Of a stretch of 64,000 bases of DNA, positions 1 through 64,000 are shown in pieces (positions within the stretch are counted from its first letter, which is position 1; every line of letters begins with the position of its first letter). Location of the stretch: contig JBAXOD010000002.1 of assembly GCA_037133435.1 (NCBI GenBank), positions 23,545-87,544 on the forward strand, given 5' to 3'. Below the pieces are notes generated by a model that made no database searches, was not told where the DNA came from, and was given only the letters and a program-made list of their open reading frames with translations. This stretch comes from Candidatus Moraniibacteriota bacterium. Its GTDB lineage: Bacteria; Patescibacteriota; Minisyncoccia; Moranbacterales; UBA1568. The translations under genes were made by a program, and so were the position numbers.

Positions 1-6
1 AGAAAA

Positions 7-666
7 ATGATTTTGATCGCGATTGGTATCTTTTCGCTGATCGCTGGCGGATCAATATGGTTCGGATATGAAAAGCCACAAACCGTTTGGCAGGATTTCT
101 TGTCCCGCGTCGGATACGGCCGACCGGATACGAACGCCCCAAGCAAGATCGTATTTCTGGGAGACAGCATCACGTTTCGCGAAGACTGGAACGTACTTTT
201 TGGGGTAACGAATATCGCGAACGCCGGCGTTTCCGGCAATACGACGGACGATGTCCTGACCAGGCTGGATTCGGTCATCATTGCCAAGCCACAAAAACTG
301 TTCCTGATGATCGGTATCAACGATCTCTTGAGAGGAAACGACGTTTCTCATGTGTTGATCAACTATGAAAAGATACTGAGCGAGATAAGATCACAATCGC
401 CGGGAACGGAAATATTCGTTCAGAGCGTGTTGCCGGTGAATAACGATGTCTTAACGTACGGGACCGTCGATAGCCGGAGCATCATCGACATAAACAGCCG
501 CCTCGAATCGATGACTGATGAAAAAAAGATTTTCTTCGTCGATTTATATCCTGATTTTTGCGGAGCGGACAATAAGCTCTATTTCGCATACGCACCGGAC
601 GGATTGCACCCCAATGCTCATGGCTACGCGGTTTGGAAAAAAATAATCAGCCGGTACATAAAATGA
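7..666 (+). CDS. SGNH/GDSL-family lipase/acylhydrolase
   Basis: GDSIT block near N-terminus (FLGDSITF), GINDL block, DGLHPN catalytic His block; 219 aa typical size. Confidence 0.75.
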   Translation: MILIAIGIFSLIAGGSIWFGYEKPQTVWQDFLSRVGYGRPDTNAPSKIVFLGDSITFREDWNVLFGVTNIANAGVSGNTTDDVLTRLDSVIIAKPQKLFLMIGINDLLRGNDVSHVLINYEKILSEIRSQSPGTEIFVQSVLPVNNDVLTYGTVDSRSIIDINSRLESMTDEKKIFFVDLYPDFCGADNKLYFAYAPDGLHPNAHGYAVWKKIISRYIK

Positions 667-723
667 GAATGGCACCGAATATTTACCGTATCACGGAAAA
701 AATACTCAGTCTTGAGTCTTTTT

Positions 724-1992
724 TTACTTTTTATTTTCCGCCCGATTTATTTTTTGTCTCAGAGGAACTTCAACGAAACGATACGTCAGGGAGGAGATGA
801 GAATAACGATGGCTAAATAGGCCAGGGCGTAGAGCCAGGCGGTCGGCCAATCGAGACCTTCCATTTTTATCCGGGAAAATTTCTTGAGATAATCAAAAAG
901 AAAAGTCATGAGGAGGAAGTGCATAATATAAACCGAGTAGGAAATGGTGCCCAGGTAAACGAGCGGCTTGAGACTGAGAAGAAGTTCACAGAATCCTTCG
1001 GCATAGACGCTCGCCAGTATGATGGCGGCAAAGGCGATGATGGGAACGATGTCTGGCGTGGAAAAAGTCATGACCATTACGACAATGATCGTAATCAGAA
1101 GCCAGACGCTGTTTTTACTGAGATATTTCCGGCCCCAGTCGACGCGATACAATTCATAGAGGAGCATCCCGAAAAGAAAACCGAAGAAACAACGGATGAA
1201 GCCGAAGTCATAGGTAACATCCAGGGAATACTTTATTCCGGGATCGAGCGCGCCGTTCGTGAGAGCTGAAATCGGATAAAGGAAATATATAATGAACAGA
1301 TAGCCGGCAACGATCCCGAAAAAAATATAAATCCTTTTCCAGCCGGTGATTTTCCGGAAAGGGACGAGAAGAAAAGGAAAAACCACATACATCCACCATT
1401 CGACGCTGATAGACCAGGAAGGGCTGTTCCAGGTAAGAATTTTATACAAACCCATGGATTGGAGAAGGAAGAGATTGGCCCAAATGGTATGCATGTTGAA
1501 CGTATAGACATAATCTGCCGCGGAGAGCGTGAAGTTGGCCCTATACCAAAAATAGAAGACTACCATGCACAAAAAAGAAAACAGATGGAGCGGGTAGATG
1601 CGAGCGAAGCGCGAACGCATGAAGGTAAAGAAGTTTTCCGAAATGCTTTTATTGAATGATTCGGAATACACGTGCATCATGATGAAACCTGAAAGCAGGA
1701 AAAAGAAATCCACCCACAGGTAACCTTTCTGGATGAAATGATCAAAGGGACCGTCCCAGGGTGCCAGCGCGAAGCAAAAGACGTTAAAATGCAGAAGAAC
1801 AACCAAAAGCGCGGCCAGACCGCGAAGAGAGGTGAGTGAAGAAAGATAATTCTGTTTTTCCATATCGTTATCCGTCAATTTGGCGTATTTGCTATTATAC
1901 ACGGTTAAGACTGGGCGGTAAAACGACCGGATCTTCAACTCAAAAGAGGAATTTTTTGATGTTGAATGAACGTACATAACGGTGGTACTCAA
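724..1992 (-). CDS. Acyltransferase family 3 (OafA-like) integral membrane protein
   Basis: ~10 predicted TM segments, N-terminal LRGLAALLVVLLH motif typical of acyltransferase_3. Confidence 0.7.
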   Translation of the reverse strand: MSTTVMYVHSTSKNSSFELKIRSFYRPVLTVYNSKYAKLTDNDMEKQNYLSSLTSLRGLAALLVVLLHFNVFCFALAPWDGPFDHFIQKGYLWVDFFFLLSGFIMMHVYSESFNKSISENFFTFMRSRFARIYPLHLFSFLCMVVFYFWYRANFTLSAADYVYTFNMHTIWANLFLLQSMGLYKILTWNSPSWSISVEWWMYVVFPFLLVPFRKITGWKRIYIFFGIVAGYLFIIYFLYPISALTNGALDPGIKYSLDVTYDFGFIRCFFGFLFGMLLYELYRVDWGRKYLSKNSVWLLITIIVVMVMTFSTPDIVPIIAFAAIILASVYAEGFCELLLSLKPLVYLGTISYSVYIMHFLLMTFLFDYLKKFSRIKMEGLDWPTAWLYALAYLAIVILISSLTYRFVEVPLRQKINRAENKK

Positions 1993-2339
1993 TTCTCAGT
2001 ATCTCTCTCAAATCTCATGTCGAGCTGTACATTCGAAAATTTCGATAGGAGCGCCAACCAGAGGTTGGTCACCCTCTCAGTAAAAAACCATGAAAAAGGA
2101 GAGAAGGCTACTAACTAACCTGACGAGTTTTGAATGGTTTGCCCGCCCTCGACGATCGCTTGGCGAGACGGTCGGGGTCCGCCCGAATCGCTACGCAATC
2201 GTTGCGGACGGGCCTGCCCGCATTGCTAGGCAAAGCATTGCAGGCGGGTAGCCGAAATTTTCGGATTTCAGCCGGCAAGCGGATTTTTTGGCTTATATGT
2301 GCGTTGAGATTTGAGAGAGACACTAAAGGAAGCAAGGGG

Positions 2340-2768
2340 AGCGGGTGATGGAAATTTCGTCCTCGATGCCTGCGGGCATCTCGTAGTCCAGGGCAGCGCT
2401 GAATGCTTCCTAATTCGGTCGCATTCATCGACGCTCGACTATTCGCCTTCGCTCACGTCTCGCTTCTGCCCGTTCGATTCCCATCACCCAATTTTCTCCG
2501 AAAATTTGAGCAGGTGATGGAAATCCTCCTCGCTCCGACTCGGAGCCAGGGCGCTACACACAGAATGCTCGCTTACTCGCATTCGACTCGCGCCCTTCGA
2601 TTCCCACATGGACCGCGGGTGATGGAAATTTCGTCCTCGACGCCTGTTGGCGTCTCGTAGTCCAGGGCAGCGCTGAATGCTCCTATTCGTCGCATTCATT
2701 GACACTCAACTGCTCTCCGCCAACTGGCGGATTGCGTCTCGCTTCTGCCCGTTCGATTCCCATCACCA
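2340..2768. repeat. Three tandem degenerate units (~110-150 bp) each beginning GCGGGTGATGGAAAT and ending CGATTCCCATCACC, i.e. mimicking the 5' acceptor and 3' T-arm/acceptor of the adjacent tRNA-Gly
   Basis: Direct reading: unit starts at ~2340, ~2508, ~2619; ends share gtctcgcttctgcccgttcgattcccatcacc; 12-bp closing helix with one A.C mismatch. Confidence 0.6.
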
Positions 2769-2775
2769 CAAGCAA

Positions 2776-2804
2776 GCAAAAAGGACTCATATGAGTCCTT
2801 TTTA
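2776..2804. terminator. Bidirectional rho-independent terminator hairpin aaaaaggactcatatgagtccttttt
   Basis: Perfect 10-bp palindromic stem flanked by A-run and T-run. Confidence 0.6.
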
Positions 2805-2814
2805 CTTGCCTATG

Positions 2815-2887
2815 AGCGGGTGATGGGAATCGAACCCACCTCTCGACCTTGGAAGGGTCGCATAATAAGCCACTATACGACACCCGC
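2815..2887 (-). tRNA. tRNA-Gly (anticodon TCC)
   Basis: Manual fold: acceptor GCGGGTG/CACCCGC, anticodon stem CGACC/GGTCG, loop CTTCCAA, T-arm GTGGG-TTCGATT-CCCAT. Confidence 0.8.
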
Positions 2888-2997
2888 TTTCTTTCGACAG
2901 CATTATAAGCTTCGAAAACTGCTAAAGCTTCAATAGCTTTTGCAGAAATCCTCAAACCGTTACTCCCTGCCATCGGTCTACCGTTCAATGGTATCTG

Positions 2998-3750
2998 CTA
3001 TCTGTTCTCCGAAACCGTTCCCGACCCGGTCAGTCCCGCGAACGGATCGATATGGATGTTCTCCGCCGCGATACCGATACCGAGGAGAAGCGCTTTCATG
3101 GCATCCGCGAATGCCGGTGCGCCTATCACATAATAGAGCGATTCCCGCCATTCTGGCAAGTATTTCCCTATCATTTCCGCACTGATACGGCCTCGTTCCT
3201 CGCCCGGCTCGGTTGAAGGTCCGGTCTCGGCCGACAAGGTGTACACGTAGGTGAAGTCCGGAAGAATGATCGCCCGGATTTCCGAATGGAATGGCACGTC
3301 CTTTTGAAAACGGTTCGACGATATCAGGACGTATTTTCTCGTGTCGTTTTTCGCGACCGCTTCCAGAAGCATCGACCGTGCCGGGGCCATACCGACGCCT
3401 CCCGACAGGATCGCTATCGGTCGTGAATCCCCTTCCGGAACGGTCGCGTTTCCGAGCGGAGCACTTACCGAGATTTCCTCGCCCGCCCTGAGGTCCCACA
3501 TGGTCTTCTTGAAACCCGTCATGCCCTCGCGCATCACGAATACCAGCTCGGCCTCGCTTGGCGCGGACGCAAGCGAAAGCGGGCGCATCCCGGCACGGAC
3601 GTCCGGCTCGACAAGCCGCTCAGCCGGCACCCGAAGCATCACATACTGCCCGGCACGATACGAGTACCCTTCCGGCTTGGAAAAAAAGAATGCGAGCGTG
3701 CGATCGGCGGTCTCCTCGACCCGAATCAACGTGATGGGATAGAATTCCAT
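2998..3750 (-). CDS. FNR-like oxidoreductase, FAD/NAD(P)-binding domain protein
   Basis: RPLSLAS (RxYS-type FAD motif) and GGVGMAP (GGxGxxP NAD(P) motif); 250 aa. Confidence 0.6.
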   Translation of the reverse strand: MEFYPITLIRVEETADRTLAFFFSKPEGYSYRAGQYVMLRVPAERLVEPDVRAGMRPLSLASAPSEAELVFVMREGMTGFKKTMWDLRAGEEISVSAPLGNATVPEGDSRPIAILSGGVGMAPARSMLLEAVAKNDTRKYVLISSNRFQKDVPFHSEIRAIILPDFTYVYTLSAETGPSTEPGEERGRISAEMIGKYLPEWRESLYYVIGAPAFADAMKALLLGIGIAAENIHIDPFAGLTGSGTVSENR

Positions 3751-3856
3751 ACTCCTAATTCTTTATTCTTTATTCATCATCTAACGATTGTCGAGGCGCT
3801 CGGAATCGCTCAGGCATTCGCTGGGCGTCCGGCGTATGTCGGACGAACCAGGGCGG

Positions 3857-4025
3857 GTCTACCTCCCCTGCGGAGCCACGACCGTCCACTGGATGGTCGG
3901 ACACGAATCTTGTCGGGGCACCCGGAATCGGACCGGGACTACCTCCCCTTCGGGGCCACGACCGTCCATCGGGACGGTCGGATAACGTTCTTGTCGGGGC
4001 ACCCGGAATCGGACCGGGACTACCT
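3857..4025. repeat. Two tandem ~84-bp units, each = tRNA-Pro 3' half (cttgtcggggcacccggaatcggaccgggactacct) plus a GC hairpin spacer
   Basis: Exact 36-bp copies at 3909-3944 and 3990-4025; flanking spacers ccacgaccgtcca...ggtcgga also repeated. Confidence 0.7.
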
Positions 4026-4064
4026 GCTCCCAAAGCAGACGTACTACCACTATACTATGCCCCG
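3994..4064 (-). tRNA. tRNA-Pro (anticodon TGG)
   Basis: Manual fold of reverse complement: acceptor CGGGGCA/TGCCCCG, anticodon stem TCTGC/GCAGG, loop TTTGGGA, T-arm CCCGG-TCCGATT-CCGGG. Confidence 0.8.
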
Positions 4065-4090
4065 ACTATTACCCCGACAATAACGCTATC

Positions 4091-4126
4091 CCCAAAGCAG
4101 ACGTACTACCACTATACTATGCCCCG
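4091..4126 (-). pseudogene. Orphan duplicate of tRNA-Pro(TGG) 5' half (through anticodon loop)
   Basis: cccaaagcagacgtactaccactatactatgccccg identical to 4029-4064 but lacks 3' half. Confidence 0.65.
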
Positions 4127-4369
4127 CCAAATAATTTCAATTTTCTCTTTACGGACGAGGCTCGCCCTGATGGGCGACCCGACAATGAACTCGTCCCCGA
4201 AGCAGGCGTACTACTGACATTCATATCTCTTCCCAGTCTACGGACTCTCCGGGAAAAAGCAATCCCGCCTCCTGAAAGAGGCGGGACGGCCCTATCTTTT
4301 ATTTCGTGCAGTACGGAACCCGCCAATGGAAAACCGTCCCTCCGACGGAATCCCGCGAATACTCGCGTA

Positions 4370-4660
4370 CTATTTGACTGCCTCTTTGAGCGTCTTTCCG
4401 GCGGTGAATTTCGGAACGGTCATGGCCGGAATGGTGATCTTGGCCTTGGTCTGGGGGTTGATTCCCTCACGGGCCGCACGGTTCGATACGCGGAACGTAC
4501 CGAATCCGGTGATGGTCACCTTATCGCCCCTGCGGAGCGCGTTCGTAATCTCCTCGACGGCCGTCTCGATGACCGCCTCGACGTCCTTCTTGGAAAGGTC
4601 GAGTTTCGCAACGATCGACGCGACCAGCGCGTCCTTGTTTACGTTTGCCATTGTGTTCAC
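4370..4660 (-). CDS. hup: HU family DNA-binding protein
   Basis: 96 aa; MNKxxLV...GFGTFxVxxRAAREGxNPQT signature of HU/IHF. Confidence 0.9.
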   Translation of the reverse strand: MNTMANVNKDALVASIVAKLDLSKKDVEAVIETAVEEITNALRRGDKVTITGFGTFRVSNRAAREGINPQTKAKITIPAMTVPKFTAGKTLKEAVK

Positions 4661-4778
4661 CTGCCTTTCTAGGTTTGCGCTCCGGAAAGGATCCGGAGAC
4701 TGGATCAGGATTACCTCCTGCCCTCCATTCTAACTTTTCGCTGAAAAAAAGCAAATCCGGGGAATGTCAACCCGAACC

Positions 4779-6305
4779 CTATCGGGCCACCGCGACTGAA
4801 CGGGTCTCACGCATGACCACCACGCGGATCTCGCCCGGGTACTTCAGTTCTTCCTGAATGCGGTTCGCGATATCCTGCGCGAGTTTGATCGCCGCGAGAT
4901 CGTCCGTCTTCTCGGGATTCACGAAGACACGGACTTCGCGTCCCGCCTGGATCGCATACGACTTCTCGACGGAAGGGAATGAGTTGATGAGCGCCTCAAG
5001 CTCTTCGAGCCGCTTGATGTATTTCTCCGCGGTCTCCTTGCGGGCTCCCGGACGCGCCGCAGAAATGATGTCCGCCGCGGTGACGATATACGACTCGACC
5101 GACGCGTGCGGATAATCGTCGTGATGACTCTTCATCGCGTCGATGACCTCCTTTTGCACGTTGAACTTCTCAAGGATGCGGATACCTATATTGACGTGCG
5201 TACCCTCGATCTCATGGTCCACCGCCTTGCCGATGTCGTGCAGGAGTCCGGCCTTCTTGGCGATCGCGACATTGGCACCGAGTTCGGCCGCCAAGGCACC
5301 CGCGATATAGGACACCTCGAGCGAATGCAGGAGGACGTTCTGCTTATAGCTATACCGGTATCGGAGTCGGCCGAGGATATACAGGAGTTTTGGGTGCAGT
5401 CCTGCCACGCCGGCCTCGTACGCCGCCGCTTCACCGGCTTCCTTGATCTTCGTATCGATCGTCTTTCTGGCCTCCTCGACGGTTTCCTCGATGCGGGCCG
5501 GATGGATGCGTCCGTCCGAGATGAGTTTCTCGAGCGCGATCCTTGCAACCTCGCGACGGACCGGATCGAACCCGGAAATCACGACTGATTCCGGCGTATC
5601 GTCCACGATGAGTTCCACGCCGGTCTCCTTCTCGAGCGCGCGGATATTGCGACCCTCCTTGCCGATAATCTTCCCTTTGATGTCGTCGGACGGTATCGCG
5701 ACGGTCGTCGTCGTGAATTCCGAAACGTGCGAACGCGAATACTTCTGCAACACCGTCGCCATCAGTTCGAGCGCCCGTTCCTCTATCTGCTCCCCGCCTT
5801 CCTTCTCGAGCTTCGCGATCCGTCGGGAAACGGTCTCCCCGTGTTCCTGTTCGATGAGACGGTACACTTCCTTCTCGGCCTCCTCGCGGGACAATTGGGC
5901 AATCTTCTCGAGTTTCTCGAGCTCCTCTTCACGCAATTTTTCGGTTTCCGCCTGGATCGCGCGGATTTCGTCGGCCTTTCGGATCAGTTTCTGCTTGTCC
6001 TGCTCGATCTCACCGATCCGGTTCTCGAGCTGCTCTTCCCGCTTCTCGAGCCGCCGCTTCTGCTCGCGGATCTCCTCCTCCTGGATCTTCGTTTCCTTCT
6101 TGGACTCATCAAGAATCCCGACCGCCTTATTCTTGGCCTCGAGCGTGACGTCCGCGGCTTTCTTTTCCGCTTCCGTAAGTATCTTTTCTACCTGACCCTC
6201 GGCCGTCGTCAACTCGCGCTTCGCCATGGTCTGGCGTGCGACATACCCCAATACGGCCCCGACGGCGGCTATGCCGGTGCCGATGAGAAGCGTGATCACT
6301 TGCAT
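4779..6305 (-). CDS. rny: Ribonuclease Y
   Basis: N-terminal TM (MQVITLLIGTGIAAVGAVLGYV), long coiled coil, KH domain (GKIIGKEGRNIRALE), HD domain (LLHDIGKA); start taken at internal Met rather than ORF-track start 6353. Confidence 0.85.
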   Translation of the reverse strand: MQVITLLIGTGIAAVGAVLGYVARQTMAKRELTTAEGQVEKILTEAEKKAADVTLEAKNKAVGILDESKKETKIQEEEIREQKRRLEKREEQLENRIGEIEQDKQKLIRKADEIRAIQAETEKLREEELEKLEKIAQLSREEAEKEVYRLIEQEHGETVSRRIAKLEKEGGEQIEERALELMATVLQKYSRSHVSEFTTTTVAIPSDDIKGKIIGKEGRNIRALEKETGVELIVDDTPESVVISGFDPVRREVARIALEKLISDGRIHPARIEETVEEARKTIDTKIKEAGEAAAYEAGVAGLHPKLLYILGRLRYRYSYKQNVLLHSLEVSYIAGALAAELGANVAIAKKAGLLHDIGKAVDHEIEGTHVNIGIRILEKFNVQKEVIDAMKSHHDDYPHASVESYIVTAADIISAARPGARKETAEKYIKRLEELEALINSFPSVEKSYAIQAGREVRVFVNPEKTDDLAAIKLAQDIANRIQEELKYPGEIRVVVMRETRSVAVAR

Positions 6306-6753
6306 ATTGATGGGAGCCCCGGACCGACAGCTTCCGTGCGCGTAAAACGCCACGGACGGATACGACGAATCTCAGCGTCTTACCCTGAAAAGTGAAAAGA
6401 AGAAGGAGGCCATATCCGACGTGGCCGATACCCGCAGGAAAAATGGCGATGGTTCAATACGGATTCCTTGCATAACTTTCCGTTTCCGCTACCAGACGAA
6501 GGGAAATAAAATGGTTATCTTCGTAAAGACAGAATAGCCCACGGGAGGTATTTTGTCAAAGCGGAAAAGCGGGGTATACTGTATGGAGACCGCTCGGAAT
6601 ACGAACACGGACGTGACACGGAAAATAGGGCGAGGAAAGATCCTCGGCACCGTCATGACCGTACCGACAGATGTCCATGAATGAAATGAACGCTTGACCA
6701 CTGATCTGACCGGATAGCGACGGGCGGTTCCCGACGATTCCCGGGATTTCCGT

Positions 6754-8385
6754 GTGAAAAGGCATCATGGACCGTCACGCATAAGAAACAAAACTAAGAA
6801 TAAGCTTGTGTACCGACCAATCGTGCTCGTCGTCTTGGACGGCTGGGGACTCAGCAATGTCACGCAGGGAAATCCCATCCGCGAAGCGAATCTTCCGACG
6901 ATAAAGAAGTTCAACGAATTTTATCCGCTCGCCGCATTGCAAGCGTCCGGCATTTCGGTGGGTCTCCCCTGGAACGTGGTCGGCAACAGCGAGGTCGGCC
7001 ACATGACCATAGGTGCCGGCCGAGTCATCTACCAGAATCTTCCCCGGATTGCGCTCTCCATACAGGACGGCAGTTTTTCCAAGAACCCGGCATTGCTCGC
7101 GGCGGCCGAGAACGCCACGCGCAACGGGGGCAACTTCCATGTCATGGGTCTCGTCAGTTCCGGATCCGTCCACTCAAGCAAGGAACACCTGTTCGCCATC
7201 CTCAAGTTCGCCCAGGAAGCGGGTCTCGGCGACCGGACATTCGTCCATGTCTTTACCGACGGACGCGATTCCTCCCCGACTGAAGGGGTGATTCAGATCC
7301 GTGAGCTCGAACGGCATATGAAACTTCTCGGCACCGGGAAGATCGCCTCCATTATCGGACGGAACTGGGCGATGGACCGAAACAACAACTGGGACCGCAT
7401 CGAAAAGGCGTATCTCATGATGACCGAAGGCAAGGGCGAACACATCACCGACCCGTCACTGTATCTCGAACAGTCCTACGCGCGAGACGTGACGGATGAA
7501 TATGTCGAACCGGCGGTGCTGTGCGACGAACAGGGCGCGCCAATCGGCCTCGTCGGCAAGGGCGATTCCATCATGTTCTTCAACTTCCGCGAAGATCGTG
7601 CCCGGGAAATCACCAAGGCGTTCACCCTTCCGGGATTCTCCAATTTCAAACGATCGAAGTTCCCGGACATCTATTTCGTCACCATGACGGAATACGAGCG
7701 GGATCTGCCCGTTTCCGGCATCGCCTTTCCTCCCGAAAAAGTCGTCAACGATCTCGGGGAAATACTTTCGGCTTCGGGAAAGAAGCAGCTCCGTGTCGCG
7801 GAAACGGAAAAGTACGCGCACGTGACCTATTTCTTCAACGGAGGAAAAGAGCGCGCCTACCCCGAAGAAGACCGCATACTCATCCCGTCGCCGAACGTAT
7901 CGCGTTTCGACGAGGTCCCAGAAATGAGCTCGGACGAGGTGACGGACACCCTGCTCAAGGCGATCGAGGATGAGACGTATGATTTCATCCTGGCCAACTA
8001 CGCGAGTCCGGACATGGTCGCGCATACCGGCAACGAAGAGGCGACCATCCGAGCCGTCGAATCGATCGATCACAACCTCTCGATTCTGGTCCCCGCCATC
8101 CTCAAGGCCGGTGGAGCGCTCTTTATCACCGCCGATCATGGGAACGCCGAGGAGCTGAAGAAATCCGCTACCGGGGAAGTGGACACGGAACACTCCATCA
8201 ATCCCGTCCCACTGTGGTTCATCACGCCGGACAATCATCGCGAAAAGGACCAGGAGACGCAGACAAAGGAACAGAACGAGGTTCGCGGTCTGCTCTCCGA
8301 TATCGCGCCGACCATACTCGATGTTATGAAGTTGCCGCAACCGCCGGAAATGAACGGTTCAAGCCTCCTTCAGACACTGAAATGA
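6754..8385 (+). CDS. gpmI: 2,3-bisphosphoglycerate-independent phosphoglycerate mutase
   Basis: VLDGWGL N-terminal motif, 543 aa, iPGM domain architecture. Confidence 0.85.
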   Translation: MKRHHGPSRIRNKTKNKLVYRPIVLVVLDGWGLSNVTQGNPIREANLPTIKKFNEFYPLAALQASGISVGLPWNVVGNSEVGHMTIGAGRVIYQNLPRIALSIQDGSFSKNPALLAAAENATRNGGNFHVMGLVSSGSVHSSKEHLFAILKFAQEAGLGDRTFVHVFTDGRDSSPTEGVIQIRELERHMKLLGTGKIASIIGRNWAMDRNNNWDRIEKAYLMMTEGKGEHITDPSLYLEQSYARDVTDEYVEPAVLCDEQGAPIGLVGKGDSIMFFNFREDRAREITKAFTLPGFSNFKRSKFPDIYFVTMTEYERDLPVSGIAFPPEKVVNDLGEILSASGKKQLRVAETEKYAHVTYFFNGGKERAYPEEDRILIPSPNVSRFDEVPEMSSDEVTDTLLKAIEDETYDFILANYASPDMVAHTGNEEATIRAVESIDHNLSILVPAILKAGGALFITADHGNAEELKKSATGEVDTEHSINPVPLWFITPDNHREKDQETQTKEQNEVRGLLSDIAPTILDVMKLPQPPEMNGSSLLQTLK

Positions 8386-8414
8386 GACTGGCGTTGGAAA
8401 ATCAAGAGAGTCAC

Positions 8415-8446
8415 AAAAAACTCCGGCATATGCCGGAGCTTTTTGG
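8415..8446 (+). terminator. Rho-independent terminator after gpmI
   Basis: aaaaaactccggcatatgccggagctttttgg hairpin + T-run. Confidence 0.6.
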
Positions 8447-8505
8447 AATCTATTTATCTGACTTTCGACTTTATGGACTTGATGGACTTCTGACCTGACG
8501 GACCA

Positions 8506-9099
8506 TCACGCCATCACCTTGTCCACGATCCCGTATTTCTTCGCCTCGTCGGCAGACAGGAAGTAATCACGCTCGGTATCGTTCGCGATCTTCGCGATCT
8601 TCTGTTTCGTGTGTTTGGCAAGTATCTGATTCAGTCTCTCCCGGGTACGGAGGATGTGACGGGCGTGGATCTCCACCTCGGTCGCCTGACCCTGCGCCCC
8701 GCCGAGCACCTGATGGATCATGATCTCACTGTTCGGCAGCGCCATACGCCGCCCCTTCGCACCGGCAGCAAGCAGTATCGCCGCGGCGGACGCCGCCATT
8801 CCTACGCAGATCGTCGAGACCGCCGGCTTGATATGCTGCATCGTATCGTAGATCGCGAGTGCCGCCGTCACCGAGCCTCCCGGCGAATTGATGTACATAC
8901 GGATCTCCTCCTTGGGATTCTGCGACTCGAGGAACAGAAGCTGCGCGATGACCGTATTCGCGACCCCGTCGTCGATCGGCGAACCGAGAAAGACGATCCG
9001 GTCCTTGAGCAGGCGCGAATAGATGTCGTACGCGCGCTCCCCGTATCCGGATTTCTCTATGACCGTCGGCACGAGATAATCGTTCGTGATATCGCTCAT
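8506..9099 (-). CDS. clpP: ATP-dependent Clp protease proteolytic subunit
   Basis: ClpP core ([37 protein letters not shown]); start at MSDITNDY Met (9099) not the 280-aa ORF-track extension. Confidence 0.9.
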
Positions 9100-9113
9100 A
9101 ACATTGTCGGTGA

Positions 9114-10403
9114 TCAAAGGGTTTCCAACCACGTAAAGACTTTCTCGTTTCGGAGCCGATTGCGTGACGCGGCATACATGGCTGGCAGGTCGAAATCGCG
9201 CTCCGCCTGATTCACGCTTTTCGCGTACGCCAGGATACGGTTCATTTCCTCCTCGACTTCCTCCGAAGACGGATCGATCTCCTGTTCGGTTCCGATCTTG
9301 TCGATCGACAGTTCCGAAAGGATCCGTTTTTCCGCCTGAGGCCGCCACTCGGTCGCGAGTTCTTCCTCGGTCTTTTTCAGACGGGCCAGATAGTCCGAAA
9401 GGTTCATTCCCATCATCGAGGCCTGGTTTCCGAATTCGGCGATCATGCGACGGACTTCGTTCTCCACGAGCACCTCCGGCAGTTCGGCCTTGGCGACCGC
9501 GACGATCGCTTCCAAAATCCCCGTACGGAGTGTCTCCTTGGCTTTCGCCTTGTGCTCGTCCGAAAGGCCGTCGGACACGCTCTCCCGCAGCTTGTCGAGA
9601 CTCTCGAATTTTCCGAGCGACTGCGCGAACGCGTCGTTCAGTTCCGGGATCTGACGTTCCTGGATAAGATTCGCGGCGATATGGAAATTCGCCGGTTTCC
9701 CCGCAAGCGTCTCCACATGATACGACTCGGGGAAACGCAGTTCGAGCGTCTTCTCCTCGCCTTGATGCATGCCGAGAATCCCTTCCTCAAAACCCGGAAT
9801 GAACGCGCCCTTGCCGAGCACGACCGGATGTTTCTTGCCGGTGCCCCCCTCGATCGGCACGCCGTTCATCGTCACTTCGAAATCCGTCTCCACCATATCC
9901 CCGTCGCGGGCTTCCCGATCGACGGTGATGAACTTCGCCCGGCTCTCCGCGATCTTCCGGAGTTCCTCGTCGATATCGGCTTCGGCCACGACGATATTTT
10001 CTTTCGCAAAAGCGGCATTGAGTGCCTTCACGGACTTTTCCCACGAGCCGAGAACGATCTCGGGCATGACCGAGGTCGTCACGACGAAGACGAGCGGGCC
10101 TTCGGACTTCACGTCGTCGAGCCGTATCTCCGGCTTGCCGATGCCCTCCACTTTGGCTGCGGCAAGCACGTTCGGAAACAGGTGATCGATCGCGTGTTCC
10201 GCCCCCTCGATGAGGACGGTCGCCTTACCGAGCTTTTTCTCGATGACCTCGCGCGGGGCGTGACCGGGACGGAATCCCTGAACCTTCATGTCTTTCGAAA
10301 GATGCGCGACGGCATGATCGATCTCGCCTTTCCATTCATCCCACGGGATCGAGACGGAAATCTCCACTCTCGAATGCGGGAGTTTTTTCACCTGTACGTC
10401 CAT
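9114..10403 (-). CDS. tig: Trigger factor
   Basis: [18 protein letters not shown]-domain, FKBP-type PPIase (GFRPGHAP), 429 aa; tig-clpP synteny. Confidence 0.9.
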
Positions 10404-10444
10404 AGTGATCTATACGATAAGGAATGGATAATTTTTTTCCGACT

Positions 10445-11770
10445 TTACGCCGATACGTCTTCCGATTCGGTTTCCGGCACGGTATCAGTCTCTTCAGCGA
10501 CGGTCTCCGCGATCTCGACCGGTTCACCGGCCTCCGGTTTCGCGATCGGTGCGACTCCTCCGTGCGCCGCCTCTGCTTCCGCGCTCGTCACGTCGATCCG
10601 GCATCCCACGAGCTTCGCCGCGAGCCGCACGTTCTGCCCGCGCTTACCGATAGCAAGCGACAACTGGTCATCAGGCACCAGGACGCGGGCTCGCCGACCC
10701 TCCGCCTCCTCGGCGATCTCCACCGAGAGCACCTTCGCCGGACTCATCGCCGCGGAGATGAATGCCTCGATATCGTCGTTCCACTCGATGATATCTATCT
10801 TCTCGCCACCGAGCTCGTCGATCACGCCCTGAACGCGCGTCCCGCGTTGACCCACGCACGACCCGATCGGGTCGACCCCTTCCTGGTTCGCGGATACCGC
10901 GATCTTGGTGCGGGAGCCGGCCTCTCGGGCGATCGCCTTGATCTCCACCGTCCCGGCGAAGATTTCCGGCACCTCGAGCGAGAACAGGTGACGCACCAAT
11001 CCCGGATGACTCCGGGAGAGTACGATACCGGGTCCCTTGGTATCCGCCTCCACACGGAGCAGATACACCTTCAGATGCTGGTTCATGCGATAGTTTTCCC
11101 CTTCGATCTGCTCGGATGGGAACAGGATGCCGACGGATTTGCCGAGGTCGATATAGATATTTCGTCCCTCGATCCGCTGGACGGTCCCGTTCATCACCTC
11201 GCCCTCGTGGTCCTTGTACTCCTCGTACATGGTCTGCCGTTCGGCCTCACGCAACCGCTGGATGATGACCTGCTTGGCGGTCTGTGCCGCGACCCGGCCG
11301 AAGTCCTCGTGCGGCGGAAGGGGAATCTCGATGACGTCCCCGACCTTCGCACCCTTCTCAAGAAGCTTCGCTTCGTCGAGTGTCAGATCGCGTTCCGGAT
11401 TGTATCGTGGCAGACGGTCTTCCTCCTCTCCCGGCGTCTCCGTCTCGGGAACCTCTTCGACGATTTTCACCTCACCGGTCTCCTCGTCTATCTCGGTCTC
11501 CACGAACTCGCGGGTCGTCTCGTCGACGACCTCTTTCACGAGGAAGTAGCTCGAGGCCTTCGTGACCTCGTCGAACTTCGCCCGGATGACCTGACTCTTC
11601 TTTCCATAGTCACGCTTGTACGCGACCGCGAGCGCGGCTTCCACCACCTCGATGACTTTCTCCTTCGGGAGTCCCTTCTCGTCGACGATCTGCATGATCG
11701 CGCTTCCGAACTCGCTGATGCGTCCCGCGAAGTTTTCCGGCTCCGCCGCGACAACTTTTTTCTTCGGCAT
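10445..11770 (-). CDS. nusA: Transcription termination/antitermination factor NusA
   Basis: N-terminal domain, S1 and tandem KH domains (GSCVGQRGTRVQGVIDELGGEKIDII), acidic C-terminal tail. Confidence 0.9.
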   Translation of the reverse strand: MPKKKVVAAEPENFAGRISEFGSAIMQIVDEKGLPKEKVIEVVEAALAVAYKRDYGKKSQVIRAKFDEVTKASSYFLVKEVVDETTREFVETEIDEETGEVKIVEEVPETETPGEEEDRLPRYNPERDLTLDEAKLLEKGAKVGDVIEIPLPPHEDFGRVAAQTAKQVIIQRLREAERQTMYEEYKDHEGEVMNGTVQRIEGRNIYIDLGKSVGILFPSEQIEGENYRMNQHLKVYLLRVEADTKGPGIVLSRSHPGLVRHLFSLEVPEIFAGTVEIKAIAREAGSRTKIAVSANQEGVDPIGSCVGQRGTRVQGVIDELGGEKIDIIEWNDDIEAFISAAMSPAKVLSVEIAEEAEGRRARVLVPDDQLSLAIGKRGQNVRLAAKLVGCRIDVTSAEAEAAHGGVAPIAKPEAGEPVEIAETVAEETDTVPETESEDVSA

Positions 11771-11989
11771 AGTATTCTTGATTAATTATCGGTCATGATA
11801 CGAATTACATTTCCGATCGACGGGTACGTCTTCCTTTTTCGCGGTGCGCCGATACCGAAACAGCTCGGCCCGGAACACGGCATCTAAAGAAAAAAGTCCG
11901 CTTCAAGCGAACTTCCACACCCGTATCAGATAGTGCCAGTATACTCCCGAACGACCCGGCTGTCAAATGACTATGAGCCTTCACATACC

Positions 11990-12150
11990 TTTGCAGGTTC
12001 ATGGTACAACCGTAAACCTAACTGTCACTATCTTCGATCTAACCGCAACTTTACCGATGATAAACCATGTGGTTCAGGGTACAACCCTGAACCTGCGGGA
12101 ACATGCCTGTTATAAATTCTCCCTTATAAAAGCCATAAATAAGATGGTTC
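11990..12150. repeat. Hairpin repeat family copy a (inverted orientation): ggttcagggtacaaccctgaacc + tcccttataaaagcca
   Basis: Reverse complement matches cgcaggttcagggttgtaccctgaaccac at 40243 and 49647. Confidence 0.6.
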
Positions 12151-12304
12151 TTCCACGAATACGCGCAGCCACATTTTTGATTGACTTTTTTTGTCGTTTG
12201 TGCTATATTTCCCTGTTATGGAGAGTCGTGCCCGGAAGTGTTCATCACCGACGGACAGACTGCCATAACAAGCTTTTTTACAACCATCAAAACAACTTAC
12301 GACC

Positions 12305-13234
12305 ATGGCATGGAAACTACCAACATTGGATGCGCTTACTGATGTAGGCAACATCATTTCAAACGTCGCCAACATCACAAAAACAGGCAAGGAGTACATG
12401 GAGAAACTTGCCCAACAGCAACTCGGATTCGAACTCTTCGGAATCGGAGATTTGAGCGATGAGGCCATCGTAGGCGTCGGTCTACGGACAGCAGCCAAAA
12501 AGCTCTACACTCCGGAAGCATCCGCCGACAAGGCGTTCAGTAAGCTCGATGCTTTCCTAAAATCGTTGAATAATCATCAACGCATTCGGCTACGTCGAAC
12601 CATCGCGAAACTCGTTTTGACTGAACGGCATGAAAACGTCGTCGTCGAAACGAAAACCGACAAAGACGGAGCCAAGACTGAAAAACAGGACCGGCGCCAG
12701 GTTGATTATGAATATACCGCGGATGACCCAAGGGTTCAGTTCATAATGAATATGGCAAAAGAACTCATAAAACCTGGTGGACCTGCTGCTGTAAAAGATC
12801 AACTTCTCGCATTCGACGTTATCCTGGAGAAGGCGATTTATGAAACCCTCTTCGATAAGGTAAATGAGGGCAAGAAAAAGGCCAAAGAATGGATAGACGC
12901 TACGGCAATTCCGAAAACGCAGGATTTCCTGAAAGGCATCTTAAACCGTTTGAATAGGGTTACAGATCCCACCGCGACACCGGATGCATTCATCACGGAA
13001 CAGCAGACAATCATAGCTTCCAGGGAAAATGAAATCCTGAGCGAAGCGAGGAATAACTCGTGGATTCATCTGTTGACGACATCCCTACCGGGACGGATTC
13101 TCTTGGGCATGATCGCACTCGTTGCGATACTGGCTCTCGGCACCGGACTCGGCTGGAAGGTTTTCTTCGGAGTGATCGGCCTCGTGCTGGTAGGTAAATA
13201 TGTGATCGGTTGGTACAAACAGCATCATCCATAA
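12305..13234 (+). CDS. Hypothetical protein, coiled-coil N-region with C-terminal TM hairpin
   Basis: 309 aa ORF in lower-GC segment; C-terminal ILLGMIALVAILALGTGLGWKVFFGVIGLVLVG hydrophobic pair; no recognisable motif. Confidence 0.5.
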   Translation: MAWKLPTLDALTDVGNIISNVANITKTGKEYMEKLAQQQLGFELFGIGDLSDEAIVGVGLRTAAKKLYTPEASADKAFSKLDAFLKSLNNHQRIRLRRTIAKLVLTERHENVVVETKTDKDGAKTEKQDRRQVDYEYTADDPRVQFIMNMAKELIKPGGPAAVKDQLLAFDVILEKAIYETLFDKVNEGKKKAKEWIDATAIPKTQDFLKGILNRLNRVTDPTATPDAFITEQQTIIASRENEILSEARNNSWIHLLTTSLPGRILLGMIALVAILALGTGLGWKVFFGVIGLVLVGKYVIGWYKQHHP

Positions 13235-13262
13235 TTTTATTAAAAACAAAAAGCAACTAACG

Positions 13263-14492
13263 ATGCAACAAATCATTGATTTACTCGGTCTCATAGGGAT
13301 CAAGCTGACCCAAGAGATGCGATCCCTGCTTGTAAACGGAGTCACACGGCTCTATCAGACCTTGGTACTGTGGGTCCTGGCAATCATCATGTTGGTGCCC
13401 GTCGCGATTTTCTGCGGAGCAAACGGATGGAATTGGGTGAATCTCACCCTCTTCGTCTTGTTGCTCCCCTGTGTGGGAATCGCGTTCTTCACACCGGCAA
13501 ACGTCGTCTTCATGTTTCTGTTCGGCGGAGCGATGTGCTCGCTTTCCGATGCGAGCCGGCAACGATTTCTCGCCGGAGGCGAAGCCTACGTGAAAGGGAG
13601 CATCCGATTGATAGGCGGCTGCCTATTGGTCCTCGAAACGATCCTTTTCTATCTGGGATTCGTCGACATCAAGGAAAACCCATGGGCGGTCGTAGCGATA
13701 TTGATCGTAGCGATATTCATCACCCTCGATATCAAATTCGGTGGACGGCCCAGCTTCGGCAAAAAGATCCTCTATATTGTCGTCCCGAGTCTCATCGGTA
13801 TCGTCGCAGCGGTAAGTCTCATCAAGCCTGGCACGTGGACCAGTATTGGTTTACCGGCATGGTCCCTTGCGGATCACGGGCAACTTAACGACGTGACCGC
13901 GAGAATCGGGAAACAGATAGAAGAAAACCGGATCGCGGCGAGAAAAAAATCCGCCGACTCGCTCTATGCTGTCGTGGAATCCGGAAAGAGACTCTCTCCT
14001 GCCGGAGTACGACTCTATCACGAACTCATTCGTGAGGGGAAGAAGTACGATATCGTGTCAGCGGCCAAACAGACGAAGGAAAACGTCAGCGGAAACCAGG
14101 AAGTCCGTGAAAGGCTCTTCACGGTCCAACTCGATGGCACCAAGGAGAAGAAAGAGTCCGGTCTTCAGGATGGAGAACACATCTTCGTCATCAAGGATGG
14201 TCCGAACGGTCGTCCGCTCCTTCCCGTCTATACCATGACGAAAGATTTTGAGGGACGCGACGTGCAGATCCTATTCAATTCGTACGAACTCCAAAAGGGT
14301 GGTGAGAATACGATTGTCGCGATGGCGGAAGACGGGAACGAAGTCAGGGACGGCGGAAACATCACCATCCAAGGAGGAACGGTCAAAGTGCGCCTCGTCA
14401 TCGCGCCATGGCTGCAGAAAAAAATCGATTCAAAAAAATATATTCTCGGCGACGTGGTTGCCGTACTGGCATTCCAAAAGTCGAATTATTGA
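13263..14492 (+). CDS. Hypothetical polytopic membrane protein (N-terminal ~6 TM, C-terminal soluble domain)
   Basis: 409 aa; multiple hydrophobic helices in first 200 aa; no recognisable motif. Confidence 0.5.
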   Translation: MQQIIDLLGLIGIKLTQEMRSLLVNGVTRLYQTLVLWVLAIIMLVPVAIFCGANGWNWVNLTLFVLLLPCVGIAFFTPANVVFMFLFGGAMCSLSDASRQRFLAGGEAYVKGSIRLIGGCLLVLETILFYLGFVDIKENPWAVVAILIVAIFITLDIKFGGRPSFGKKILYIVVPSLIGIVAAVSLIKPGTWTSIGLPAWSLADHGQLNDVTARIGKQIEENRIAARKKSADSLYAVVESGKRLSPAGVRLYHELIREGKKYDIVSAAKQTKENVSGNQEVRERLFTVQLDGTKEKKESGLQDGEHIFVIKDGPNGRPLLPVYTMTKDFEGRDVQILFNSYELQKGGENTIVAMAEDGNEVRDGGNITIQGGTVKVRLVIAPWLQKKIDSKKYILGDVVAVLAFQKSNY

Positions 14493-14513
14493 ATCGACGG
14501 CCCCCACAAACCA

Positions 14514-14550
14514 AAAGCGGCTCTCATGAACTTGAGGCCGCCTTTTCTTT
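14514..14550. terminator. Bidirectional terminator between convergent genes
   Basis: aaaagcggctctcatgaacttgaggccgcctttt hairpin. Confidence 0.55.
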
Positions 14551-14568
14551 TCTAAAATAATTCAATCG

Positions 14569-15774
14569 TCAGGTCGTCGCGAAGAACGTGGCGATGGTGC
14601 GTACGATAATAAGCGAGACGAGCGCGACCGCCGTACCGATGATGGCGAACTTCACGATGTTCTTGGCGACATCCGTCTTCTTCTCGTCGCCACCGGCCGC
14701 GAAGTACATGAGCCCGCCGACGACGATCATGAGCATCGCCAGGATGCCGACCATGGCAAGGAGGAAGTTCAGCAGATTCGACGCGATCGTCATGAGCGAC
14801 GGGGCCGCGTTGACCTCGGCCGGGATATTGTTCGTGCCGTTGCCCCAATTGAGGATCGCCGCGATCTCCTTGAGGAAAGACGGGGCGGCAATACCGATGG
14901 CAAGACCGATCATCGCGGCCGTGATCATCTTTTTCGCGGTACCGATGTTCTTCTCGTTCCCGGCCGAGAAGATATAGAATATCCCGCCAAGAACCAGGAA
15001 CACGAGCGCGATCGTCACGATGACCCCTTGTGTATAGGCAAGGAACACTCCGAGCACTTCCTGGACGGTGTCGTATTTGAGCGGATTGATGAACTGGATC
15101 GTACTCCCGCCGGCCGTCGAAGATCCGGATGATCCGGTTGGACTCGTTGTACTTGACGAACAACACTTCTGAGTAGCGCTACCACAGTCACCCGCGATTT
15201 CACTGGTTCCACTCGGACATCCTGCACTGATATCGGCACACGTTCCGGACTGCGATGAACAGGTTCCGGTAGTGACCACGGCACCGCTCCCCACGCAGCA
15301 CTTGTTAGTGGTCCCGGAGCAATTTCCGTCCCAGGTCTTTCCAGTCGCACATGTCGCCGTCGCCCCTCCGGCCAGACACGCTCCCGACGCATGAGATGTA
15401 AGCCCAAGACAACCGGTGGTAGCGGTATTTCCACAACAATATGAGCTACCGGTACCGCAATCCGTCGCGCCGGTAAATTCTTCTCCCGGACAGCTTCCGG
15501 CCTGACATGCCCCTCCGAGATTCTGACACGTGATCGCGTCGTTATATGACTGACAGATAACAGTAATTCCGGTTGCCGCCAACTGGGATTTCATCGAATT
15601 ACAGTCGGTATACGTATAATTCTGAAAAGACGTCCCCGAACTGTTCGTATAGATCGAGCCGTTCGAATTCGCCAGACGATACTTGGTCGCCGCATGAACT
15701 GGTACCGTTTGGAAAAGCGCGAAAATCAGGACGATGAGCGATCTAGCGAAAAAACGGAATGATTTCGTTTTCAT
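14569..15774 (-). CDS. Secreted Cys/Gly/Thr-rich protein fused to VirB2/TrbC-like pilin domain (pilin paralog 1)
   Basis: Signal peptide MKTKSFRFFARSLIVLIFALFQTVPVHA; ~40 Cys in C-G-T-S-rich region; C-terminus VLGGIFYIFSAGNEKNIGTAKKMITAAMIGLAIGIAA matches the AGGDExKxxAKKM two-helix motif of the downstream paralogs; start at 15774 Met. Confidence 0.5.
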   Translation of the reverse strand: MKTKSFRFFARSLIVLIFALFQTVPVHAATKYRLANSNGSIYTNSSGTSFQNYTYTDCNSMKSQLAATGITVICQSYNDAITCQNLGGACQAGSCPGEEFTGATDCGTGSSYCCGNTATTGCLGLTSHASGACLAGGATATCATGKTWDGNCSGTTNKCCVGSGAVVTTGTCSSQSGTCADISAGCPSGTSEIAGDCGSATQKCCSSSTTSPTGSSGSSTAGGSTIQFINPLKYDTVQEVLGVFLAYTQGVIVTIALVFLVLGGIFYIFSAGNEKNIGTAKKMITAAMIGLAIGIAAPSFLKEIAAILNWGNGTNNIPAEVNAAPSLMTIASNLLNFLLAMVGILAMLMIVVGGLMYFAAGGDEKKTDVAKNIVKFAIIGTAVALVSLIIVRTIATFFATT

Positions 15775-15784
15775 AGTGTTCGTT

Positions 15785-16240
15785 TCAATATGCAGCCGAA
15801 CCGCCACTTCCCGACCCAGACCCGCCCGAGACGAGCTGCTGCACCGTATACACGATCATATACGCGAGGAGTCCGACCGCCACGCCGGTCGCGGCGTATT
15901 GCATCATGTTCTTCGCGCTTTCGGTCTTCTTCTCGTCGCCGCCTGCGAGCAGGTACTGTATGCCGGCCACCACGAAGAGAAGTATCGCGAGGATGCCGAG
16001 GATGCCCATGAGCCAATAGATGACGGTCGCGATGACCGGACCCGGCTCACGATCGGAAAGACCCGTCGCGGAGGATGTCGGCACGCAGACCCCGCTCATG
16101 AGTACGGTTTTTCCGTCCGAGCAGCTGGCCACCGCCCCGACCAGTTGCGGGGCGAACGTAAGAAGGACCAGAGCGGTCGCGAGTGCCGACTTGAGGAACC
16201 GTGTTGGGACGTTCATAGGAAAAGCAAAACTTTTTTTCAC
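15785..16240 (-). CDS. VirB2/TrbC-like conjugative pilin family protein (paralog 2)
   Basis: Signal peptide, then WLMGILGILAILLFVVAGIQYLLAGGDEKKTESAKNMMQYAATGVAVGLLAY two-helix hydrophobic core with charged loop. Confidence 0.5.
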   Translation of the reverse strand: MKKSFAFPMNVPTRFLKSALATALVLLTFAPQLVGAVASCSDGKTVLMSGVCVPTSSATGLSDREPGPVIATVIYWLMGILGILAILLFVVAGIQYLLAGGDEKKTESAKNMMQYAATGVAVGLLAYMIVYTVQQLVSGGSGSGSGGSAAY

Positions 16241-16327
16241 CTATCATCACTTTCGATAGTACTCCGATTTTTGAAAAAAAACAACTCCGCCACACGGCGG
16301 AGTCGTTCCGAAACGAAGGATGTGTAC

Positions 16328-16726
16328 TCAGTACGAGATGCTGTCCGCCGCGTCCGAACCGGTAAGGCTCGCAACCGTATTCACGGCGACATATCCGACG
16401 AGCGCGACGACGATCGCGATGCTCGCGTATACCATCATCTTCTTCGCGCTCTCGGTCTTCGTCTCGTCCCCCGCGGCGATGAGGTACATGACACCCGCTA
16501 TCACGAACGAGATGATGGCGCCGATACCGAGAAGCATCATGAGCCAGTTCATGACGTTGACGAGGATCTGTCCGGCCGAACTTTCCGTCATCCCGGCCGT
16601 GGTGGAAACGGTCTGATACGTGGTACCGGCACTGTCGATGGTCCCGAAACCGAGAGCACCAGTGACCGACGGAACCAAGAGCAGTGCGGCGACCAGGAAT
16701 GCGACCGACCGTTTGGATATCTTCAT
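16328..16726 (-). CDS. VirB2/TrbC-like conjugative pilin family protein (paralog 3)
   Basis: Start MKISKRSVAFLVAALLLVP with GGAGG SD 7 nt upstream; NWLMMLLGIGAIISFVIAGVMYLIAAGDETKTESAKKMMVYASIAIVVALVGY. Confidence 0.55.
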   Translation of the reverse strand: MKISKRSVAFLVAALLLVPSVTGALGFGTIDSAGTTYQTVSTTAGMTESSAGQILVNVMNWLMMLLGIGAIISFVIAGVMYLIAAGDETKTESAKKMMVYASIAIVVALVGYVAVNTVASLTGSDAADSISY

Positions 16727-16849
16727 ATGTTTACCTCCTGTGTTATTTTTTTCCGATGAAACATTCAGTGACACTTCAGATGCTACTCCAATTTTCACAA
16801 AAAAACAACTCCGCCCTGTGGCGGAGCCGTTCTTGTCATCGCGTGACGA

Positions 16850-17260
16850 CTAGTAGCTGATATTGTCCCCAGCGTTCGAACCCGTAAGGTTCGTGATGGT
16901 GTTGACGGCGACATATCCGACGAGTGCCACGACGATCGCGATGATCGCGTAGACCATCATCTTCTTCGCGTTGTCGGTCTTCGCCTCGTCCCCTCCGGCG
17001 ACGAGGTACAGGATACCCGCGATCACGAACGAGATGATGGCGCCGATACCGAGAAGCATCATAAGCCAGTTCATGACGTTGACGAGCATCTGTCCGATGG
17101 AGCTCTTCGTCATTCCGGCGTTCTGAGATACGGTCGTGTACGCCGTACCGCCGGTATCATATTTTCCGAATCCCGAGGTCGGTACGGCCGCGAACACGGC
17201 GACCGGTGCGACCAACGCGGCGACGATCGAGAACATGAGTATCTGTTTCAAAAATTTCAT
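16850..17260 (-). CDS. VirB2/TrbC-like conjugative pilin family protein (paralog 4)
   Basis: Signal peptide MKFLKQILMFSIVAALVAPVAVFA, GGAGG SD; core nearly identical to paralog 3 (NWLMMLLGIGAIISFVIAGILYLVAGGDEAKTDNAKKMMVYAIIAIVVALVGY). Confidence 0.55.
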   Translation of the reverse strand: MKFLKQILMFSIVAALVAPVAVFAAVPTSGFGKYDTGGTAYTTVSQNAGMTKSSIGQMLVNVMNWLMMLLGIGAIISFVIAGILYLVAGGDEAKTDNAKKMMVYAIIAIVVALVGYVAVNTITNLTGSNAGDNISY

Positions 17261-17310
17261 ATGTTCACCTCCTTTCCGTTATTTTTTATTTCCGTTTTCC
17301 ACTGTCCCGA

Positions 17311-17583
17311 TTATACCATAGCCGCCAGCTGTCGGATAGCGATCAGCATCAGGAGGACGACCGAGAGACCGAGGATGGAATAGCCGAGCATCCGTTTCGC
17401 CGATTTCGATTGCTCCTCGTCACCGCCGGCCATCATATACATCACACCGGCCGCGATCAGCGCGACAAGCGCGACGAGACCGAAGAGCGACAACACGAGT
17501 TCGAGGGCACGCATACCGACGAGCTGAAGCGGCGGGGCATCATCTATCACGCCGGACGCTTTCGCTACGGGGATAAGGTTCAT
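17311..17583 (-). CDS. Short VirB2/TrbC-like pilin family protein (paralog 5)
   Basis: 90 aa; LVALVALIAAGVMYMMAGGDEEQSKSAKRMLGYSILGLSVVLLMLIAI retains the AGGDE..K.AK+M motif. Confidence 0.4.
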   Translation of the reverse strand: MNLIPVAKASGVIDDAPPLQLVGMRALELVLSLFGLVALVALIAAGVMYMMAGGDEEQSKSAKRMLGYSILGLSVVLLMLIAIRQLAAMV

Positions 17584-18986
17584 AACGATGCTCCGCCCCG
17601 CACGAGGAGTGAAATCTGATTCGCCGCCGCGCCGAGAGCCTGCTGAGTCGTCTTCTCACCGCGGTACACGGATTCGATCACGTCGGCCAGGGCGCCTTCC
17701 GCCTGATCGACCTCGCCGACCCGCCACGTCCTGGCGATGAGGTTCCCGTACGCGAACGGTGCGAGCCACGCATCGTTCTTTTCCTCTTCCAACAGATCGC
17801 GACGGGCCGCCGGTTGCCCGGTCGCCTGGAGATACGCCTTGGCCGGATCGGTCTTGATATCGGCATTGACGGAATACTGCGTATCGAGATAATTGCGGAG
17901 CGTGATCTTCTGCTCCGGATGCGGAAGCGTGAGAAACCGCAGGAACTGCCAGGATTCGTGCACGCGCAGATCGTTATACCGATCCACCGGAAAGGTCGTG
18001 GACTTGCCCGCGACGACCGGGGCGTTCCGATTCTTCGCGACCACGAGCACCCAATAGTTCGCGACATTCGAGGGAGCGAGTCCGGTGAACTGCGGAAGCG
18101 GCGCGACGCCGAAGTTGAGTTTCGCGTTCTTATTCCTGATGGTACTGAGATTCCATGAATAATTGATCATCATCGCGAGCTTGCCCTCGTAGAACGTGTC
18201 GATGGAATAATGCTGATCCGCGTTCCAGGAATAATACGGCGAGCTCGTCCTGGCGAACTGCGCATAAAAATCCGTGGCTCGCGCCATCTCGGCGCTCGAG
18301 AACGCGAGGTTGTCGTAGAAACCGTCCCGGGTACTCTTCAGCCCCTGTTGCATGGCGATCGCCAACAGCACGTCGGTCGAACGGTTGATATTCTTGGCCG
18401 TCCCCAGCGAAACCGCCGACTCCGTGATATTTCCGTACGCGTCGACCGCACTCAACAACCGGACGTCCTTCAGGAATTCTTCCCAGGTCGCGGGCGGCGC
18501 GGAGATTCCGGCGGCATTGAGGAGATCTTTGTTGTAATAGAGCGCGAGCGAATCCATGGCAAGCGGCATACAGTACACCTTGCCGTCGATGACGCAGTCG
18601 TTGATCGCGGCATCCGCGAACGTATCCCGGAACTCCTTCTCGGTCACCATGGAATCCGGTGCCGGTTCGATCAGGTTCTTGACGAGCGGAAGCCACGCAT
18701 TGCGAACCAGAAACACGTCCGGCCCGTTCCCCTCGGCGAATGCCGCAAGAAGGTCCCGCCGATAGTTCTCCTCCACTTTCTTCTTGTATTCGATGCGCCC
18801 GATATGCGTCTGATTCAATCTTTCATAAGGCGCGATGGCGTCCTTGTACGCCTGGGCATCGTCGAAAATCCCCCACATCTCGAGATCGATCTGATAGGCC
18901 GGCGGCACCACCTTCGAGCACCCGGAGAGGGAGACGGCGGCCAGCAATACGGATATGAAAACGGCTCCTTTTTGTATCTTTCGCAT
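17580..18986 (-). CDS. ABC transporter substrate-binding lipoprotein (family 1 solute-binding, sugar-type)
   Basis: Start at MRKIQKGAVFISVLLAAVSLSGC (lipobox) not the 623-aa ORF-track extension; periplasmic-binding-protein-like sequence. Confidence 0.65.
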   Translation of the reverse strand: MRKIQKGAVFISVLLAAVSLSGCSKVVPPAYQIDLEMWGIFDDAQAYKDAIAPYERLNQTHIGRIEYKKKVEENYRRDLLAAFAEGNGPDVFLVRNAWLPLVKNLIEPAPDSMVTEKEFRDTFADAAINDCVIDGKVYCMPLAMDSLALYYNKDLLNAAGISAPPATWEEFLKDVRLLSAVDAYGNITESAVSLGTAKNINRSTDVLLAIAMQQGLKSTRDGFYDNLAFSSAEMARATDFYAQFARTSSPYYSWNADQHYSIDTFYEGKLAMMINYSWNLSTIRNKNAKLNFGVAPLPQFTGLAPSNVANYWVLVVAKNRNAPVVAGKSTTFPVDRYNDLRVHESWQFLRFLTLPHPEQKITLRNYLDTQYSVNADIKTDPAKAYLQATGQPAARRDLLEEEKNDAWLAPFAYGNLIARTWRVGEVDQAEGALADVIESVYRGEKTTQQALGAAANQISLLVRGGASL

Positions 18987-18994
18987 AATATTTT

Positions 18995-19648
18995 CTATTT
19001 TGTCACGAGAAACGCGTAATGATACGCCCCGACCGGGATATCGCGGATTTCCGTAAAGCCGATCTTTTCCAAAATCTGTTTCATATCCCCCGCGGAAATC
19101 CGTTTCCCCGTTTCCGGTCCGACCTTCCCCTCCGTTTCCGGATTCCATTCCATGATCAGTCCGTGTCCGCCGGGATGAAGCACCCGCGAGACCTCTCGCA
19201 AGATCACATCCTTCATATCGTTCTGAAAGAGCATGTCCTTGACGATGACCCAATCCACGCTCGCCGGAGCAAGCCCCGAACCGTTCTCCCGTTCCAGGTT
19301 GGCCCGCTTCGTCGTGATATTCCTGAGACCCAAGAGCTTGGCCTGACTCTCCATCGCCTCGAGCGCGGCCGGCAGGACGTCGAGCGCGATAACCTGCCCT
19401 TCTTCGCCGACCGCTCTCGAAAATTCCACGGAAAAATATCCTGCGCCGCACCCGAAATCGGCCACGGTCCCTTTCGGTGCGACCGGTAACGCCGCCACGA
19501 CAGCCTTCGGATCCACGAATGTCGGAGAAGAGAACATACTCGTTTCTATATCGGTATTATATTTGCCTGATTCCAATAAATATAGTACAACAATTGAAGG
19601 CGAAAAGAAAGAAGTTCCGGAAAGCTTCTGGAGCCGTTCGAGCTTCAT
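18995..19648 (-). CDS. Class I SAM-dependent methyltransferase
   Basis: Motif I VADFGCGAGYFS, motif post-I ALDV, 217 aa. Confidence 0.65.
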   Translation of the reverse strand: MKLERLQKLSGTSFFSPSIVVLYLLESGKYNTDIETSMFSSPTFVDPKAVVAALPVAPKGTVADFGCGAGYFSVEFSRAVGEEGQVIALDVLPAALEAMESQAKLLGLRNITTKRANLERENGSGLAPASVDWVIVKDMLFQNDMKDVILREVSRVLHPGGHGLIMEWNPETEGKVGPETGKRISAGDMKQILEKIGFTEIRDIPVGAYHYAFLVTK

Positions 19649-19744
19649 TAGCCTCCAAAGCTTCGAAAGAGAAGCTTCGAGAACCTTGGCAAGAGGTCGG
19701 GAACACGGTTAAAATGAGGAGCCGTTCCCGTTCAATGGCACTTG

Positions 19745-19899
19745 GAGCCTATCCGTTAGGAACATACCTCCTGCGCCTAAAATCTTCGGCGTACACGCGC
19801 GTACCCCTTGTCGTCTTATCCAGATAGGGCTCCGCGGGTTACCCGCCTTTCCACTCGAAGCTTATACGGCTCGTGACGGAGACCCTGACGGATAGGCTC
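19745..19899 (-). mobile_element. 155-bp MITE-like element copy 1 (inverted relative to copies 2 and 3)
   Basis: Terminal inverted repeats gagcctatccgttagg / cctgacggataggctc; >85% identical to 22579-22735 and 32646-32800 after reverse complement. Confidence 0.65.
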
Positions 19900-19987
19900 T
19901 TATTCTCCTCCGAGTGTTCCCTGTTTACTGTTTACTGTTTACTGTTCATTGTTGTCAGTTGTCAGTGGTTAGTTATCAATCAAATAC

Positions 19988-20049
19988 GGAGAGATGACCG
20001 AGTGGTTGAAGGTACCGCTCTCGAAAAGCGGCAGGCCCGAAAGGGCCTC
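19988..20049 (+). pseudogene. 62-nt 5' fragment of tRNA-Ser(CGA) (acceptor through first half of T-loop), exact duplicate of 20391-20452
   Basis: ggagagatgaccgagtggttgaaggtaccgctctcgaaaagcggcaggcccgaaagggcctcgagggttcg identical in both copies; diverges inside T-loop. Confidence 0.75.
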
Positions 20050-20122
20050 GAGGGTTCGTCCGGCATACGCCGGACGCCCCGCGCATGCGGGGCGAATCCC
20101 ACATTTAAGGAGAAGGCTGCAT

Positions 20123-20386
20123 ATGTTCTATGTCTATATCCTCAGAAGCAAGAAAGACAATGACTTCTATATCGGGTCAACCGGAGATTTAAAAAGAAGA
20201 ATGAAAGAACATAATCGCGGAGTAGTGGAATCAACAAGACACAGACGACCTCTTGAACTCCTATGCTATGAAGCGTACAACTATAAAGAAGAAGCTCAAG
20301 CGAGAGAGCGTTTTCTAAAAAGCAGTGACGGAAAGAAAGATTTACGGAAACGATTGACTCGCAGTTTGGAAAAAAAGGAAAAATAA
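20123..20386 (+). CDS. Small GIY-YIG nuclease-domain protein (YhbQ/UPF0213-like)
   Basis: MFYVYILRSKKDNDFYIGSTGDLKRRMKEHN = GIY-YIG motif; AAGGAG SD 8 nt upstream of ATG at 20123; 87 aa. Confidence 0.75.
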   Translation: MFYVYILRSKKDNDFYIGSTGDLKRRMKEHNRGVVESTRHRRPLELLCYEAYNYKEEAQARERFLKSSDGKKDLRKRLTRSLEKKEK

Positions 20387-20390
20387 GTAC

Positions 20391-20477
20391 GGAGAGATGA
20401 CCGAGTGGTTGAAGGTACCGCTCTCGAAAAGCGGCAGGCCCGAAAGGGCCTCGAGGGTTCGAATCCCTCTCTCTCCT
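20391..20477 (+). tRNA. tRNA-Ser (anticodon CGA)
   Basis: Acceptor GGAGAGA/TCTCTCC, anticodon loop CTCGAAA, long variable arm CAGGCCCGAAAGGGCCTC, T-arm GAGGG-TTCGAAT-CCCTC. Confidence 0.85.
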
Positions 20478-20486
20478 CACTGAAAG

Positions 20487-20523
20487 AAAATCAGGATCCC
20501 ATTTTGGGGTCCTGATTTTTTTC
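20487..20523 (+). terminator. Rho-independent terminator after tRNA-Ser
   Basis: aaaatcaggatcccattttggggtcctgattttttt. Confidence 0.65.
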
Positions 20524-20529
20524 GGTTTG

Positions 20530-20665
20530 AATGGGAAAAAGGGATTCGAAAGCCGGACTGCTAGCAGGCAGGAGGCGGGGTCGCGACCTCGAGCACGGCC
20601 TTCGGAGGCCGGACGCTCGAGAGTTGTGACCGAGTCCCTCCCTTTCCTCAAAAGCGAATGACCGT
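20530..20665 (+). ncRNA. Structured tRNA-Ser-derived element 1 (14-bp closing helix GGAAAAAGGGATTC/GAGTCCCTCCCTTTCC); candidate small RNA or pseudo-tRNA
   Basis: 3' end gagtccctccctttcctca resembles tRNA-Ser 3' end; sits between two terminators. Confidence 0.3.
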
Positions 20666-20706
20666 CCCGATCATATTGGGGCGGTTATTCGTTTCTTGTG
20701 AGATGG

Positions 20707-20790
20707 AAGAGGGATTCGAAGGGATATGGAAATGTGAACGATTTCACGTTTCCATGTCCCCGGCCCGCAGGGGAATCCCTCCCTTTCCTC
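20707..20790 (+). ncRNA. Structured tRNA-Ser-derived element 2 (closing helix GGAAGAGGGATTC/GAATCCCTCCCTTTCC, internal 13-bp hairpin ATGGAAATGTGAA/TTCACGTTTCCAT)
   Basis: Direct reading of complementary segments; immediately followed by terminator. Confidence 0.3.
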
Positions 20791-20796
20791 AACGGA

Positions 20797-20833
20797 AATC
20801 AAAAGACTCCTGAATGGGGTCTTTTGATTTTTG
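20797..20833 (+). terminator. Rho-independent terminator
   Basis: aaatcaaaagactcctgaatggggtcttttgattttt. Confidence 0.65.
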
Positions 20834-21030
20834 TGTGTTGTGTTAATGGATGGATTCGAAATTGCAGGCATCTCAGGAAATCCGGCATTTCATTTGTCGC
20901 ATAGCGTCTGTCTTTCCACCGAAATGGATTGCGTGTCAAAGGTACGGATGATACAGTAAGGATGTTTTCGGATAATTCGGAAGATACCGAACAGTACCAT
21001 TCGAAGAATCAGACAGCCAAACGCTCTCAT

Positions 21031-22593
21031 ATGAGGATATCTTTGGAAAGTATTTTCTATCGCGTCATCCTTCCTTTCATGTTTCTTGAGGGATTTCTCC
21101 TGAGAATCGGCAATCTCAGAAAAGGTTTCTGGATCGACGAGTATCTCACCATCGAAACCGCACAGAAACTGACGTTTTTCAATCATACTGACACGGTCGG
21201 TCTCAACCCTTATTACGTCGGCCTCCGTCTGGTCGCATACCTCTTCGGTACCGACGAGACCGCCGTACGGATCATTTCCGTCCTGTTCGGTCTTGCGTCG
21301 GCATTCATCCTTTTCCTGATCGGAAAAAAATATTTTCACGAACGCGTCGGGCTCATCTCATCCTGTATCTTTCTGCTTACTCCCTTAGGCATATCGCTCG
21401 GTCAGGAAGTACGGCCATATTCCATGCTCCTTTTCCTTTCCCTGTGCCAACTATTTTTCTTTCTGGAAATATTGCAGTCCGTCTCCGAAGGTAAGCGGGT
21501 GAAAAATATCCGATTCATGCACCTCTCCGTCCTTACCCTGCTGATCCTGTTCATCCACCTGTCATCGGTATTATTCCTCGTCTCCGAAATGATCGTCCTT
21601 TCGTTCATAACGATCATCGAAAAACGGTGGCCGACGGACGTCTTCAAATATTATCTCGCTTGTTTGTTCCCGATGTTCGCGTTCTTCGCCTGGTTCTATC
21701 GTGACATCCTTACAAAACTCGGATTTATCGTTTCGGACCGGAATTACATTACCGTCTATTCAAACAGCGGACGCTCTTTCGCCGATGTGATCGTTTTCAT
21801 CCAGAATATCTCAACGGGACTCATCCCGGAGAAGCCAAAGGAGAGCCTGCTGGTATTCCTCCTTGCGCTCATTCTGATCGGAGCATCCATCGGCATTTGC
21901 CATTCTTTCATACGACGCGCCACGATCGTAAACGCCCTCTTTGGAATAACGATTCTCCGGATCTGCATCGGGCTGTCGATGCATGACTTCATTCCGAGAC
22001 ACGCGTTCATATTGACCCCTCTTTTTTCACTCTTTCTCGGAATATCCCTCTACAACCTTTCAAAAGTTCGCAGGGTTCCAAAGGTGGTCATTTTTTGCGT
22101 GTACGGATTCTTCATTCTGTCCCTCGCATATCTTTCACTGATTTCGCAGAAAGCCGAGAAAGCCGATCCGGGGAGACAATGGGGGTCGGTCGCCGATTTC
22201 GTCGAACGAAACGCCGGACCGGAAAAAGCGGTCATCGTGGCAGTCCCCTATCTGAAAGGGATATTCACCCATTATTATCATGGAACGACTCCGATCATCA
22301 CTATGGATGATTACAAGGAAAAATCACGAAATACCCTCATAGAGAACAATGAAATCGGTGTCTCGTTCATAAATCAAGAGCTGACCGATGCGTTGATCGG
22401 CAAGAGTATCGGGTTTCGAGAAATTCTGGTCGTCAAAGACGTTATCGCCTTAGATTTGAGCGATGTGGACAAACGCTTCGATACGGCTTTAGCAAGTCGT
22501 TTCATCCGGATCGATACAACCTGTTTCCCGGCTTCAGCGAAAATCCTGTGCGTCGAACGCTATCGAAGAGCCGACCAAGAGCCTATCCGTTAG
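21031..22593 (+). CDS. GT-C fold membrane glycosyltransferase (ArnT/PMT-like)
   Basis: ~12 TM, GFWIDE in first loop, N-terminal hydrophobic domain followed by C-terminal soluble domain; start at MRISLES. Confidence 0.5.
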   Translation: MRISLESIFYRVILPFMFLEGFLLRIGNLRKGFWIDEYLTIETAQKLTFFNHTDTVGLNPYYVGLRLVAYLFGTDETAVRIISVLFGLASAFILFLIGKKYFHERVGLISSCIFLLTPLGISLGQEVRPYSMLLFLSLCQLFFFLEILQSVSEGKRVKNIRFMHLSVLTLLILFIHLSSVLFLVSEMIVLSFITIIEKRWPTDVFKYYLACLFPMFAFFAWFYRDILTKLGFIVSDRNYITVYSNSGRSFADVIVFIQNISTGLIPEKPKESLLVFLLALILIGASIGICHSFIRRATIVNALFGITILRICIGLSMHDFIPRHAFILTPLFSLFLGISLYNLSKVRRVPKVVIFCVYGFFILSLAYLSLISQKAEKADPGRQWGSVADFVERNAGPEKAVIVAVPYLKGIFTHYYHGTTPIITMDDYKEKSRNTLIENNEIGVSFINQELTDALIGKSIGFREILVVKDVIALDLSDVDKRFDTALASRFIRIDTTCFPASAKILCVERYRRADQEPIR

Positions 22594-22735
22594 GGTCTCC
22601 GTCACGAGCCGTACGATCTTCGAGCGGAAAGGCGGGTAACCAGCGGATCCCTCTCCGTAGATACGGCGACAAGGGGTACGCGCGTGTACGCCGAAGATCA
22701 TAGGCGCAGGAGGTATGTTCCTAACGGATAGGCTC
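22579..22735 (+). mobile_element. 155-bp MITE-like element copy 2
   Basis: gagcctatccgttagg...cctaacggataggctc; overlaps stop codon of upstream gene. Confidence 0.65.
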
Positions 22736-22940
22736 TCAGTAGATGATAACAAACCCCCGAGTCAATCGATTCGCGATCCATCTTGTCACTCCGGTTTCAT
22801 TCCGATATCGTGATTGTCTGCGTCGAGAGGCTCCGGGAGCATTCCATGGTATCATCAGTGGGATAGGAATACCGGTAACCGGATATCGGAACAAGACAAA
22901 AAATCATATACCGAACGGCAAAAAACCACAGACAGAACCT

Positions 22941-24371
22941 ATGTCGAAACGAACACAGACGGTCATCCTCGGCGCCGGTCCGGCGGGATTATCGGCCGCG
23001 TACGAAATGAATGGGAGCGGCAGCGACATAGTCGTACTCGAGGCGGACCGATCGGTCGGAGGCATCAGCAAGACCGTCTCCTTCAAAGAATGCCTTTTCG
23101 ACCTCGGTGGACACCGATTCCATACCGATATTTCCGAAGTTTCACGGCTCTGGGAAAGCCTTCTGGGCGACGACTTCCTGACCCGACCGAGACTTTCCAG
23201 GATCCGCTACCGGGGGAAATTTTTCGATTATCCGCTCACGCCGATGAATGCCGTCTTCGGACTCGGCATGATCGATTCCATCGGTATCCTTTGGAGTTAT
23301 CTGGCCGCCCGCATGTTCCCCTCCAAGGAAGAGAGGACGTTTGAACAATGGGTATCGAACCGTTTCGGGAAACGACTGTTCGAAATTTTTTTCAAGTCCT
23401 ACACGGAAAAGGTCTGGGGAATCCCCTGCGATGAACTCAGTGCCGAATGGGCCGCACAGAGAATCGACGGTCTTTCCTTGTCCGTCGCGATCCGACAAGC
23501 CCTGTTCCCGGAACGAAATGGTAAGGTGAAGACGTTGATCGACGAATTCCGTTACCCGAAACTCGGACCAGGCATGCTCTACGACGAGATGATGCGCCGC
23601 ATACGCGAGCGTGGTGGACAGATCGAGACCGGTACGCGCGTCATAGGATTGCATGCCGACGGGAACAGGATTCGCAACATTCTCACGGAAGACGCGGATG
23701 GGAACGGCGCCGAGTATCCGGCAGACTTCCTCATCTCAAGCATGCCGATCGACGAACTCGTGACTATGATCCGGCCTGTTGCGCCCGAGGCCGTCATCGC
23801 CGCCGCAAACGGACTCCGTTATCGAAGTCTTGTCTCGGTCAGCCTCGTCCTCGATTGCCCGAACCCCTTCCCGGACAATTGGATCTACGTACACACGCCG
23901 GAAGTACGATTGGGCCGCATACAGAACTTCGGCAATTGGAGCCCTTCCATGGTCGAGCCCGTTGGACGGGTCGCCCTCGGATTGGAATACTTCTGCGACG
24001 AAGGGGACGACTTCTGGAATACGGACGATACCGCTCTCATCGCGCTCGGACTCGATGAGATGAGAAAGATCGGCATAGCGGGATATGACGGCTTTATCGA
24101 CGGGTTCGTGACGCGTATACCGAAGGCCTACCCCGTCTATCACGGTGCCTACCGAGAGAACGTCGCCATCTTACGAACGTACCTCGAAGGGTTTCGGAAC
24201 CTGCAGACGATCGGGAGAAACGGGATGTTCCGCTACAACAATATGGATCATTCGGTCCTGACGGGAATCCTGGCGGCCAAGAACATACCCGAAAAAAGAT
24301 TCGATCTTTGGGATGCGAAACGATATTCCGACGTTACTTCGATAACGGCCGACGAGGCGCTGGACATATGA
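22941..24371 (+). CDS. UDP-galactopyranose mutase (Glf)-family FAD-dependent enzyme
   Basis: VILGAGPAGLSAAYE Rossmann GxGxxG; GGHRFHTD, FEIFFKSYTEKVWGIPCDELSAEW and GRNGMFRYNNMD blocks align with Glf GPHIFHTD / YEAFFKGYTIKQWG / GRLGTYRYLDMD. Confidence 0.6.
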   Translation: MSKRTQTVILGAGPAGLSAAYEMNGSGSDIVVLEADRSVGGISKTVSFKECLFDLGGHRFHTDISEVSRLWESLLGDDFLTRPRLSRIRYRGKFFDYPLTPMNAVFGLGMIDSIGILWSYLAARMFPSKEERTFEQWVSNRFGKRLFEIFFKSYTEKVWGIPCDELSAEWAAQRIDGLSLSVAIRQALFPERNGKVKTLIDEFRYPKLGPGMLYDEMMRRIRERGGQIETGTRVIGLHADGNRIRNILTEDADGNGAEYPADFLISSMPIDELVTMIRPVAPEAVIAAANGLRYRSLVSVSLVLDCPNPFPDNWIYVHTPEVRLGRIQNFGNWSPSMVEPVGRVALGLEYFCDEGDDFWNTDDTALIALGLDEMRKIGIAGYDGFIDGFVTRIPKAYPVYHGAYRENVAILRTYLEGFRNLQTIGRNGMFRYNNMDHSVLTGILAAKNIPEKRFDLWDAKRYSDVTSITADEALDI

Positions 24372-26650
24372 AACACCGTTTCGGAAAAATTCCGACGACA
24401 CCGCGAGAAAGGATCTTCTCGTACCTGTTCCTGGTATGGATGGTCTTTTTCTTCGTCTTGCATACTGCGAACACGTGGCAACTCACCGAGAACAGCTTCA
24501 TCCCGGCGTACCTGATCGCTTTGGCGCTTTCTTCCCTTTTGGGACTAGTCATTCTCATCGCCTACCGGCTCTTCATCGTCTTACACGGAAATAGCGACGT
24601 ATCGATAGGAATCCCTGCCCTTTCCATAGCGATCATAGTCATCGTCATGACCGTCTTCAACATCGACCGGATCGTCTCCATGGACCCGACCGGACTCAGC
24701 GCCATTCCCGGTTTCGCCCTCGACTTCCTGAAATCGGTCTCGGTCGTCACATTGTTTCTCCTCTCCGCGTATCTTGTCGGCGATGCGCTCCTGGAATATT
24801 TCATGCCCCGCGTGTTCGGCAAAGGGGAAGGCGGTCCGATATCCGTCGCGATCGGAGTCGGAGTCTCCGGGTACTTTATCCTCCTCATCGATTTGTTCGG
24901 CATCGCCTACCCCTTGACCGTCTTCTTGTCCGCGATCGCTATCATTACCCTGTTCCGGAAGCGAGCAAAAGAACTCCTCAATTCCTTCATGACCAAGAAG
25001 TTGATCATCAAACCGGGATTACGGACCGAGAACGTCATAGCCGTTATCCTTATCATGCTGACGTTTCTCTCCTTTTTCCTGTCATACGCCGGCCTCGCCG
25101 TCGGAGGATGGGATACGTTCCATCAATATCTCGTCTTCCCGGAAACATACGCGAAATATCATACGCTCGTACCGTTCCCCTTCCATCCCCATTGGGGATT
25201 CCCCCAGCTGTCGGAAATGATATTCGAGGAAGGACTCCTCCTCGGCGACACACGGACGCCGTTTCTCCTCAACTTCGCGTTCATCACGCTCGGCTTCATC
25301 GGCTTTGCCGTAACCGCGAAAAAAATCGCCGGAAAATCCTTCGTATGGCCGCTCGCCGCATTCGCGTCGGTTCCCCTTCTGCTCCGGTTCTGGTCCGGAT
25401 ACCTGAAAGTCGAATCGATCCTCTTCCTGTTCGTCGCGGCGCTCTTCATGCTCCTTTGGAAGATCGCAAGACGGAAGGAGTCCAGCGACGGAAAATTCGG
25501 CCCGTGGGTACTCGTCGCCATCATGCTCGGACTGATGCTGTCCGTAAAATACACATCCTTCTTCATCGGTGCGGCATTGGCTGCCTCGCTTATTCTCTTC
25601 CACCGATCCTTCGACTTCGATTGGAAAAAGGCAGTCCTTGTCGCGGGCATCTCGATGATTTTCCTCTCCCCGTGGCTCATAAAAGACCAGCTCTATTATG
25701 GAAACCCACTCTACCCCGCGCTCCAGGGAAATGATCCTGTTTCGGAAAAGCTGGGAACAAACTGTCAGGCTTCTTTTATACAGATCTGTAACGAGGACAA
25801 TTTTGTGAACCGTCGCCCGGAAATGTTTCAAAAAGATTCCGTTCATCTTTCAAGTGCCTTCCTCACGACGCGACCGTTCATAATGGGAGACGGTTCTGAT
25901 ATCACTTCGACCGGACCGTTCTTCATGCTCTTCCTACCGCTTTTATGGTGGCTTCTTTTCCGAACCAAAGATCCATTTCTCCGCTTCCTCATATCATTCT
26001 CGGCGATATTCCTCGCGCTTGGCGTCTATTTCTTCACCGGACAGACCTGGTATCTTCTGCCGATGATGTTCCCTTTCATGCTCGCGCTCGCCTACGCGTG
26101 GAAAGAGTCGGAAGGAACCATCATCAATGCCATGAGCCGTTCCCTCATATTCCTGTGGATTTTCTTCCTTCTCACGGTCAACATATTCAGTTCAGGAACC
26201 GTGGAACTGGCCAAATATGCCAGAAGCGGATCAGGTCTCGGATACGCGCTGCAGGAAATCGGGAAAATATGTGGCGACCAGAGACGCCGCGACGCATATC
26301 TGGCATGGCAGGATGTGAATGATCTCATCTCCAAGCGCGACGGTGAAAGCACAGTCGTCTACGGGTTCATGGACCCTCAGGGATATTTCATCAAGGACTC
26401 TTTCCGTCATTTCATTCCGGACTTCTTCGGATACCTCTATACCTGCATATCGAAAAACGGCGACATCGGAGACGGGCTGAAGAAACTCGGTGTGACGCAC
26501 GTCCTGTTCGATGCGGCCGCACCGTCCGGCTGTCTTCAAAACGACGTGTTCCTCACCTGTCGCGCCTACTTCGGTTTCCGGGATTTCATCTCGACGCACG
26601 GCACACTTGTGAAAAAGGAGGGGTCGTTCGAACTGTATTCGATAGAATAG
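24368..26650 (+). CDS. Large polytopic membrane protein, putative GT-C-type glycosyl (galactofuranosyl/arabinosyl) transferase
   Basis: 760 aa, >14 TM, ATGA overlap with glf-like gene; assignment by context only. Confidence 0.35.
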   Translation: MKHRFGKIPTTPRERIFSYLFLVWMVFFFVLHTANTWQLTENSFIPAYLIALALSSLLGLVILIAYRLFIVLHGNSDVSIGIPALSIAIIVIVMTVFNIDRIVSMDPTGLSAIPGFALDFLKSVSVVTLFLLSAYLVGDALLEYFMPRVFGKGEGGPISVAIGVGVSGYFILLIDLFGIAYPLTVFLSAIAIITLFRKRAKELLNSFMTKKLIIKPGLRTENVIAVILIMLTFLSFFLSYAGLAVGGWDTFHQYLVFPETYAKYHTLVPFPFHPHWGFPQLSEMIFEEGLLLGDTRTPFLLNFAFITLGFIGFAVTAKKIAGKSFVWPLAAFASVPLLLRFWSGYLKVESILFLFVAALFMLLWKIARRKESSDGKFGPWVLVAIMLGLMLSVKYTSFFIGAALAASLILFHRSFDFDWKKAVLVAGISMIFLSPWLIKDQLYYGNPLYPALQGNDPVSEKLGTNCQASFIQICNEDNFVNRRPEMFQKDSVHLSSAFLTTRPFIMGDGSDITSTGPFFMLFLPLLWWLLFRTKDPFLRFLISFSAIFLALGVYFFTGQTWYLLPMMFPFMLALAYAWKESEGTIINAMSRSLIFLWIFFLLTVNIFSSGTVELAKYARSGSGLGYALQEIGKICGDQRRRDAYLAWQDVNDLISKRDGESTVVYGFMDPQGYFIKDSFRHFIPDFFGYLYTCISKNGDIGDGLKKLGVTHVLFDAAAPSGCLQNDVFLTCRAYFGFRDFISTHGTLVKKEGSFELYSIE

Positions 26651-26830
26651 CTACGGCCGTACACATCAGATGCAGCGCTGACATCCGGCTCCGACATAAA
26701 AATGAAAGGTGCTGTGAGCAACGCCACAGCATTTTTTCGGATGAATCGGACTTCCCAGCGAACCGTTTTCATGCTATACTGGATGAGTAATTGGCTGCAT
26801 AAAGCCGAAATAAATAGTAAGACAGATCAT

Positions 26831-27628
26831 ATGTCCGCAAAGAAGATAAGCGAGCTGTTCGATTTCACGGGAAAGACGGTCGTCGTCACCGGTGGCGCCA
26901 ACGGTATCGGCTACGGCATCGCGCGACGATTCGCGGAAGCGGGTGCGAACGTGGTCATTTCGGATATCAACGAGGAGGTCGGCGTCGCCAAGGCCGAGTC
27001 GCTCGGTGCGGAATTCGGTGGCAAGACCCTGTTCGTGAAGACCGATGTCTCTTCGGAAGAAGACGTGAAGGCGCTCGTCGCCAAGACGAAAGAAACGTTC
27101 GGCAGCCTCGATGTCATGGTGAACAACGCGGGTATCTTCCCCACCTCGCCGGTCCTCGATATGGAAGTCGGTTTCTGGGACAAGGTGCAGGCCGTGAACG
27201 GTCGCGGCGTGTTCCTCGGTTGCCGTGAAGCCGCCAAGGTCATGATCGGACAGGGCGGCGGCTCAATCATCAACATCGCCTCGATCGACGCCTTGCATCC
27301 GAGCATGGTGGGACTCGCGGCCTATGACGCATCCAAGCACGGCGTCTGGGGCTTTACCAAGAACTTCGCGCTCGAGCTCGCTCCGCACAAGATCCGCGTG
27401 AACGCGATCGCTCCCGGGGGCGTGGCCACCGAAGGCGTCGCCGCCATGAGCTCAGGCGTGCCGGCCATGACGGACGAACAGATGAAGGCCTTCCTCAACG
27501 CCATCCCGATGGGACGTTATGCGGAGCCCGACGAGATGGCGACGGTCGCCCTCTTCCTCGCGAGCGACGCGGCGAACTATATGACCGGATCGATCGTCGT
27601 CGCCGACGGCGGCTCGCTCATCGCGTAA
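26831..27628 (+). CDS. SDR family NAD(P)-dependent oxidoreductase
   Basis: TGGANGIGYGIARRFAEAGANVVISD cofactor motif, NNAG, YxxxK (YDASKHGV). Confidence 0.8.
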   Translation: MSAKKISELFDFTGKTVVVTGGANGIGYGIARRFAEAGANVVISDINEEVGVAKAESLGAEFGGKTLFVKTDVSSEEDVKALVAKTKETFGSLDVMVNNAGIFPTSPVLDMEVGFWDKVQAVNGRGVFLGCREAAKVMIGQGGGSIINIASIDALHPSMVGLAAYDASKHGVWGFTKNFALELAPHKIRVNAIAPGGVATEGVAAMSSGVPAMTDEQMKAFLNAIPMGRYAEPDEMATVALFLASDAANYMTGSIVVADGGSLIA

Positions 27629-27650
27629 GGTCGGGGCAAAAAAGCATACT

Positions 27651-27686
27651 GCCGGACCGGATCGTTTCCGGTCCGGTTTCGTTTTG
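27651..27686 (+). terminator. Rho-independent terminator after SDR gene
   Basis: gccggaccggatcgtttccggtccggtttcgttttg. Confidence 0.6.
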
Positions 27687-27961
27687 CGTTGACGTTCGTT
27701 TCACGGCATCTTGCCTGAAAATGAAAACGGATTATACTCTACGAGGTATACCCATACATAATCATTGACCGAAAGGATCGGAAACCGGGATATCCCTACT
27801 TGTTGAAAAGTCCCTCACAGAAATGTCATTCCGGCCTACGAGCCGGAATCTATGCCTTGGATCCCGGGTCAGGCCCGGGATGACAGCGTATTGTATATAT
27901 GCATTCTTGTTGTGTTTTCTTCAAAGTGCGGCATTCCACCTTTCCGAAAGAACCTACCGAT

Positions 27962-28987
27962 ATGGAAAACAAGAAAAAGATGCTCATAGAGCTCAATCGG
28001 AAGCATTCCGACATGTTCATGAGTCAGCGTCTGGAACGCGATCTGTATCTCGCGAATCACCCGACCAAGATCATCGCGTTCAAATGCATGGACGGACGTG
28101 TCCATATGCCGACCGTCACCCACACCCCGCTCGGCGTCATGCGCCCCTACCGGAATATCGGCGGCAAATTCGACCTCGGCTGGCCGCTTCTGAACGAATC
28201 GTTCGACCGGAGCGTCACGCGCGCGGTCACAAAGGGAAACCGTGTTCTGGTTCTCGTCACCTATCATTTTTCCGCGGGCGATACGCACCGTGGATGCGCC
28301 GGCTTCAAGTACGACTGCGAAGAATCAAAGCGTTCGACGGAACAGTTCCGCAAACAGATTCTGCGCGTCTACGGCGAGAACAACGGGGTCGTGTTCCCTA
28401 TCCTCGTCGGACTCGAGACGGACAAGGACGCGCTCATCTTTCACGGGGAACAGGGCGACATCATCGACGTCTCGACGATCACGGACGGGTCCGAGGACAA
28501 CCTGCACCAACTGTTCCGCGCGCTCTACCCCTCGATGCCCGATCGCATCCTCGCCGACCTCATTCCGCTCGTTTCCGGAAACCTGGCGCACGTGAACGAG
28601 ACGAAAAGCGGCAAGCCGGTGGAGGACCTCGTCCACGGCGAATGGATACTGGCGATCGGCAAGGGCTTCGACTGGCTGCATACCCCGAACATGGCGCTCA
28701 TCGTCGGGCCGTACGACCCGAACCTCGGCGAACCGATCACGACCGCGGCCGGCATCATCCGGTCCAACGTGAATGCGGGAAGGGCGGCCGGAGGATTCGT
28801 ACTGCTGTCGTCGGCCGTCTATGCCGACCCCGCGGAACGGAACCGGACGAAGGAACGCTCCCTCTACCTGAACCGGCTCTCCCAGGACATCATCCGGAAA
28901 AATTATCCGGAAATCGCGGATCTGATGCATTCGATGGCCGTCATCATGGACTCCGAAACGATGCGTATGGAATTGGTCGACGAATAG
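27962..28987 (+). CDS. Divergent beta-class carbonic anhydrase-like protein with ~150-aa C-terminal extension (paralog 1)
   Basis: CMDGR (CxDxR), RNIGG (cf. RNAGN), VLVLVTYHFSAGDTHRGCAG (HxxCxG) in beta-CA spacing; start MENKKKMLIEL. Confidence 0.45.
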   Translation: MENKKKMLIELNRKHSDMFMSQRLERDLYLANHPTKIIAFKCMDGRVHMPTVTHTPLGVMRPYRNIGGKFDLGWPLLNESFDRSVTRAVTKGNRVLVLVTYHFSAGDTHRGCAGFKYDCEESKRSTEQFRKQILRVYGENNGVVFPILVGLETDKDALIFHGEQGDIIDVSTITDGSEDNLHQLFRALYPSMPDRILADLIPLVSGNLAHVNETKSGKPVEDLVHGEWILAIGKGFDWLHTPNMALIVGPYDPNLGEPITTAAGIIRSNVNAGRAAGGFVLLSSAVYADPAERNRTKERSLYLNRLSQDIIRKNYPEIADLMHSMAVIMDSETMRMELVDE

Positions 28988-29025
28988 CGTTCGAGTCCCT
29001 TGACACGGAACTCCCGAAGGAGTAC

Positions 29026-29059
29026 AAAAACAGGTAGCACAAGCCTGTTTTTGTTTTTT
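29026..29059 (+). terminator. Rho-independent terminator
   Basis: aaaaacaggtagcacaagcctgtttttgtttttt. Confidence 0.55.
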
Positions 29060-29097
29060 AAAAATCAGTAAACCACACGGCTCGGGAGGGCTGTCAT

Positions 29098-30183
29098 ATG
29101 TTTTGGGAAGGAGAAAAATATCCATGGGGCGACATGACGAATGAAGCAAGAATTAATCTGCTTCATTCGGAGGTTTTCCAAAAATACTCGGAAGAATACG
29201 TGAGCCATGAACCGACACGGAAAATGATACGGGAGAAGTATAATATCGCCGTTACATTCGTATTTTGTAGCGATCCGAGACTTCGCGACATTTTTTTCAA
29301 TCTCGTTCCGGGAGAATCCTGGTATAAACGAGGTATCGGAAGCATCGTGAACGATGCGGATCCTTTGTTCCGGGCTACATTCTCACGACTGCTCGACAAA
29401 CACGAAGTGAGACATTTGGATCACTTATATATCCAGACGTATCACTTCTCCAAAAGCGACGGTCAAAAATGCTGTGCTGGCCAGAAATATGATGCTGACA
29501 AAGCAAGGCTTTCGGGAGAATTCGAAACGGAAACGGCGCGAAGAATCTATCGCTTCAAAAGGTTCGTCTATCCGATCCTAATCGGAATCGAAACCGATCT
29601 TGGTGAAGCGATCATTCACGGGTACGACGGTTCGATGCTCAGAAGCTCGGAAATCGGATCAATGTCAGACGATGCGATCTATACTCGTCTTTATACCATG
29701 TTTCGGGATACGACGTTCAACAAGTCTTTACCGGAGAAACTAAAATACTATATCCTGGAGCGACTCATCAAAGGAAATGTGCGTTACATTTCGGAAGATC
29801 ATACCGAAACGAATGAAGTCCTGCAAAGACAACATCAGTTCGTACTCGGTATGGGAACGGGACTCTTCGCGTTTCCGGCTGGGCGTGTTCTCATCATCCC
29901 GCCGTTTCCCCTCGATAAGAAACTGGAGCTCATCAAAGGAGCTCGGTTGATCAGAAAAGTTTTCGATGCCGGTCGAATTAAGCACGAAAACGGATTCATC
30001 CTTTCGACCTCAACCATGTTCGACAATCCGGATGACTGGCCATGGGCAGCCGAAGAAACGCTTCGCTTCGCACGATTCGTGGATAAGACCATCAAAAAAG
30101 GAGCGAAAGATCTATATGAAAGAATGACGGTATTGCCGGTTATCATGAACCGTATCGACCGCATGACCACGATTATCGATTAG
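29098..30183 (+). CDS. Beta-carbonic-anhydrase-like paralog 2 (CSDPR retained, Zn-ligand His replaced: SDGQKCCAG)
   Basis: Collinear with paralog 1 (TYHFS, PILIGIETD, C-terminal domain); His of HxxC absent. Confidence 0.4.
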   Translation: MFWEGEKYPWGDMTNEARINLLHSEVFQKYSEEYVSHEPTRKMIREKYNIAVTFVFCSDPRLRDIFFNLVPGESWYKRGIGSIVNDADPLFRATFSRLLDKHEVRHLDHLYIQTYHFSKSDGQKCCAGQKYDADKARLSGEFETETARRIYRFKRFVYPILIGIETDLGEAIIHGYDGSMLRSSEIGSMSDDAIYTRLYTMFRDTTFNKSLPEKLKYYILERLIKGNVRYISEDHTETNEVLQRQHQFVLGMGTGLFAFPAGRVLIIPPFPLDKKLELIKGARLIRKVFDAGRIKHENGFILSTSTMFDNPDDWPWAAEETLRFARFVDKTIKKGAKDLYERMTVLPVIMNRIDRMTTIID

Positions 30184-30195
30184 ACCTTATCAACC

Positions 30196-30225
30196 GAAAG
30201 GGAACCAATGGTTCCCTTTCTTCTT
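30196..30225 (+). terminator. Rho-independent terminator
   Basis: gaaagggaaccaatggttccctttcttctt. Confidence 0.6.
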
Positions 30226-30292
30226 ATATCAGTCACTTTTCCTTTACAGCGGGCGTTTCGCGTGCTAGGCTTGGAATGCCTATTTTTCCCAT

Positions 30293-30865
30293 ATGGAAGG
30301 ACTGTTTTCCCCCTCATCCGCCGTTTTGTTCGCGCTCGGCGCCGCAGGGTTCGCCGTTTTTTCATTCGCGCTGTCGCTGTCGCTCTTCCTGCGGATCCGC
30401 CGGATGAAACGCGACCTCTCATCCTTCCTTTCCGGCAAGGACGGCAAGGATCTCGAAGAGCTCGTCCTCGGACAGGGAAAGGAGATCACGGCGATCAATG
30501 GCGAAATCAAGAATCTCTACGATGCCGCCGAGGAGCTCTATCTGCTCGGTCAGGAAAGCATCCATCGGACCGAGGTCGTCCGTTTCAATCCTTTCAAGGA
30601 AGTCGGCGGCAACCAGAGCTTCGTCATCGCGTTCCTCAACGGTCGCAACACCGGATTCGTCCTCTCCTCGCTCCACACGCGCGAAGGGACACGGGTCTAC
30701 GCGAAACCCGTGGTGAGCGGTGCCGAGACCGAGGGACATCCTCTCTCGAAGGAAGAAAAGTACGCCATCGGACTGGCCGCCAAGAAACGTATCGGCAAGG
30801 AGTCGACCGAACAGTCGGGGAAGAAACCGCTTCCGTCTAACAAAGCACTGAATACGACCGTATGA
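30293..30865 (+). CDS. N-terminally membrane-anchored protein, DUF4446-like
   Basis: [26 protein letters not shown]; [31 protein letters not shown] resembles DUF4446 core; overlaps infB start by 4 nt. Confidence 0.4.
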
Positions 30866-32640
30866 ACGAGAACGAATCGGAAACCGTACCGAAAGTGGCC
30901 ATTCCGCCGACCATCACCGTGAAGGCGTTTTCCGATACCCTCGGACTGCCCGTCGCGCAGGTAATGACGGAACTCATGAAAAACGGCATCTTCGCGACCA
31001 TCAACGAGGAGATCGATTTCGATACCGCGAGCATCATCGCGACCGACCTCGGCATGGAGGCGGTCCCGGCCATCGAATCCGGCGATGCTGATAAGCCGCT
31101 CTCGCTCGAGGACATGCTTGACATCTGCGCGAAAGAAAAGAACTCGGACAAGCGCCTCGAGCCACGCGCACCGATCGTCACGATTCTCGGACATGTCGAC
31201 CACGGCAAGACCACGCTCCTCGACACGATCCGCAAGGCGAGCGTCGCGACCGGGGAAGCGGGTGGCATCACACAACATCTCGGCACCTATCAGGTCAAGA
31301 AGCGCGGCAAACTCATCACGTTCATCGACACCCCCGGACACGAGGCGTTTTCCGCGATGCGCAAGCGCGGCGTCTCTATCGCCGACATCGCCATCCTCGT
31401 CGTCGCGGCCGATGACGGCGTCCAGAAGCAGACCAAGGAAGTCATCACGTACCTCAAGGAGCGCGGACTCCCCATCATCGTGGCCATCAACAAGATCGAC
31501 AAGCCGGACGCGAATATCATGCGCATCAAGCAGGATCTTGCCGAGAATGACATCCTCATCGAAGAATGGGGCGGGAAAATCCTGTGCTCCGAGATCAGCG
31601 CGAAACAGAACGTCGGCATCGATTCACTGCTCGAAAACATCCTCCTCGTCAACGAGGTGGAAGAATTTTCCGCCGACGCGAAGCGCAGCGGACTCGCGGT
31701 CATCCTCGAATCGCACCTCGACAAGCAGAAGGGCCCAGTCGCCACGAGCCTGGTCCGGACCGGCACCCTCAAGGTCGGTCAGGACGTGATCGCCGGATCG
31801 GTCTTCGGCCGTATCCGTCATATGGAAAACTACGCCGGCAAGACCGTCGAATCCGCCGGTCCCTCGACGCCGGTCATCATCTACGGCTTCAGCGATACTC
31901 CGAAGGTGAACGACGTCGTTTCGGTCGCCAGCGGCAAGGCATCGGCACGGGTCCGTTCCGAACGGGCCCAGACGACCGCTAAGACCCTTATCAGGGCCAA
32001 ATCCGAGGAAGAAGGTGTCGAAGGTCCGAAGCGGCTTTCCTTCGTCCTCAAGGCGGATGTGGAAGGCTCGCTCGAGGCGATCGAACAGATTCTCGGTACC
32101 ATCGTCCACGACGAAGTCGCGCTCGAGGAGATTTCCTCCGGGGTCGGAGCCATCACCGAATCCGACGTGAAGATGGCGGAGAGCGCGGGGGCGGTCATCT
32201 TCGGATTCAACGTGGAACCGACCGCGGTCGCCCGACGCATGGCCGAAAAGAGCGGCACGGCGATCGAGAGCTTCGGAATCATTTATAAACTCGTCGACCG
32301 GGCGAAGGAGCGGCTGTCCGAGTTATTGCCGCCGGAAACGATACGCACCGATCTCGGCACCCTGTCCGTCCTCGCGGTCTTCAAGACCGGCAAACGCGAC
32401 CAGATCGTCGGCGGACGCGTCGGTAATGGAAAACTCTTCAAAGGTACGAAAGTCGACATCCGCCGCAAGGACGAGGTCGTCGGCACCGGTATCATCGTCA
32501 ATCTCCAGCAGAACAAACAGAACGTCGAGGAGGTCGGGCAGGGAAACGAATGTGGCGTCGTCTTCGAAGGCAATGCGAAAATCGCGGATGGGGATACGCT
32601 TCTCGTCTATCGCGAGGAAACGAAGCGCCGGACGCTCTAG
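30862..32640 (+). CDS. infB: Translation initiation factor IF-2 (short form)
   Basis: [12 protein letters not shown] (G1), DTPGHEAF (G3), NKID (G4), C-terminal beta-barrels; 592 aa. Confidence 0.9.
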
Positions 32641-32645
32641 ACTTA

Positions 32646-32800
32646 GAGCCTATCCGTCAGGGTCTCCGTCACGAGCCGTACGAGCTTCGAGCGAAAAGGC
32701 GGGTAACTTGCGGAGCCCTATCGAGATAAGGCGACAAGGGGTACGCGCGTGTACGCCGAAGATCATAGGCGCAGGAGGTATGTTCCTAACGGATAGGCTC
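32646..32800 (+). mobile_element. 155-bp MITE-like element copy 3
   Basis: gagcctatccgtcagg...cctaacggataggctc immediately after infB stop. Confidence 0.65.
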
Positions 32801-33015
32801 TTACATATAAGCATACCACGATTGCTTCTCGGTCAATTTTGCATTTTTTTCTGACACATGCTATCTGCACCGTATAATCCGTGGTAAATTGTTAGTTGTA
32901 CGCTTCTTGTTCAATGCTTTCTTCCCGCTCGTCCTTGCAAGCGGGTCCGCGCACGGAGATGTCGCGGATTATCTGTTGTAGGTTATCAGTGGTAAGTCGT
33001 TAGTCTTGCTTTCCT

Positions 33016-34530
33016 ATGGATTCTTCCGTCATCCCCGCACCGGTCCTCTCCGTCCTCGATGCCCTGAAATATGCCGGGTATCAGGGGCAGATCGTCGGCG
33101 GATGCGCGCGCGACCTGTTTCTCGGACGCGAACCGAAGGACTGGGATATCACGACCGATGCGAAACCGGAGGAGACGCTTTCCGTCTTCCCGGACAGTTT
33201 CTATGAGAACGATTTCGGGACGGTCGGCGTAAAAGTCGAGCCGTTCCACAAGGAAGGCCGTCCGGACCGCGAACACGACGTGATAGAAGTGACGACCTAT
33301 CGGACCGAATCCGGCTATTCGGACATGCGTCGGCCTGATCAGGTCGAATTCGTCCTATCGCTGTCCGAAGACCTTTCCCGGCGCGATTTCACGATGAACG
33401 CGATCGCGCTTCAGGTCAACGATCCGTCCCCGTCGCATACGGACCGGACCATCGACGTCATCGATCCGTTCCATGGCCAGGAAGACATCAACCGAAAGAT
33501 CATCCGGACGGTCGGCAACGCCGAACAACGCTTCGGCGAGGATGCACTGCGCATGATGCGGGCGATACGTTTCTCCTCCGAACTGGGCTCACCGGCTACG
33601 GAAGAAAGCGGATGGACGATCGAGGAACCGACGCTTGCGGCGATAGGAAAACACTCGGAACTGATCGCTCACGTCTCGCAGGAACGCATCCGCGACGAAT
33701 TATCGCGGATTATCCTCTCGGAGCGTCCGGCTGAAGGGGTCGAGCTGCTCCGGAGTGTCGGGTTGCTGAGATATATCATTCCAGAACTCGAGGAAGGCGT
33801 GGGTATCGGACAAAACCTCCATCATGCCCTTACCGTATACGAGCACAATCTCGGTGCGCTGCGATACTGCCCGTCGCGCGTGCTCGAAGTCAGGCTTGCG
33901 GCGCTGCTGCACGATGTCGGCAAACCCCGATCGAAGCGCGGCGACGGCTACAAGTCGACGTTCTACAATCACGACCATATCGGGGCCCGGATGACCAAGG
34001 TGATACTCCAAAGGCTTCGCTACCCCGTGGCCGTCATCGACCGGGTCACCCTGCTCGTGGACAACCATCTCTTCTATTACAATGTTGGCGAAGTGACCGA
34101 AGCCTCGGTTCGTCGGCTCATCCGACGCGTCGGCCTCGGGAACATGCGCGATCTTATGTCCGTCCGGATCGCGGATCGGCTCGGGTCGGGCGTCCCCAAA
34201 GCCAAACCGTATAAGTTGCGTCACTTGGAATACATGATCGAGAAGGTCTCAAACGACCCGGTCTCCGTCAAAATGCTCAAGATAAACGGCACGGATCTCA
34301 TGAACGACCTCAAAATGACGCCCGGACCGAAGATCGGCGCCGTGCTCGATGTCCTCCTTTCCGAAGTGATCGAAGATCCGTCACGTAACATCCGCGAGTC
34401 ACTCCTGGTACGCGCGAAAGAACTCTTCGAAGAGGATCTTTCTTCCCTTCGCGACCGCGCGAAAGACGTCATCGAGGAAAAACGCGAACAAGACGATAAG
34501 GGAATCAAAAACCGTCACAAGGTGGCGTAG
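33016..34530 (+). CDS. cca: CCA-adding tRNA nucleotidyltransferase with HD domain
   Basis: GGCARDLFLGREPKDWDITTD Pol-beta NTase motif; LLHDVGKP HD motif; 504 aa. Confidence 0.85.
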   Translation: MDSSVIPAPVLSVLDALKYAGYQGQIVGGCARDLFLGREPKDWDITTDAKPEETLSVFPDSFYENDFGTVGVKVEPFHKEGRPDREHDVIEVTTYRTESGYSDMRRPDQVEFVLSLSEDLSRRDFTMNAIALQVNDPSPSHTDRTIDVIDPFHGQEDINRKIIRTVGNAEQRFGEDALRMMRAIRFSSELGSPATEESGWTIEEPTLAAIGKHSELIAHVSQERIRDELSRIILSERPAEGVELLRSVGLLRYIIPELEEGVGIGQNLHHALTVYEHNLGALRYCPSRVLEVRLAALLHDVGKPRSKRGDGYKSTFYNHDHIGARMTKVILQRLRYPVAVIDRVTLLVDNHLFYYNVGEVTEASVRRLIRRVGLGNMRDLMSVRIADRLGSGVPKAKPYKLRHLEYMIEKVSNDPVSVKMLKINGTDLMNDLKMTPGPKIGAVLDVLLSEVIEDPSRNIRESLLVRAKELFEEDLSSLRDRAKDVIEEKREQDDKGIKNRHKVA

Positions 34531-34817
34531 AAAAAGATCAGTGAACAGGTAACAGATAAACATATATCAGGAAACGGGGGGATACATCGAGAACCGGCTG
34601 ATACCAGAGGAGAACAGCACTCGATACTCAATCACCCTGTTCTCATCATGTATACATTCCTGCAAATGACCGACCATTCCCGGTTCCCTTGTTCCTAGTT
34701 CTCCGTTCCCTGTTAACTGCTTTCCGTTATCTGATCGCCCCTTTCCTTTTTCCGATAACCTGCTAGAATGGAACCTGTTGTGATAAAGACGGATATTTCC
34801 CGAAACTGAGGGAAAAA

Positions 34818-34888
34818 CGGAGTGTGGTATAGTGGTATTACGCACGATTCGGGTTCGTGTAATCCGGGTTCGATTCCCGGCACTCCGA
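34818..34888 (+). tRNA. tRNA-Pro (anticodon CGG)
   Basis: Acceptor CGGAGTG/CACTCCG, anticodon stem CACGA/TCGTG, loop TTCGGGT, T-arm CCGGG-TTCGATT-CCCGG. Confidence 0.75.
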
Positions 34889-35026
34889 CAAAATAGCACC
34901 GGAAATATACGGTTCTACGGGTTTACGAAGTATCCGGCGCATGCCGGACGATTATAGATTTCTATCCGGCTACCTCATATCCACGCGACAAGCATACCGT
35001 GGTTTCCCGGTACTCCGACGAATCAG

Positions 35027-35374
35027 GTGGTACAAAAAACGCATAAACATACCTCGCCTATGAGGATTCTCGTCAATAACCCGTCCGAAAACGCGCTCAC
35101 ACTCATGCGGAGGGCGGGATACGTCTTTCAACGCAAGGAAGGCGACGAGATGAGTTTCGTCCGAGAGTTCGCCCGGTCGGGTTTCCCCCGGTTTCACGCG
35201 TATGTCAGGACCGAAACGGTCACTATAACGGTCAATTTCCATCTCGATGCGAAACGCGAGACCTACGGTGAATCGACGCGGCACCACGGTGAATACGAAG
35301 ATGACGGTCCTCTCGCGGAAGAGGCGAAACGGCTCTTGAAACTTTTCGGCGAAAGGGCGTCCGTGGTGAAATAA
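35027..35374 (+). CDS. Hypothetical small protein between tRNA genes
   Basis: 115-aa ORF, no recognisable motif; could be spurious. Confidence 0.3.
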   Translation: MVQKTHKHTSPMRILVNNPSENALTLMRRAGYVFQRKEGDEMSFVREFARSGFPRFHAYVRTETVTITVNFHLDAKRETYGESTRHHGEYEDDGPLAEEAKRLLKLFGERASVVK

Positions 35375-35382
35375 ACGCCGAT

Positions 35383-35472
35383 GCCGAGGTGGCGCCCGCC
35401 CGCAACGCTTCGCGTAGCGATGCGGGCAGGAAACTGGTAGACGCACCAGGTTTAGGTCCTGGCGGGAGCAAG
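35383..35472 (+). pseudogene. Partial tRNA-Leu copy: acceptor+D-stem, 36-nt GC hairpin inserted in D-loop, anticodon arm, no T-arm
   Basis: gccgaggtggcg[cccgcccgcaacgcttcgcgtagcgatgcgggcagg]aaactggtagacgcaccaggtttaggtcctggcgggagcaag vs intact copy 12 nt downstream. Confidence 0.7.
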
Positions 35473-35483
35473 AAACGTATATT

Positions 35484-35570
35484 GCCGAGGTGGCGAAATT
35501 GGTAGACGCACCAGGTTTAGGTCCTGGCGGGAGCAATCCCTTGGGAGTTCGAGTCTCCCCTTCGGCACCA
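35484..35570 (+). tRNA. tRNA-Leu (anticodon TAG), CCA encoded
   Basis: Acceptor GCCGAGG, anticodon loop TTTAGGT, long variable arm, T-arm GGGAG-TTCGAGT-CTCCC, 3' ACCA. Confidence 0.85.
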
Positions 35571-35714
35571 TACGAAACCACCCTGCACCGTACGGTGCAG
35601 GGTGTTTCGATTCATCTTTCTCCGTCTTCCGCTTCGCCATACCGTATCCTTGGCGCAGGCGGATTCCCAACTCGTTAACACGTGAACTCGTTAACTGAAG
35701 AACTTACATGTTAC

Positions 35715-38312
35715 CTATCGCCTATACGCCGACCTCCGATCATCAGGCTCGGAAGCGGGAATCAGGGAAGAAACGAAACCGACCGAGAACAGGAGGAATG
35801 CCGAGGTCAGGATCATCCTGACGGCGAAGACGACGAACGGGGGCACGTATTTCGACACCGCTGCGAAAAATCGGTTCGATCCGGACGAGGCGACGGTCAG
35901 ATCCTCGTTCGCTATCGCTTGAACACGTACGTCACTTACGACCTTCGTTTCCGAGGAATCGATGACGTTGACTCCCCACAGATCTCGGAGTGCCACACGT
36001 TTCTCGTTCGCTTGGACGATTTTCCCCGTAAAGTTGACGAAGTTCGCGTCACCGATCGTGCCGGGTTTCGGAAGCGTATACGCTATCTGCATATCCGCGG
36101 ACTCGTCCACTGTTTTGCCGTCCACCGTCCAGACATGCGACAGCAGATACTTCTTCGCGTATCCCGGAATGATCGACGCCTTCATCGGTATGACGGTGCC
36201 GCTCGCGAACCGTTCGAAAATTTCGTCACTATGCTCGTCGTTCTTGGTACCGTCAAGTTCCGTAAACGTGCCGACGTATCGCGGCCAGACGGCACTCGTG
36301 TCGTTCGATTCGAGCAGGATTTCCGGATCGACGACCTGATAGTTCCGCGAAAGGGACAACGCCTTTCCCGTCGCTACATTCACCGCTTCCATCCGTACGG
36401 TGTACGTTTCTCCCGGCTCGCCCGTTACCGCGAAAAACGCGGTGTTCCCGAGCCCTCCCGAAGGACAGTCGACGGACGAGACGGTCGAGGAACAGTTCAG
36501 TGCGGCACCGTTTATGGTCCATCTGAAATTCTTCCACTCGGTAGAAGTCGCGTTGCGGAGCGTGACCCCGAGAATCTCGTTTTTCATGACGCGACACGAG
36601 ATACGGTTCAGGTTCTCCTTCGCTTCGGCCGCGGTGGAAGGCGTCGGATAGTACATGTCACAGATCGGATCAATCGAGGTGTCAAGCGCCACCTGTGCCG
36701 CGCCGGATGTGGACGCGGTCGCGGTGGTCGTATACGTGGAGATCTTCTTGTCCGTATTGGTGACTTTCACGACCACGTCGCTTTTCCCTTCGGGTCGGGC
36801 GATCATGTTCTGCGCAACCGTACTGCCGCCCGACGCCGTCGCGGTATAGGTGGTCGCGGAATAATTCTCTCCCGCCCGGGTCGTGATACGCATGTAGACC
36901 GGATCGGTATTCGCGAACGTACCAAGAATCTCCGGCTTCATATCAAGCAGCACTTTGATGGAAGTCAGGCCGTTCTGCGAGATCGCCTGGGTGGTGGAAT
37001 TCGGGAGCGTGATGAGCTTTCCAGCCGTGAGTAAACCCGCCGCCTCAAGCTGGGCCGTGACGTCCTTCCAGCCGTCGACCGGATTATTGCTCAGCTCGAC
37101 GGTCCACGAATAGGTGATTTCTTCGGGACTTTTGGATGAATTGTCGACCGAAGCCGTAGCAGTGACCATGTCCCCGCCGATTCCTTCCGTCTTGTCGTTC
37201 ACCGGATTATCCGGCGTCGCGGAAACGGAGAGCTCGAGTTTCTTGGAAGAACCGGATTCAGAATCCATCGGATCGACCAGGTTCATCTCGAGACAGTCAT
37301 CGATATCCCCTTTCGTCAGGCTGGTCGTCAAAAACGTGACCGGATACCCGTGTACCGTCTCTATATAGCTCCCAGGATTCTTGATGGGGCACTTCTTGTT
37401 CTTCGAGAATCCCCACTGGACCATCATCGTCGCGTCATCATGCTTCGTCGCGACCATCGACGATCCCTCCACGAGCACCCCGACTTTGTCTCCGGTCTGA
37501 TAGTTCCACTTGAAGGTATCCCGACCCAGGCCGACCGCGTTCGCCTCGTCCTTGTTGCCGTTACCGCTCGTATCCGGATCGTGCGGGTTGGTCCCCCATG
37601 CCTTCTCGTCCGACAGTCCGAATGTTCCGTCCGTTCCGCCGACCTGACTCCCGTTCAATTCCGGGAACAAGTGGACGCATGCCGGCAACTCATAAAAATG
37701 TCCGCTGACCGGATCGTGCATGTAGCACCAATCCTTCTTCGTATCGACGACGAGCTCCCCTCCGAAATGAGCCTTGTATCCGTCGTTATCATCGTCAGTG
37801 TCGTATTTGAATCCGTTACTGTCGGCATTGTCCGTAGCGAGGATTCGCGAAGCGGCGACTTTCCAATCATTGACGGTCACCGACCCGTCGTTGTCCGAAT
37901 CACAGTAACTCGCCTGACCGGAAGAACCGCCGAGTTCGCATCCGTTCCGCTTCAGATACCAGGTGTAATAAAGCTGTGACTCGCTGGCATTGGAAAAATA
38001 GGTCGGGAACGCCTTCGCGCTGAGTTTCTGCCCGTCCTTGGGATCCGAAGGGCTGAACGCAATCGTCACCTCGGGCGCGTTGCCCTTGTTTTCGGACACG
38101 TTGAACGACTCCCCGTATCTGCGTATGACCGCGGGGTCGAGATGATACCGCTGTTCAATGGCCGACGCTATCGAATCGGCACTCGGGAAATCCAAAGCGA
38201 CCACCTTTTCGGAAATGATGAAACCGGACAAGAAAATCACGAAAGCGACGGGAATCATTCGTCTTCCCGATTGTTTCCTCATTGGATGCATAGCGTTGAA
38301 TTTATTTTTCAT
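35715..38312 (-). CDS. Large secreted/surface protein (865 aa), Thr/Ser/Asp/Asn-rich, N-terminal signal-anchor
   Basis: Start MKNKFNAMHPMRKQSGRRMIPVAFVIFLSGFII; no catalytic motifs; composition of adhesin-like proteins. Confidence 0.5.
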   Translation of the reverse strand: MKNKFNAMHPMRKQSGRRMIPVAFVIFLSGFIISEKVVALDFPSADSIASAIEQRYHLDPAVIRRYGESFNVSENKGNAPEVTIAFSPSDPKDGQKLSAKAFPTYFSNASESQLYYTWYLKRNGCELGGSSGQASYCDSDNDGSVTVNDWKVAASRILATDNADSNGFKYDTDDDNDGYKAHFGGELVVDTKKDWCYMHDPVSGHFYELPACVHLFPELNGSQVGGTDGTFGLSDEKAWGTNPHDPDTSGNGNKDEANAVGLGRDTFKWNYQTGDKVGVLVEGSSMVATKHDDATMMVQWGFSKNKKCPIKNPGSYIETVHGYPVTFLTTSLTKGDIDDCLEMNLVDPMDSESGSSKKLELSVSATPDNPVNDKTEGIGGDMVTATASVDNSSKSPEEITYSWTVELSNNPVDGWKDVTAQLEAAGLLTAGKLITLPNSTTQAISQNGLTSIKVLLDMKPEILGTFANTDPVYMRITTRAGENYSATTYTATASGGSTVAQNMIARPEGKSDVVVKVTNTDKKISTYTTTATASTSGAAQVALDTSIDPICDMYYPTPSTAAEAKENLNRISCRVMKNEILGVTLRNATSTEWKNFRWTINGAALNCSSTVSSVDCPSGGLGNTAFFAVTGEPGETYTVRMEAVNVATGKALSLSRNYQVVDPEILLESNDTSAVWPRYVGTFTELDGTKNDEHSDEIFERFASGTVIPMKASIIPGYAKKYLLSHVWTVDGKTVDESADMQIAYTLPKPGTIGDANFVNFTGKIVQANEKRVALRDLWGVNVIDSSETKVVSDVRVQAIANEDLTVASSGSNRFFAAVSKYVPPFVVFAVRMILTSAFLLFSVGFVSSLIPASEPDDRRSAYRR

Positions 38313-38356
38313 CGTCCGTATGATAATGATTCCGATGGCACGTGAAACTGAAGACG

Positions 38357-39022
38357 TCACCTGCCAAAAACGAGAAACGCCACGTCGGCAAGAAACAGCG
38401 TCAGCCAGCCGGAAAACCAGGAATAATAGATCGAGCGGGTACGATGCGCGACGAACCCGGACGCGAATGCCGCAAGAATCATCGGCGTGCTGTTCCAACC
38501 GATACCGCCGAATGCCGCCAAAAACGCGACGAAAATTCCTCCTTGCAGAAAAACCGCGAGGATGCCGGTCTTGGACAACCACGAAAGCATGATGAGGCCG
38601 CGGAAAAACACCTCAAAGAGAACGGAGACGATACCGACCAGTACCACCTCATACAAAACGAAATAGAGGAACGAATCCTGAATGAAGTTTGGCAGCGAAT
38701 ACGTCACATCGGTCCCTCCGATAGCAATCACCGAGTACCAGACGACGAGAAACGGGATGACCGCGACCACGGCGGTCAGAAAACCGTATTTTTTCACGCT
38801 CCCCTGAAAACCGATCGATGAAAGCGGCTCTTTCTCAACGAAAATCACGTAGAGGATAGGGAGACACAGGAGAAAGACGATCCCCAACACGCCGGCCTGC
38901 AGGGATTCGTCCATATTCGCGTCGGCCGGAAACAAGCGAAATGCGAGAAGCGTCGCCACGACAAACAGTCCCGTCGAGAGGAACCGCTTCATATCGAAAG
39001 CCAGAATAGGAGTCTCACTCAT
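38357..39022 (-). CDS. CPBP family intramembrane metalloprotease (CAAX protease-like)
   Basis: EVFFRGLI motif (EExxxR), multiple TM, TATAAT 12 nt upstream of chosen start MSETPIL. Confidence 0.65.
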   Translation of the reverse strand: MSETPILAFDMKRFLSTGLFVVATLLAFRLFPADANMDESLQAGVLGIVFLLCLPILYVIFVEKEPLSSIGFQGSVKKYGFLTAVVAVIPFLVVWYSVIAIGGTDVTYSLPNFIQDSFLYFVLYEVVLVGIVSVLFEVFFRGLIMLSWLSKTGILAVFLQGGIFVAFLAAFGGIGWNSTPMILAAFASGFVAHRTRSIYYSWFSGWLTLFLADVAFLVFGR

Positions 39023-39076
39023 AGCATTGCTTCCATTATAACGTTTTTTTTCAATCTTGAAAATTTCTGACAAAAT

Positions 39077-40147
39077 TTAGGCGTTCTTGATCTTGTTCTT
39101 GATGCGACTCAGAAGAAACGCGACCAGAAATGACTGAAGCGGGAAGACGGCGATGATCGGGATGCTCTCGATTACCGCCACGATCACAATGACACCGATA
39201 CGCTTTGCTAGTAATATGATTTTCTCTTTCGGCGGCAGTTTCCTCGTATTCTTGTCAAGTGCTATGATGATGATCTGTCCGATAACGAACGGTCCCGAAA
39301 TGAGTGTGGTCACCCCCGGAAGAAAGAAATCGAAAAAATCGGTCAGGTCGTCGATGCCGCCGAGCATGTAAATCAATAATTTTGATGTAAACGACAAATC
39401 TGAGGCGTTCGGATCATGCTGTGCTGTTCCACTCCCCTGCACGGTCACGTTCCCCGTCTGCCCCGATTTGCGTTGCTCTTCCCAGGACGGGTATCGGGTC
39501 GGCCGTCCTCCCATGGCTTCCGATGATTCTTCCGCATCCTCCTCATCCGATTCAGTAGTCACCGAATTCGGAACAAAACGCAGATTATTTGGAGATTCGC
39601 TATATCGGACATTCCGCTGTTTCGGCCGGGCTGTCGTCGATGCGGCTGGTTTCCCCGAAGCGGAGTTCGAGAGCTGCAAACTGTAATTCTCACGTGCTCG
39701 TTTCGTTTCGATCGCAAGCCGTGTCGCGTCCGGATTTCGATCTTGTTCGAGTTCAAGCTCATCCCTTAAAAGTGCACCAAAAGATTGTACATTCATATTC
39801 TCAGGCCGGTTCGCAGTCAATTCCGCGGGCGTTTCCGAAGTGGCGATACGGCGCTGCAGACGAGTACTCTCAGTCGCTCGTTTCTCGAGCATCGCACGCT
39901 GAACAGCGGCTGATTCCCGGTCACTGTCGATCGCGTCCGCTGTCAAAAGAGCGTCGGCCGCTACGACCGTACGGGCGATATTTTGTCGTGCTCCCGCGGC
40001 CTCATTCATCCTCCGTGCACGCAGGCCCGCAAGCATGCCCGACATACGTGCCGCATTCCGTGCGTTAGGCGAAATCACGGTCCGATCCGAAGCCGGCAAG
40101 CGGGCACGACCGTCGGGAGCTCCTGTATTTGGATTCGAAGTACTCAT
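39077..40147 (-). CDS. Hypothetical protein: ~260-aa disordered polar N-region plus C-terminal TM pair
   Basis: 356-aa ORF, C-terminal FVIGQIIIIAL and IGVIVIVAVIESIPIIAVF helices. Confidence 0.45.
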   Translation of the reverse strand: MSTSNPNTGAPDGRARLPASDRTVISPNARNAARMSGMLAGLRARRMNEAAGARQNIARTVVAADALLTADAIDSDRESAAVQRAMLEKRATESTRLQRRIATSETPAELTANRPENMNVQSFGALLRDELELEQDRNPDATRLAIETKRARENYSLQLSNSASGKPAASTTARPKQRNVRYSESPNNLRFVPNSVTTESDEEDAEESSEAMGGRPTRYPSWEEQRKSGQTGNVTVQGSGTAQHDPNASDLSFTSKLLIYMLGGIDDLTDFFDFFLPGVTTLISGPFVIGQIIIIALDKNTRKLPPKEKIILLAKRIGVIVIVAVIESIPIIAVFPLQSFLVAFLLSRIKNKIKNA

Positions 40148-40229
40148 AGGTACTGACTACGTATCACGAATCATTATGAGAGAGACCGAAAGGAGCGATA
40201 GAATCAAAAAGACGACCTCCCGTGACGGA

Positions 40230-40385
40230 AGACCGTCTTTACGCAGGTTCAGGGTTGTACCCTGAACCACGGGGTTTACAACCGATACCGAAGCTCTGAT
40301 ATGGAGAACCGACCTCCGGTAAGGTTCTGACACAGGGAGAGAAACATTTCGGAGCAGGGTACAACATTGCTCCAGTAAAGAATCG
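40230..40385 (+). repeat. Hairpin repeat family copy b: cgcaggttcagggttgtaccctgaaccac and ggagcagggtacaacattgctcc
   Basis: Matches 12071-12093 (inverted) and 49647-49673 / 49821-49843. Confidence 0.6.
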
Positions 40386-40432
40386 AGCTCTCATCCGCCA
40401 AACTGGAACGAAATATAAATTGGGAAATGGGA

Positions 40433-42769
40433 TCAATATCCCGCACCCGCGTCGAAATCGCGTTTGGCCTGTTCGATCTCAAGCAACTGCCGCGGATCCG
40501 TCGTAATGACCTGATCCTCGCTGTACGAAGCGATAACCTTGATCGCGACGTGTTTCGTCCCGGCGAAAAAGATTCCCTCTCCCACGTTCGATTCGAGCAA
40601 CAAGAACTTCTCGTGATCGGTCAGGTAAAAGAGATCCGCAATGAGATCAATCGAAGCCGGCGACTGTTTGAGGAGAAGCTGGATAGAGGAGTTTGTGACG
40701 ATCGGTTTACCGTAGCGTGACGCCATGAAATCGCCCACGTCCTGGGTGATGGTCGTCAGTCCCGCGAAGTACTTGCGGCACCGTTTCGCGATACCGAACA
40801 TGAATGCGGCGGCATCCTCGTTTTGCATCATGATCCACGCCTCGTCCACGACGATCAGCCGCTGTTTCATTTCCACGCGGATCTCGTTCCAGATGTACTG
40901 CAAGATGACGTACATCGCGATCGGCCGAAGCTCGCTCTCGAGGTCCCGGATATTGAAGACGATCATCTGCCGATTCAACGACACGTTTGTCTGGTGATTG
41001 AGGAACCCGCTGAAGACGCCCTCGGTATACTGTTCGAGCCGCGCCGCGAGCGATTCGGCACCTTCGACATTGCGAAGCACGGCATAGAGATCCGTCATGG
41101 TCGGGAACGATGCCGCGTCGAGAGAGCGGAAGTCCGACGATTCGGTGATGTCGCGGATGGCATATGTCTCGCGGATCGCACGGTCAAGGACGGAGTCCTC
41201 TTCCGGCGTCACCGCGCCGAGCATGAGGTGTAGCAATCCGATCAGGTTCGCGACATGACTGCGGAACACGCCCTGTTCATCTTCCGTCGCGGCGATTTTC
41301 GGAAGGTCGAACGGGTTCAGATGCGCGTCGGAGGCGAGCGAAATGTCGAGGAACGTCCCGCCGACCGTGTCGCACAGGTGCTTGTATTCCTGTTCCGGAT
41401 CGATGATGACGACGCTCGTCCCGAACATCATGGAACGCAGTATCTCGAGTTTGATGGTATAGCTTTTTCCGGCGCCGGATTTCGCGAAGACGACCATGTT
41501 GGCGTTTTCCATGCGGAACCGGTCGAACAGGACGAGCGAATTGTTGTGCCGGTTGATCCCGTAGAGTATCCCCTCGTTCGAGGACAAATCGGAAGACACG
41601 AACGGAAACGTGGTGGACAAGGGCGAGGTGTTCAGATTGTTCGCGATATCGAGCAGGTCCATGCCCAAAGGCCTCGTGGAGATGAATCCCTGATCCATCC
41701 GCAGCACGGCCTGCTTCGTGAAGACGAGCTGCGCCTCGAGTATGGACTCGATGTTTCTGGAAATGTCGTTGAGTGCCTTCTCATCGGCCGCATAGACGGT
41801 CATGTAGAGTCCGAATCGGAAGAATTTCTCCGTCCCCTGCTGCAGACGGTCGCGAAGATCCTGGATGTTCTCGAGTGCGGCTTCGAGCATAGGATCGCGG
41901 ACCTTGCCGCCTTCGGCCTCGATGCCGATCTGCGAACGGACGTGCGTCTCGGACGCACGCAACTCACGCATGATCTCACGCGTGTCGACCGGATGAATAA
42001 GGAAGCCGACGTCCATCGGGGCGTCGATATTCACGATCGGGGAAAACCAGTTCGTCCCGAGGTATTTCGGATACGCGATGACGAAATGCGTCCGCGCGAA
42101 CACGCTGCCGACATGGAAAAAGCTCGGTGACATGCGTATCGCCGGCGGTGCGATGAGATCCTTGAGACTCGCGACGCCCTTGCGATAGAGCTCTTCCGAT
42201 TCGGTGCTGCCATGTGAAGAAAATACGGAGGTCAAAAATCCGCCCTTGCCGCCGCCGGCCGATTTCTGCTTGGAGGAAGGCCGTTCGACCTCCGCCGAAT
42301 ACGGAATGACCTCCTCCTCGAAACCGGACGGGCGTGAGTAAGGTGCGGCTGATTCCGAACCAGGTGCGGGAATACGGGACGATTCCGCTTCGACAGCGGA
42401 AGGAAGAGGCTCTACCGTAACCGGCGGCGTATCAAAAGAACGCGCCGGCGCGGGTTCGGATGATGCCGGTTGCGACGACCACGAGGCATACGCGGGCGCC
42501 GCCGATTCCGCCACCGGGATCGGTGCGGGTACCGGAGTCGGTTGCACTGCGGGAGTGGCCGCGACCGGGGGCGTCGACACGACCGGAGCGTCGAAATACT
42601 TCGGCTCCGGCGCGGAAGCGGGAGTCGGGATCGGTGCTGGCGCGGGTGCGGCCGGAACGGGTGCCGGTCCCGAAGGAGATGCTGTACCGCCGCCGGCATC
42701 ACTTAATCCGAGCAGTTCCATGATGAGCGCTTTGCGCTGTTCCGGATCCAATTGTGCTGGTGTAGGCAT
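40433..42769 (-). CDS. VirB4/TrbE/CagE-family T4SS ATPase with ~180-aa Pro/Ala-rich N-terminal extension
   Basis: Walker A VVFAKSGAGKSYT, Walker B LIVVDEAW, CagE_TrbE_VirB N-domain block FHVGSVFARTHFVIAYPKYLGTNWFSPIVNIDAPMDVGFLIHP. Confidence 0.8.
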   Translation of the reverse strand: MPTPAQLDPEQRKALIMELLGLSDAGGGTASPSGPAPVPAAPAPAPIPTPASAPEPKYFDAPVVSTPPVAATPAVQPTPVPAPIPVAESAAPAYASWSSQPASSEPAPARSFDTPPVTVEPLPSAVEAESSRIPAPGSESAAPYSRPSGFEEEVIPYSAEVERPSSKQKSAGGGKGGFLTSVFSSHGSTESEELYRKGVASLKDLIAPPAIRMSPSFFHVGSVFARTHFVIAYPKYLGTNWFSPIVNIDAPMDVGFLIHPVDTREIMRELRASETHVRSQIGIEAEGGKVRDPMLEAALENIQDLRDRLQQGTEKFFRFGLYMTVYAADEKALNDISRNIESILEAQLVFTKQAVLRMDQGFISTRPLGMDLLDIANNLNTSPLSTTFPFVSSDLSSNEGILYGINRHNNSLVLFDRFRMENANMVVFAKSGAGKSYTIKLEILRSMMFGTSVVIIDPEQEYKHLCDTVGGTFLDISLASDAHLNPFDLPKIAATEDEQGVFRSHVANLIGLLHLMLGAVTPEEDSVLDRAIRETYAIRDITESSDFRSLDAASFPTMTDLYAVLRNVEGAESLAARLEQYTEGVFSGFLNHQTNVSLNRQMIVFNIRDLESELRPIAMYVILQYIWNEIRVEMKQRLIVVDEAWIMMQNEDAAAFMFGIAKRCRKYFAGLTTITQDVGDFMASRYGKPIVTNSSIQLLLKQSPASIDLIADLFYLTDHEKFLLLESNVGEGIFFAGTKHVAIKVIASYSEDQVITTDPRQLLEIEQAKRDFDAGAGY

Positions 42770-42773
42770 ATGT

Positions 42774-43460
42774 TTATCTTCCGGTCAGTTCCACCGACTC
42801 GATATTCTTGACCACCGACGACGTGAACAACGAAGGGTTGTACGAATTATACAAAAGCTCGATGACCTCTTCGGTACCCAAAAGCGTGGTCCGGACGCCG
42901 GTACCCATGAGTGCCGACGCGACCAGATCGGCGCGCTGGAACAGCTGGTTCTTGTACGTCTCGAACACCTCTCCGCCGATGAACGTCTGCTTGACCGGAT
43001 TGAATATGCCGCCCATCTTCGTGAAAAAACCGCCCTCTTTCGTCTCGGAAGGGGCGAACGGTACCACGACAAAGAACGATTTCGACATGATATTCGAGAC
43101 ATCGGTCAGACTCTTGATGAAATTCGCGTATTCCGAAATCTGGAACCGCAAAAGGTCATTCTCCTGGGTCTTTTCCTGTTGCTTGAGCTTCTCGAGATAC
43201 GGCTCGATGCGGAAACGGCGCGAGTGCACGATAATCTGGAGCGGAAAATCAAGCGAGTTGAGGAAATTCTGATACTGTATGATGATCGCATCCTGCTCGT
43301 CGGTCGATTTGAGGTCGAAGTTGATGGAAGACGCGAGCAGCACCGCCCGGATGGAGCCGTTGCGCAGTATCATGACGCCGTCGCGGACTTCCTCGACGTC
43401 CACGTACTTTTGTGTGCTCGCGGCGTCCGATTCCTTTTTGTTGTCGGTGATGCGTTCCAT
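42774..43460 (-). CDS. Hypothetical T4SS-associated protein; N-region resembles the extreme N-terminus of Gram-positive VirB4 (PrgJ/TcpF-type)
   Basis: DGVMILRNGSIRAVLLASSINFDLKSTDEQDAIIIQYQNFLNSLDFPLQIIV; 4-nt gap to VirB4 start. Confidence 0.4.
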   Translation of the reverse strand: MERITDNKKESDAASTQKYVDVEEVRDGVMILRNGSIRAVLLASSINFDLKSTDEQDAIIIQYQNFLNSLDFPLQIIVHSRRFRIEPYLEKLKQQEKTQENDLLRFQISEYANFIKSLTDVSNIMSKSFFVVVPFAPSETKEGGFFTKMGGIFNPVKQTFIGGEVFETYKNQLFQRADLVASALMGTGVRTTLLGTEEVIELLYNSYNPSLFTSSVVKNIESVELTGR

Positions 43461-43490
43461 AGTTTTCCGTGGTTGTGTGTTTTTCCTCCG

Positions 43491-43889
43491 CTATTTCCGG
43501 TCCACCGCCTCCGCTATGCGGCGTATCTCCGCTTCCGTGATCCTCCGCTCGGGCGCGACCGATCCGGTATCGATCTTTTTCGGAAGAGTCTTCTGTACTG
43601 GCTTCCCGAGCGGCCTTCGCCACATCATGACCTTCGGATTGAAGAGAAAAAAGAATCCGTAGATCACGAAAAGGAGGAGTGGCTGACCGTTCGGCCTGTA
43701 AAACGCGAGGAGACAGAAAATGATGATGATCGGTATGGAAACCAGGTAGATCGCGATGCCGTCACCGATGATGAACTTGGCGACCAGGATGGTCGTCCCC
43801 ATCCCGATCATCCACAAAAGTTGCTTCCCGGTGAGCGGTCCGGCGATCTTGTCTTCCACGTCGACAAATTGCGGTACGTTGAATATCAT
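43491..43889 (-). CDS. PrgI-family (VirB3-like) small membrane protein
   Basis: MIFNVPQFVDVEDKIAGPLTGKQLLWMIG N-terminus typical of PrgI; two TM helices. Confidence 0.6.
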   Translation of the reverse strand: MIFNVPQFVDVEDKIAGPLTGKQLLWMIGMGTTILVAKFIIGDGIAIYLVSIPIIIIFCLLAFYRPNGQPLLLFVIYGFFFLFNPKVMMWRRPLGKPVQKTLPKKIDTGSVAPERRITEAEIRRIAEAVDRK

Positions 43890-43946
43890 AGCACGGATTC
43901 GGAGATTATCACATTCAAAAACTTCGACTCACTCAAGGATACCATA

Positions 43947-45812
43947 TCAGTTCCGAAGATCCACGACGCGACCCGGGTCGTCGTCTTCCGAAGCCACGAA
44001 CCCGTCTTCCGTATCGACGGGACGGATATAGTACGGGCCCGCTTTCGGTGCCTGATTCGGACGCGGGACATCCTGCGGCATCTGCCGATCCGATACGGGG
44101 GTCCGGACGATTTCGGTGTGGTACGGCTCGGTCGCTCGACCCTGCGCGAATGACGTCGCGGACGGCAACGCCACGGGCCGGGTCGTTTCGATGTCGTCAC
44201 GGATGGAATTTCGTTTCGAATAATCGATTTCGCCAGGCAACGAATGACCGGAAGAAAACGACATGCCGCCACTCCTTTCGGACACATGCGGGGAATGCGT
44301 GATCGGTTCCACGACATCATCATGCGCGCGCGTACCGATCGGAGCAGGAGCGGATGTGTCGATATCCTTGGATGCGACATCGCGGATACCGTCATTTTTC
44401 CAAAATGCCACCTTCGACGTATCCGGTTGGAAGGACGGGATCGCACCGGACGCGCGGAGCGGTGCGGGCTGCACCGGAGCGGGACCGATCGGCAGATCGC
44501 GCGGAGGGGCGGCAGTCGGTCGAGGTGCAAGAGCCGGTGCTACCGGTCGTGCGGGTGACACATATGGCCGTGAGACCGGCTCCTGAACAGGTTCCACATA
44601 TCGCGGAGCGGGAGCCTGTGAAGGCGGCGCGACCGGTCGTGCAGGCGGTACATACGGAGCCGGTGCCGGTGCTTGAATGGGTTCGGCAGAGTGTAACGCC
44701 GATGCAAAATGAGGTGCCTCGGTCTGAAATTCTTGATTCGATATATGAACCAATTCTTCTTTGGGTATCACATATTGAGATGCGGAAGCCGGAGCTGACG
44801 AGGGTAGCGAAACCGGTCGTACCGGTGGTACATACGGAGCCGGAGCTTGTGGCACTTGATACTGCGCGGGAGTTGGTTCCACATATCGCGACGCGGGAGC
44901 TGGCGCTGCAGTATGTTGTGCAGGCGTCGGCGGGACCGGTCGTGCCGGAGGCACGTACGGACGCGGTTCCGGTCTTTGTGCGACTGCTGCCGGTCGCGCT
45001 GGAAGCGATGCCGTACCGCGCCCGGACTCTTGGAAGGTCGGGAAGACGATCTCCATGGTTTCTGTATCGACGTCGAGCGCGACATTGTCCTCCACGGACC
45101 GGACAATCAGGTTGATCCTCTCCCGTTCTTCCGAAGAGAGTTTCTTGCCGTTCTCCGAATCGAACAGGAATTTGGCGCGAAGCATCGGATCGTGATATCC
45201 CACGCCGAGATCGTTGCGATACGCGCGGATCCAATTACCCAAACTCGGCCGGACCGTTTCCAACTGACCGTGGATATGGATACGCTCCGTCGAGAGTATC
45301 TGTTCGCTGAGTTTCGGATACTGGCTCACCGCCTGTAAAAGCGGGAGTGATACGGTCGCCCGCAGTGCCGCCTCGGACAGGTCTTCATCCTCGTCCTCAT
45401 CCTTTTCCAGAAGCCACGGTTCGAGTTCGAACACTTTTTTTCGCGCTTCCTCGAGTCCGATGACCGGTGCGGATTTTTTGGTCGCCCATTCGGCCCCGAG
45501 TGCGGCAGCATCGGTGAAGTACTCCGGGAAGCGCGAAAATATCCGCTGATTCACCTCGTATGCGATGCCGTATGCCACGCTCCGCTCGATGCCCGCCTCC
45601 CATCCGACTGTCGCCGGATAATCCGCAAGTGATATCTCGCGCACGAATATTCCCCCAAGCGGCCCGGTCACGGCCGGAATAGCCTCTTCCGGGAGTCCGT
45701 AGAGCATGCAGACCTCCTCGCAGAGGATACGCGGATCGTCCAGCATGAAAAAGTCATGCACAGGCGCCGGCAGCTGCTTCAGTTTTTTGAAAAAATCCTC
45801 CTGCATAATCAC
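43947..45812 (-). CDS. Protein with globular N-domain and Pro-rich repeat C-region (PAPYVPPARPV repeats)
   Basis: 621 aa; at least six YVxPxRPV-type repeats between aa ~290-500. Confidence 0.5.
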   Translation of the reverse strand: MIMQEDFFKKLKQLPAPVHDFFMLDDPRILCEEVCMLYGLPEEAIPAVTGPLGGIFVREISLADYPATVGWEAGIERSVAYGIAYEVNQRIFSRFPEYFTDAAALGAEWATKKSAPVIGLEEARKKVFELEPWLLEKDEDEDEDLSEAALRATVSLPLLQAVSQYPKLSEQILSTERIHIHGQLETVRPSLGNWIRAYRNDLGVGYHDPMLRAKFLFDSENGKKLSSEERERINLIVRSVEDNVALDVDTETMEIVFPTFQESGRGTASLPARPAAVAQRPEPRPYVPPARPVPPTPAQHTAAPAPASRYVEPTPAQYQVPQAPAPYVPPVRPVSLPSSAPASASQYVIPKEELVHISNQEFQTEAPHFASALHSAEPIQAPAPAPYVPPARPVAPPSQAPAPRYVEPVQEPVSRPYVSPARPVAPALAPRPTAAPPRDLPIGPAPVQPAPLRASGAIPSFQPDTSKVAFWKNDGIRDVASKDIDTSAPAPIGTRAHDDVVEPITHSPHVSERSGGMSFSSGHSLPGEIDYSKRNSIRDDIETTRPVALPSATSFAQGRATEPYHTEIVRTPVSDRQMPQDVPRPNQAPKAGPYYIRPVDTEDGFVASEDDDPGRVVDLRN

Positions 45813-45926
45813 ATTTGCGTTCCAATCTTTTCAACCTTTTTAGAAATAATTCGAACCATCTCCCCTTATGGGACCCTGCCCGCCGGAATTTTTTTCTCCG
45901 CCCAAGTTTCCACCTGTATTCCCATC

Positions 45927-48404
45927 TCAATTATTCTCTGGCACTCTATCTACCAAACCGAACCGATGATCTCTTCCCATTGACTTATGTGCCGATTCCG
46001 CTTCTTTTTTTAGGGCGACTGCAGCAAGGTTAGTTTTATCTACTTCAGCAGCCGCGAGCTCTATGATCTTATCAGTCGATTTATTTATTTTCGCTCCATC
46101 CTCAGCTAGTTTCGCAAGATTACTCACAGTTTTACTGGCTCCTCCATTCGCTAAAAGCATCGGCATAATGGCAGCCAAATTGTCCGGATTCTTACTGACT
46201 GCGTCGAGCGTCAAAGCATCGGCTTTCTTGTACACGGAATCTTGTACAGCTATATTGGTTTTGACACTATTATGGAATTCACCTTCTCGAGAGAAGTATG
46301 CCTGGTGTGCCGCAGTACGTTGCTTCTCGAGAATTTTCTTTTCTTGTGGCGAACCAGCGGCATCTATTTTCGCCTTAATATCCGGATCAAATTGCGCAAC
46401 AGCAGTATCAAGATTCTCGGAAATCTTCACCGACTTTTCCCCATCCTTACTCAGTTCGTCGAGGACAGTCTGATTGATCTTATTCGCAGTAAGACCGGCC
46501 GCAAGCACCTCTGAGGTCAATGCGTTCGCAGTCTGACTTTCGAACTTAACCCTGCCACTCTTGAGCACCTTTGTCATTTCTTTGACATCAGTACCGTACG
46601 CCGCCTTTAGGTTCACCTCGGCAACATTCGCCCTCGTCTCCTTCACGACAGCATTGTCCATACCGCCGCGATCCTTGAAGTGATCCTCGACTAACTTCAT
46701 ATCGGCATTCTCCATCTTGCCCTGCAGTTCGGGACGTTTCCGCATCTCATCCAATACCGCCGTCATATGAAGGCCGTCTTTTCTGCTCTTCGCTTCGGCA
46801 TGCTGCTTCTCAAGCTCTGAAATCGACGTATTGGAATTGATAGCCCTTCGTTTCGCCTCTTCCTTTACGAGTTCCTGTTCACGCGTAAGCGCGCCCGTAG
46901 CGGCCATTTTCCTGCCCGCCTCGGTTCTGAATCTTGACTGCGCCGCGTTCCTCTCGGAAACCAAGTTGCGATGCTGGCCGAACCGCGTCCCGACATTGTT
47001 CCTACTGAATCGGTCATCCTTGAGTTTCTTCCTCTCGCTCCGATAGGCATCCACGCGCTTCTTGCCAGCTGTGATACCGGTCACGAATTTCATCGCTCCC
47101 ATCGCATATTTCTTCACCGCATCCGCTCCATAAATACCCATCATGTTTCCGACACTCATCGCCGCCCATATCATGATAACAGGGATGATTGTTATCACCA
47201 TCGAGGTAATAAGGGATGTATTGTCCGCTGATGTCCTGATTCCGGAAGTTATCGTCGTAATTGTCGTAGCAGCCGAACCATTCTTAAAGTTCTTCAGAAA
47301 CGTAACAGCTACAAGGATCATGAGCATTGCGGCTGGACCAAAAAACGCATATTTCATGAAATAGTCCCACCATTGTTTAGAAAATCTCTCCAATCCGGGG
47401 ATGGCGGACGCCGCAAATCCAATCGGCGAAAATATCACCAAAAGCAAAAGGGCCACCAAACGGACCAGAAACAATGCGGCGAGCATCAATAGTGACGCAG
47501 CCAATAGAAAAGTGAACACGATTGCCTGAATAAGAAACCCGGTCGTTTTCCCCTCCCAAAGAGATGATTTTGCCGTCGATGGCAAGAGAAATTTCGAATA
47601 CCCGCTATTCCCCATCAGTTGTTCGAAGATATTAGTAGCACTCTGATTGCTTGGCCCCAAAATACTGTCGATGAAAAAGTACATCGGCACATTCGTCGCG
47701 TCCACGATAAATCGGGACACCGGGAAACTGAAGTTCACTAAGAGAGCCATCAAGACGAGCTGTAAGAGCCATTTTCTATAATTGTATGCCTGAATCTGAA
47801 ATATCGTCCCGAATGCAACGAACAAAAGCGTCAGTATGAAGAACAGGTTGAAAAAATCCCGAACCATTCCCCACATCGTATAGGTGGCCGACATATTGAA
47901 CAGTTCCAGCCATACTTTCGCATCCACCGCCCACGCGAAAATTACCGCGGCGAGACCATAGAGCAGGCTGATAAAGGCAAGGACCGCATATAAAATGATG
48001 TTCAAAGCGCCCAGAAAAATATTTGCTGACAAATTCCCAACCGCTGAAGCAGCCTCTGCCAACGGTTTCACGGAGAGTGTTTCCGCCGCGTTTATAACAG
48101 GATCCGTAGAAAGAGCCGCAGCAAACAAACCAAGCGGCGCAGTATCGTACGTATAGTTCGCGTAATTCTTGCTCTTACAATACGCCCGGCAAGCCTCACC
48201 GCTCGCTGTCGGTGCCGCCGGAGGACTGATTGTTTCTTGAACTGGATGAAGTACCGCGCCACTGCGGCAAAAGCATGATTCTCCGGCTGCATGTGCTGTT
48301 TTTGCAAACGAGAAAAATATCGCGCCGGAAAACACAAAACTCACCAAAAAAATGGCTGAGGATACCGAAAAAGAAATGTTCTTGATTTTTTTCACAACAG
48401 GCAA
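45927..48404 (-). CDS. VirB6/TrbL-like polytopic membrane protein with long charged coiled-coil C-terminal domain
   Basis: Signal peptide, ~7 TM in residues 120-430, then Lys/Glu-rich 350-aa tail; architecture only. Confidence 0.45.
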   Translation of the reverse strand: MPVVKKIKNISFSVSSAIFLVSFVFSGAIFFSFAKTAHAAGESCFCRSGAVLHPVQETISPPAAPTASGEACRAYCKSKNYANYTYDTAPLGLFAAALSTDPVINAAETLSVKPLAEAASAVGNLSANIFLGALNIILYAVLAFISLLYGLAAVIFAWAVDAKVWLELFNMSATYTMWGMVRDFFNLFFILTLLFVAFGTIFQIQAYNYRKWLLQLVLMALLVNFSFPVSRFIVDATNVPMYFFIDSILGPSNQSATNIFEQLMGNSGYSKFLLPSTAKSSLWEGKTTGFLIQAIVFTFLLAASLLMLAALFLVRLVALLLLVIFSPIGFAASAIPGLERFSKQWWDYFMKYAFFGPAAMLMILVAVTFLKNFKNGSAATTITTITSGIRTSADNTSLITSMVITIIPVIMIWAAMSVGNMMGIYGADAVKKYAMGAMKFVTGITAGKKRVDAYRSERKKLKDDRFSRNNVGTRFGQHRNLVSERNAAQSRFRTEAGRKMAATGALTREQELVKEEAKRRAINSNTSISELEKQHAEAKSRKDGLHMTAVLDEMRKRPELQGKMENADMKLVEDHFKDRGGMDNAVVKETRANVAEVNLKAAYGTDVKEMTKVLKSGRVKFESQTANALTSEVLAAGLTANKINQTVLDELSKDGEKSVKISENLDTAVAQFDPDIKAKIDAAGSPQEKKILEKQRTAAHQAYFSREGEFHNSVKTNIAVQDSVYKKADALTLDAVSKNPDNLAAIMPMLLANGGASKTVSNLAKLAEDGAKINKSTDKIIELAAAEVDKTNLAAVALKKEAESAHKSMGRDHRFGLVDRVPENN

Positions 48405-48701
48405 ATCCTGAAGTCGAAATATTTGAAACCGGGCGCAACAATACGCGACATGATTATACTATAATTTTTGGAAAGAGAGAAACAGCAATAAGCAAGAGAA
48501 CATCTCACAAGTACGCCACAAGAGGACTGTCAATATTGAAACAAAAATTGAACCAGACTCTAAATTGTAGATATTGGAAATCTTTCCAACAAAACTAAAA
48601 TTATTGACCATGATAAGCAAAGCAACTTAAAAATAATGCGAATAAACAAAAAAAGAGAGGCCAATTGGTCTCTCTTGGAATTGATACCGTTGTCACAATA
48701 C

Positions 48702-49277
48702 CTATTGAGGCCGCGCATATGCCAAAATAGTATTATCAAAATAGTATTTCCGTTCCCACTCTTCCTCGACCGGACCATAATCCGTCCCATTTTCACTAAA
48801 TCGAGAAGAACTTCCATCACCGTAAAAAACAATTATCTCTGCTTTTAATTCGACTGGTATCACCAACTGCTCAATAGTATTATTTGTGATTCGGGCAACG
48901 TACCCGTATTTCACTTTCTCTACGCTCGCCCCAGTTGCCTTATGAAGTATATCGCCGATACTTGGATCAGGATTGACGTTATCGTCAGAAAGATATGAGA
49001 CAAGTAATGTGTTTCCGAACAGTTTGTGCGACAACTCAATATATTTCACCCCTCCGGTCAATTTGTTGTTCTTCCCTAAATGAAGCCTTTGTCCAGGAGG
49101 CGCACCACCAGATGAAACCAAAGTCTCTCCCCCCTGGCTCATTCCTGCCGAAACGATTGGCTGCGTGCCGTCATTTGCAGCACTGTTTCCATTGTTTTTA
49201 TTACTACTGCAAGCGCAGAGACCGACTATGCCCAAAAAAAAGGCAACTTGTACTAAATATACTAAAGATTTCTTCAT
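48702..49277 (-). CDS. Putative lipoprotein
   Basis: MKKSLVYLVQVAFFLGIVGLCAC signal/lipobox-like, 191 aa. Confidence 0.5.
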   Translation of the reverse strand: MKKSLVYLVQVAFFLGIVGLCACSSNKNNGNSAANDGTQPIVSAGMSQGGETLVSSGGAPPGQRLHLGKNNKLTGGVKYIELSHKLFGNTLLVSYLSDDNVNPDPSIGDILHKATGASVEKVKYGYVARITNNTIEQLVIPVELKAEIIVFYGDGSSSRFSENGTDYGPVEEEWERKYYFDNTILAYARPQ

Positions 49278-49479
49278 TTTACCCTCCTAAAAGGTTGTCG
49301 GGCCGAAAATGAACCCAGTTAAAAGATAACTGCATTATTTTTTTATAGATTTTCTTCCTGCTTCTGTTGTCAAAGGCGGAAGCACCTCCCGCCGGACTTT
49401 TGTCCATTGACCAAGAACAAATTCTCGGCATCAGACACCTCCCTTATACCATGTATTTTCAGACGAGTCAAGAGTCACG

Positions 49480-49860
49480 AAAATAAATTCTCACTTTTCC
49501 CTTATAAAAGCCACAAACGAAACATTTTCCCGATCAAATTTTCGGCCCGTAAGGTCATTTCGCGGGCTCAGGACTGCGCCCAGCACCGTACGGTACTGAG
49601 TCGTACCTCGTACCAGACGGTACGGGGTTGTACTCTAAACCTTTTCGCAGGTTCAGGGTTATACCCTGAACCACATCGTTTACGGCCGATGATGTGATTT
49701 CGACTTGTCAAACTATACCCTGCCGAGGCTAAGTCTTGGCAAACCAGCCTCCGCTCTAGCTTCGGCTTGGCAAGCCAGACTCCGCTCTAGCTTCGGCCTG
49801 GAAGGGAGAAAGAATGTTTCGAAGCAGGGTGCAACCCTGCTCCTGCAATAAAATTACATC
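49480..49860 (+). repeat. Hairpin repeat family copy c plus internal tandem 30-bp repeat (ggcaaaccagcctccgctctagcttcggc x2)
   Basis: tcccttataaaagccacaaa, cgcaggttcagggttataccctgaaccac, gaagcagggtgcaaccctgctcc. Confidence 0.6.
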
Positions 49861-49937
49861 TGATACGCGATAGCGTAGCAAATGTAACTTTTCGAAAATA
49901 TCTCAAATTTGATAATACTGCTACAGGTTGCCAATCC

Positions 49938-50150
49938 ATCCCCGTTCCCCTTTCAAAATTCGAAATTCAAAATTGCCCTGACCTCGTCCCCAACCCGTTA
50001 ACTCGTTAACCCGTGAACCGAATAACATCCCCTCCCGTTCCCCTTTCAAAATTCGAAATTCAAAATTCAAAATTGCTTTGACCTCGTTCCCAACACGTTA
50101 ACTCGTTAACCCGTGAACCGAATAACATCCCCTCCCGTTCCCGTTGTAAG
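49938..50150 (+). repeat. Two and a fraction tandem ~91-100-bp direct repeats containing ttcaaaattcgaaattcaaaattgc and cgttaactcgttaacccgtgaacc
   Basis: Units 49938-50028 and 50029-50128; third copy of the AT-rich core at 51346-51410 on the other side of the recombinase gene. Confidence 0.7.
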
Positions 50151-50193
50151 TTGTTAGGAGTAAGTTGTGAGTGGTAAGTTGTCAGTCTGTCCC

Positions 50194-51177
50194 TCATTTC
50201 TTCCGTTTCTTCGCATGAAATTCCTCATGAATCTCGCGGAGCCGTTCGTTCGTCACATGGGTATACACCTGGGTAGTGGTAATGGAAGAATGGCCCAGCA
50301 TCGCCTGCACGGAACGGATGTCCGCCCCGTTTTGCAACAGATCGGTCGCGAAGGAGTGCCTCAGCGTGTGTGGATGGACATCCTTGACGATGCCGGCCTT
50401 GGCGGCGTATTTCTTCACCAATCGCTGTATACTCCGTTCGGTAAGCCGCATTCCGGCGTGTCCCTGCCGTTCCTTGGGCGCGCGTTTCGACTTGGGGATG
50501 GCGATAAAGAGCGCCTTGTCCATATCGCTTCGCTTTTCCAAATATCGCATAAGCGAATCTCGTGCGTCATCGGAGAGGAACACTACGCGGAGCTTGGATC
50601 CCTTGCCGCGCACGCTGAATTCACCCTTTTTCAGGTTCACCGAATCGCGATCAAGCGAAGTGAGCTCGGAAACGCGCAATCCTGCGGAAAACAGCAGTTC
50701 GAGGATCGCCCGGTCACGCAGAGCGCGAAGCGACCCGCCCGAAGCGGCAGCAAGGAGCCGTTCCACCTCGTCGAGCTCGAGAAACCCTACCTCGCGCGTC
50801 GGCGCCTTGCCGACCGCGATCTTCTCGGCCGGTACGGTATATTCGTCTTCGCGGGCCAGGTACTTGAGAAACGAACGAAGCACCACGATATGATATGTCT
50901 GGGTCGACTTACGGAGCGTTTCGCCACGCTCGTTGGTGACACGATTAAGCGAGAGACGGTATTCCCGGACACGTTCTGCCGTGATATCCGCCGGACTCTT
51001 GATGCCGCTCATTTCGAAAAACTTCCACAACGAACGCGTATAACTCTCAAGCGTCCGCGGAGAACGGTTCAGCTCTATCTCGAGATGTTCGAGAAACCGC
51101 TTCGCGAGCGCTTCGATCCGAGTCTCTGATTTCGGTGTCCCTGCATTCATATCCATTAAGTATACATGAAAAGTCAC
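50194..51177 (-). CDS. Tyrosine site-specific recombinase (XerC/XerD/phage-integrase family)
   Basis: C-terminal HTLRHSFATDLLQNGADIRSVQAMLGHSSITTTQVYTHV with catalytic R..H..R..Y. Confidence 0.85.
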   Translation of the reverse strand: MTFHVYLMDMNAGTPKSETRIEALAKRFLEHLEIELNRSPRTLESYTRSLWKFFEMSGIKSPADITAERVREYRLSLNRVTNERGETLRKSTQTYHIVVLRSFLKYLAREDEYTVPAEKIAVGKAPTREVGFLELDEVERLLAAASGGSLRALRDRAILELLFSAGLRVSELTSLDRDSVNLKKGEFSVRGKGSKLRVVFLSDDARDSLMRYLEKRSDMDKALFIAIPKSKRAPKERQGHAGMRLTERSIQRLVKKYAAKAGIVKDVHPHTLRHSFATDLLQNGADIRSVQAMLGHSSITTTQVYTHVTNERLREIHEEFHAKKRKK

Positions 51178-51545
51178 TTGTAAGGTGCGAGAAGTCGGTT
51201 CCCCATCCCCGCTCCCCGCTCCCTTCCTGCTCCACTGCCTGAGGGGAGCTCCCGTGGTTTTGCACGGGTGAGGGGTGGGAGAAGTTGCCCATCCTTATCC
51301 CCGCTCCTCACTTCTCACTCCTCATTCCTGTCCCCACTCCCCGCTCCCGTTCCCGTCCCCATTTCAAAATTCGAAATTCAAAATTCAAAATTGCTGAGAC
51401 CCTGTTCCTTATTATCTGCTCAGTGTTAACTGAAGTTATCCCTTATTCAAGGGTAAAGCTACCTATTTCACCATCAATTTTCGTTGACATTGCCCCCCTG
51501 CGGAAGCTATACTCGATTCCATATAACACCTTAGGGCGCCGGCGT

Positions 51546-52823
51546 ATGATGCGGACTCCCTTTCGAGCGAAAGGAGCCCATCTACCGCCCCGCCTCGTAG
51601 AAGGGAACGCCCGTATAGCATTCTTCTCCCGCATCCATAAAGGTTGGGCGCGAATCCGCGAATATGTCGCGGCGCGTTATGCGATAACCGAAACGTTCAT
51701 CCATCACGTCCAAAGCGAATGGTTCGCCGTCCTTCGCAACGGATTCGGCAAGAAGATCGCGGAAGTGTTCCGTTCATATGGATCATTTTCCCTCGTCATA
51801 ACGAGCGCCCTTCTGGTCTCGATGACGAATCTCACGCAGGAACAGGGATCCAAGAGCGCGATACTCGGCAGTTTCCGTGTTTCCATGGCACAAGATGCCG
51901 AACAACCGAGGATACGGGTCACCTCGGAACAACCGGCTAAAACGGGACTTTCCCAGGTTCCGCTCGAAAAATCATTTTCCGGCATAGATACGACGGCGCA
52001 GACCGAGGAAACGACATCCGCCGTCTTCCAAAGCGGCGCACTCCTTTCCGCACAGACCGAAAGCTCCATCGCTCGCGATCCGGAAGAGGAAGGCGGCGTC
52101 ACGATCTACACTGTCAAAGAAGGCGACACCATTTCCGGCATCGCGGCGGCCCACAACATCACCGTCAATACCATCCTCTGGGCGAACGACCTCGAGAACG
52201 TGGACGCGATCAAGCCTGGCGACGACATCTTCATCCTGCCGGTCGCCGGACTCTCTCATGTGATCGCAACAGGCGAAACGCTCGATTCCATCGCGGACAA
52301 ATACAAGGCCGACCGCAGCGCCATCATCGCGTTCAACGGGCTTCCCGCCAACGGCGAAATCACCGTCGGGGACACGGTCGTCATCCCGGGAGGTTCCAAG
52401 GAATTACCGAAGCCGCCGGAAGTCGTCGGGCTCCGCCAATACGCATCCTCGACGAGCGCCGGGTCCGTGACGGACATTTCCGGCGGATATCGCAAACTCG
52501 ACGGCAGGGCCGGCGCCGGGCATCGGTTCCCGTTCGGATACTGTACCTGGTACGTCGCGCAGAAACGGTACGTACCGTGGGGCGGCAACGCGGGAGCCTG
52601 GCTCTACAATGCGCGCTCGCAGGGATACCAGACCGGCAAGAGCCCGTCCGCGGGAGCGATCGTCGTGACGACCGACAGCGCCTACTACGGCCATGTGGCG
52701 CTCGTTGAGAGCGTATCCGGCGGGTCGATCACCGTATCGGAAATGAACTTCAACGCGTGGGGCAAGGTGGACCGCCGTGTCATACCCGCGTCGAGCCGTT
52801 CCATCAAGGGATACATCTACTAG
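51546..52823 (+). CDS. LysM-repeat / CHAP-domain peptidoglycan hydrolase
   Basis: Two LysM repeats (YTVKEGDTISGIAAAHNITVNTILWANDL; HVIATGETLDSIADKYKADRSAIIAFNGL), CHAP-like C-terminus with Cys (GYCTWYV) and His (YGHVALVE); start uncertain. Confidence 0.65.
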   Translation: MMRTPFRAKGAHLPPRLVEGNARIAFFSRIHKGWARIREYVAARYAITETFIHHVQSEWFAVLRNGFGKKIAEVFRSYGSFSLVITSALLVSMTNLTQEQGSKSAILGSFRVSMAQDAEQPRIRVTSEQPAKTGLSQVPLEKSFSGIDTTAQTEETTSAVFQSGALLSAQTESSIARDPEEEGGVTIYTVKEGDTISGIAAAHNITVNTILWANDLENVDAIKPGDDIFILPVAGLSHVIATGETLDSIADKYKADRSAIIAFNGLPANGEITVGDTVVIPGGSKELPKPPEVVGLRQYASSTSAGSVTDISGGYRKLDGRAGAGHRFPFGYCTWYVAQKRYVPWGGNAGAWLYNARSQGYQTGKSPSAGAIVVTTDSAYYGHVALVESVSGGSITVSEMNFNAWGKVDRRVIPASSRSIKGYIY

Positions 52824-52824
52824 C

Positions 52825-53715
52825 ATGAAAAAAAGGGTCGCCGTCATCATCGGTCGGTTCCAGGTGCCCACGCTCCACGAGGGGCACCGGCATATCATCG
52901 ATTTCGCCCGCTCACATGCCGACGCGCTCCTGATCCTCATCGGCACGACGGCGGCACTCCCGTCGGCACGCAATCCCCTTCCCTATGCCGTCCGTGAGCA
53001 CATCGTCGCCGAAGCATATCCGGATGCGGTGATCCTGGAAACGAAAGATCATCCGTCCAACCGTATCTGGTCCGAAGACATCGATCACATCGTCGCCGAA
53101 CGCTTCCCCGATCACGAAGCGACGCTCTACGGTTCGCGCGACAGTTTCATCCCCTATTACGAAGGTGCGCTTCCGTGCGTCTTCGTCCCACCCGCGGACG
53201 CCCCCTCGGGCACGGAAATCCGAAACGCGCTCGACCCGCTTCATGATGACCCGATATTCCGATCGGGCATGATTCACGCGCAGACGCTCCGTCCACCGCT
53301 CTCCTACCAGGTCGTCGATATCGCCGTCATACGGAAAGAAGACGCTTCCGTCTTGCTCGGTATGAAACGTTCGGCCGAAGGAAAACGATGTTTCATCGGT
53401 GGATTCGTCGACCCGCAAGATGAGGATCTCGAATCGACGGCCCTGCGGGAACTGCGCGAGGAAGCCGGCCCGGTTCTCTGCGGTGATCTTCGCTATGTCG
53501 GTTCGTTCCGGATTCCCGACCACCGCTATCGCGACGGCGACGACAAGGTCATGACCGCGCTTTTCGTAGCCGAATATCACGGAGGCGAACCCGTCGCAGG
53601 AGACGATCTTGATGAGGTAGAATGGATCAATCTGGTCGATCTCGAGTCAGTCCTCGTCGCAGGCCATCTGCCGCTCGCGAAGCGGCTGCTCTCATATCTG
53701 GAGTCCGAACGATAG
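52825..53715 (+). CDS. nadM: Bifunctional NMN adenylyltransferase / Nudix hydrolase (NadM-Nudix)
   Basis: GRFQVPTLHEGH (HxGH NTase motif) N-domain; Nudix box GGFVDPQDEDLESTALRELREEAG. Confidence 0.75.
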   Translation: MKKRVAVIIGRFQVPTLHEGHRHIIDFARSHADALLILIGTTAALPSARNPLPYAVREHIVAEAYPDAVILETKDHPSNRIWSEDIDHIVAERFPDHEATLYGSRDSFIPYYEGALPCVFVPPADAPSGTEIRNALDPLHDDPIFRSGMIHAQTLRPPLSYQVVDIAVIRKEDASVLLGMKRSAEGKRCFIGGFVDPQDEDLESTALRELREEAGPVLCGDLRYVGSFRIPDHRYRDGDDKVMTALFVAEYHGGEPVAGDDLDEVEWINLVDLESVLVAGHLPLAKRLLSYLESER

Positions 53716-53736
53716 TCTGGCAATACGATATCACCC

Positions 53737-53766
53737 ACAAAAAAACCGCTTCATGCGGTTTTTTTG
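53737..53766 (+). terminator. Rho-independent terminator
   Basis: aaaaaaaccgcttcatgcggtttttttg. Confidence 0.65.
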
Positions 53767-54104
53767 CAATCATTATTTTCAAAAGTTGCGAGTGAGTGCC
53801 CCGTACTTTCTTCCTGTTCCCCTGCCAGAGGAGGATTATCTGACAACAAGGAAAATGATCCGTTGAGTCTTCGAAACTGAAGGTTGGGAGAAATTCCCCG
53901 CATCCTTGACTTGCCACGGCCTCCGCGGCTTCGCAAAGACCGAAGGTATCACGCTCCCGTTCCCTGCTATCTGCTCAATGTTATCTGCTCCCTGATCCCT
54001 GACTCATGTTCCCTGTCTCATGTTATCTGTTCTCTGTTGTCAGTAGTTAGTTGTAAGTTGTCAGTGGTTAGTTGTCAGTTATAGGTTATCAGTCGTCAAT
54101 TCTT

Positions 54105-54785
54105 CTACAACACCTCCACGGTCTTCGGTTTGCGCGCCGTGAAAGAATACAGCCGCGCCGGGCGACTCTGTCCCGACTGGCGGACTTTCCCTGTTTCTTT
54201 GACAAGTTCGATATCCAAGATCTTCTTGCGAAAATTCCGCTTGTCGAGCTCGTGCCCGAGAATGATCTCGTAGACGGTCTGCAGTTCGGTCAGGGTGAAT
54301 TCCTTGGGCAGGAGTCCGTACGCGATATTGGAATATCCGATTTTGCTTCTGAGCCGATCGACGCCGACTGAGACGATCTTCGCGTGATCGAACGCCATCT
54401 TCGGCAAATGCGCCGTATCGTGCCAGGCGATATCGGAATAATATTCGATGGTCGAGGGAAGGCACCGGTCGCTGTTCACGAGCGCGAAATATGCCGTCGA
54501 GACACTCCGCCCACGAACATCACGATCCACACCTCCAAACGTGAATAACTGTTCCAGATAAATATCATCGACACCGGCCTTTTCCGAAAGGATTCGTTCC
54601 GCGGCCTGATCGAGGGATTCATCCATACGGACCAATCCGCCGGGCAACGCCCATTTCCCTTCGTAGGGACCGCTGCCGATCCGGATAAGCAACACCCTGA
54701 GCGCTCCGTCGATGACGGAAAAAATGGCGGTGTCGACCGCGATCAGTATCGACTGGCCGAGTGGCGGCGTGACATTTTTTTTCAT
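54105..54785 (-). CDS. nrtR: NrtR-type Nudix-related transcriptional regulator of NAD metabolism
   Basis: N-terminal degenerate Nudix domain (GKWALPGGLVRMDESLDQAAERILSEKAG) plus C-terminal winged-helix region; flanked by nadM/nadV. Confidence 0.7.
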   Translation of the reverse strand: MKKNVTPPLGQSILIAVDTAIFSVIDGALRVLLIRIGSGPYEGKWALPGGLVRMDESLDQAAERILSEKAGVDDIYLEQLFTFGGVDRDVRGRSVSTAYFALVNSDRCLPSTIEYYSDIAWHDTAHLPKMAFDHAKIVSVGVDRLRSKIGYSNIAYGLLPKEFTLTELQTVYEIILGHELDKRNFRKKILDIELVKETGKVRQSGQSRPARLYSFTARKPKTVEVL

Positions 54786-54907
54786 ATGGGTAGCGTAAAA
54801 AGAAGAAGTGTACCGCCTACAGCATACCCCGACACTCGAACCGAGGTCAATCAGGCGACGCAATCCTTCTCAACACCTCCCTGCTCACGGCATTTGACAC
54901 AATTTTG

Positions 54908-54930
54908 TTAGTGTGTATAATACACTTAGT
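54908..54930. promoter_or_regulatory. Candidate NrtR operator 1: ttagtgtgtataatacacttagt with perfect 13-bp palindrome GTGTATAATACAC overlapping a TATAAT box
   Basis: Direct reading; in divergent nrtR-nadM intergenic region. Confidence 0.45.
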
Positions 54931-55082
54931 TGGTTCACAGGAAGGACGCGCGCGAGAATCGGCGCGGGACGGTCGTACGGCAACCGACGGGACCCATTTC
55001 AGTTCCCGGCTTCGCTGCCAACGATGACCGTCCCGCCCGCATTCTCCCGCCGGTGCCTCGGCATCGGTATGCTTGTCCTTAC

Positions 55083-55100
55083 TTAGTGTATATAAAACAC
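55083..55100. promoter_or_regulatory. Candidate NrtR operator 2: ttagtgtatataaaacac, 45 bp upstream of nadM2 start
   Basis: Shares ACTTAGTGT(G)TATA with site 1. Confidence 0.35.
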
Positions 55101-55142
55101 GATGTGTACGTTCACAATCAACCAAAAAAACAGGAGACCGTT

Positions 55143-56048
55143 ATGAAACGTCTTGCCGTCATTATCGGCCGATTCCAGGTCGCCCTTCTTCACGAAGGAC
55201 ACCGGCATCTCATCGAAACCGCGCGATCGGAAGCCGATTCGGTGCTCATCCTTCTCGGAAGCACCCCGGCACTCCCCTCGTCACGCAATCCGCTTCCCAT
55301 CCATATCAGAAAGGCTATGATCCACGAAACGTATCCCGATGTCCGCATCGAGGAACTTCCGGATCACCCGTCCAACCGCCTGTGGTCGGAAAGTATAGAC
55401 GAGATGATCTCGGAGCATTTTCCCGATCATACCGCCCGACTGTACGGCTCCCGGGACAGTTTCATTCCATGTTACGAAGGTTTCCTGCCGTGTGTTCTCG
55501 TCCCTCCGGCCGTCGCGCCGTCGGGAACGGAACTGCGCTCAGACATATCCGCCGTAAACCGTGACGGTCAGGACTTCCGCGCCGGCATCATCCACGCGCA
55601 GACCCTTCGTCTGCCGATCTCCTATCAGACCGTGGACATAGCGGTCATCAGACATCCGCAGAACGAGGTCCTCCTCGGAAGGAAACGTCATGACGGGGAC
55701 CGGTTCCGCTTCATAGGCGGTTTTGCTGACCCGATGGACGTTTCGCTCGAAGCGGCCGCCATGCGCGAACTGCACGAGGAGGCGGGTCACGTGGACTGCC
55801 ACGAGATCGACTATCTCGGATCGTTCCGTATTCCGGATTACCGGTACCGCTGCGAGGAGGATCAGATCATGACAGCCTTTTTCGCGACCTACCACCTCGG
55901 CGGGGCACCGAGGGCCGGTGACGATCTCGACGAAGTCGCCTGGATCCCGATCGTGGAGATCGAATCGCTCATCGTCGAGAATCATCTGCCGCTGGCGAAA
56001 CGACTGGTCGCGTACATCAATCAAAAGAAAAACGGAGCACGATCATGA
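55143..56048 (+). CDS. nadM: Bifunctional NMN adenylyltransferase / Nudix hydrolase (NadM-Nudix), second paralog
   Basis: GRFQVALLHEGH; Nudix box GGFADPMDVSLEAAAMRELHEEAG; collinear with 52825-53715. Confidence 0.75.
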   Translation: MKRLAVIIGRFQVALLHEGHRHLIETARSEADSVLILLGSTPALPSSRNPLPIHIRKAMIHETYPDVRIEELPDHPSNRLWSESIDEMISEHFPDHTARLYGSRDSFIPCYEGFLPCVLVPPAVAPSGTELRSDISAVNRDGQDFRAGIIHAQTLRLPISYQTVDIAVIRHPQNEVLLGRKRHDGDRFRFIGGFADPMDVSLEAAAMRELHEEAGHVDCHEIDYLGSFRIPDYRYRCEEDQIMTAFFATYHLGGAPRAGDDLDEVAWIPIVEIESLIVENHLPLAKRLVAYINQKKNGARS

Positions 56049-57424
56049 ACAACGTTGAAAACATAATCCTTCTGACCGACAGCTACAAGCCGTCGCATTG
56101 GAAACAGTACCCCAAAGGGACCACGGACATCTACGGGTTCCTCGAAAGCCGCGGCGGCGAGTTTCCCGAGATCCTTTTCTTCGGTCTCCAGTATTTCCTG
56201 AAGAGATACCTCGCCGGTCCGGTCGTATCCGGAGAAGATATCGCTGAAGCCCGCGAAATCTTCGCGGCACATTTCGGAAACGGCGCGATCTTCAACGAAG
56301 CCGGATGGAAACGGATCGTCGAACGTCACGGCGGGCATCTGCCCGTACGGATCAAGGCGGTGCCCGAAGGGACGGCCGTTCCGAACTCGAACGTGCTCAT
56401 GACCGTCGAAAGTACCGATCCGGAAATGGCCTGGCTCCCGAACTACCTCGATCCGCTCCTGACAGAGCTGTGGTATCCCAGCACCGTCGCGACCCAAAGC
56501 AAGGCGATGAAGAACATCATCCTCGAATACCTCGAGGAAACCGGCGACCCCGCTTTGATCGACTTCAAACTCCATGACTTCGGGTTCCGCGGTTCGACCA
56601 GCCCGGAATCCGCCGGTATCGGGGGTGCCGCACACCTGGTGAACTTCATGGGAAGCGACAACCTCCCGGCGATCCGCATGCTGCGACGTCTCTATGCCGA
56701 GCAGATGGCCGGATTCTCCATCCCTGCAGCGGAACACAGTACGATAACGTCGTGGGGGAAAGATCACGAAGTGGACGCGTTCCGGAACATGCTCGAGCAG
56801 TTCCCCGAAGGGCTCGTTGCGGTCGTCTCCGACAGCTACGATATCTTCAAAGCCTGCCGCGAACTCTGGGGCGGAGAACTCCGGGAGAAAGTCCTCGAGA
56901 GGAACGGCGCACTCGTCGTACGGCCCGACAGCGGGGACCCCGCCACGGTCGTCGTCGAGGTACTGAACATCCTCGGTGAAGCCTTCGGCACGGAAACGAA
57001 TCGTAAGGGCTACAGGGTGCTCGACCCGCACGTCAGGGTCATCCAGGGAGACGGCATCGATCTCCGCTCGCTTCCCGTGATCCTGTCGCACATGAAGAAA
57101 AACGGGTGGTCCGCCGACAACGTCGCCTTCGGTTCGGGCGGCGGCCTTCTCCAAAAGGTGAACCGCGACACGAACCGTTTCGCGTTCAAATGTTCCGCGG
57201 CGAAGATCGACGGCGTCTGGAGGGAAGATATCATGAAAGACCCGGTCACAGATCCCGGAAAGAAATCCAAGTCGGGCAGGATGAAACTCATCCGTGAAAA
57301 CGGCACGTTCAGGACCGTGTCCGAAAATATACCCGGCGAGGATCAGCTCGTCACGGTGTTCGAGAACGGCCGAATCCTCAGGGAATGTTCGCTCGCGGAA
57401 ATCCGTGAAAGGGCGAATGCCTGA
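56045..57424 (+). CDS. nadV: Nicotinamide phosphoribosyltransferase
   Basis: N-terminal ILLTDSYKPSHWKQYPKGT typical of NAMPT/NadV; 459 aa; ATGA overlap with nadM2. Confidence 0.8.
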   Translation: MNNVENIILLTDSYKPSHWKQYPKGTTDIYGFLESRGGEFPEILFFGLQYFLKRYLAGPVVSGEDIAEAREIFAAHFGNGAIFNEAGWKRIVERHGGHLPVRIKAVPEGTAVPNSNVLMTVESTDPEMAWLPNYLDPLLTELWYPSTVATQSKAMKNIILEYLEETGDPALIDFKLHDFGFRGSTSPESAGIGGAAHLVNFMGSDNLPAIRMLRRLYAEQMAGFSIPAAEHSTITSWGKDHEVDAFRNMLEQFPEGLVAVVSDSYDIFKACRELWGGELREKVLERNGALVVRPDSGDPATVVVEVLNILGEAFGTETNRKGYRVLDPHVRVIQGDGIDLRSLPVILSHMKKNGWSADNVAFGSGGGLLQKVNRDTNRFAFKCSAAKIDGVWREDIMKDPVTDPGKKSKSGRMKLIRENGTFRTVSENIPGEDQLVTVFENGRILRECSLAEIRERANA

Positions 57425-57435
57425 AACGGGAAACG

Positions 57436-57478
57436 AAAAAGCGTTCCGAGAACCATCGGGACGCTTTTCTTATTTTTC
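57436..57478. terminator. Bidirectional terminator between nadV and pcrA
   Basis: aaaaagcgttccgagaaccatcgggacgcttttcttatttttc. Confidence 0.5.
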
Positions 57479-57485
57479 ACGGCGG

Positions 57486-59759
57486 TCAGACCTTCCGGAG
57501 CGGTGCCATGCCGAGCATGAGTTTTTTCACGCCGACACGCTTGAACGCTATGGTAGCGATCGTTCCCGATATCGAGATGACGACGCCGCCACCGAATTCC
57601 GGATGTTCCACCTCGTCGCCGGGACGCAGGTTCTTCTCTTTCGGCGCATCCTTCGAGGAAGCGGCGACACTCTGATCCTTTCGCCGCGAAGCGTCCGCCC
57701 GAAATACCGACGCCTTCTGTCCGCCCGAAAACGCCCCATATTTCCCCGTTTTTCGCTGACCGGATCCGGACAACAGCGACGGCATCTCGTCCTCGATGAC
57801 TTCCTGAAGCAGATGTGCGGGAATCTCGCCGACGAATCGCGACGCCGGATTCACGTTCGTCGAACCGAACAGCATCCGCGCCTCGGCGGAAAGCAGATAG
57901 AGCCGTTTCTTGGCCCGCGTGATACCAACGTACATGAGCCGTCGTTCCTCCTCCAGGTCTTCCTCGGAAAACGCGCTCCGCGAATGCGGGAAGACGCCCT
58001 CCTCGAGGCCCACGATAAACACGGTCGGGAATTCGAGTCCTTTGGCGCTATGCAGCGTCATAAGGTGCACCGCTTCCGCCTTGCTGTCGATGGAATCGGT
58101 GTCCGACGAAAGCGCCACTTCCTCGAGAAACGCCGAAAGTGCGTCCGCGAGCGGACGATCCTCGTATTTTTTCGCGACGCTGAACAGCTCGCGCACGTTC
58201 TGTTCACGTTCCTCGCCCTCGGTGGTCCCATCACGAAGCGACAGCAGGTACCCGGACTCGGTCGCGAGCTCCTTGAGGATTTCCGAGAAAGTAAGCGTCG
58301 GTGTATCGGAAACGACTTCGGTCCGAAGATGCGAGAAAAGCGACGCGAACGTCTTCAGGATAAGGATCTTCTTGTCCGGGATACCGCTGTCATTGGTGAT
58401 TCCTGAAACCGCGGCCAGGGGATCCGTCCCGACCCGGTCCGCCGCTTCGGCCCATTTCGCAAGCGTCACGGAACCGATACCGCGTTTCGGTTCGTTGATG
58501 ATCCGCGAAAGTGCGATCATGTCGCGCGGATTCTGCAACAGCCGCGCGTACGAGATGACGTCCTTCACCTCCTTGCGCTGGTAGAACTTCAGTCCTCCGA
58601 CGATACGATACGGGATGGAATATCGGAGAAACGCCTCTTCGAGCGCGCGGGATTGCGCGTTCGTACGATAGAGCGCGGCGAAATCCCCGAAACGGACCGC
58701 TTCGCCTTCACCCGCAAGCTTGATCGTGCGGGCGACGAATTCGGCCTCGGCCGTCTCGTCGGAAAGCGTTCTCGCCACGATGAGTTCCCCTTCCTTTTCT
58801 TCCGTCCAGAGTTTCTTCTCTCGCTGGTTCCGATTCTTCGCGATGACGCTGCCGGCCGCGTCGAGAATGATCTGCGTCGATCGGTAGTTCCGCTCGAGCG
58901 TGATGACTTCCGCGTCCGGATAATCCTTCTCGAACTCGAGGATATTGCGGATGTCTGCCTGTCGCCACCGGTAAATGGATTGGTAATCGTCGCCGATCAC
59001 GAAGACGTTGTGATGTTTCTTGGCGAGCAGGCTGATCAGCCGGTACTGCAGCGGGTTGGTGTCCTGATATTCGTCCACGAGGATATACCGGAACAGCTCC
59101 TGATACCGCGAGAGCGTCTCCGGCGATTCCTCGAAAAGTCTCACGGTCAGCCGCAACAGGTCATCGAAGTCGAGGCTCTCCGTCTTCAGGAGTTCCGCCT
59201 CATACCGCTGATAGACCCGGGCGACCAGTTCCTCGTAGTAGCTGCCCGTTCGGCTGGAATAGGCATCCGCGTCGAGCGACTCCCCCTTGGCTCGCGAGAT
59301 CGCCTCGAGCACGGAACGCGGTTTGATCTGTTCCTCGTTCATCTCGAGTCCCTTCATCGCCGCCTTGACGATGCTTATCTGATCATCCGCGTCGAGGATG
59401 TTGAAGCGCGGGTCACGGCCGATCTTCGCGATATCGTTACGCAAGATCTTCGCCGAGATGGCATGAAAGGTACCGATGTGCGGCATGCCGCGAAACGAGA
59501 TCGGATCCGCGCTCTCCTCGGCCGCGGTCGCCAAAAGCGCCTCGACCCGGTCGCGCATCTCGCCGGCGGCCTTGTTCGTGAACGTGACCGCAAGGATATT
59601 GCGCGGCGAAATACCCTTCTCGGCGATGAGATAGGCGATACGATGCGTGAGTGTCTTGGTTTTGCCAGATCCCGCCCCGGCGAGGATGAGTGCCGGCCCT
59701 TCGGTACGCAAAACGGCTTTCTTCTGCTCCGGATTGAGCCCTTTTTCCCAAAATTTCAT
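57486..59759 (-). CDS. pcrA: ATP-dependent DNA helicase PcrA/UvrD
   Basis: LNPEQKKAV...ILAGAGSGKTKTLTHRIAYL (motif I), DEYQDTN (motif II), VGLEEGVFPHSRS, 757 aa. Confidence 0.85.
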   Translation of the reverse strand: MKFWEKGLNPEQKKAVLRTEGPALILAGAGSGKTKTLTHRIAYLIAEKGISPRNILAVTFTNKAAGEMRDRVEALLATAAEESADPISFRGMPHIGTFHAISAKILRNDIAKIGRDPRFNILDADDQISIVKAAMKGLEMNEEQIKPRSVLEAISRAKGESLDADAYSSRTGSYYEELVARVYQRYEAELLKTESLDFDDLLRLTVRLFEESPETLSRYQELFRYILVDEYQDTNPLQYRLISLLAKKHHNVFVIGDDYQSIYRWRQADIRNILEFEKDYPDAEVITLERNYRSTQIILDAAGSVIAKNRNQREKKLWTEEKEGELIVARTLSDETAEAEFVARTIKLAGEGEAVRFGDFAALYRTNAQSRALEEAFLRYSIPYRIVGGLKFYQRKEVKDVISYARLLQNPRDMIALSRIINEPKRGIGSVTLAKWAEAADRVGTDPLAAVSGITNDSGIPDKKILILKTFASLFSHLRTEVVSDTPTLTFSEILKELATESGYLLSLRDGTTEGEEREQNVRELFSVAKKYEDRPLADALSAFLEEVALSSDTDSIDSKAEAVHLMTLHSAKGLEFPTVFIVGLEEGVFPHSRSAFSEEDLEEERRLMYVGITRAKKRLYLLSAEARMLFGSTNVNPASRFVGEIPAHLLQEVIEDEMPSLLSGSGQRKTGKYGAFSGGQKASVFRADASRRKDQSVAASSKDAPKEKNLRPGDEVEHPEFGGGVVISISGTIATIAFKRVGVKKLMLGMAPLRKV

Positions 59760-59929
59760 AGTATATGTCTTTTGCCAGCGGTCCGTCGATCACTTCAGTG
59801 TAGCATGCGGCTCAGAAGCGGGAAAATTCCATCATCATGGTATAATGATGCTGATAATCATAACTTCCGTTCGTTGTCTTGACCTTCGTTGAGAAAACCC
59901 GACGAATATCGTCCGTAAAACCAAAACGT

Positions 59930-60367
59930 ATGAACCCGTTTCACCCCTATCTGGTCTTCCTGATCCCGCTTCTGGTGGGCGTCGGGACACAGGCCGTCAA
60001 ATTTCTCATTTTCACGGGCAAACACGGTTGGAAACCGGAGTACATGTTCACGCACGGGCACATGCCGTCGGCACACACCGCGTTCGCGGTCTCGCTCGCG
60101 ACGAGCGTCGGCTGGTACGAGGGGGTCGGGTCCGGATCGTTCGCCGTCGCCGCCGCGCTTGCGTTCATTCTCGTGGACGACGCCGCCCGCATCCGCATGT
60201 ATCTCGGTGACCAGGGCCGTTACCTCAATATGCTCGTCGAACAGCTCAATATAGACGGGAGCAAATTCCCCCGCCTCAAGGAACGTGTGGGACACCGCGT
60301 GAGCGAGGTCATCGTCGGCGGCGTGATCGGTCTCGTCGCCACCGTCATCCTCGCGGGGATACTGTGA
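59930..60367 (+). CDS. Divergent PAP2 family (DUF212) membrane protein
   Basis: THGHMPSAHTAF (HGGMPSSHSA-type motif), 4 TM. Confidence 0.6.
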   Translation: MNPFHPYLVFLIPLLVGVGTQAVKFLIFTGKHGWKPEYMFTHGHMPSAHTAFAVSLATSVGWYEGVGSGSFAVAAALAFILVDDAARIRMYLGDQGRYLNMLVEQLNIDGSKFPRLKERVGHRVSEVIVGGVIGLVATVILAGIL

Positions 60368-60741
60368 CGCGACATGTTTTTCAAATTTCCCGAAATCGAA
60401 ACGGACTCCGTATGGAGTCCGTTTTCGTATGAAATATCTTCGACCGAATCAGGCCGCCTGATGACGATCGAAATTTTCAAAAGCCGAGTTCTCGATAACC
60501 TCTTCGAGATAGGCGCCGTTTTCATCGCCAGGTCGGGGATTGAATTCATGAGCGAGATCAATCTCGGTTTCACCTTCTACCCCATTCGGGCCGTCGGCTG
60601 CGAGAAAAAAATTCGTCTCGTCGTCCTCAAAAAGTTTCTTCTTACCATCGACAGGCAGCTCATCAGAAGAAACGGGGTTTTCTCCAAAGGATCCGAACTC
60701 TATACGATTTGATTTACAAGTTAGGTTCCGAAACCGATCGA

Positions 60742-60897
60742 TTACAACAGACCCATGTTGCCGAACAGGGTGAGTGTGATCACCGGCATGAGCGCCAGGA
60801 GAAACGCGAACGCGATTTCCTGATCCGCCGCCCGTCTCGAACATTCGATACACTGCGAGCATCCCGCGTGCTTGTGCACCTCGTCCGACCCGATCAT
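60742..60897 (-). CDS. Candidate small CxxC membrane protein (51 aa)
   Basis: GGAGGAGAAAACA-ATG SD/start; MIGSDEVHKHAGCSQCIECS + C-terminal TM; not in ORF track (too short). Confidence 0.25.
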   Translation of the reverse strand: MIGSDEVHKHAGCSQCIECSRRAADQEIAFAFLLALMPVITLTLFGNMGLL

Positions 60898-61029
60898 TGT
60901 TTTCTCCTCCATATCTTTGTCTTACGATTTAACGCGTAAAAAGAAAACGGGGACCCCATATATTGGGTCACCCGTTTCGCTCTTACCTAGGAAGTATACT
61001 CCATTTTTCAGCAAGAGTCAAATGTCCGA

Positions 61030-62395
61030 ATTGAGACACAATTAATGTAACTATTGACCCCATCAATGAGACATCCAGAATGTAATGTTCCTAATCATCG
61101 GACGTTACATTCAATATGATGAGCAAACAAGCAAGAATCGAGTATATCAGGGAGATCAAACCGGCATACTTGAAGACGTTGAGACGAGAAAAGACCGAGA
61201 AGCTTGATGAGGCGGTACGACTCACTGCGTATAACCGAAGCTATCTCATCCGACTCCTGTCCCCGAAGACGGATCTCGTGAAGCGTGAGCGGGCGGGAAA
61301 GCGGGCTGGGAGGCGATGGCGATACGACACGAGGCTGATTGTTGTTTTGACGAAGATCTGGACGCTTCTCGACTATCCCTGCGGACTCAGGTTGAAATCA
61401 ATGCTTGCTGAGATGATACGCGTTCTCAGACGATGCAAAGAGATTGAATTGAGCGATGAAGAGGAATCCGTGCTTTTAAAGATCTCCTCACGTACCATCG
61501 ACCGAAGATTGAAACGGGAGAAGGAGATACAGAAAGTCAAAAACAAGAAAGGATTCTGTACGACGAAGCCGGGAACGTTGAAATCGAAGATTCCCCTGCG
61601 AAGAGGGCATGAGTGGGAGGAAAATGTCCCTGGGTTTTTGGAAATCGATACGGTGGCACACAATGGCGGAGACCCCTCCGGATTGTTCATATATACGCTT
61701 AATACGACGGATATATACTCGGGATGGACTGAGAGCGTTGCCTGCCTCGGAAAGAGCCAGTATGCTGTGATTGAGACTGGGTTCAAAGGAACACTCATTC
61801 CAGACTTTCCGTTTTCGGTGCGAGGTGTCGATGGAGACAGTGGCGGAGAGATCATCAACGAACTCCTCTTCCGGTATTGCAAGGAGAACGGAATCGTCTT
61901 CACCCGTTCCCGTCCGTATCATTCCAATGATGGCTGTCATATCGAGGAGAAGAATTGGACGCATGTCCGGAAGATTATCGGATATGGTCGATTGGAGTCG
62001 GAAGAGGAAGTATCGGCACTCAATGACCTCTATCGGAACGAACTTCGTCTGTACCTGAATTTCTTCCAACCACACATGAAGTGCGTCAGGAAGGAATTCA
62101 CCGGAAAGCACGCCAAACGGACCTATGAGATCAAGACGCCGTATCAGTGGCTCATGGAATCGGATGATATTTCAGAAGAACGGAAGAAATCGCTCCGTGA
62201 CTGCTATGAAAGTCTGAATCCTGTTTTATTGAAGCATGCGATTGAGAAAAAGTTGTCGGCGATCGGAAACCTTTCAAGAAATCTAACTATGGAACCCCGA
62301 TGATTCGATTACATTTCTGAATGTCTCAATGAATGGGCTTCACTTACATTTCTAGATGTCTCAATGCGAGTGTTACCGGAATGTTCTCAATTTCG
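61030..62395 (+). mobile_element. IS element with DDE transposase and multiple subterminal repeats
   Basis: Left gagacatccagaatgtaatg (61061-61080) vs right attacatttctgaatgtctc (62309-62329) imperfect inverted repeats, with extra copies of the ACATT(T)CT(G/A)GATGTCTCAATG motif at 61033-61052 and 62340-62368. Confidence 0.6.
61116..62303 (+). CDS. DDE-type transposase/integrase (rve core)
   Basis: N-terminal HTH-like region, catalytic-core-like segment with D (EIDTVAH), D (VDGDSGGE) and E (HIEEKNWTH). Confidence 0.65.
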   Translation: MMSKQARIEYIREIKPAYLKTLRREKTEKLDEAVRLTAYNRSYLIRLLSPKTDLVKRERAGKRAGRRWRYDTRLIVVLTKIWTLLDYPCGLRLKSMLAEMIRVLRRCKEIELSDEEESVLLKISSRTIDRRLKREKEIQKVKNKKGFCTTKPGTLKSKIPLRRGHEWEENVPGFLEIDTVAHNGGDPSGLFIYTLNTTDIYSGWTESVACLGKSQYAVIETGFKGTLIPDFPFSVRGVDGDSGGEIINELLFRYCKENGIVFTRSRPYHSNDGCHIEEKNWTHVRKIIGYGRLESEEEVSALNDLYRNELRLYLNFFQPHMKCVRKEFTGKHAKRTYEIKTPYQWLMESDDISEERKKSLRDCYESLNPVLLKHAIEKKLSAIGNLSRNLTMEPR

Positions 62396-62507
62396 ATAGG
62401 CATATTTCGGATGACTCATTCGACAAAAAATCCGGTATGTCCAAGAATTTATTGGAATGATCACAATATGCGTATCGTATTGATATCTCATGTACCGCGA
62501 CATATCC

Positions 62508-63122
62508 TCAATCTTCCGATCGCTCGATCGATTTCCTCACAAGTCGACCGATCATACCGATGGTCGTCTTATTTTGCAAAGCGAGGGAAAGAACAAGCCA
62601 AAATATCATGGCGAGAACGGTGTACGCGATCGCACCAAACCGATTGCCGGACCGGAACGAAACGAGCGCGAAAAGAACGCTGGACGAGAACACGAACACC
62701 GCTACGTCATTTTGCAGAAGGCTGCGAATCGTACGCCAGACCGCTTTCGGGATACGACATGACCGATATGCGATAACGACGATGATGATGAAAGGGACAA
62801 CGTTGAGAATCCGTCCTTTCTTTTGTCCGATCCTCTGCGGAATCATCCTCACATATTCCGCGAGCAGGTGTTGGAAGCCGCGCGATATACCGAACGATTC
62901 GAAACGATCCGATATCCACTCTTTCATGGGAAAATAAATTCCGCTTGATCCGCCGAGATAGTGAAAAAAGTCGGAAAAGACCGCGATAACCGACCACCAG
63001 ATGATGATCCAAAACATGGTCCGAAACGCCATATCGGCCGTTTCCCGAACGGCATTCGATCGCACCATCCTGCTGAGGTTTTCTTTCCAGTCATGCGTCA
63101 TAGGCGAGAATCCGATAGTCAT
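62508..63122 (-). CDS. Hypothetical membrane protein
   Basis: 204 aa, ~4 TM; no motif. Confidence 0.4.
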   Translation of the reverse strand: MTIGFSPMTHDWKENLSRMVRSNAVRETADMAFRTMFWIIIWWSVIAVFSDFFHYLGGSSGIYFPMKEWISDRFESFGISRGFQHLLAEYVRMIPQRIGQKKGRILNVVPFIIIVVIAYRSCRIPKAVWRTIRSLLQNDVAVFVFSSSVLFALVSFRSGNRFGAIAYTVLAMIFWLVLSLALQNKTTIGMIGRLVRKSIERSED

Positions 63123-63140
63123 ATCATCCTATTCCTTTCC

Positions 63141-63380
63141 TCATATTTCCGCAACCGAACGTAAATTTCGAACATGCGCCACGATGTGGGAATAAAAAAA
63201 TGGAGCCTGGTCTCGGTCGTTGAACCGGTCCCAAAGCTCCTTCTTCGCATGCTTGCGGTCATAACCGCGTTTTCCCTTTTTCGTCGAGTGTGGCCCTCCC
63301 TTGTGTTTAAGCACATCCACGATTTCCGTCGGAAGTCGATGTTTCAGCTTCCGTTTGTCGATCTTGATTTTCGACGGCAT
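63141..63380 (-). CDS. Small basic hypothetical protein (79 aa)
   Basis: GGAGG SD 6 nt upstream of ATG; Lys/Arg-rich. Confidence 0.4.
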   Translation of the reverse strand: MPSKIKIDKRKLKHRLPTEIVDVLKHKGGPHSTKKGKRGYDRKHAKKELWDRFNDRDQAPFFYSHIVAHVRNLRSVAEI

Positions 63381-63559
63381 GTTGCCTCCTTTTTTTCTTT
63401 GTTTGAAAGAAATCTCGTTTACCTATAAATACACTATCTATATCCAAAAGTCAAGTATAATTTTTCCGGAATAGCTCGAGATTCATCAAAGTCCCCTTAT
63501 GTGTGAAAATGTCTCCCTAATCGGAAAGCTCTTTCGTTGGCCGGAAAAATCGAAAGGTC

Positions 63560-64000: not shown

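Follow-up and report, generated by a model that had tools for sequence, protein, structure and literature searches.

A UDP-galactopyranose mutase-like flavoenzyme encoded beside two GT-C glycosyltransferases in Candidatus Moraniibacteriota suggests an extracytoplasmic furanosylation pathway

Organization of the locus

The window analysed here is a stretch of 64,000 nucleotides from a Candidatus Moraniibacteriota genome, and its gene calls are identical to those of the public metagenome-assembled genome. The ORF list and the sequence place three genes, referred to below as A, B and C, in the same orientation on the + strand within 21031-26650, as described in the sequence-only reading of this DNA, which had taken them for a mutase flanked by two membrane glycosyltransferases. 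Gene A (21031..22593, +; 520 aa) is followed by a 347-bp spacer (22594..22940, +) in which a reading of the sequence, an Rfam scan and a promoter/terminator scan revealed neither an Rfam family nor a strong terminator. The ORF of gene B extends over 22743-24371, within which translation starts at the ATG of position 22941, giving a product of 476 aa (22941..24371, +) with the same length as the NCBI gene call MEI6649945.1. Gene C (24368..26650, +; 760 aa) begins within the end of B, and the ATGA in which its start codon overlaps the stop codon of the mutase, a feature of the earlier description, can be read directly at 24368-24371.

A consensus scan detects a terminator-like hairpin 5' of gene A (20792..20834, +; a 19-bp stem and then a run of T), which might mark where the unit is bounded on its 5' side. 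The hairpin is only suggestive, because such sites are no more numerous in this region than the shuffled expectation. Directly downstream of C lies a classical short-chain dehydrogenase of 265 aa (SDR; 26831..27628, +; Pfam adh_short_C2, E 2e-67), whose score for the NCBIfam PRK07231 "glucose 1-dehydrogenase" subfamily is 253 bits (cut-off 215). The SDR is possibly co-transcribed with the module, and it is present in the syntenic locus L007 and absent from the related loci L089, L090 and L091; within the module it is likely to be a passenger. A strong terminator-like hairpin found by the promoter/terminator scan after the SDR (27651..27677, +; an 11-bp stem with 8 GC pairs) is the probable 3' end of the unit.

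Gene B: a putative UGM-like mutase

Public annotation gives B, an FAD enzyme, no more specific name than "NAD(P)/FAD-dependent oxidoreductase" (NCBIfam PRK07208, "hypothetical protein"), and B matches the model NF005548 (NCBIfam PRK07208.1-4) with 626.8 bits, compared to a cut-off of 389. Its top sequence matches in the PDB are eukaryotic UDP-galactopyranose mutases (UGMs; E 2.6e-21), with weaker matches to bacterial Glf (9e-9) and protoporphyrinogen oxidase (PPO; 1e-7). When the AF2 model of B (pLDDT 88) is searched against the PDB with Foldseek, the top 33 matches are all UGMs, with TM-scores of 0.82-0.84 to T. cruzi UGM, and hhalign aligns B with E. coli Glf over the full length (probability 98.3%, E 1.9e-14). 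B nonetheless lies below the curated cut-offs of the canonical Glf models (Pfam GLF, 14.1 vs 26.3 bits; TIGR00031, 33.2 vs 303.75 bits).

The translation of B carries DLGGHRFHTD, SYTEKVWG and GRNGMFRYNNMD, for which counterparts align in E. coli Glf and A. fumigatus UGM (AfUGM). Among 40 homologues with 50-87% identity, the invariant residues (counted from a translation starting at 22938, i.e. +1 relative to the true Met) are G57-G58-H59 of the His loop, Y98-P99, F151-F152-x-x-Y155-T156-E157-K158-x-W160, W315, Y317, R327, W334, Y398-P399, R427, Y433, N435 and D437, while at least 90% of them have R175. From the alignment and from the AfUGM literature we take the conserved residues of B to be matched to AfUGM H63, Y104, F158, W167, R182, W315, Y317, R327, Y334, R447, Y453 and N457. 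B Y398, which lies beyond the aligned region used here, presumably corresponds by its motif to AfUGM Y419. In the UGM structures of K. pneumoniae, D. radiodurans and E. coli it is the motif FFxxYTEKxWG that binds uridine.

The closest solved relatives of B in both sequence (E ~1e-21) and fold are the eukaryotic-type UGMs (A. fumigatus 3UTE/3UKH, T. cruzi 4DSG/4DSH), which have a similar size (~470-510 aa) and share with B the GGH His loop and the equivalents of R182, W315, Y317, R327, R447, Y453 and N457. The identity is, however, no more than 18-23%; B shares with bacterial Glf a Thr at the positions of Q107 and N163, which in AfUGM contact uridine; the flap around N207 lacks conservation; and B is a bacterial protein whose gene adjoins GT-C, GtrA and GT2 genes. 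E. coli K-12 Glf (b2036; PF03275, TIGR00031) has the motifs H-x-F-H-T, YTEKxWG, YP and GR...Y.Y.D in common with B, but B is ~110 aa longer and far under both curated thresholds, and the product of canonical Glf goes to Leloir galactofuranosyltransferases of the cytoplasm, WbbI for example, rather than to GT-Cs. The earlier assignment of B to the UGM family is thus upheld, and sequence, predicted fold and conserved motifs support a UGM-like enzyme in preference to an amine oxidase or a phytoene desaturase.

Genes A and C: GT-C membrane glycosyltransferases

Both membrane proteins are GT-C glycosyltransferases, in agreement with the earlier proposal, and neither comes out as an unrelated transporter. 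A passes the Pfam PMT_2 threshold (35 bits, cut-off 26.1), is named "glycosyltransferase family 39 protein" by NCBI, and has a WIDEY acidic motif directly after its first TM helix; a jackhmmer search started from A retrieves C as well as GT-Cs from 26 of the 88 loci that contain B. C begins with a block of extra TM helices, continues with a GT-C core and ends in a soluble domain (residues ~660-760). Its core motifs are GWD(249)TFHQY and the Lys in SVKYTS, with conservation of at least 90% at both D249 and K394. The family profile of C (11,297 representative relatives) reaches PMT_2, PMT, GT87 and DUF8201 proteins, and the top Foldseek matches of its AF2 model (pLDDT 83) are ArnT, STT3 and AftA.

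In common with ArnT and PMT (GT83/GT39, Pfam PMT_2), A and C both have an acidic residue after the first core TM helix; they differ in that their identity to these enzymes is only 9-14%, and C has in addition ~100-200 extra N-terminal residues with added TM helices and its own C-terminal domain. C has no special resemblance to transferases of the GlfT, EmbC or AftA type, with which a comparison had been suggested: GlfT is a GT2 enzyme, the Emb/Aft Pfam families match neither A nor C, and C is structurally nearer to ArnT, PMT, ALG and AglB than to the mycobacterial Emb/Aft proteins.

Genomic neighbourhood of B homologues

The pairing of B with a GT-C recurs across bacterial phyla: such genes adjoin B in other Moraniibacteriota, Geobacter, Clostridia, Planctomycetota and Actinomycetota (of the PMT_2, PMT or DUF2142 type in Moranbacteria, Geobacter and Clostridia), and GT-C-like or polytopic neighbours are present at 52 of 80 genome loci. 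The B-C pair is kept in L007, L089/L090 and L091 with overlapping or adjacent stop and start codons, at a C identity of only 30-58%. GtrA, polyprenyl-phosphate-type GT2s and GalE are also frequent beside B. GtrA is in some loci fused to B or next to it, and GalE lies immediately 5' of GtrA-B in L001 and L008 (TIGR01179, 446 and 404 bits, cut-off 262). A UDP-glucuronate decarboxylase (UXS; E 1e-103 to human UXS1) is fused N-terminally to B in five genomes and adjacent in a sixth, and among family-conserved columns only L347I separates the UXS-linked B proteins from the rest. The GT2s beside B in L091 and L004 align over their full length with ArnC, PpgS, AglJ, DPMS and GtrB, while B is abutted by a GT2-PMT_2 fusion in L073 and by a GT2 fused to a 12-TM protein in L033. 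A conserved domain with two TM helices forms the C terminus of about 20% of B proteins, and small neighbouring proteins consist of this domain alone.

A Pfam census of 106 ORFs near B in 17 genomes counts 20 GT2, 8 GT1/GT4 and 4 PMT_2 proteins, and many B homologues are found beside ordinary GT2 or GT4 genes with no detectable GT-C. The cyanobacterial partner of B is a ~340-aa GT2, similar to HpnI, MftF and EpsD and with no DxDxQ motif, which looks like a lipid-type enzyme rather than a clear polyprenyl-phosphate synthase. The 64-kb window contains no GT2, GtrA, GalE, UXS, Ugd or epimerase gene, and GT2, GtrA, GalE and UXS were not found in the syntenic 21 kb of L007. We found no description of the module in the available literature.

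A candidate furanosylation pathway and its alternatives

GT-Cs use lipid-phosphate-linked donors, not UDP-sugars, so a mutase cannot feed A and C directly, and the steps between them call for a polyprenyl-phosphate GT2 together with a flippase. The galactofuranose (or related furanose) glycan pathway of the sequence-only reading, which remains the most economical reading, thus has to be amended, since a direct supply from mutase to GT-C is wrong and the two necessary components are absent from the window; as they are missing from L007 as well, the middle of the pathway is missing locally. UGMs work by an attack of flavin N5 on C1 with loss of UDP; the ring is then opened and closed again, and UDP is put back. 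By such chemistry B, with its flavin reduced, would convert a nucleotide-sugar pyranose into a furanose, most likely UDP-Galp into UDP-Galf or alternatively UDP-L-Arap into UDP-L-Araf; a GT2 would load the furanose onto polyprenyl phosphate; a GtrA-type or other small membrane protein would flip the lipid-linked furanose across the membrane; and A and C would use it as the donor to furanosylate acceptors outside the cytoplasmic membrane, probably at the cell surface. We give slightly better than even chances to the locus being part of such a pathway, in which case a polyprenyl-phosphate-furanose intermediate would exist and the GT2 and flippase would presumably be encoded elsewhere in the genome. 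The substrate of B is taken to be a UDP-sugar because GalE adjoins GtrA-B and UXS is fused to B. GalE adjacency favours galactofuranose, as was first suggested, whereas the UXS fusions in other genomes suggest L-Araf or Xylf, and the choice is unsettled.

The components can be compared with those of systems already described. Mycobacteria form their decaprenyl-P-arabinofuranose donor with DprE1, which belongs to another flavoenzyme family, and DprE2, acting on a lipid-linked sugar, and we know of no organism in which a lipid-linked hexofuranose donor has been demonstrated. Loci related to B share a polyprenyl-P GT2, a small flippase and a GT-C with the three-component systems of extracytoplasmic glycosylation (GtrA/GtrB/GtrC, ArnC/ArnT, PpgS/Rv3632/Rv3779 and the C. 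youngae pentofuranose system; PMC11127046, PMC8035078), of which the window holds the GT-C components only. The known pentofuranose systems obtain the lipid donor from PRPP and epimerases, and PMC11127046 mentions neither a mutase nor a flavin, whereas here a flavoenzyme would form the furanose at the nucleotide-sugar level. A bacterial route to UDP-L-Araf by Ugd, UXS, a 4-epimerase and an FADH2 mutase has been established experimentally for C. jejuni HS:15, where the mutase is reported to be a UGM homologue and serves a capsule built in the cytoplasm (PMC10615251). The UXS-B fusions and GalE-type epimerases parallel this placement of a UGM-type mutase downstream of UDP-xylose synthase, a likeness of pathway logic that has no counterpart in the window, which lacks UXS, Ugd and epimerase.

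Since many B homologues lie beside ordinary GT2 or GT4 genes, B may simply be a true UDP-sugar mutase that supplies UDP-Galf to cytoplasmic Leloir transferases encoded elsewhere, with A and C functionally independent and using polyprenyl-P-mannose, -glucose or -Ara4N, for example in protein O-mannosylation or lipid modification. The census, in which GT2 and GT4 are the commonest neighbours, is consistent with such independence, as are the lack of a GT2 and flippase to couple B to the GT-Cs and the annotation of A as GT39, the protein O-mannosyltransferase family. We nevertheless regard it as unlikely, given that B and C are translationally coupled through the ATGA overlap, that their pairing outlasts the divergence of A, the SDR and the flanks in relatives, that GT-Cs adjoin B in unrelated phyla, and that GtrA-B and GT2-GT-C fusions occur at B loci.

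The extracytoplasmic pathway could also run in another order, with a GT2 making polyprenyl-P-Galp and B contracting the lipid-linked sugar to polyprenyl-P-Galf, by a logic like that of DprE1/DprE2 on decaprenyl-P-ribose. The two-TM domains, the GtrA fusions and the Thr residues that stand in place of the uridine- and ribose-contacting Q107 and N163 of AfUGM would fit a membrane-bound substrate, but the uridine-binding motif FFxxYTEKxWG is invariant, the fusion to a soluble UDP-xylose synthase and the adjacency of GalE indicate a UDP-sugar, the UXS-linked members are not split off by any further conserved column, and membrane tethering is equally well explained by the channelling of a thermodynamically disfavoured UDP-furanose to a membrane GT2; this order is accordingly judged improbable. 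Slightly less probable still is that B merely shares ancestry with UGM and is a redox flavoenzyme of the amine-oxidase, PPO and phytoene-desaturase superfamily which, for instance, saturates or desaturates the polyprenol carrier or oxidises a sugar. It belongs to Pfam Amino_oxidase (PF01593, 75.8 bits), its public names are oxidoreductase or protoporphyrinogen oxidase, and PPO structures match its model (E 1e-28, TM 0.75-0.79), in Foldseek only ~1000-fold worse than UGMs. In sequence, however, UGMs outscore PPO by 14 orders of magnitude. The family-invariant residues are, moreover, the UGM binders of diphosphate and galactose together with the His loop, and the partner genes encode UDP-sugar enzymes and glycosyltransferases rather than haem or carotenoid functions. 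The furanosylation module preferred here suggests that furanose sugars are added at the cell surface from a lipid-linked donor.

The nearby pilin array

Glycosylation of the pilins encoded nearby had been offered as an idea for the role of the module. The five ORFs of this array do exist (14569-17583, -), but all five belong to Pfam PF18895 T4SS_pilin and are thus VirB2/TrbC-like pilins, not type IV pilins. They are encoded on the opposite strand to A, B and C, with four genes and one tRNA between, and no array is found beside the B-C pair in L089, L090 or L091, which leaves the idea unsupported. The array is syntenic with the module only in L007, the closest relative.

Organization of the locus

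The locus consists of three genes on the forward strand, called A, B and C here, whose boundaries are identical to the public NCBI gene calls: A (21031-22593, 520 aa; named "glycosyltransferase family 39 protein" by NCBI), B (open reading frame 22743-24371 with its true start ATG at 22941, 476 aa; "NAD(P)/FAD-dependent oxidoreductase") and C (24368-26650, 760 aa; "hypothetical protein"). The overlap of B and C that had been noted from the sequence alone is real, the TGA of B and the ATG of C sharing the ATGA at 24368-24371. Downstream of C on the same strand lies a classical short-chain dehydrogenase (SDR) gene (26831-27628). A terminator scan, which is suggestive only, places a terminator-like hairpin upstream of A (20792-20834, forward strand), a strong one after the SDR gene (27651-27677, forward strand) and none in the intergenic regions of the four genes, so that A, B, C and the SDR gene may form a single transcript. 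An Rfam scan finds no family in the spacer between A and B. The SDR was ruled out as a DprE2-like partner, since it is of a generic glucose-1-dehydrogenase/FabG type and its linkage to the B-C pair is not conserved; it is probably a passenger.

The flavoprotein and its active site

B is a member of the NCBIfam family PRK07208.1-4 (NF005548, "hypothetical protein"), in which it scores 626.8 bits against a curated cut-off of 389, with its residues 4-461 aligned to positions 2-462 of the 488-position profile (residue numbers of B are one higher than those counted from the true Met). It cannot be filed in the curated family of Glf, the canonical bacterial UDP-galactopyranose mutase (UGM), because its scores against the two Glf models lie far under threshold, at 14.1 bits for Pfam GLF PF03275 (gathering threshold 26.3) and 33.2 bits for the equivalog TIGR00031 (cut-off 303.75). 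B does match Pfam Amino_oxidase PF01593, a broad, fold-level family, with 75.8 bits against 19.8. Models for two more specific assignments lie far below their cut-offs: protoporphyrinogen oxidase (PPO), for which the specific model PRK11883 gives 61 bits against a cut-off of 517, and CrtI, for which crtI_fam gives 33 bits against 238. In a comparison with all solved structures, the closest to B in sequence are the eukaryotic UGMs of A. fumigatus and T. cruzi (E 2.6e-21 to 1.5e-19), while bacterial Glf is found at E 9e-9 and weaker and PPO at E 1e-7. An AlphaFold model of B, built with 40 homologues as input (pLDDT 88), has UGMs as all of its best 33 Foldseek matches in the PDB, with TM-scores of 0.82-0.84 to T. 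cruzi UGM, and PPOs rank after these with E-values about 1000-fold weaker. The profile of the B family aligns to E. coli K-12 Glf over the whole length in hhalign (probability 98.3%, E 1.9e-14).

The hhalign alignment, from which all equivalences between B and Glf were read, pairs the Glf motifs GAHIFHT, GYTEKQWG, YYPV and GGRLAEYKYYDM with GGHRFHT, SYTEKVWG, AYPV and IGRNGMFRYNNMDH in B, whose FAD Rossmann motif GxGxxG takes the form ILGAGPAGL. Conservation was assessed in 40 homologues with 50-87% identity to B. Among these the His loop G57-G58-H59-R60-F61, which aligns to GGH63 of the A. fumigatus enzyme (AfUGM) and to the E. coli GAHIFHT, is invariant, and so are F151, F152, Y155, T156, E157, K158, W160 and G161 in the segment FFKSYTEKVWG, which aligns to the E. 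coli GYTEKQWG; FFxxYTxKxWG is the motif by which uridine and ribose are bound in the structures of UGM from K. pneumoniae and D. radiodurans. Y98-P99, W315, Y317, R327, W334, Y398-P399, R427, Y433, N435 and D437 are likewise invariant in this set, and R175 is conserved in at least 90% of it. The equivalences with AfUGM were read from a phmmer alignment, and we take these residues of B to correspond to H63, Y104, F158, W167, the flap residue R182, W315, Y317, R327, Y334, R447, Y453 and N457 of AfUGM, which serve to bind the diphosphate and the sugar next to the flavin; Y398 is assumed to correspond to Y419 from the likeness of the motifs (xAYPVY in B, xGYPTP in AfUGM). B differs from AfUGM at Q107 and N163, both of which are replaced by Thr, as they are in bacterial Glf. 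The sequence-only reading of B as UGM-like is thus borne out by its nearest relatives in sequence and fold and by the motifs and residues that it keeps. Since membership of the Glf family fails and the UGM residues are conserved, B carries essentially the complete UGM catalytic apparatus outside the curated Glf family.

The membrane proteins

Both flanking membrane proteins had been proposed to be glycosyltransferases of the GT-C type, and each proves to be one. A matches Pfam PMT_2 PF13231 over residues 65-208 (35 bits against 26.1) and is placed in GT39 by NCBI. The sequence of C alone reaches 22.7 bits against PMT_2, just under the gathering score of 26.1, and comparing it with the PDB sequences gives no match; a profile of the C family, made from a few close relatives, reaches PMT_2, PMT, GT87 and DUF8201 proteins, and an exhaustive HMMER search gives 11,297 representatives as relatives of C. 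In both fold searches the leading matches to the model of C (pLDDT 83, pTM 0.88) are exclusively GT-C enzymes, the best from Foldseek being ArnT, STT3, AftA, DPY19, AglB and ALG9/12, and by these profile and fold matches C is a polytopic protein with a GT-C fold like that of the solved GT-C enzymes, not a transporter. The outcome that the earlier reading had named as its refutation, an amine-oxidase subfamily for B together with transporter matches for the membrane proteins, was therefore not what the searches returned. D249 of C, which lies in GWDTFHQY right after the first transmembrane (TM) helix of the core (220-240), and K394 are each at least 90% conserved, and in the sequence of A the D-E of FWIDEY follows the first TM helix. 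No Emb/Aft family of Pfam matches A or C, and C is closer in fold to ArnT, PMT, ALG and AglB; assignment to the Emb or AftA-D arabinofuranosyltransferases was rejected. A and C were also rejected as recent paralogues of each other, given an hhalign probability of 20% and a connection by iterated search only; when iterated from A, this search arrives at C and, in 26 of the 88 loci that contain B, at their GT-Cs.

Neighbours of the flavoprotein in other genomes

The B family is large and widespread. At least 8000 candidates were scored, every one with E <= 1e-10, and scanning a single genome for each species gives at least 600 matches, so that the PRK07208 clade occupies at least 600 species-representative genomes from at least 15 phylum-level lineages, among them cyanobacteria, Acidobacteriota, Planctomycetota, Myxococcota, Gemmatimonadota, Bacillota, Actinomycetota and Pseudomonadota. 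In Moraniibacteriota-like relatives the conserved core is the B-C pair. One such locus (L007) has a PMT_2 protein, B, a 755-aa C homologue and the SDR; two others (L089 and L090) lack A and the SDR, and in them B is joined by a C homologue of 741 aa, after which come the DUF4446 and IF2 genes that the window also has; and in a further one (L091) overlapping genes encode a GT2 of 236 aa, then B, then a C homologue of 771 aa. Another Moranbacteria genome has the order PMT_2, GalE, GtrA, B, DUF2142. More distant arrangements include GT2, B and two PMT_2 genes in Geobacter, PMT, GtrA and B in Clostridia, B, GT2 and PMT_2 on a metagenome contig, and a 684-aa GtrA-B fusion on two metagenome contigs (L002 and L003).

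The frequencies of such neighbours were determined from raw ORFs, purpose-built HMMs and TM counts in a sample of 80 loci from as many species genomes, all about 46-53% identical to B. A GT2 is present in the flanks of B in 43 of the 80 loci, and in 26 it is a 280-420-aa protein on the same strand and at most 500 bp away; in 52 there is, near B, a membrane protein no shorter than 380 aa that is GT-C-like or polytopic. A Pfam census in 17 genomes, covering 106 ORFs at distances of up to 3 kb from B, counts GT2 20 times, GT1/GT4 8, PMT_2 4, Epimerase 3 and GtrA 2, with the proviso that Pfam undercounts GT-Cs, C itself being among those missed. A domain-only HMM finds seven GtrA proteins near B, an underestimate since the model is narrow; GtrA adjoins or is fused to B in six loci (L001, L002, L005, L008, L032 and L087), and GT2 adjoins B in L091, L004, L006 and L073. 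In the planctomycete locus L073 the neighbour directly beside B is a 936-aa GT2-PMT_2 fusion (9530-12340), and in the Phycisphaerae locus L033 it is an 882-aa fusion of GT2 to a 12-TM protein (3724-6372). These fusions link a lipid-sugar synthase and a GT-C in one pathway. The GT2s found in L091 and in L004 can be aligned over their full length to the polyprenyl-phosphate sugar synthases ArnC, PpgS, AglJ, DPMS and GtrB, with scores below the equivalog cut-offs.

In filamentous cyanobacteria (L010-L016, L049, L062 and L075) the close partner of B, 0-230 bp away, is a GT2 with a length of about 340 aa and a C-terminal pair of TM segments. It is not clearly GtrB-like, its top PDB matches being generic GT2s and its NCBIfam matches HpnI/MftF/EpsD-like, and the DxDxQ motif is absent from it. 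Because it resembles these lipid-type GT2s, there are hints that what the cyanobacterial pair makes might be a furanosyl-lipid and not a polyprenyl-phosphate donor.

The sugar substrate

In L001 and L008 GtrA-B is directly preceded by an SDR gene, which proves to be GalE (446 and 404 bits; cut-off 262). In five genomes of Pseudomonadota, three of them Parvularculaceae, one Thiotrichales and one unclassified, B is fused in a single ORF to an N-terminal UDP-glucuronate decarboxylase, that is, UDP-xylose synthase (UXS; E 1e-103 to human UXS1): L039 6915-9470, L048 5631-8240, L060 6999-9452, L064 1857-4610 and L067 1242-3812. In a sixth genome (L077, 5291-6259) UXS and B are separate genes 2 bp apart. 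UGMs accept sugars of the Gal/L-Ara configuration, and the UXS-B fusion points to a pentose route (L-Araf or Xylf) in the organisms that bear it. A comparable route has been established experimentally in C. jejuni HS:15, in which UDP-Glc is converted through UDP-GlcA, UDP-Xyl and UDP-L-Arap to UDP-L-Araf, the last step being carried out by an FADH2-dependent UGM-type mutase (PMC10615251). No family-conserved column differs between the UXS-linked and the other B proteins, only L347I being seen, and for this reason the sugar is not called from B itself; in the window it may be Galf, L-Araf or something else, with Galf favoured for Moranbacteria in view of the GalE neighbour.

A conserved domain with two TM segments, about 125 aa in length, forms the C-terminus of about 20% of B proteins (18 loci, such as L006, L018, L022 and L050), and the same domain is encoded by one or two small stand-alone genes beside B in L006 (8842-9159), L018 (9812-10156), L022 (9849-10190) and L038 (7614-7979 and 9540-9839). 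The domain has no Pfam family, and the window lacks it; it could serve as an anchor in the membrane or as a small partner resembling a flippase.

Proposed pathway and alternatives

These observations can be arranged as a pathway of four steps. B would make a UDP-furanose, as its homology and conserved residues suggest; a GT2 would move the furanose onto polyprenyl phosphate; a small membrane protein would flip the lipid-linked sugar; and the GT-Cs A and C would pass the sugar to extracytoplasmic acceptors. The last three steps are drawn from gene linkage, from gene fusions and from what holds in general for GT-C enzymes, namely the use of lipid-phosphate donors. More broadly, PRK07208 would be a large uncharacterised branch of UGM-type enzymes (over 8000 clusters when grouped at 90% identity), nearer to the eukaryotic UGMs than to Glf, whose product is placed on polyprenyl phosphate to give a hitherto undescribed lipid-linked hexofuranose (or L-arabinofuranose) donor, which dedicated GT-Cs then use for extracytoplasmic furanosylation. 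We advance this tentatively, as a serious possibility that stops short of being probable. With the same reservation, the route would be the hexofuranose counterpart of the mycobacterial DPA pathway, working even in reduced CPR genomes.

In the window an iterated HMM for GT2, like Pfam applied to the large ORFs, detects no GT2; the narrow GtrA HMM and Pfam on part of the small ORFs detect no GtrA; and GalE and UXS are absent over the 64 kb. All four could lie elsewhere in the CPR genome of about 1 Mb. It is conceivable, then, that B serves Leloir enzymes only and that A and C are independent of it. Set beside the B-C core of the relatives and the GT2-GT-C fusions next to B, this arrangement seems unlikely. 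Still less probable is that the substrate of B is itself a lipid-linked sugar: the two-TM domain fits a membrane-proximal step, for which a lipid substrate is not required, and the GalE neighbour and the UXS fusions tie B to UDP-sugars. That B is a redox enzyme, for which its place in the amine-oxidase fold might speak, is very improbable beside its UGM-type active site.

If the lipid-linked furanose pathway is correct, it adds a flavin-mutase-fed route to the lipid-linked furanoses; the only such donors known to us are the PRPP-derived pentoses of mycobacteria (DPA) and of the three-component systems of Citrobacter. To our knowledge the well-studied cases of Galf incorporation always involve UDP-Galf and cytoplasmic Leloir transferases. 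Furanose sugars (Galf, Araf) do not, as far as we know, occur in mammals, and their biosynthetic enzymes serve as targets for drugs and vaccines. In the literature searched, which took in only a small part of the subscription journals, neither PRK07208-type mutases nor a mutase linked to GtrA and GT-C is described, and the papers on Actinoplanes EPS and on lactococcal CWPS offer nothing relevant to lipid-linked Galf. The account of the three-component pentofuranose systems mentions neither a mutase nor a flavin (PMC11127046), and the present locus suggests a glycosylation system of the three-component type fed by a UGM-like mutase. The pathway would also give a function to a very large family whose members at present go by "NAD(P)/FAD-dependent oxidoreductase", by "hypothetical" or by "protoporphyrinogen oxidase", and to about 11,000 uncharacterised GT-C representatives, and it would indicate a surface glycan in Moraniibacteriota, on whose glycan biochemistry the literature searched offers nothing. 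The likeness of the B family to eukaryotic UGMs may bear on the origin of the eukaryotic enzyme. Cultivable carriers of B include Micromonospora, Geodermatophilus, Geomonas and filamentous cyanobacteria.

Pilin genes and other features of the window

The pilin genes upstream of A had prompted the idea that pilins are the glycosylated target, and this idea is not sustained. The five tandem ORFs at 14569-17583 (reverse strand), one of them of 412 aa, are all PF18895 type IV secretion system (T4SS) pilins (VirB2/TrbC-like), and conserved linkage to type IV pilin genes is not seen; between them and A lie genes for a solute-binding protein and for a methyltransferase, then a GIY-YIG ORF and a tRNA-Ser; and the synteny is kept in L007 only, the B-C pairs of L089, L090 and L091 being flanked otherwise. 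Together with a VirB4/TraG-like P-loop ATPase gene 23 kb from them (40433-42769, reverse strand), the pilin genes look like a T4SS-like apparatus. Large ORFs without a Pfam match lie beside the ATPase gene (35715-38582, 43947-45812 and 45927-48404). The GIY-YIG-like ORF (MFYVYILRSKKDNDFYIGST...) and the tRNA-Ser(CGA) gene (20391-20478), which begins right after its end, together take up 19994-20478, close upstream of A.

The sole further glycan-related gene pair seen in the window is a GDSL-like acylhydrolase (7-666, forward strand) adjoining an Acyl_transf_3 membrane O-acyltransferase (724-1992, reverse strand), which could be concerned with glycan O-acylation. Beyond the SDR gene, a tandem pair of paralogous ORFs, each about 360 aa long (27899-28987 and 29098-30183, forward strand), occupies a slot that holds a SulP/STAS transporter in the syntenic L007; the first of them has a weak match to CsoSCA_cat, the catalytic domain of the carboxysome-shell carbonic anhydrase (24.7 against 21.5 bits). 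The segment 46000-51200 has a low GC content of 0.44-0.48, against about 0.55 elsewhere, with a tyrosine recombinase gene at its end (50194-51177; Phage_integrase E 6e-45), and may be an integrated element bearing the large unassigned ORFs.

What the first reader, a model, noticed from the sequence alone, without database searches (positions are those of the whole stretch)
27962..30183. Tandem divergent beta-carbonic-anhydrase-like paralogs, one lacking the Zn-ligand histidine
Both proteins are about 340 aa. Each has the beta-CA zinc-site framework (CxDxR, then RNxGG, then HxxCxG at beta-CA spacing) followed by an unassigned ~150-aa C-terminal domain. Each gene has its own intrinsic terminator. 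Paralog 2 keeps Cys/Asp/Arg but has SDGQKCCAG where paralog 1 has GDTHRGCAG, so the His ligand is lost. This would suggest a regulatory or non-catalytic partner, or a different metal site. I do not recognise the extended architecture.
Basis: partly seen in the sequence, partly recalled or inferred. Interest (0 to 1): 0.7.

Follow-up and report, generated by a model that had tools for sequence, protein, structure and literature searches.

The report
Paired CsoSCA2-type carbonic anhydrase paralogs
Two neighbouring genes of a Moranbacteria (CPR) genome encode compact relatives of the carboxysome carbonic anhydrase CsoSCA: the first is an ordinary member of the already described "CsoSCA2" group, and the second belongs to a rare, unannotated, fast-evolving sister subfamily that keeps the whole zinc site, so the "lost zinc histidine" was a misreading.

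Summary
The sequence features are real, but the key inference is wrong. P1 (27962-28987, 341 aa) and P2 (29098-30183, 361 aa) are full-length paralogs (26% identity, E 1e-30). Both AlphaFold models match the solved CsoSCA structures over their whole length, so the "unassigned" C-terminal domain is CsoSCA's defunct duplicate β-CA domain.

In CsoSCA the zinc ligands are Cys173, His242 and Cys253. His242 is the His of "YHFS", which both proteins keep.

P1 has all seven CsoSCA active-site residues. It is a compact "CsoSCA2", a group already reported in Moranbacteria.

P2 keeps Cys-Asp-Arg-His-Cys but has Gly252→Cys (KCCAG) and QHQ in place of His397-x-Glu399. It has no Pfam or NCBIfam hit. It belongs to a small subfamily ("type B") that lies next to a canonical CA gene in eight of ten loci examined and is under purifying selection (dN/dS about 0.07).

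P2 has its own conserved promoter-like box, which overlaps P1's terminator.

Verdict: a new variant of a known kind, of moderate interest.

The parts
27711..27738 (+). Promoter-like site for P1 (TTGCCT-16 nt-TATACT)
   Evidence: Consensus scan. The same box, TTGCCT-16-TATAAT, sits upstream of the P1 ortholog in L002. Promoter function is inferred.
27824..27885 (+). Structured element in the long P1 leader (nested inverted repeats TGTCATTCCGG...CCGGGATGACA); its role is unknown
   Evidence: Inverted repeats. The leader fold has z = -2.7. There is no Rfam match. The element is absent from the shorter leader of L002, and only one copy occurs in the window.
27962..28987 (+). P1: canonical compact CsoSCA2-type β-carbonic anhydrase, 341 aa. 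Active-site residues are C42, D44, R46, H102, C112, H225 and E227.
   Evidence: PF20686 scores 24.8 bits, above its cut-off. 2fgy is hit at E 5e-5 and the family profile at E 8e-10. The AF2 model has pLDDT 93.5. Foldseek's top hits are CsoSCA 8thm/2fgy/9g4t, E about 1e-16, TM about 0.7. More than 2,100 homologs were found. Residues were mapped.
29000..29028 (+). Promoter-like box for P2 (TTGACA-17 nt-TACAAA). Its -10 element overlaps the 5' arm of the P1 terminator.
   Evidence: TTGAC is invariant in five orthologous intergenic regions, and the -10 is TATGAT in L010. Sequence shown. Function is inferred. The scan tool did not list it because the -10 lacks the final T.
29024..29060 (+). Intrinsic-terminator-like hairpin plus T-run after P1
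   Evidence: 12-bp stem followed by TTTTTT. An equivalent hairpin with a U-run is predicted in the same place in L002, L004, L009 and L010.
29084..29090 (+). Shine-Dalgarno-like GGGAGGG for P2, inside a small conserved hairpin
   Evidence: Conserved block CGGCTCGGGAGGGCCGAC in four loci. Fold.
29098..30183 (+). P2: divergent 'type B' CsoSCA2 paralog, 361 aa. It keeps C57, D59, R61, H116 and C126. It has C125 in place of Gly252, Q123 in place of His250, and Q245-H246-Q247 in place of His397-x-Glu399. It also carries a conserved N-terminal MFWE..YPWGDMTN extension.
   Evidence: No Pfam or NCBIfam hit. Paralogy to P1 at E 1e-30. The clade profile hits CsoSCA 8thm at E 1.2e-5 across both domains. 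The AF2 model has pLDDT 87.3. Foldseek's top hits are CsoSCA 2fgy/9g4t, E about 5e-14. Residue analysis.
30196..30230 (+). Terminator-like hairpin after P2 (GAAAGGGAACC-AAT-GGTTCCCTTTC, then a T-rich tail)
   Evidence: Sequence.

Best explanation
Both genes encode compact, non-carboxysomal relatives of the α-carboxysome carbonic anhydrase CsoSCA. Each has two short N-terminal helices, a catalytic β-CA domain and a defunct duplicate β-CA domain.

P1 is a canonical CsoSCA2. It has every catalytic residue and lacks CsoSCA's redox-switch cysteine pair. It is therefore most likely the cell's working cytosolic CO2/HCO3- interconverting enzyme.

P2 belongs to a rare, long-branched sister subfamily, called 'type B' here. 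This subfamily is almost always encoded next to a canonical CA gene.
- P2 keeps the complete Zn-binding triad and the Asp-Arg dyad, so it should still bind zinc and CO2/HCO3-.
- In this lineage the second shell is rewired. The proton-shuttle and bicarbonate-positioning pair His397/Glu399 is replaced by Gln-His-Gln. A Cys sits directly before the ligand Cys.
- I therefore predict an enzyme with strongly altered turnover (probably much lower) or altered regulation. It would work with P1 either as a specialised isoform or as a partner subunit.

P2 is transcribed from its own promoter, which begins inside P1's terminator. The two can therefore be expressed in different ratios.

Shown here: homology, fold, residue mapping, conserved pairing and purifying selection. 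Inferred: zinc binding, reduced or altered catalysis, cooperation with P1, and promoter function.
For: Homology and fold:
- P1 vs P2, E 1e-30.
- Sequence and profile hits to CsoSCA.
- Both AF2 models (pLDDT 93.5 and 87.3) match CsoSCA structures over their full length.

Residue mapping:
- The alignment with an offset of 28 reproduces Cys173, Asp175, Arg177, His242, His250, Gly252, Cys253, His397 and Glu399 as named in the literature.
- P1 has all seven active-site residues.
- In a sample of 74 diverse superfamily members, 69 keep the full heptad. The exceptions are the four proteins of the window's P2 subclade and one other.
- Gly252, His397 and Glu399 are 115/115 in canonical members. H397A abolishes HnCsoSCA activity.

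Type B is a real clade:
- It is monophyletic in 29 of 30 NJ bootstraps, with long branches.
- Its members share derived motifs.

Conserved pairing with a canonical CA gene:
- Seen in the window, L002, L004, L009, L010, ERZ1426827 and L012. In one further case the partner is a Pro_CA_2 gene.

Selection:
- dN/dS is about 0.067 for P2 and 0.073 for P1 between L002 and L004.

Transcription signals:
- A conserved TTGAC box and terminator lie between the two genes.
Against: - No biochemical data exist for any CsoSCA2, type A or type B, so activity, metal content and oligomeric state are all untested.
- More basal type-B members (P0125-P0127, P0128, P0138, P0140) keep His397/Glu399. The loss is therefore specific to this subclade, and the subfamily as a whole may simply be active CAs.
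- His246, next to the lost His, is invariant in the subclade and could substitute for it. The Gln could hydrogen-bond substrate, as a Gln does in canonical β-CAs (my own knowledge).
- Separate promoter and terminator signals argue against strict stoichiometric co-expression.
- A physical P1-P2 interaction could not be tested because no multimer prediction was available.
- P2's model is least confident (pLDDT about 66) exactly around residues 231-250, which hold the QHQ segment.
Confidence: 0.45

Rival explanations
1. P2 is a pseudoenzyme ('prozyme'-type) subunit. It is catalytically dead and forms a heteromer with P1, or with another CA, to stabilise, localise or regulate it.
For: - The window's P2 has lost His397 and Glu399 at the aligned positions, and H397A kills HnCsoSCA.
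- Position 397 switches between His and Gln in orthologs that are 88% identical (L002 vs L004). This suggests the position no longer carries a catalytic constraint.
- Type-B genes are adjacent to an intact CA gene in eight of ten loci examined.
- A conserved aromatic N-terminal peptide is specific to type B and could be a docking motif.
Against: - The Zn triad and the catalytic Asp-Arg dyad are invariant across all type-B members down to 28-34% identity. This is more than a scaffold would need.
- Basal type-B members keep the full catalytic heptad.
- The compact CsoSCA2 form may even have lost dimer contacts.
- Each gene has its own promoter and terminator signals.
Confidence: 0.25
2. P2 is simply a second active carbonic anhydrase isozyme. 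It is differently regulated through its own promoter, and the changed residues are neutral or only tune kinetics.
For: - The complete Zn site and dyad are retained.
- It is under purifying selection.
- It has independent transcription signals.
- The type-B ancestor evidently had all seven catalytic residues.
Against: - Three positions that are 115/115 invariant in canonical members are changed in P2: Gly252, His397 and Glu399.
- 41 of the 87 family positions that are at least 90% conserved are changed in all seven type-B members examined, often to a new residue that is conserved within the clade.
- A redundant isozyme would not be expected to stay glued to another CA gene across such divergence.
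Confidence: 0.15
3. P2 has a changed substrate or a changed metal/redox chemistry. Examples are a COS/CS2-type hydrolase, or a redox-switched site that uses the vicinal Cys125-Cys126. This includes the first reader's 'different metal site'.
For: - β-CA-fold COS and CS2 hydrolases keep the same Zn ligands and dyad but have remodelled pockets (own knowledge). 3vqj and 3ten appear only as very weak profile hits, E 0.36-0.62.
- KCCAG places a second thiol next to the ligand Cys in 5 of 7 clade members and in P0128 and P0140.
- Carboxysomal CsoSCA is itself controlled by a vicinal Cys pair, though at another site.
- The pocket-forming segment GFDWLHxPN is replaced.
Against: - There is no specific similarity to COS/CS2 hydrolases.
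- The CC pair is not universal in the clade (P0125 has GC, P0127 has SC).
- No sulfur-metabolism genes lie nearby.
Confidence: 0.1
4. P2 is a decaying duplicate, that is, a pseudogene in the making.
For: - Its branch is long.
- It diverges faster than P1: 64% vs 82% identity to the same genome, dN 0.283 vs 0.119.
- It has no database family hit.
Against: - Intact ORFs of conserved length occur in at least seven lineages.
- dN/dS is about 0.07.
- Substitutions, the RBS and the promoter box are conserved within the clade.
- The fold prediction is confident.
Confidence: 0.02

Closest known systems
CsoSCA2, compact variant (non-carboxysomal CsoSCA homologs; Sutter, Kerfeld & Scott 2022, PMC9164163; also the 'non-cso' sequences of Pulsford et al. 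2024, PMC11086599)
   Same: - It is encoded outside any carboxysome locus.
- It has an N-terminus of about 40 aa forming two short helices, then an active β-CA domain and a defunct β-CA domain.
- P1 has all catalytic residues. Ca. Moranbacteria and Ca. Falkowbacteria are explicitly listed as carriers.
- P1 is a straightforward member.
   Different: - P2 and its type-B relatives are not detected by the Pfam or NCBIfam models. They form a separate long-branched clade with their own motifs: an N-terminal W-motif, KCCAG, and PxGRxLIxxP in place of GFDWLHxPN.
- In the window's subclade they lack His397/Glu399.
- None of the papers I searched or read describes a pairing of a canonical with a divergent copy.
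Carboxysomal CsoSCA (H. neapolitanus 2FGY/9G4T; Cyanobium 8THM)
   Same: - Best structural match for both proteins, over the catalytic and C-terminal domains.
- Same unusual ligand spacing: His, then ten residues, then Cys.
- Same active-site residues in P1.
   Different: - No 144-aa N-terminal domain, no hook motif and no Rubisco-binding peptide.
- Not in a cso operon.
- TIGR02701 scores 33 bits against a cut-off of 241.
- No regulatory Cys283-Cys284 pair; P1 has GENNG there.
- Only 15-20% identity.
Canonical β-carbonic anhydrases (Pro_CA, PF00484)
   Same: Same α/β fold, the Cys-His-Cys zinc site and the Asp-Arg dyad. These enzymes are weaker but consistent fold hits.
   Different: - Canonical enzymes are single-domain homodimers with an HxxC ligand motif.
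- Here a single chain carries a pseudo-dimer, and an 8-residue insertion separates the ligand His from the ligand Cys.
- Pro_CA scores below its cut-off: 14.9 vs 25.7 bits.
Catalytically impaired paralog partners of active enzymes (for example the trypanosomatid AdoMetDC/DHS 'prozymes', PMC5201418 and PMC3663545; the inactive γ-CA domain of CcmM that recruits CcaA)
   Same: A divergent paralog with altered catalytic residues is kept beside an intact enzyme gene and is under purifying selection.
   Different: P2 keeps the whole metal site and dyad. No physical interaction has been shown. This is an analogy only.
Energy-coupled CA-like subunits (DabA with DabB; cyanobacterial CupA/ChpY on NDH-1)
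   Same: In three relatives' loci (L008, L012, L014) type-B or type-A CsoSCA2 genes flank a complex-I-like membrane module with antiporter-like subunits.
   Different: - The window's own pair is not next to such genes.
- There is no sequence relationship to DabA or CupA.
- The gaps to the module are 266-308 nt.
- Coupling is purely hypothetical.

Membership tests
β-class carbonic anhydrase | Zn ligands Cys-His-Cys plus the catalytic Asp-Arg dyad | tested here: met
   P1 has C42/H102/C112 and D44/R46. P2 has C57/H116/C126 and D59/R61. These positions are invariant in all alignments.
β-class carbonic anhydrase | β-CA α/β fold | tested here: met
   In the Foldseek PDB search, CsoSCA is followed by 1ddz, CcaA and other β-CAs for both models.
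β-class carbonic anhydrase | CO2 hydration activity and bound zinc | not testable with these tools
   This needs purified protein. No CsoSCA2 has been assayed.
Carboxysomal CsoSCA (TIGR02701 / cso-operon enzyme) | Large N-terminal domain with the hook motif and Rubisco-binding peptide | tested here: not met
   Only about 35-48 residues (two helices) precede the catalytic β1 strand. TIGR02701 scores 33 vs 241 bits.
Carboxysomal CsoSCA (TIGR02701 / cso-operon enzyme) | Encoded in a cso carboxysome operon with Rubisco and shell genes | tested here: not met
   The neighbours are an SDR, DUF4446, IF-2 and the CCA enzyme. Neither Rubisco nor any other carboxysome protein family appears among the Pfam hits to the window's 26 largest ORFs.
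Carboxysomal CsoSCA (TIGR02701 / cso-operon enzyme) | Regulatory vicinal Cys283-Cys284 redox switch (about 80% of CsoSCA sequences) | tested here: not met
   P1 aligns GENNG to HCCG. P2's only Cys residues are 57, 125 and 126.
Carboxysomal CsoSCA (TIGR02701 / cso-operon enzyme) | Catalytic domain followed by a defunct duplicate C-terminal domain that supplies His397/Glu399 | tested here: met
   This holds for P1: full-length structural alignment, a second HMM stretch aligning H225/E227 to H397/E399, and PF20686 above its cut-off. For P2 the two-domain fold is met, but the His/Glu pair is not.
CsoSCA2 compact variant (PMC9164163) | Outside carboxysome loci, with a short two-helix N-terminus followed by active and defunct domains | tested here: met
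   Moranbacteria are listed.
CsoSCA2 compact variant (PMC9164163) | All active-site residues C173, D175, R177, H242, C253, H397 and E399 present | tested here: met
   P1 has all seven.
CsoSCA2 compact variant (PMC9164163), applied to P2 | All active-site residues C173, D175, R177, H242, C253, H397 and E399 present | tested here: not met
   P2 has Q245 at the His397 column and Q247 at the Glu399 column. Gly252 is Cys. P2 is therefore filed as a divergent sister subfamily, not as a canonical CsoSCA2.
Pseudoenzyme partner of an active paralog | Physical complex with the active paralog that modulates its activity | not testable with these tools
   No multimer prediction or experiment was available. 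Only conserved gene adjacency supports it.
COS/CS2 hydrolases of the β-CA fold | Specific sequence or structural similarity to characterised COSase/CS2 hydrolase, and their substrate tunnel | tested here: inconclusive
   Only marginal profile hits to 3vqj (E 0.36) and 3ten (E 0.62), no better than generic β-CAs. Tunnel geometry could not be inspected.
Energy-coupled CA subunit (DabA/CupA-like) | Encoded with, and bound to, an antiporter-like membrane subunit | tested here: not met
   This is not the case in the window. Adjacency is seen only in relatives L008, L012 and L014.

The most novel reading that the evidence does not exclude
Type-B CsoSCA2 proteins such as P2 may be dedicated partner subunits that, together with a canonical CsoSCA2, couple CO2/HCO3- interconversion to ion-translocating membrane machinery in CPR bacteria.

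In three relatives the CA genes flank a complex-I/Hyf-like module. Where these subunits lie within the fetched loci, the large subunit (L012, L008) lacks the [NiFe]-ligand cysteines and the small subunit (L014) lacks the Fe-S-ligand cysteines, so the module looks redox-dead. In two other relatives the CA pair follows the ATP-synthase genes.

This would be a new kind of vectorial or energy-coupled carbonic anhydrase system, analogous to DabAB or NDH-1/CupA but built from CsoSCA-type proteins. The window's P2 would be a derived, possibly regulatory, member of it.
Probability: 0.1. Interest if true: 0.8.

Novelty: new variant of a known kind. Interest (0 to 1): 0.45.

Why it matters
CsoSCA2 enzymes appear to be the main carbonic anhydrase type in many Patescibacteria, with more than 2,100 clusters at 90% identity. 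None has ever been assayed.

P1 adds nothing new. P2 exposes a subfamily that current family models do not detect and that is annotated as a hypothetical protein wherever a source names it. It keeps a full zinc site while changing residues that are invariant in every canonical member. It is also persistently encoded beside a canonical CA gene.

If P2 proves to be a regulatory or partner subunit, it would be the first heteromeric arrangement in this CA lineage. It would also be a natural experiment on the His397/Glu399 proton-shuttle model just proposed for CsoSCA.

The finding is a useful caution as well. The canonical HxxC rule mis-assigns the zinc ligand in CsoSCA-type β-CAs.

Tried and rejected
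- Pfam and NCBIfam on P2 gave no hit even at E ≤ 10.
- A word-indexed homolog search with P2 found only three proteins. With the type-B profile at E ≤ 1e-20 it found four; that threshold was probably too strict.
- The search for related loci with the 8-sequence alignment failed because no stretch was conserved enough.
- With the 4-sequence alignment, the GTDB genome scan returned only the HGA31 MAG.
- Two JGI metagenome scans, one with the type-B alignment and one with P0138, found nothing.
- Rfam showed no riboswitch or known RNA in 27600-30300.
- I looked for Rubisco, Nuo/Hyf or ATP-synthase genes among the window's 26 largest ORFs to link the CAs to a pathway. None was found.
- Rejected: a recent tandem duplication of P1. 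The type-B clade is never sister to the P1 group (0 of 30 bootstraps). Long-branch effects mean only that recent origin is unsupported, not that the true position is known.
- Rejected: pseudogene.
- Rejected: membership in carboxysomal CsoSCA. The N-terminal domain, the operon context, the redox pair and the TIGR02701 score all fail.
- Literature searches found no paper on CsoSCA2 pairs, on CAs of Patescibacteria, or on CA genes beside CPR Hyf-like complexes.
Full report
**1. What is in the sequence**

The region holds two same-strand ORFs.
- P1 runs from 27962 to 28987 and is 341 aa. Its start, MENKKKM, is shared by all orthologs.
- P2 runs from 29098 to 30183 and is 361 aa. Orthologs conserve the N-terminus MFWE..YPWGDMTN, so the first ATG is the real start rather than the ATG at 29134.

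The two proteins align end to end at 26% identity, E 1e-30. Terminator-like hairpins with T-runs follow each gene. P1 is 100% identical to a hypothetical protein of a Candidatus Moraniibacteriota MAG (WCL23_00770), and P2 is 100% identical to the next locus tag, WCL23_00775. The window is therefore from a CPR/Patescibacteria genome.

**2. What family the proteins belong to**

P1:
- It passes the Pfam gathering score for PF20686, the CsoSCA catalytic domain.
- It hits the H. neapolitanus CsoSCA structure 2FGY by sequence at E 5e-5. A second stretch falls in the C-terminal domain.
- A profile of 59 family members raises this to E 8e-10.

P2:
- It has no Pfam or NCBIfam hit.
- A profile of its clade hits Cyanobium CsoSCA (8THM) at E 1.2e-5 across both domains.

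AlphaFold models built on these alignments are confident: pLDDT 93.5 for P1 and 87.3 for P2. Foldseek against the PDB returns the CsoSCA entries 8THM, 2FGY and 9G4T as the top hits for both models. E-values range from 1e-16 to 2e-11, TM is about 0.7, and 357-395 columns align. The two-domain Porphyridium β-CA and ordinary β-CAs follow.

The "unassigned ~150-aa C-terminal domain" is the defunct duplicate β-CA domain of CsoSCA.

**3. The zinc histidine**

Three papers give the CsoSCA zinc ligands as Cys173, His242 and Cys253. They give the dyad as Asp175-Arg177 and name His397 and Glu399 as further essential residues.

In the alignment, subtracting 28 (the tag) from the 2FGY chain index reproduces every one of these residues, and also His250, Gly252, Ala254 and Ala255 as named. 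Under that mapping:
- His242 is the His of YHFS. This is P1 H102 and P2 H116.
- The His of THSGC/THRGC is His250, which is not a ligand.

The YHFS His is invariant in all alignments and is 115/115 in canonical members. The His250 column is His in only 97 of 115, with Asn, Arg and Lys also present. Within P2's own clade it reads Q, A, H, S, S, K, S.

The ligand His is therefore not lost. CsoSCA-type enzymes simply carry an insertion between the ligand His and the ligand Cys. As a result the sequence contains a decoy HxxC. The Cys42-to-His102 distance of 60 residues is the spacing I recall for pea β-CA (Cys160, His220), which is my own knowledge and was not checked here.

**4. P1 is an already described kind**

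Sutter, Kerfeld and Scott (2022) named CsoSCA homologs outside carboxysome loci "CsoSCA2". They described a compact variant with a two-helix N-terminus of about 40 aa, an active and a defunct domain, and all catalytic residues. They noted that none has been studied. Their table footnote lists Ca. Moranbacteria (nine genomes) and Ca. Falkowbacteria (eight genomes) among the carriers.

P1 fits on every count:
- It has C42, D44, R46, H102, C112, H225 and E227.
- It has two N-terminal helices in the model.
- It has no carboxysome context.
- It lacks the Cys283-Cys284 redox switch of carboxysomal CsoSCA.

The family is large, with more than 2,100 clusters, mostly from Patescibacteria.

**5. P2 is something less ordinary**

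An exhaustive phmmer search of 1.84 billion representatives with P2 found only five strong relatives at 34-64% identity (P0123-P0127). Below them there is a gap down to about 29% for everything else.

These sequences, plus the window's P2 and P0122, are monophyletic in 29 of 30 NJ bootstraps. Their root-to-tip lengths are 1.27-1.59, against a median of 0.90 and 0.75 for P1. They are never sister to the adjacent P1 group (NJ only, and long-branch effects are possible).

P0128 (Ca. Falkowbacteria), P0138 and P0140 are the next relatives and share derived motifs:
- an N-terminal aromatic motif, [YF]xW[GSD]x[MW]xN;
- (K/R)CCAG;
- PxGR/PxHRxLIxNP in place of GFDWLHxPN;
- NGF.

I call this group "type B".

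Of 87 positions that are at least 90% conserved in canonical members, 41 are changed in all seven type-B sequences, often to a new residue that is conserved within the clade. Examples are Met43→Ser, Asp156→Gly, Asp199→Tyr/Phe and His33→Tyr.

The five core residues Cys, Asp, Arg, His and Cys are invariant throughout. In the window's subclade (window, P0122, P0123, P0124), however, Glu399 is Gln. His397 is Gln in the window and in P0123, and Gly252 is Cys. All three positions are 115/115 in canonical members. H397A abolishes HnCsoSCA activity. Among 74 diverse superfamily members, only these four proteins and one other depart from the catalytic heptad.

**6. P2 is maintained and paired**

P2 is under purifying selection. 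Between L002 and L004 its dN/dS is 0.069/1.04, against 0.059/0.80 for P1. Over longer distances P2 diverges about twice as fast as P1:

| Comparison | P1 ortholog identity | P2 ortholog identity |
|---|---|---|
| window vs L002 | 82% | 64% |
| window vs L009 | 76% | 45% |
| window vs L010 | 63% | 36% |

A type-B gene lies directly beside a canonical CA gene in eight of ten loci examined:
- CsoSCA2 upstream in the window, L002, L004, L009, L010 and ERZ1426827;
- CsoSCA2 downstream in L012;
- a small Pro_CA_2 gene upstream in one JGI contig.

P0128 has no adjacent CA gene. The P0140 contig ends just after the gene, so its partner cannot be judged. Two P1 orthologs at 73% identity have no type-B gene beside them (P0007 and P0005), so the pair is not universal. 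A GTDB-wide pattern scan found only one further genome.

**7. Transcription signals**

The P1-P2 spacer is conserved in architecture across five loci:
- an invariant TTGAC(A) box at window 29000-29005;
- 17 nt downstream, TACAAA at 29023-29028 (TATGAT in L010);
- the terminator hairpin at 29024-29054 with its T-run.

The putative -10 lies in the 5' arm of the terminator. A transcript started there would lack the full hairpin. P1 would then terminate, and P2 would start independently within about 60 nt. This is an inference from consensus and conservation only.

P1's promoter-like box (27711-27738) is also conserved in L002.

**8. Mechanistic reading**

P1 is most likely the active cytosolic CA.

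For P2 the evidence points to retained zinc and ligand binding, because the triad and dyad are invariant, with a rewired second shell. I estimate the possibilities as follows:
- about 45%: a zinc-binding, kinetically altered or differently regulated isoform or partner that works with P1;
- about 25%: a catalytically dead partner subunit;
- about 15%: a plain isozyme;
- about 10%: new substrate or redox chemistry through Cys125-Cys126;
- about 2%: decay.

None of this can be settled without assays and a multimer test.

**9. A lead outside the window**

In L012 and L008 the type-B gene directly follows a Hyf/complex-I-like module made of NuoB-, HyfB-, NuoH/K-, HyfF- and NuoCD-like genes. In L014 a canonical P1 ortholog directly precedes the same module.
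- In L012 and L008 the large subunit reads ERLSGDM and DPSFCNW where [NiFe] hydrogenases have their Cys motifs.
- In L014, the only locus that holds a complete small-subunit gene, that subunit lacks the usual Fe-S cysteines.

The assignment of those motifs rests on my own knowledge. Two other CA pairs follow atpD/atpC.

This suggests a possible link between CsoSCA2-type CAs and ion-translocating machinery. There are caveats. L012 and L008 are related genomes (NuoCD 67% identical). The gaps to the module are 266-308 nt. The window's own pair has no such neighbours.

**10. Verdict**

P1 is already known in kind. P2 is a new, unannotated variant within a known family, and its conserved pairing is worth an experiment. 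Interest is moderate.

Noticed in passing
L012:1-9404; L008:1-7134 (also L007); L014:5001-11026: CsoSCA2-family genes flank a Hyf/complex-I-like membrane module (NuoB-, HyfB-, NuoH/K-, HyfF- and NuoCD-like genes). In L012 and L008 the large subunit has ERLSGDM and DPSFCNW in place of the [NiFe] Cys motifs. In L014 the NuoB-like subunit lacks the Fe-S cysteines. Together these point to a redox-dead 'Ehr-like' complex next to carbonic anhydrases in Moranbacteria and Falkowbacteria-type genomes.
   Followed up: partly
JGI 3300075153 contig (P0125) and ENA ERZ1426827 contig (P0126); no DNA held: Two type-B genes sit just after ATP-synthase genes. One contig reads atpC, then a 142-aa Pro_CA_2 gene, then type B. 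The other reads atpD, atpC, CsoSCA2, then type B. In the first case the partner CA belongs to a different family (PF20393).
   Followed up: no
window 29000-29060: A promoter-like TTGACA-17-TACAAA box is conserved in five orthologous loci. It overlaps the 5' arm of the P1 terminator hairpin, a compact terminator/promoter arrangement between the two paralogs.
   Followed up: partly
window 27739-27961 (core 27824-27885): The P1 leader is about 150 nt longer than in L002. It contains a nested inverted-repeat structure (fold z = -2.7) with no Rfam match and no second copy in the window. In L002 a PRK/CYTH gene lies upstream of P1; the window has no such gene there.
   Followed up: partly
P2 residue 245 (window 29830-29832) and its orthologs in L002 and L004: The column equivalent to the essential His397 switches between Gln (window, L002) and His (L004, L009), even between orthologs that are 88% identical. 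The neighbouring His246 is invariant in the subclade.
   Followed up: partly
window 30293-30865: A DUF4446 gene directly follows P2, with IF-2 after it, in four related loci: the window, L002 (L003 is the same place on a second contig), L004 and L009. It is absent from more distant type-B loci, so this is probably just synteny.
   Followed up: no
window 35715-50000: A block of large minus-strand ORFs has mostly no Pfam hit (955, 356, 621 and 825 aa) and includes a TraG/VirB4-like P-loop ATPase (40433-42769). A tyrosine recombinase gene lies just downstream (50194-51177). GC falls to 0.44-0.48 at 46-50 kb against about 0.55 elsewhere. This may be a T4SS or mobile region. A T4SS-pilin-domain protein lies at 14569-15807.
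   Followed up: no
window 52777-57424: Two NUDIX-domain proteins and a nicotinamide/nicotinate phosphoribosyltransferase (NAMPT_N plus NAPRTase) are clustered together. This looks like a NAD-salvage cluster.
   Followed up: no
window 24308-26650 and 20929-22593: Two large multi-pass membrane proteins lie upstream of the CA pair, beside an amine-oxidase-like flavoprotein (22743-24371). One has a PMT_2 glycosyltransferase-like domain. The other has only a weak LIC_10190-family hit. They are probably cell-envelope glycosylation genes unrelated to the CAs.
   Followed up: no

Follow-up and report, generated by a model that had tools for sequence, protein, structure and literature searches.

In this study, we found that the tRNA-Leu(tag) gene in a stretch of 64,000 nucleotides from a Candidatus Moraniibacteriota genome (the window) is preceded by a truncated, hairpin-bearing copy of itself, and that the resulting element (35383-35483) is probably an ORF-less relic of a selfish cassette which targets tRNA genes and encodes a GIY-YIG nuclease. 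Judging from its sequence, the element is best read as a remnant or a non-autonomous derivative of a cassette family, and our confidence in the existence of this family is higher than that in the reading of the Leu relic itself. Such a family of tRNA-invading GIY-YIG cassettes, with hairpins placed in the tRNA loops, is the likely cause of the partial tRNA copies described here.

Structure of the tRNA-Leu(tag) locus

The locus consists of the following features.

35383..35394, + strand: segment A of the Leu pseudo-copy, tRNA positions 1-12, 12/12 identical to 35484-35495 (repeat finder, BLAST)
35395..35430, + strand: 36-nt GC-rich nested hairpin CCCGCCCGCAACGCTTCGCGTAGCGATGCGGGCAGG (fold prediction)
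35431..35471, + strand: segment B of the Leu pseudo-copy, tRNA positions 13-53 (repeat finder, BLAST)
35472..35483, + strand: 12-nt spacer GAAACGTATATT between the Leu copy and tRNA-Leu (read from the sequence)
35484..35570, + strand: intact tRNA-Leu(tag) with encoded CCA (ARAGORN; Rfam RF00005, 52.6 bits)
35576..35607, + strand: terminator-like inverted repeat 3' of tRNA-Leu (repeat search)

ARAGORN and Rfam agree on 35484-35570 as the sole tRNA-Leu(tag) call at the locus. Segment A of the upstream copy spans the 5' acceptor strand, positions 8-9 and the 5' strand of the D-stem, and segment B comprises the D-loop, the anticodon arm with TAG and the first half of the variable arm. The hairpin splits the copy at position 12/13, where the D-loop starts, right after the 5' strand of the D-stem. 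By BLAST, 35430-35471 matches tRNA-Leu positions 12-53 (35495-35536) at 41 of 42 bases (E 7e-17). The copy ends in the variable loop and has neither a T-arm nor a 3' acceptor strand, and neither ARAGORN nor Rfam finds a tRNA model match in 35383-35471 even at E<=10. These results confirm what an earlier note on this DNA had claimed, namely that a Leu copy with a 36-nt D-loop hairpin and no T-arm lies upstream of the gene, and that it is a non-functional partial copy rather than a second tRNA. The suggestion that the insert is a mini-intron did not survive, as the equivalent of a 3' exon is absent and the sequence fits neither a group I intron model nor any other. The 36-nt insert is predicted to fold as a plain nested hairpin with no flanking helix-bulge structure, and Rfam gave no intron family match at the Leu copy. 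A complete cloverleaf after removal of the insert is ruled out for 35383-35471, because the copy ends at position 53, and a split or permuted tRNA was likewise rejected.

When the tRNA-Leu gene was aligned to its own upstream region, the local-alignment score of the copy was 29 SD above that of shuffled upstream sequence, and 30 related tRNA-Leu(tag) loci aligned to their own upstream regions showed no comparable recent copy (highest z = 4.0). Copy and gene are nearly identical, which implies that the event is recent or that the two repeats have undergone gene conversion. The Leu locus contains no nuclease gene and no recognisable remnant of one, and no promoter-like site was found in the interval between the upstream ORF and tRNA-Leu.

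The CCA-adding enzyme gene of the window (33016-34530) shows 58-77% identity to homologues in Candidatus Moranbacteria (Patescibacteria), where the order of CCA enzyme, tRNA-Pro(cgg), small ORF and tRNA-Leu(tag) is kept. The closest relatives by CCA-enzyme identity (L003 and L001; related loci are given L numbers throughout) do not include the tRNA region or are not long enough, and so yielded no near-strain empty site for Leu(tag); L002 is the closest informative one. The 84 bases of tRNA-Leu up to the discriminator are identical to those of the L002 tRNA-Leu, with the 3' CCA tail as the only difference, and the last 7 nt of the spacer GAAACGTATATT (GTATATT) are also present in L002. L002 has no recognisable pseudo-copy, but a spacer of ~120 nt of unrelated sequence in its place, and the upstream Leu copy of the window is without the GTATATT flank. 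Because L002 shares both the tRNA body and this flank, the intact tRNA-Leu gene lies at the ancestral position, with the pseudo-copy as an addition.

Partial copies at the other tRNA genes

Partial self-copies are found at all five of the five tRNA genes of the window; the Ser copy is described below, and those at the two tRNA-Pro genes are as follows.

4091..4126, - strand: tRNA-Pro(tgg) 5' half copy, positions 1-36, 36/36 identical, 26 nt upstream of the gene
3912..3944, - strand: tRNA-Pro(tgg) 3' half copy, positions 40-72, 33/33 identical, 48 nt downstream of the gene
3788..3863, - strand: older tRNA-Pro 3' copy with a T-loop hairpin pair at 3807-3843 (repeat search)
34933..35019, + strand: decayed tRNA-Pro(cgg) 3' pseudo-copy, with hairpin tccggcgcatgccgga at 34933-34948 and a copy of the T-stem and 3' acceptor at 35004-35019

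In the 3807-3843 pair, the first hairpin is closely similar to a hairpin of the Ser locus and the second is more diverged. The tRNA-Gly(tcc) gene is accompanied by several copies of its 3' end, 13-18 nt long and in both orientations. The 16-nt 3' copy of tRNA-Pro(cgg) (35004-35019) is weak when taken alone; 7 related loci have homologous copies in the same position, and L005, L013, L020 and L029 carry homologous copies with a hairpin in the T-loop downstream of tRNA-Pro(cgg). The earlier count of four out of five tRNA genes with partial self-copies thus stands and rises to five with this Pro(cgg) copy. The pattern, previously seen as window-wide, extends through the lineage, with nearby partial self-copies at 18 of 167 tRNA genes in 80 related Patescibacteria loci.

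The hairpin family

A search for the 36-mer elsewhere, as the earlier note had proposed, uncovered a recurring family with two further copies in the window and members on 13 low-GC metagenome contigs. The window copies lie in tandem.

2181..2212 and 2213..2248, - strand: two tandem copies of the 36-nt hairpin family (BLAST, relaxed scoring)

A scan of the whole window for the exact 36-mer with up to 3 mismatches (<=3) returned only the 36-mer itself, and these two homologues surfaced only by BLAST with relaxed scoring. They show 86-88% identity to the 36-mer of the Leu copy and lie within a 107-nt insertion that is missing from the homologous L002 element. With three dispersed copies in the window, of which the 2181-2248 pair is an insertion relative to L002, the 36-mer behaves in this respect like a REP/MITE-like repeat. 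A CRISPR-like repeat was rejected, as there is no array and the 36-nt length is coincidental.

Beyond the window, L016 has a homologue of the 36-mer upstream of tRNA-Leu(tag) at the same D-loop position, and in both L157 and L016 the tRNA-Leu sequence runs to position 12 and then gives way to a hairpin of the family. Decayed hairpin modules at L016, L014 and L010 were found only by direct reading of the sequence, and, out of 31 tRNA-Leu(tag) loci of Moranbacteria, about 4 carry the module. A scan of a metagenome collection with a 20-nt pattern (GTGGCG plus the start of the hairpin) gave 53 matches, about 40 of which were discarded as chance matches in high-GC coding DNA. On the 13 low-GC contigs that carry the hairpin family, the hairpin again occupies this D-loop position of tRNA-Leu; it sits 51-331 nt upstream of a tRNA-Leu gene in 12 cases, and these genes have the anticodon cag, taa or caa. 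Upstream of four tRNA-Leu isoacceptors, the hairpin sequence shows strong conservation among AT-rich genomes. RNAalifold analysis of 10 hairpins, the 5' arm of which was partly fixed by the search pattern, revealed a stem conserved in sequence with 0 compensatory pairs, so that a constraint on RNA structure is unsupported.

Neither the hairpins, the pseudo-copies nor the repeats downstream of tRNA-Gly matched any Rfam family at gathering or E-value thresholds. In a generic scan for GC hairpins, 12% lay <=200 nt from tRNAs compared with 6% expected (p ~1e-7); this 2-fold enrichment, which the ordinary hairpins of GC-rich genomes dilute, favours a link between hairpins and tRNA genes. Outside of a tRNA context, a related palindrome lies inside a gapA-like gene in L053, apparently in frame. 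Such hairpins away from tRNAs (2181-2248; L053) count against the cassette reading.

The tRNA-Ser(cga) locus and its GIY-YIG gene

At tRNA-Ser(cga), a pseudo-copy and the intact gene are separated by hairpins and a nuclease gene.

19988..20058, + strand: tRNA-Ser(cga) pseudo-copy, positions 1-71, 71/71 identical to the intact gene
20059..20102, + strand: two T-loop GC hairpins, tccggcatacgccgga and cgccccgcgcatgcggggcg, then AATCCCAC (sequence reading)
20123..20386, + strand: 87-aa single-domain GIY-YIG nuclease gene (PF01541, E 8.5e-18)
20391..20478, + strand: intact tRNA-Ser(cga) (ARAGORN, Rfam), 4 nt past the GIY-YIG stop codon

The pseudo-copy breaks off in the T-loop (GGTTCG), 403 nt upstream of the gene. 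The two hairpins occupy 20059-20094, and AATCCCAC and then a ribosome-binding site follow downstream. AATCCCAC mismatches the window's own T-stem (CCCTC) and matches the equivalent cassette position in L087 and L093. Because the tail resembles the cassettes of other genomes rather than the local T-stem, the Ser hairpins and AATCCCAC travel with the nuclease gene, and the tail is the 5' end of the mobile cassette.

The 87-aa GIY-YIG gene is presumed to encode a homing endonuclease. The catalytic residues of the GIY-YIG domain are intact, with Y5, Y16, R26, H30 and E62 invariant in 9 homologues, and the best solved-structure matches of the protein are the UPF0213 proteins 1zg2 and 1ywl; Pfam and NCBIfam offer no family finer than GIY-YIG for the nuclease proteins. 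These proteins are 78-90 aa long, and the GIY-YIG domain fills nearly all of this length with no separate DNA-binding domain. That the nucleases are domain-only in this way counts against a site-specific homing reading.

The whole Ser locus is repeated in a contig from another sample. At the Leu locus, a Logan unitig (SRR12676967) matches the upstream ORF, Leu positions 1-12 and the hairpin with 0 mismatches, and stops ~6 bases short of the second Leu repeat segment. Because an independent unitig and contig repeat them, the Leu and Ser loci are real and not an assembly quirk. In addition, three 544-nt MEGAHIT contigs from three samples represent the 403-nt Ser unit in circularly permuted form, possibly as an artefact of the MEGAHIT graph.

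GIY-YIG cassettes across Patescibacteria

Every ORF in the window and the 80 related loci (0.93 Mb) was searched with the GIY-YIG profile. The sample is unbiased toward GIY-YIG genes, since the loci were chosen through the CCA enzyme gene. It contains 7 GIY-YIG ORFs, 6 of which lie 0-135 nt from a tRNA gene, when only ~6% of the 0.93 Mb falls within 200 nt (<=200 nt) of one; the seventh adjoins a tRNA-like 5' fragment with a hairpin. Taken over all 18 distinct GIY-YIG loci, 16 are <=135 nt from a tRNA gene or a tRNA-like fragment, the exceptions being L099 and L165, which do not adjoin tRNAs. Hairpins stand immediately 5' of the GIY-YIG ORF in 11 loci, and many Patescibacteria repeat the order of hairpin-bearing pseudo-tRNA, GIY-YIG gene and intact tRNA, with Ser, Leu, Gln, Arg or Val as the isotype. 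Outside the Leu genes, the cassettes are as follows.

L087-L096 and L163: tRNA-Ser(cga) cassettes, hairpin in the T-loop of the pseudo-copy (in L163 also in the D-loop)
L017: tRNA-Ser(cga) cassette, pseudo-copy hairpin at D-loop position 12/13
L160: tRNA-Ser(tga) cassette, pseudo-copy hairpin in the anticodon loop
L097: tRNA-Gln(ctg) cassette, pseudo-copy hairpin in the T-loop
L167: tRNA-Arg(tct) cassette, pseudo-copy hairpins in the D-loop and anticodon loop
L036: tRNA-Val cassette, hairpin in the D-loop of a diverged, 5'-truncated copy adjoining the intact gene

In L017, tRNA-Ser positions 1-12 are followed by two hairpins, positions 13-20, the GIY-YIG ORF and, last, the complete tRNA. In L087 and L036, pseudo-copy and intact tRNA are different alleles, as expected if a cassette brings tRNA sequence along.

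Two observations at tRNA-Leu genes bear directly on the element of the window. L128 has two hairpins, one of the 36-mer family at position 12/13 and another at 24/25, and its tRNA-like sequence extends to the anticodon loop (position ~40); a 78-aa GIY-YIG ORF (E 6.7e-16) and an intact tRNA-Leu(taa) follow. L128 is thus the missing link between the Leu hairpin family and the nuclease gene, most other instances of the family being without an ORF, like that of the window. The second observation is the comparison of L108 with L122, which are 100% identical over ~1.3 kb except that L122 has an additional 294 nt at tRNA-Leu(aag). This insertion opens with 11 nt from the 5' end of the tRNA, continues with a GC hairpin and then AATGGGA, and closes with an 80-aa GIY-YIG ORF that stops at the first base of tRNA-Leu(aag); it is flanked on both sides by an 11-nt direct repeat, tRNA-Leu(aag) positions 1-11. 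L108 and L122 are thus the empty and the filled site of a strain-level presence/absence polymorphism at tRNA-Leu(aag).

Proposed origin of the Leu element

A full cassette comprises at least one GC-rich hairpin, a gene for a GIY-YIG protein of 78-90 aa and a second copy of part of the target tRNA. We propose that it enters a loop of the tRNA gene (the sites seen are in the D-loop at 11/12 to 12/13, at position 24/25, in the anticodon loop and in the T-loop), leaving the 5' part of the invaded gene behind as a hairpin-bearing pseudo-tRNA, and that the duplicated segment at its far end restores an intact, expressed tRNA. As in the case of T4 SegB, the nuclease would cut cassette-free tRNA alleles, and repair from the cassette-bearing copy would spread the element. 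An immunity of the kind in which insertion destroys the site is not evident, since the intact tRNA retains any recognition sequence internal to the tRNA. We infer the activity and the target of the nuclease and its spread by homing by analogy with T4 SegB, and we infer as well a former ORF at the Leu locus and any role of the hairpins. At Leu(TAG), the nuclease gene, once located between position 53 and the spacer, would have been lost, leaving positions 1-12, the hairpin, positions 13-53 and the 12-nt spacer in front of the working gene.

A more tentative version of this proposal, one we would put forward as conceivable but not as the expected outcome, is that the cassettes form an undescribed class of minimal selfish elements, in which a domain-only GIY-YIG nuclease and its cognate GC hairpins home into tRNA loops, with the hairpins serving as ssDNA recognition elements in the manner of Ssn. 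Specificity would then come from DNA structure instead of a protein domain, and recombination between the duplicated segments could give scar-free excision, circles or tandem amplification.

Alternative explanations

The Leu element could also have arisen in two steps independent of any nuclease, by slippage duplication of the 5' part of tRNA-Leu and later insertion of a mobile palindrome resembling REP/MITE elements or GC clusters. This sequence of events is unlikely, albeit not without support. Members of the hairpin family occur away from tRNAs, both in the 2181-2248 insertion relative to L002 and, as a related palindrome, inside the gapA-like gene of L053, and many hairpin-bearing pseudo-copies have no ORF. 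Moreover, the Leu copy, which extends to position 53, is longer than those of ORF-bearing D-loop cassettes (20 in L017, ~40 in L128), so its hairpin may be a secondary or separately mobilised insertion. Slippage, however, is at odds with a repeat period that differs from the unit length (12-nt filler) and with an upstream copy without the GTATATT flank. Against an unrelated palindrome, the same loop positions hold hairpins across isotypes and genomes, 11 loci have hairpins directly before the GIY-YIG ORF, and hairpin and ORF were inserted together in L122.

Still less probable is a domesticated cis-acting leader, that is, a module kept for processing of pre-tRNA-Leu or for transcription termination or insulation. 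The module of L108 lies in a transcribed leader with an extended -10 box TGGTATAAT ~10 nt upstream, and conservation of the hairpin sequence in AT-rich genomes upstream of four tRNA-Leu isoacceptors would fit such a role. But most close relatives lack the module, including L002 with its identical tRNA-Leu body, the stem has no compensatory base changes, no U-tract follows the hairpin, and the length of the tRNA-like flank varies widely among loci. Because the module is so patchy (~4/31 Moranbacteria Leu(tag) loci), we prefer a selfish element over a conserved function.

The copies might also be viewed as att-site scars of integrase-bearing elements that were once inserted in tRNA genes and have since been deleted. 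The identity blocks of att sites used by tRNA-targeting integrases resemble 16-18 nt tRNA 3'-end copies, and copies of this length (positions ~55-72) are indeed found downstream of tRNAs; L167 in addition has a tyrosine recombinase gene upstream. We regard this origin as very improbable, however, since at Leu, Ser and Pro(tgg) it is the 5' part that has been copied and lies upstream of the gene, the spacers of 12-48 nt are too short for an element, the copies are broken by hairpins, no integrase was found among the ORFs checked beside the window's tRNA genes, and the GIY-YIG nuclease gene is the only gene between copy and tRNA. Finally, an assembly artefact or a functional intron-containing or split tRNA is hardly credible: although the window comes from a short-read metagenome assembly and the three circularly permuted 544-nt Ser contigs could be graph artefacts, the Leu and Ser loci recur in independent assemblies, the same architecture is seen with several assemblers (including SPAdes and MEGAHIT) and in a single-cell genome, and the Leu copy, which lacks the T-arm and the 3' acceptor, matches no intron or tRNA model.

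Comparison with known systems

The GIY-YIG homing endonuclease SegB of phage T4 has a site of 27 bp that includes the 11-bp motif found in the T-loop of tRNA genes (PMC2330249). In phages, SegB genes show an enrichment beside tRNAs, and a unit made up of tRNA and segB undergoes tandem amplification driven by the enzyme (PMC13096335). Among known systems, T4 SegB is the closest relative of the cassettes, the sequence relationship shown being the GIY-YIG motif only. In both cases, a GIY-YIG nuclease gene lies among or beside tRNA genes and spreads along with neighbouring tRNA sequence. Furthermore, the T-loop motif of the SegB site is the one that hairpins split in many Patescibacteria pseudo-copies, and the tandem amplification is reminiscent of the 403-nt Ser unit, which three samples yielded as an assembled cycle. 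SegB is a protein of ~220 aa with a DNA-binding domain, and its gene is located between intact tRNA genes. Unlike this phage-encoded enzyme, the cassette proteins are catalytic domains of 78-90 aa in cellular Patescibacteria genomes, and the cassettes split the tRNA gene, leave a hairpin-bearing pseudo-tRNA and rebuild the gene from a duplicated segment.

In fungal mitochondria, free-standing homing-endonuclease genes bring along a second copy of a gene end, the original being displaced and left as a pseudogene, and GC clusters and double-hairpin elements are also mobile there. The cassettes are similar in that an essential gene stays functional after invasion by a selfish endonuclease gene, which supplies a replacement segment, in that the displaced fragment persists, and in that small GC-rich hairpin elements go with such rearrangements. 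In contrast to the protein-coding targets of the organelles, where usually the 3' end is duplicated, the targets of the Patescibacteria cassettes are bacterial tRNA genes, the duplicated segments can be 5' or 3', and the hairpins lie in tRNA loops.

Ssn proteins are stand-alone GIY-YIG proteins of ~100 aa that act site-specifically on ssDNA hairpins and whose genes are flanked by NTS/SRM repeats; the word tRNA is absent from the main text of that paper (PMC11893778). Like Ssn, the cassettes have a small GIY-YIG gene flanked by specific GC-rich hairpins in an insertion-sequence-like layout, and by this analogy recognition of ssDNA hairpins is a possible route to specificity for a domain-only nuclease. 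The cassette proteins differ in matching UPF0213 structures best. A regular-expression scan with the Ssn SRM consensus HGTCWYN(0-2)YYVSBRHN(0-5)WNVSBRGN(0-2)RNCYNB found no match <=400 nt from the GIY-YIG genes of seven loci, and the single match in the window (6585-6618) is ~13.5 kb from its GIY-YIG gene.

A survey of tRNA introns in Patescibacteria described introns that are self-splicing and interrupt complete genes in the anticodon loop; it mentions no hairpins or duplications, and its sole use of 'partial' concerns tmRNA (PMC13011429). The two phenomena share the phylum and the interruption of tRNA genes by an insert that annotation tools can miss. Unlike these introns, the cassettes carry no ribozyme and leave the interrupted copies truncated, and what restores function is a duplication in the DNA.

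Implications for reduced genomes

In the literature searched, neither GIY-YIG genes nor partial tRNA copies were found described at the tRNA genes of Patescibacteria, and, within that literature, tRNA-invading cassettes therefore appear to be an undescribed phenomenon. They are likely to represent the theme of the free-standing homing endonuclease in a new form, in cellular genomes. At ~300-400 bp, with a nuclease of 80-90 aa, the elements are very small, and compact site-specific nucleases would be possible if specificity came from hairpins or tRNA-like DNA structure, as has been proposed for Ssn. Through the duplicated segments, the elements would have a built-in path by which they could be excised precisely and tRNA genes amplified in tandem, which parallels the SegB-driven amplification in phages and could alter tRNA dosage. 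Such cassettes would explain the partial self-copies around tRNA genes of reduced genomes, copies that confuse annotation and break assemblies, and would mean that even genomes of ~1 Mb tolerate repeated invasion of essential RNA genes by selfish DNA.

Sequence surroundings of the window tRNA genes

Two open reading frames flank the tRNA-Leu(tag) gene of the window.

35060-35374, plus strand: ORF of 104 aa, with homologues at the same place in Moranbacteria
35715-38582, minus strand: very large ORF that directly follows tRNA-Leu, in opposite orientation

The 104-aa ORF has no match in Pfam and carries the conserved motifs RFH..Y and HHGEY. Wherever the spacer separating tRNA-Pro(cgg) from tRNA-Leu(tag) was read in Moranbacteria, it contained a homologous ORF. 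The very large ORF, of 955 aa as listed and 847 aa as called in the source contig, likewise contains no Pfam domain; its composition and one hydrophobic stretch lead us to guess that it may encode a surface protein.

Repeats and a conserved element are found near tRNA-Gly(tcc) (2814-2887), and further tandem repeats lie elsewhere in the window.

2340-2770, minus strand: tandem array of three units of ~150 nt, 3' of tRNA-Gly(tcc)
2040-2310 (7560-7740 in the comparison locus L002): conserved element of ~170 nt common to both
49735-49801: tandem repeat, period 31 nt
49952-50142: tandem repeat, period 100 nt, 1.9 copies, 93%

Each unit of the tRNA-Gly array is bounded by the 3' 17 nt of the tRNA, as an inverted copy at its start and a direct copy at its end, and has internal GC hairpins. 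In one stem, the units differ by a compensatory change (gacgcc/ggcgtc vs gatgcc/ggcatc), and the units have no match in Rfam. The L002 copy of the ~170-nt element is located between a CCA-enzyme gene and tRNA-Pro, and the window copy bears a 107-nt hairpin-cluster insertion as well as a sub-threshold match to the preQ1-I riboswitch (2055-2097, plus strand; 21 bits, E 0.31) with a ribosome-binding site 3' of it. The repeats of 31 and 100 nt are both within a low-GC stretch (44-48% GC, 46-50 kb of the window).

Hairpins and GIY-YIG genes in the comparison loci

Both kinds of sequence also occur away from tRNA genes.

L053, 673-691: GC palindrome CTGCCTGCCGGACAGGCAG, of the same family as the pseudo-tRNA palindromes
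L165, 640-1000: GIY-YIG ORF without an adjoining tRNA, between alaS and ftsA

The palindrome lies inside a putative gapA-like gene of an AT-rich genome, where it appears to be in frame and to add about six residues. The L165 ORF lies between the arms of a 17-nt inverted repeat (CACCCCCACACCAATTA / TAATTGGTGTGGGGG), an arrangement that resembles insertion into a hairpin loop.

Other comparison loci concern tRNA-Ser.

L160, 1057-1290, and L163, 1044-1215: tRNA-Ser followed by mini-copies of its 3' end, two or three in tandem
L095, 1201-1857: tRNA-Ser(cga) with GIY-YIG genes on both sides

The mini-copies, made up of the T-stem, a hairpin-bearing T-loop, the 3' acceptor strand and CCA, are repeated 3'-side footprints. 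In L095, the two GIY-YIG genes are different (86 aa upstream, 81 aa downstream), which suggests independent invasions of one and the same tRNA. Furthermore, three 544-nt MEGAHIT contigs from three samples (L084, L085, and L086) are circular permutations of a 403-nt unit comprising tRNA-Ser positions 1-71, hairpins, and a GIY-YIG ORF. These permutations imply either that the unit exists in tandem arrays or as excised circles, or that they are an artefact of the assembly graph, and the permuted unit recalls the tandem amplification driven by SegB, the GIY-YIG homing endonuclease of phage T4.
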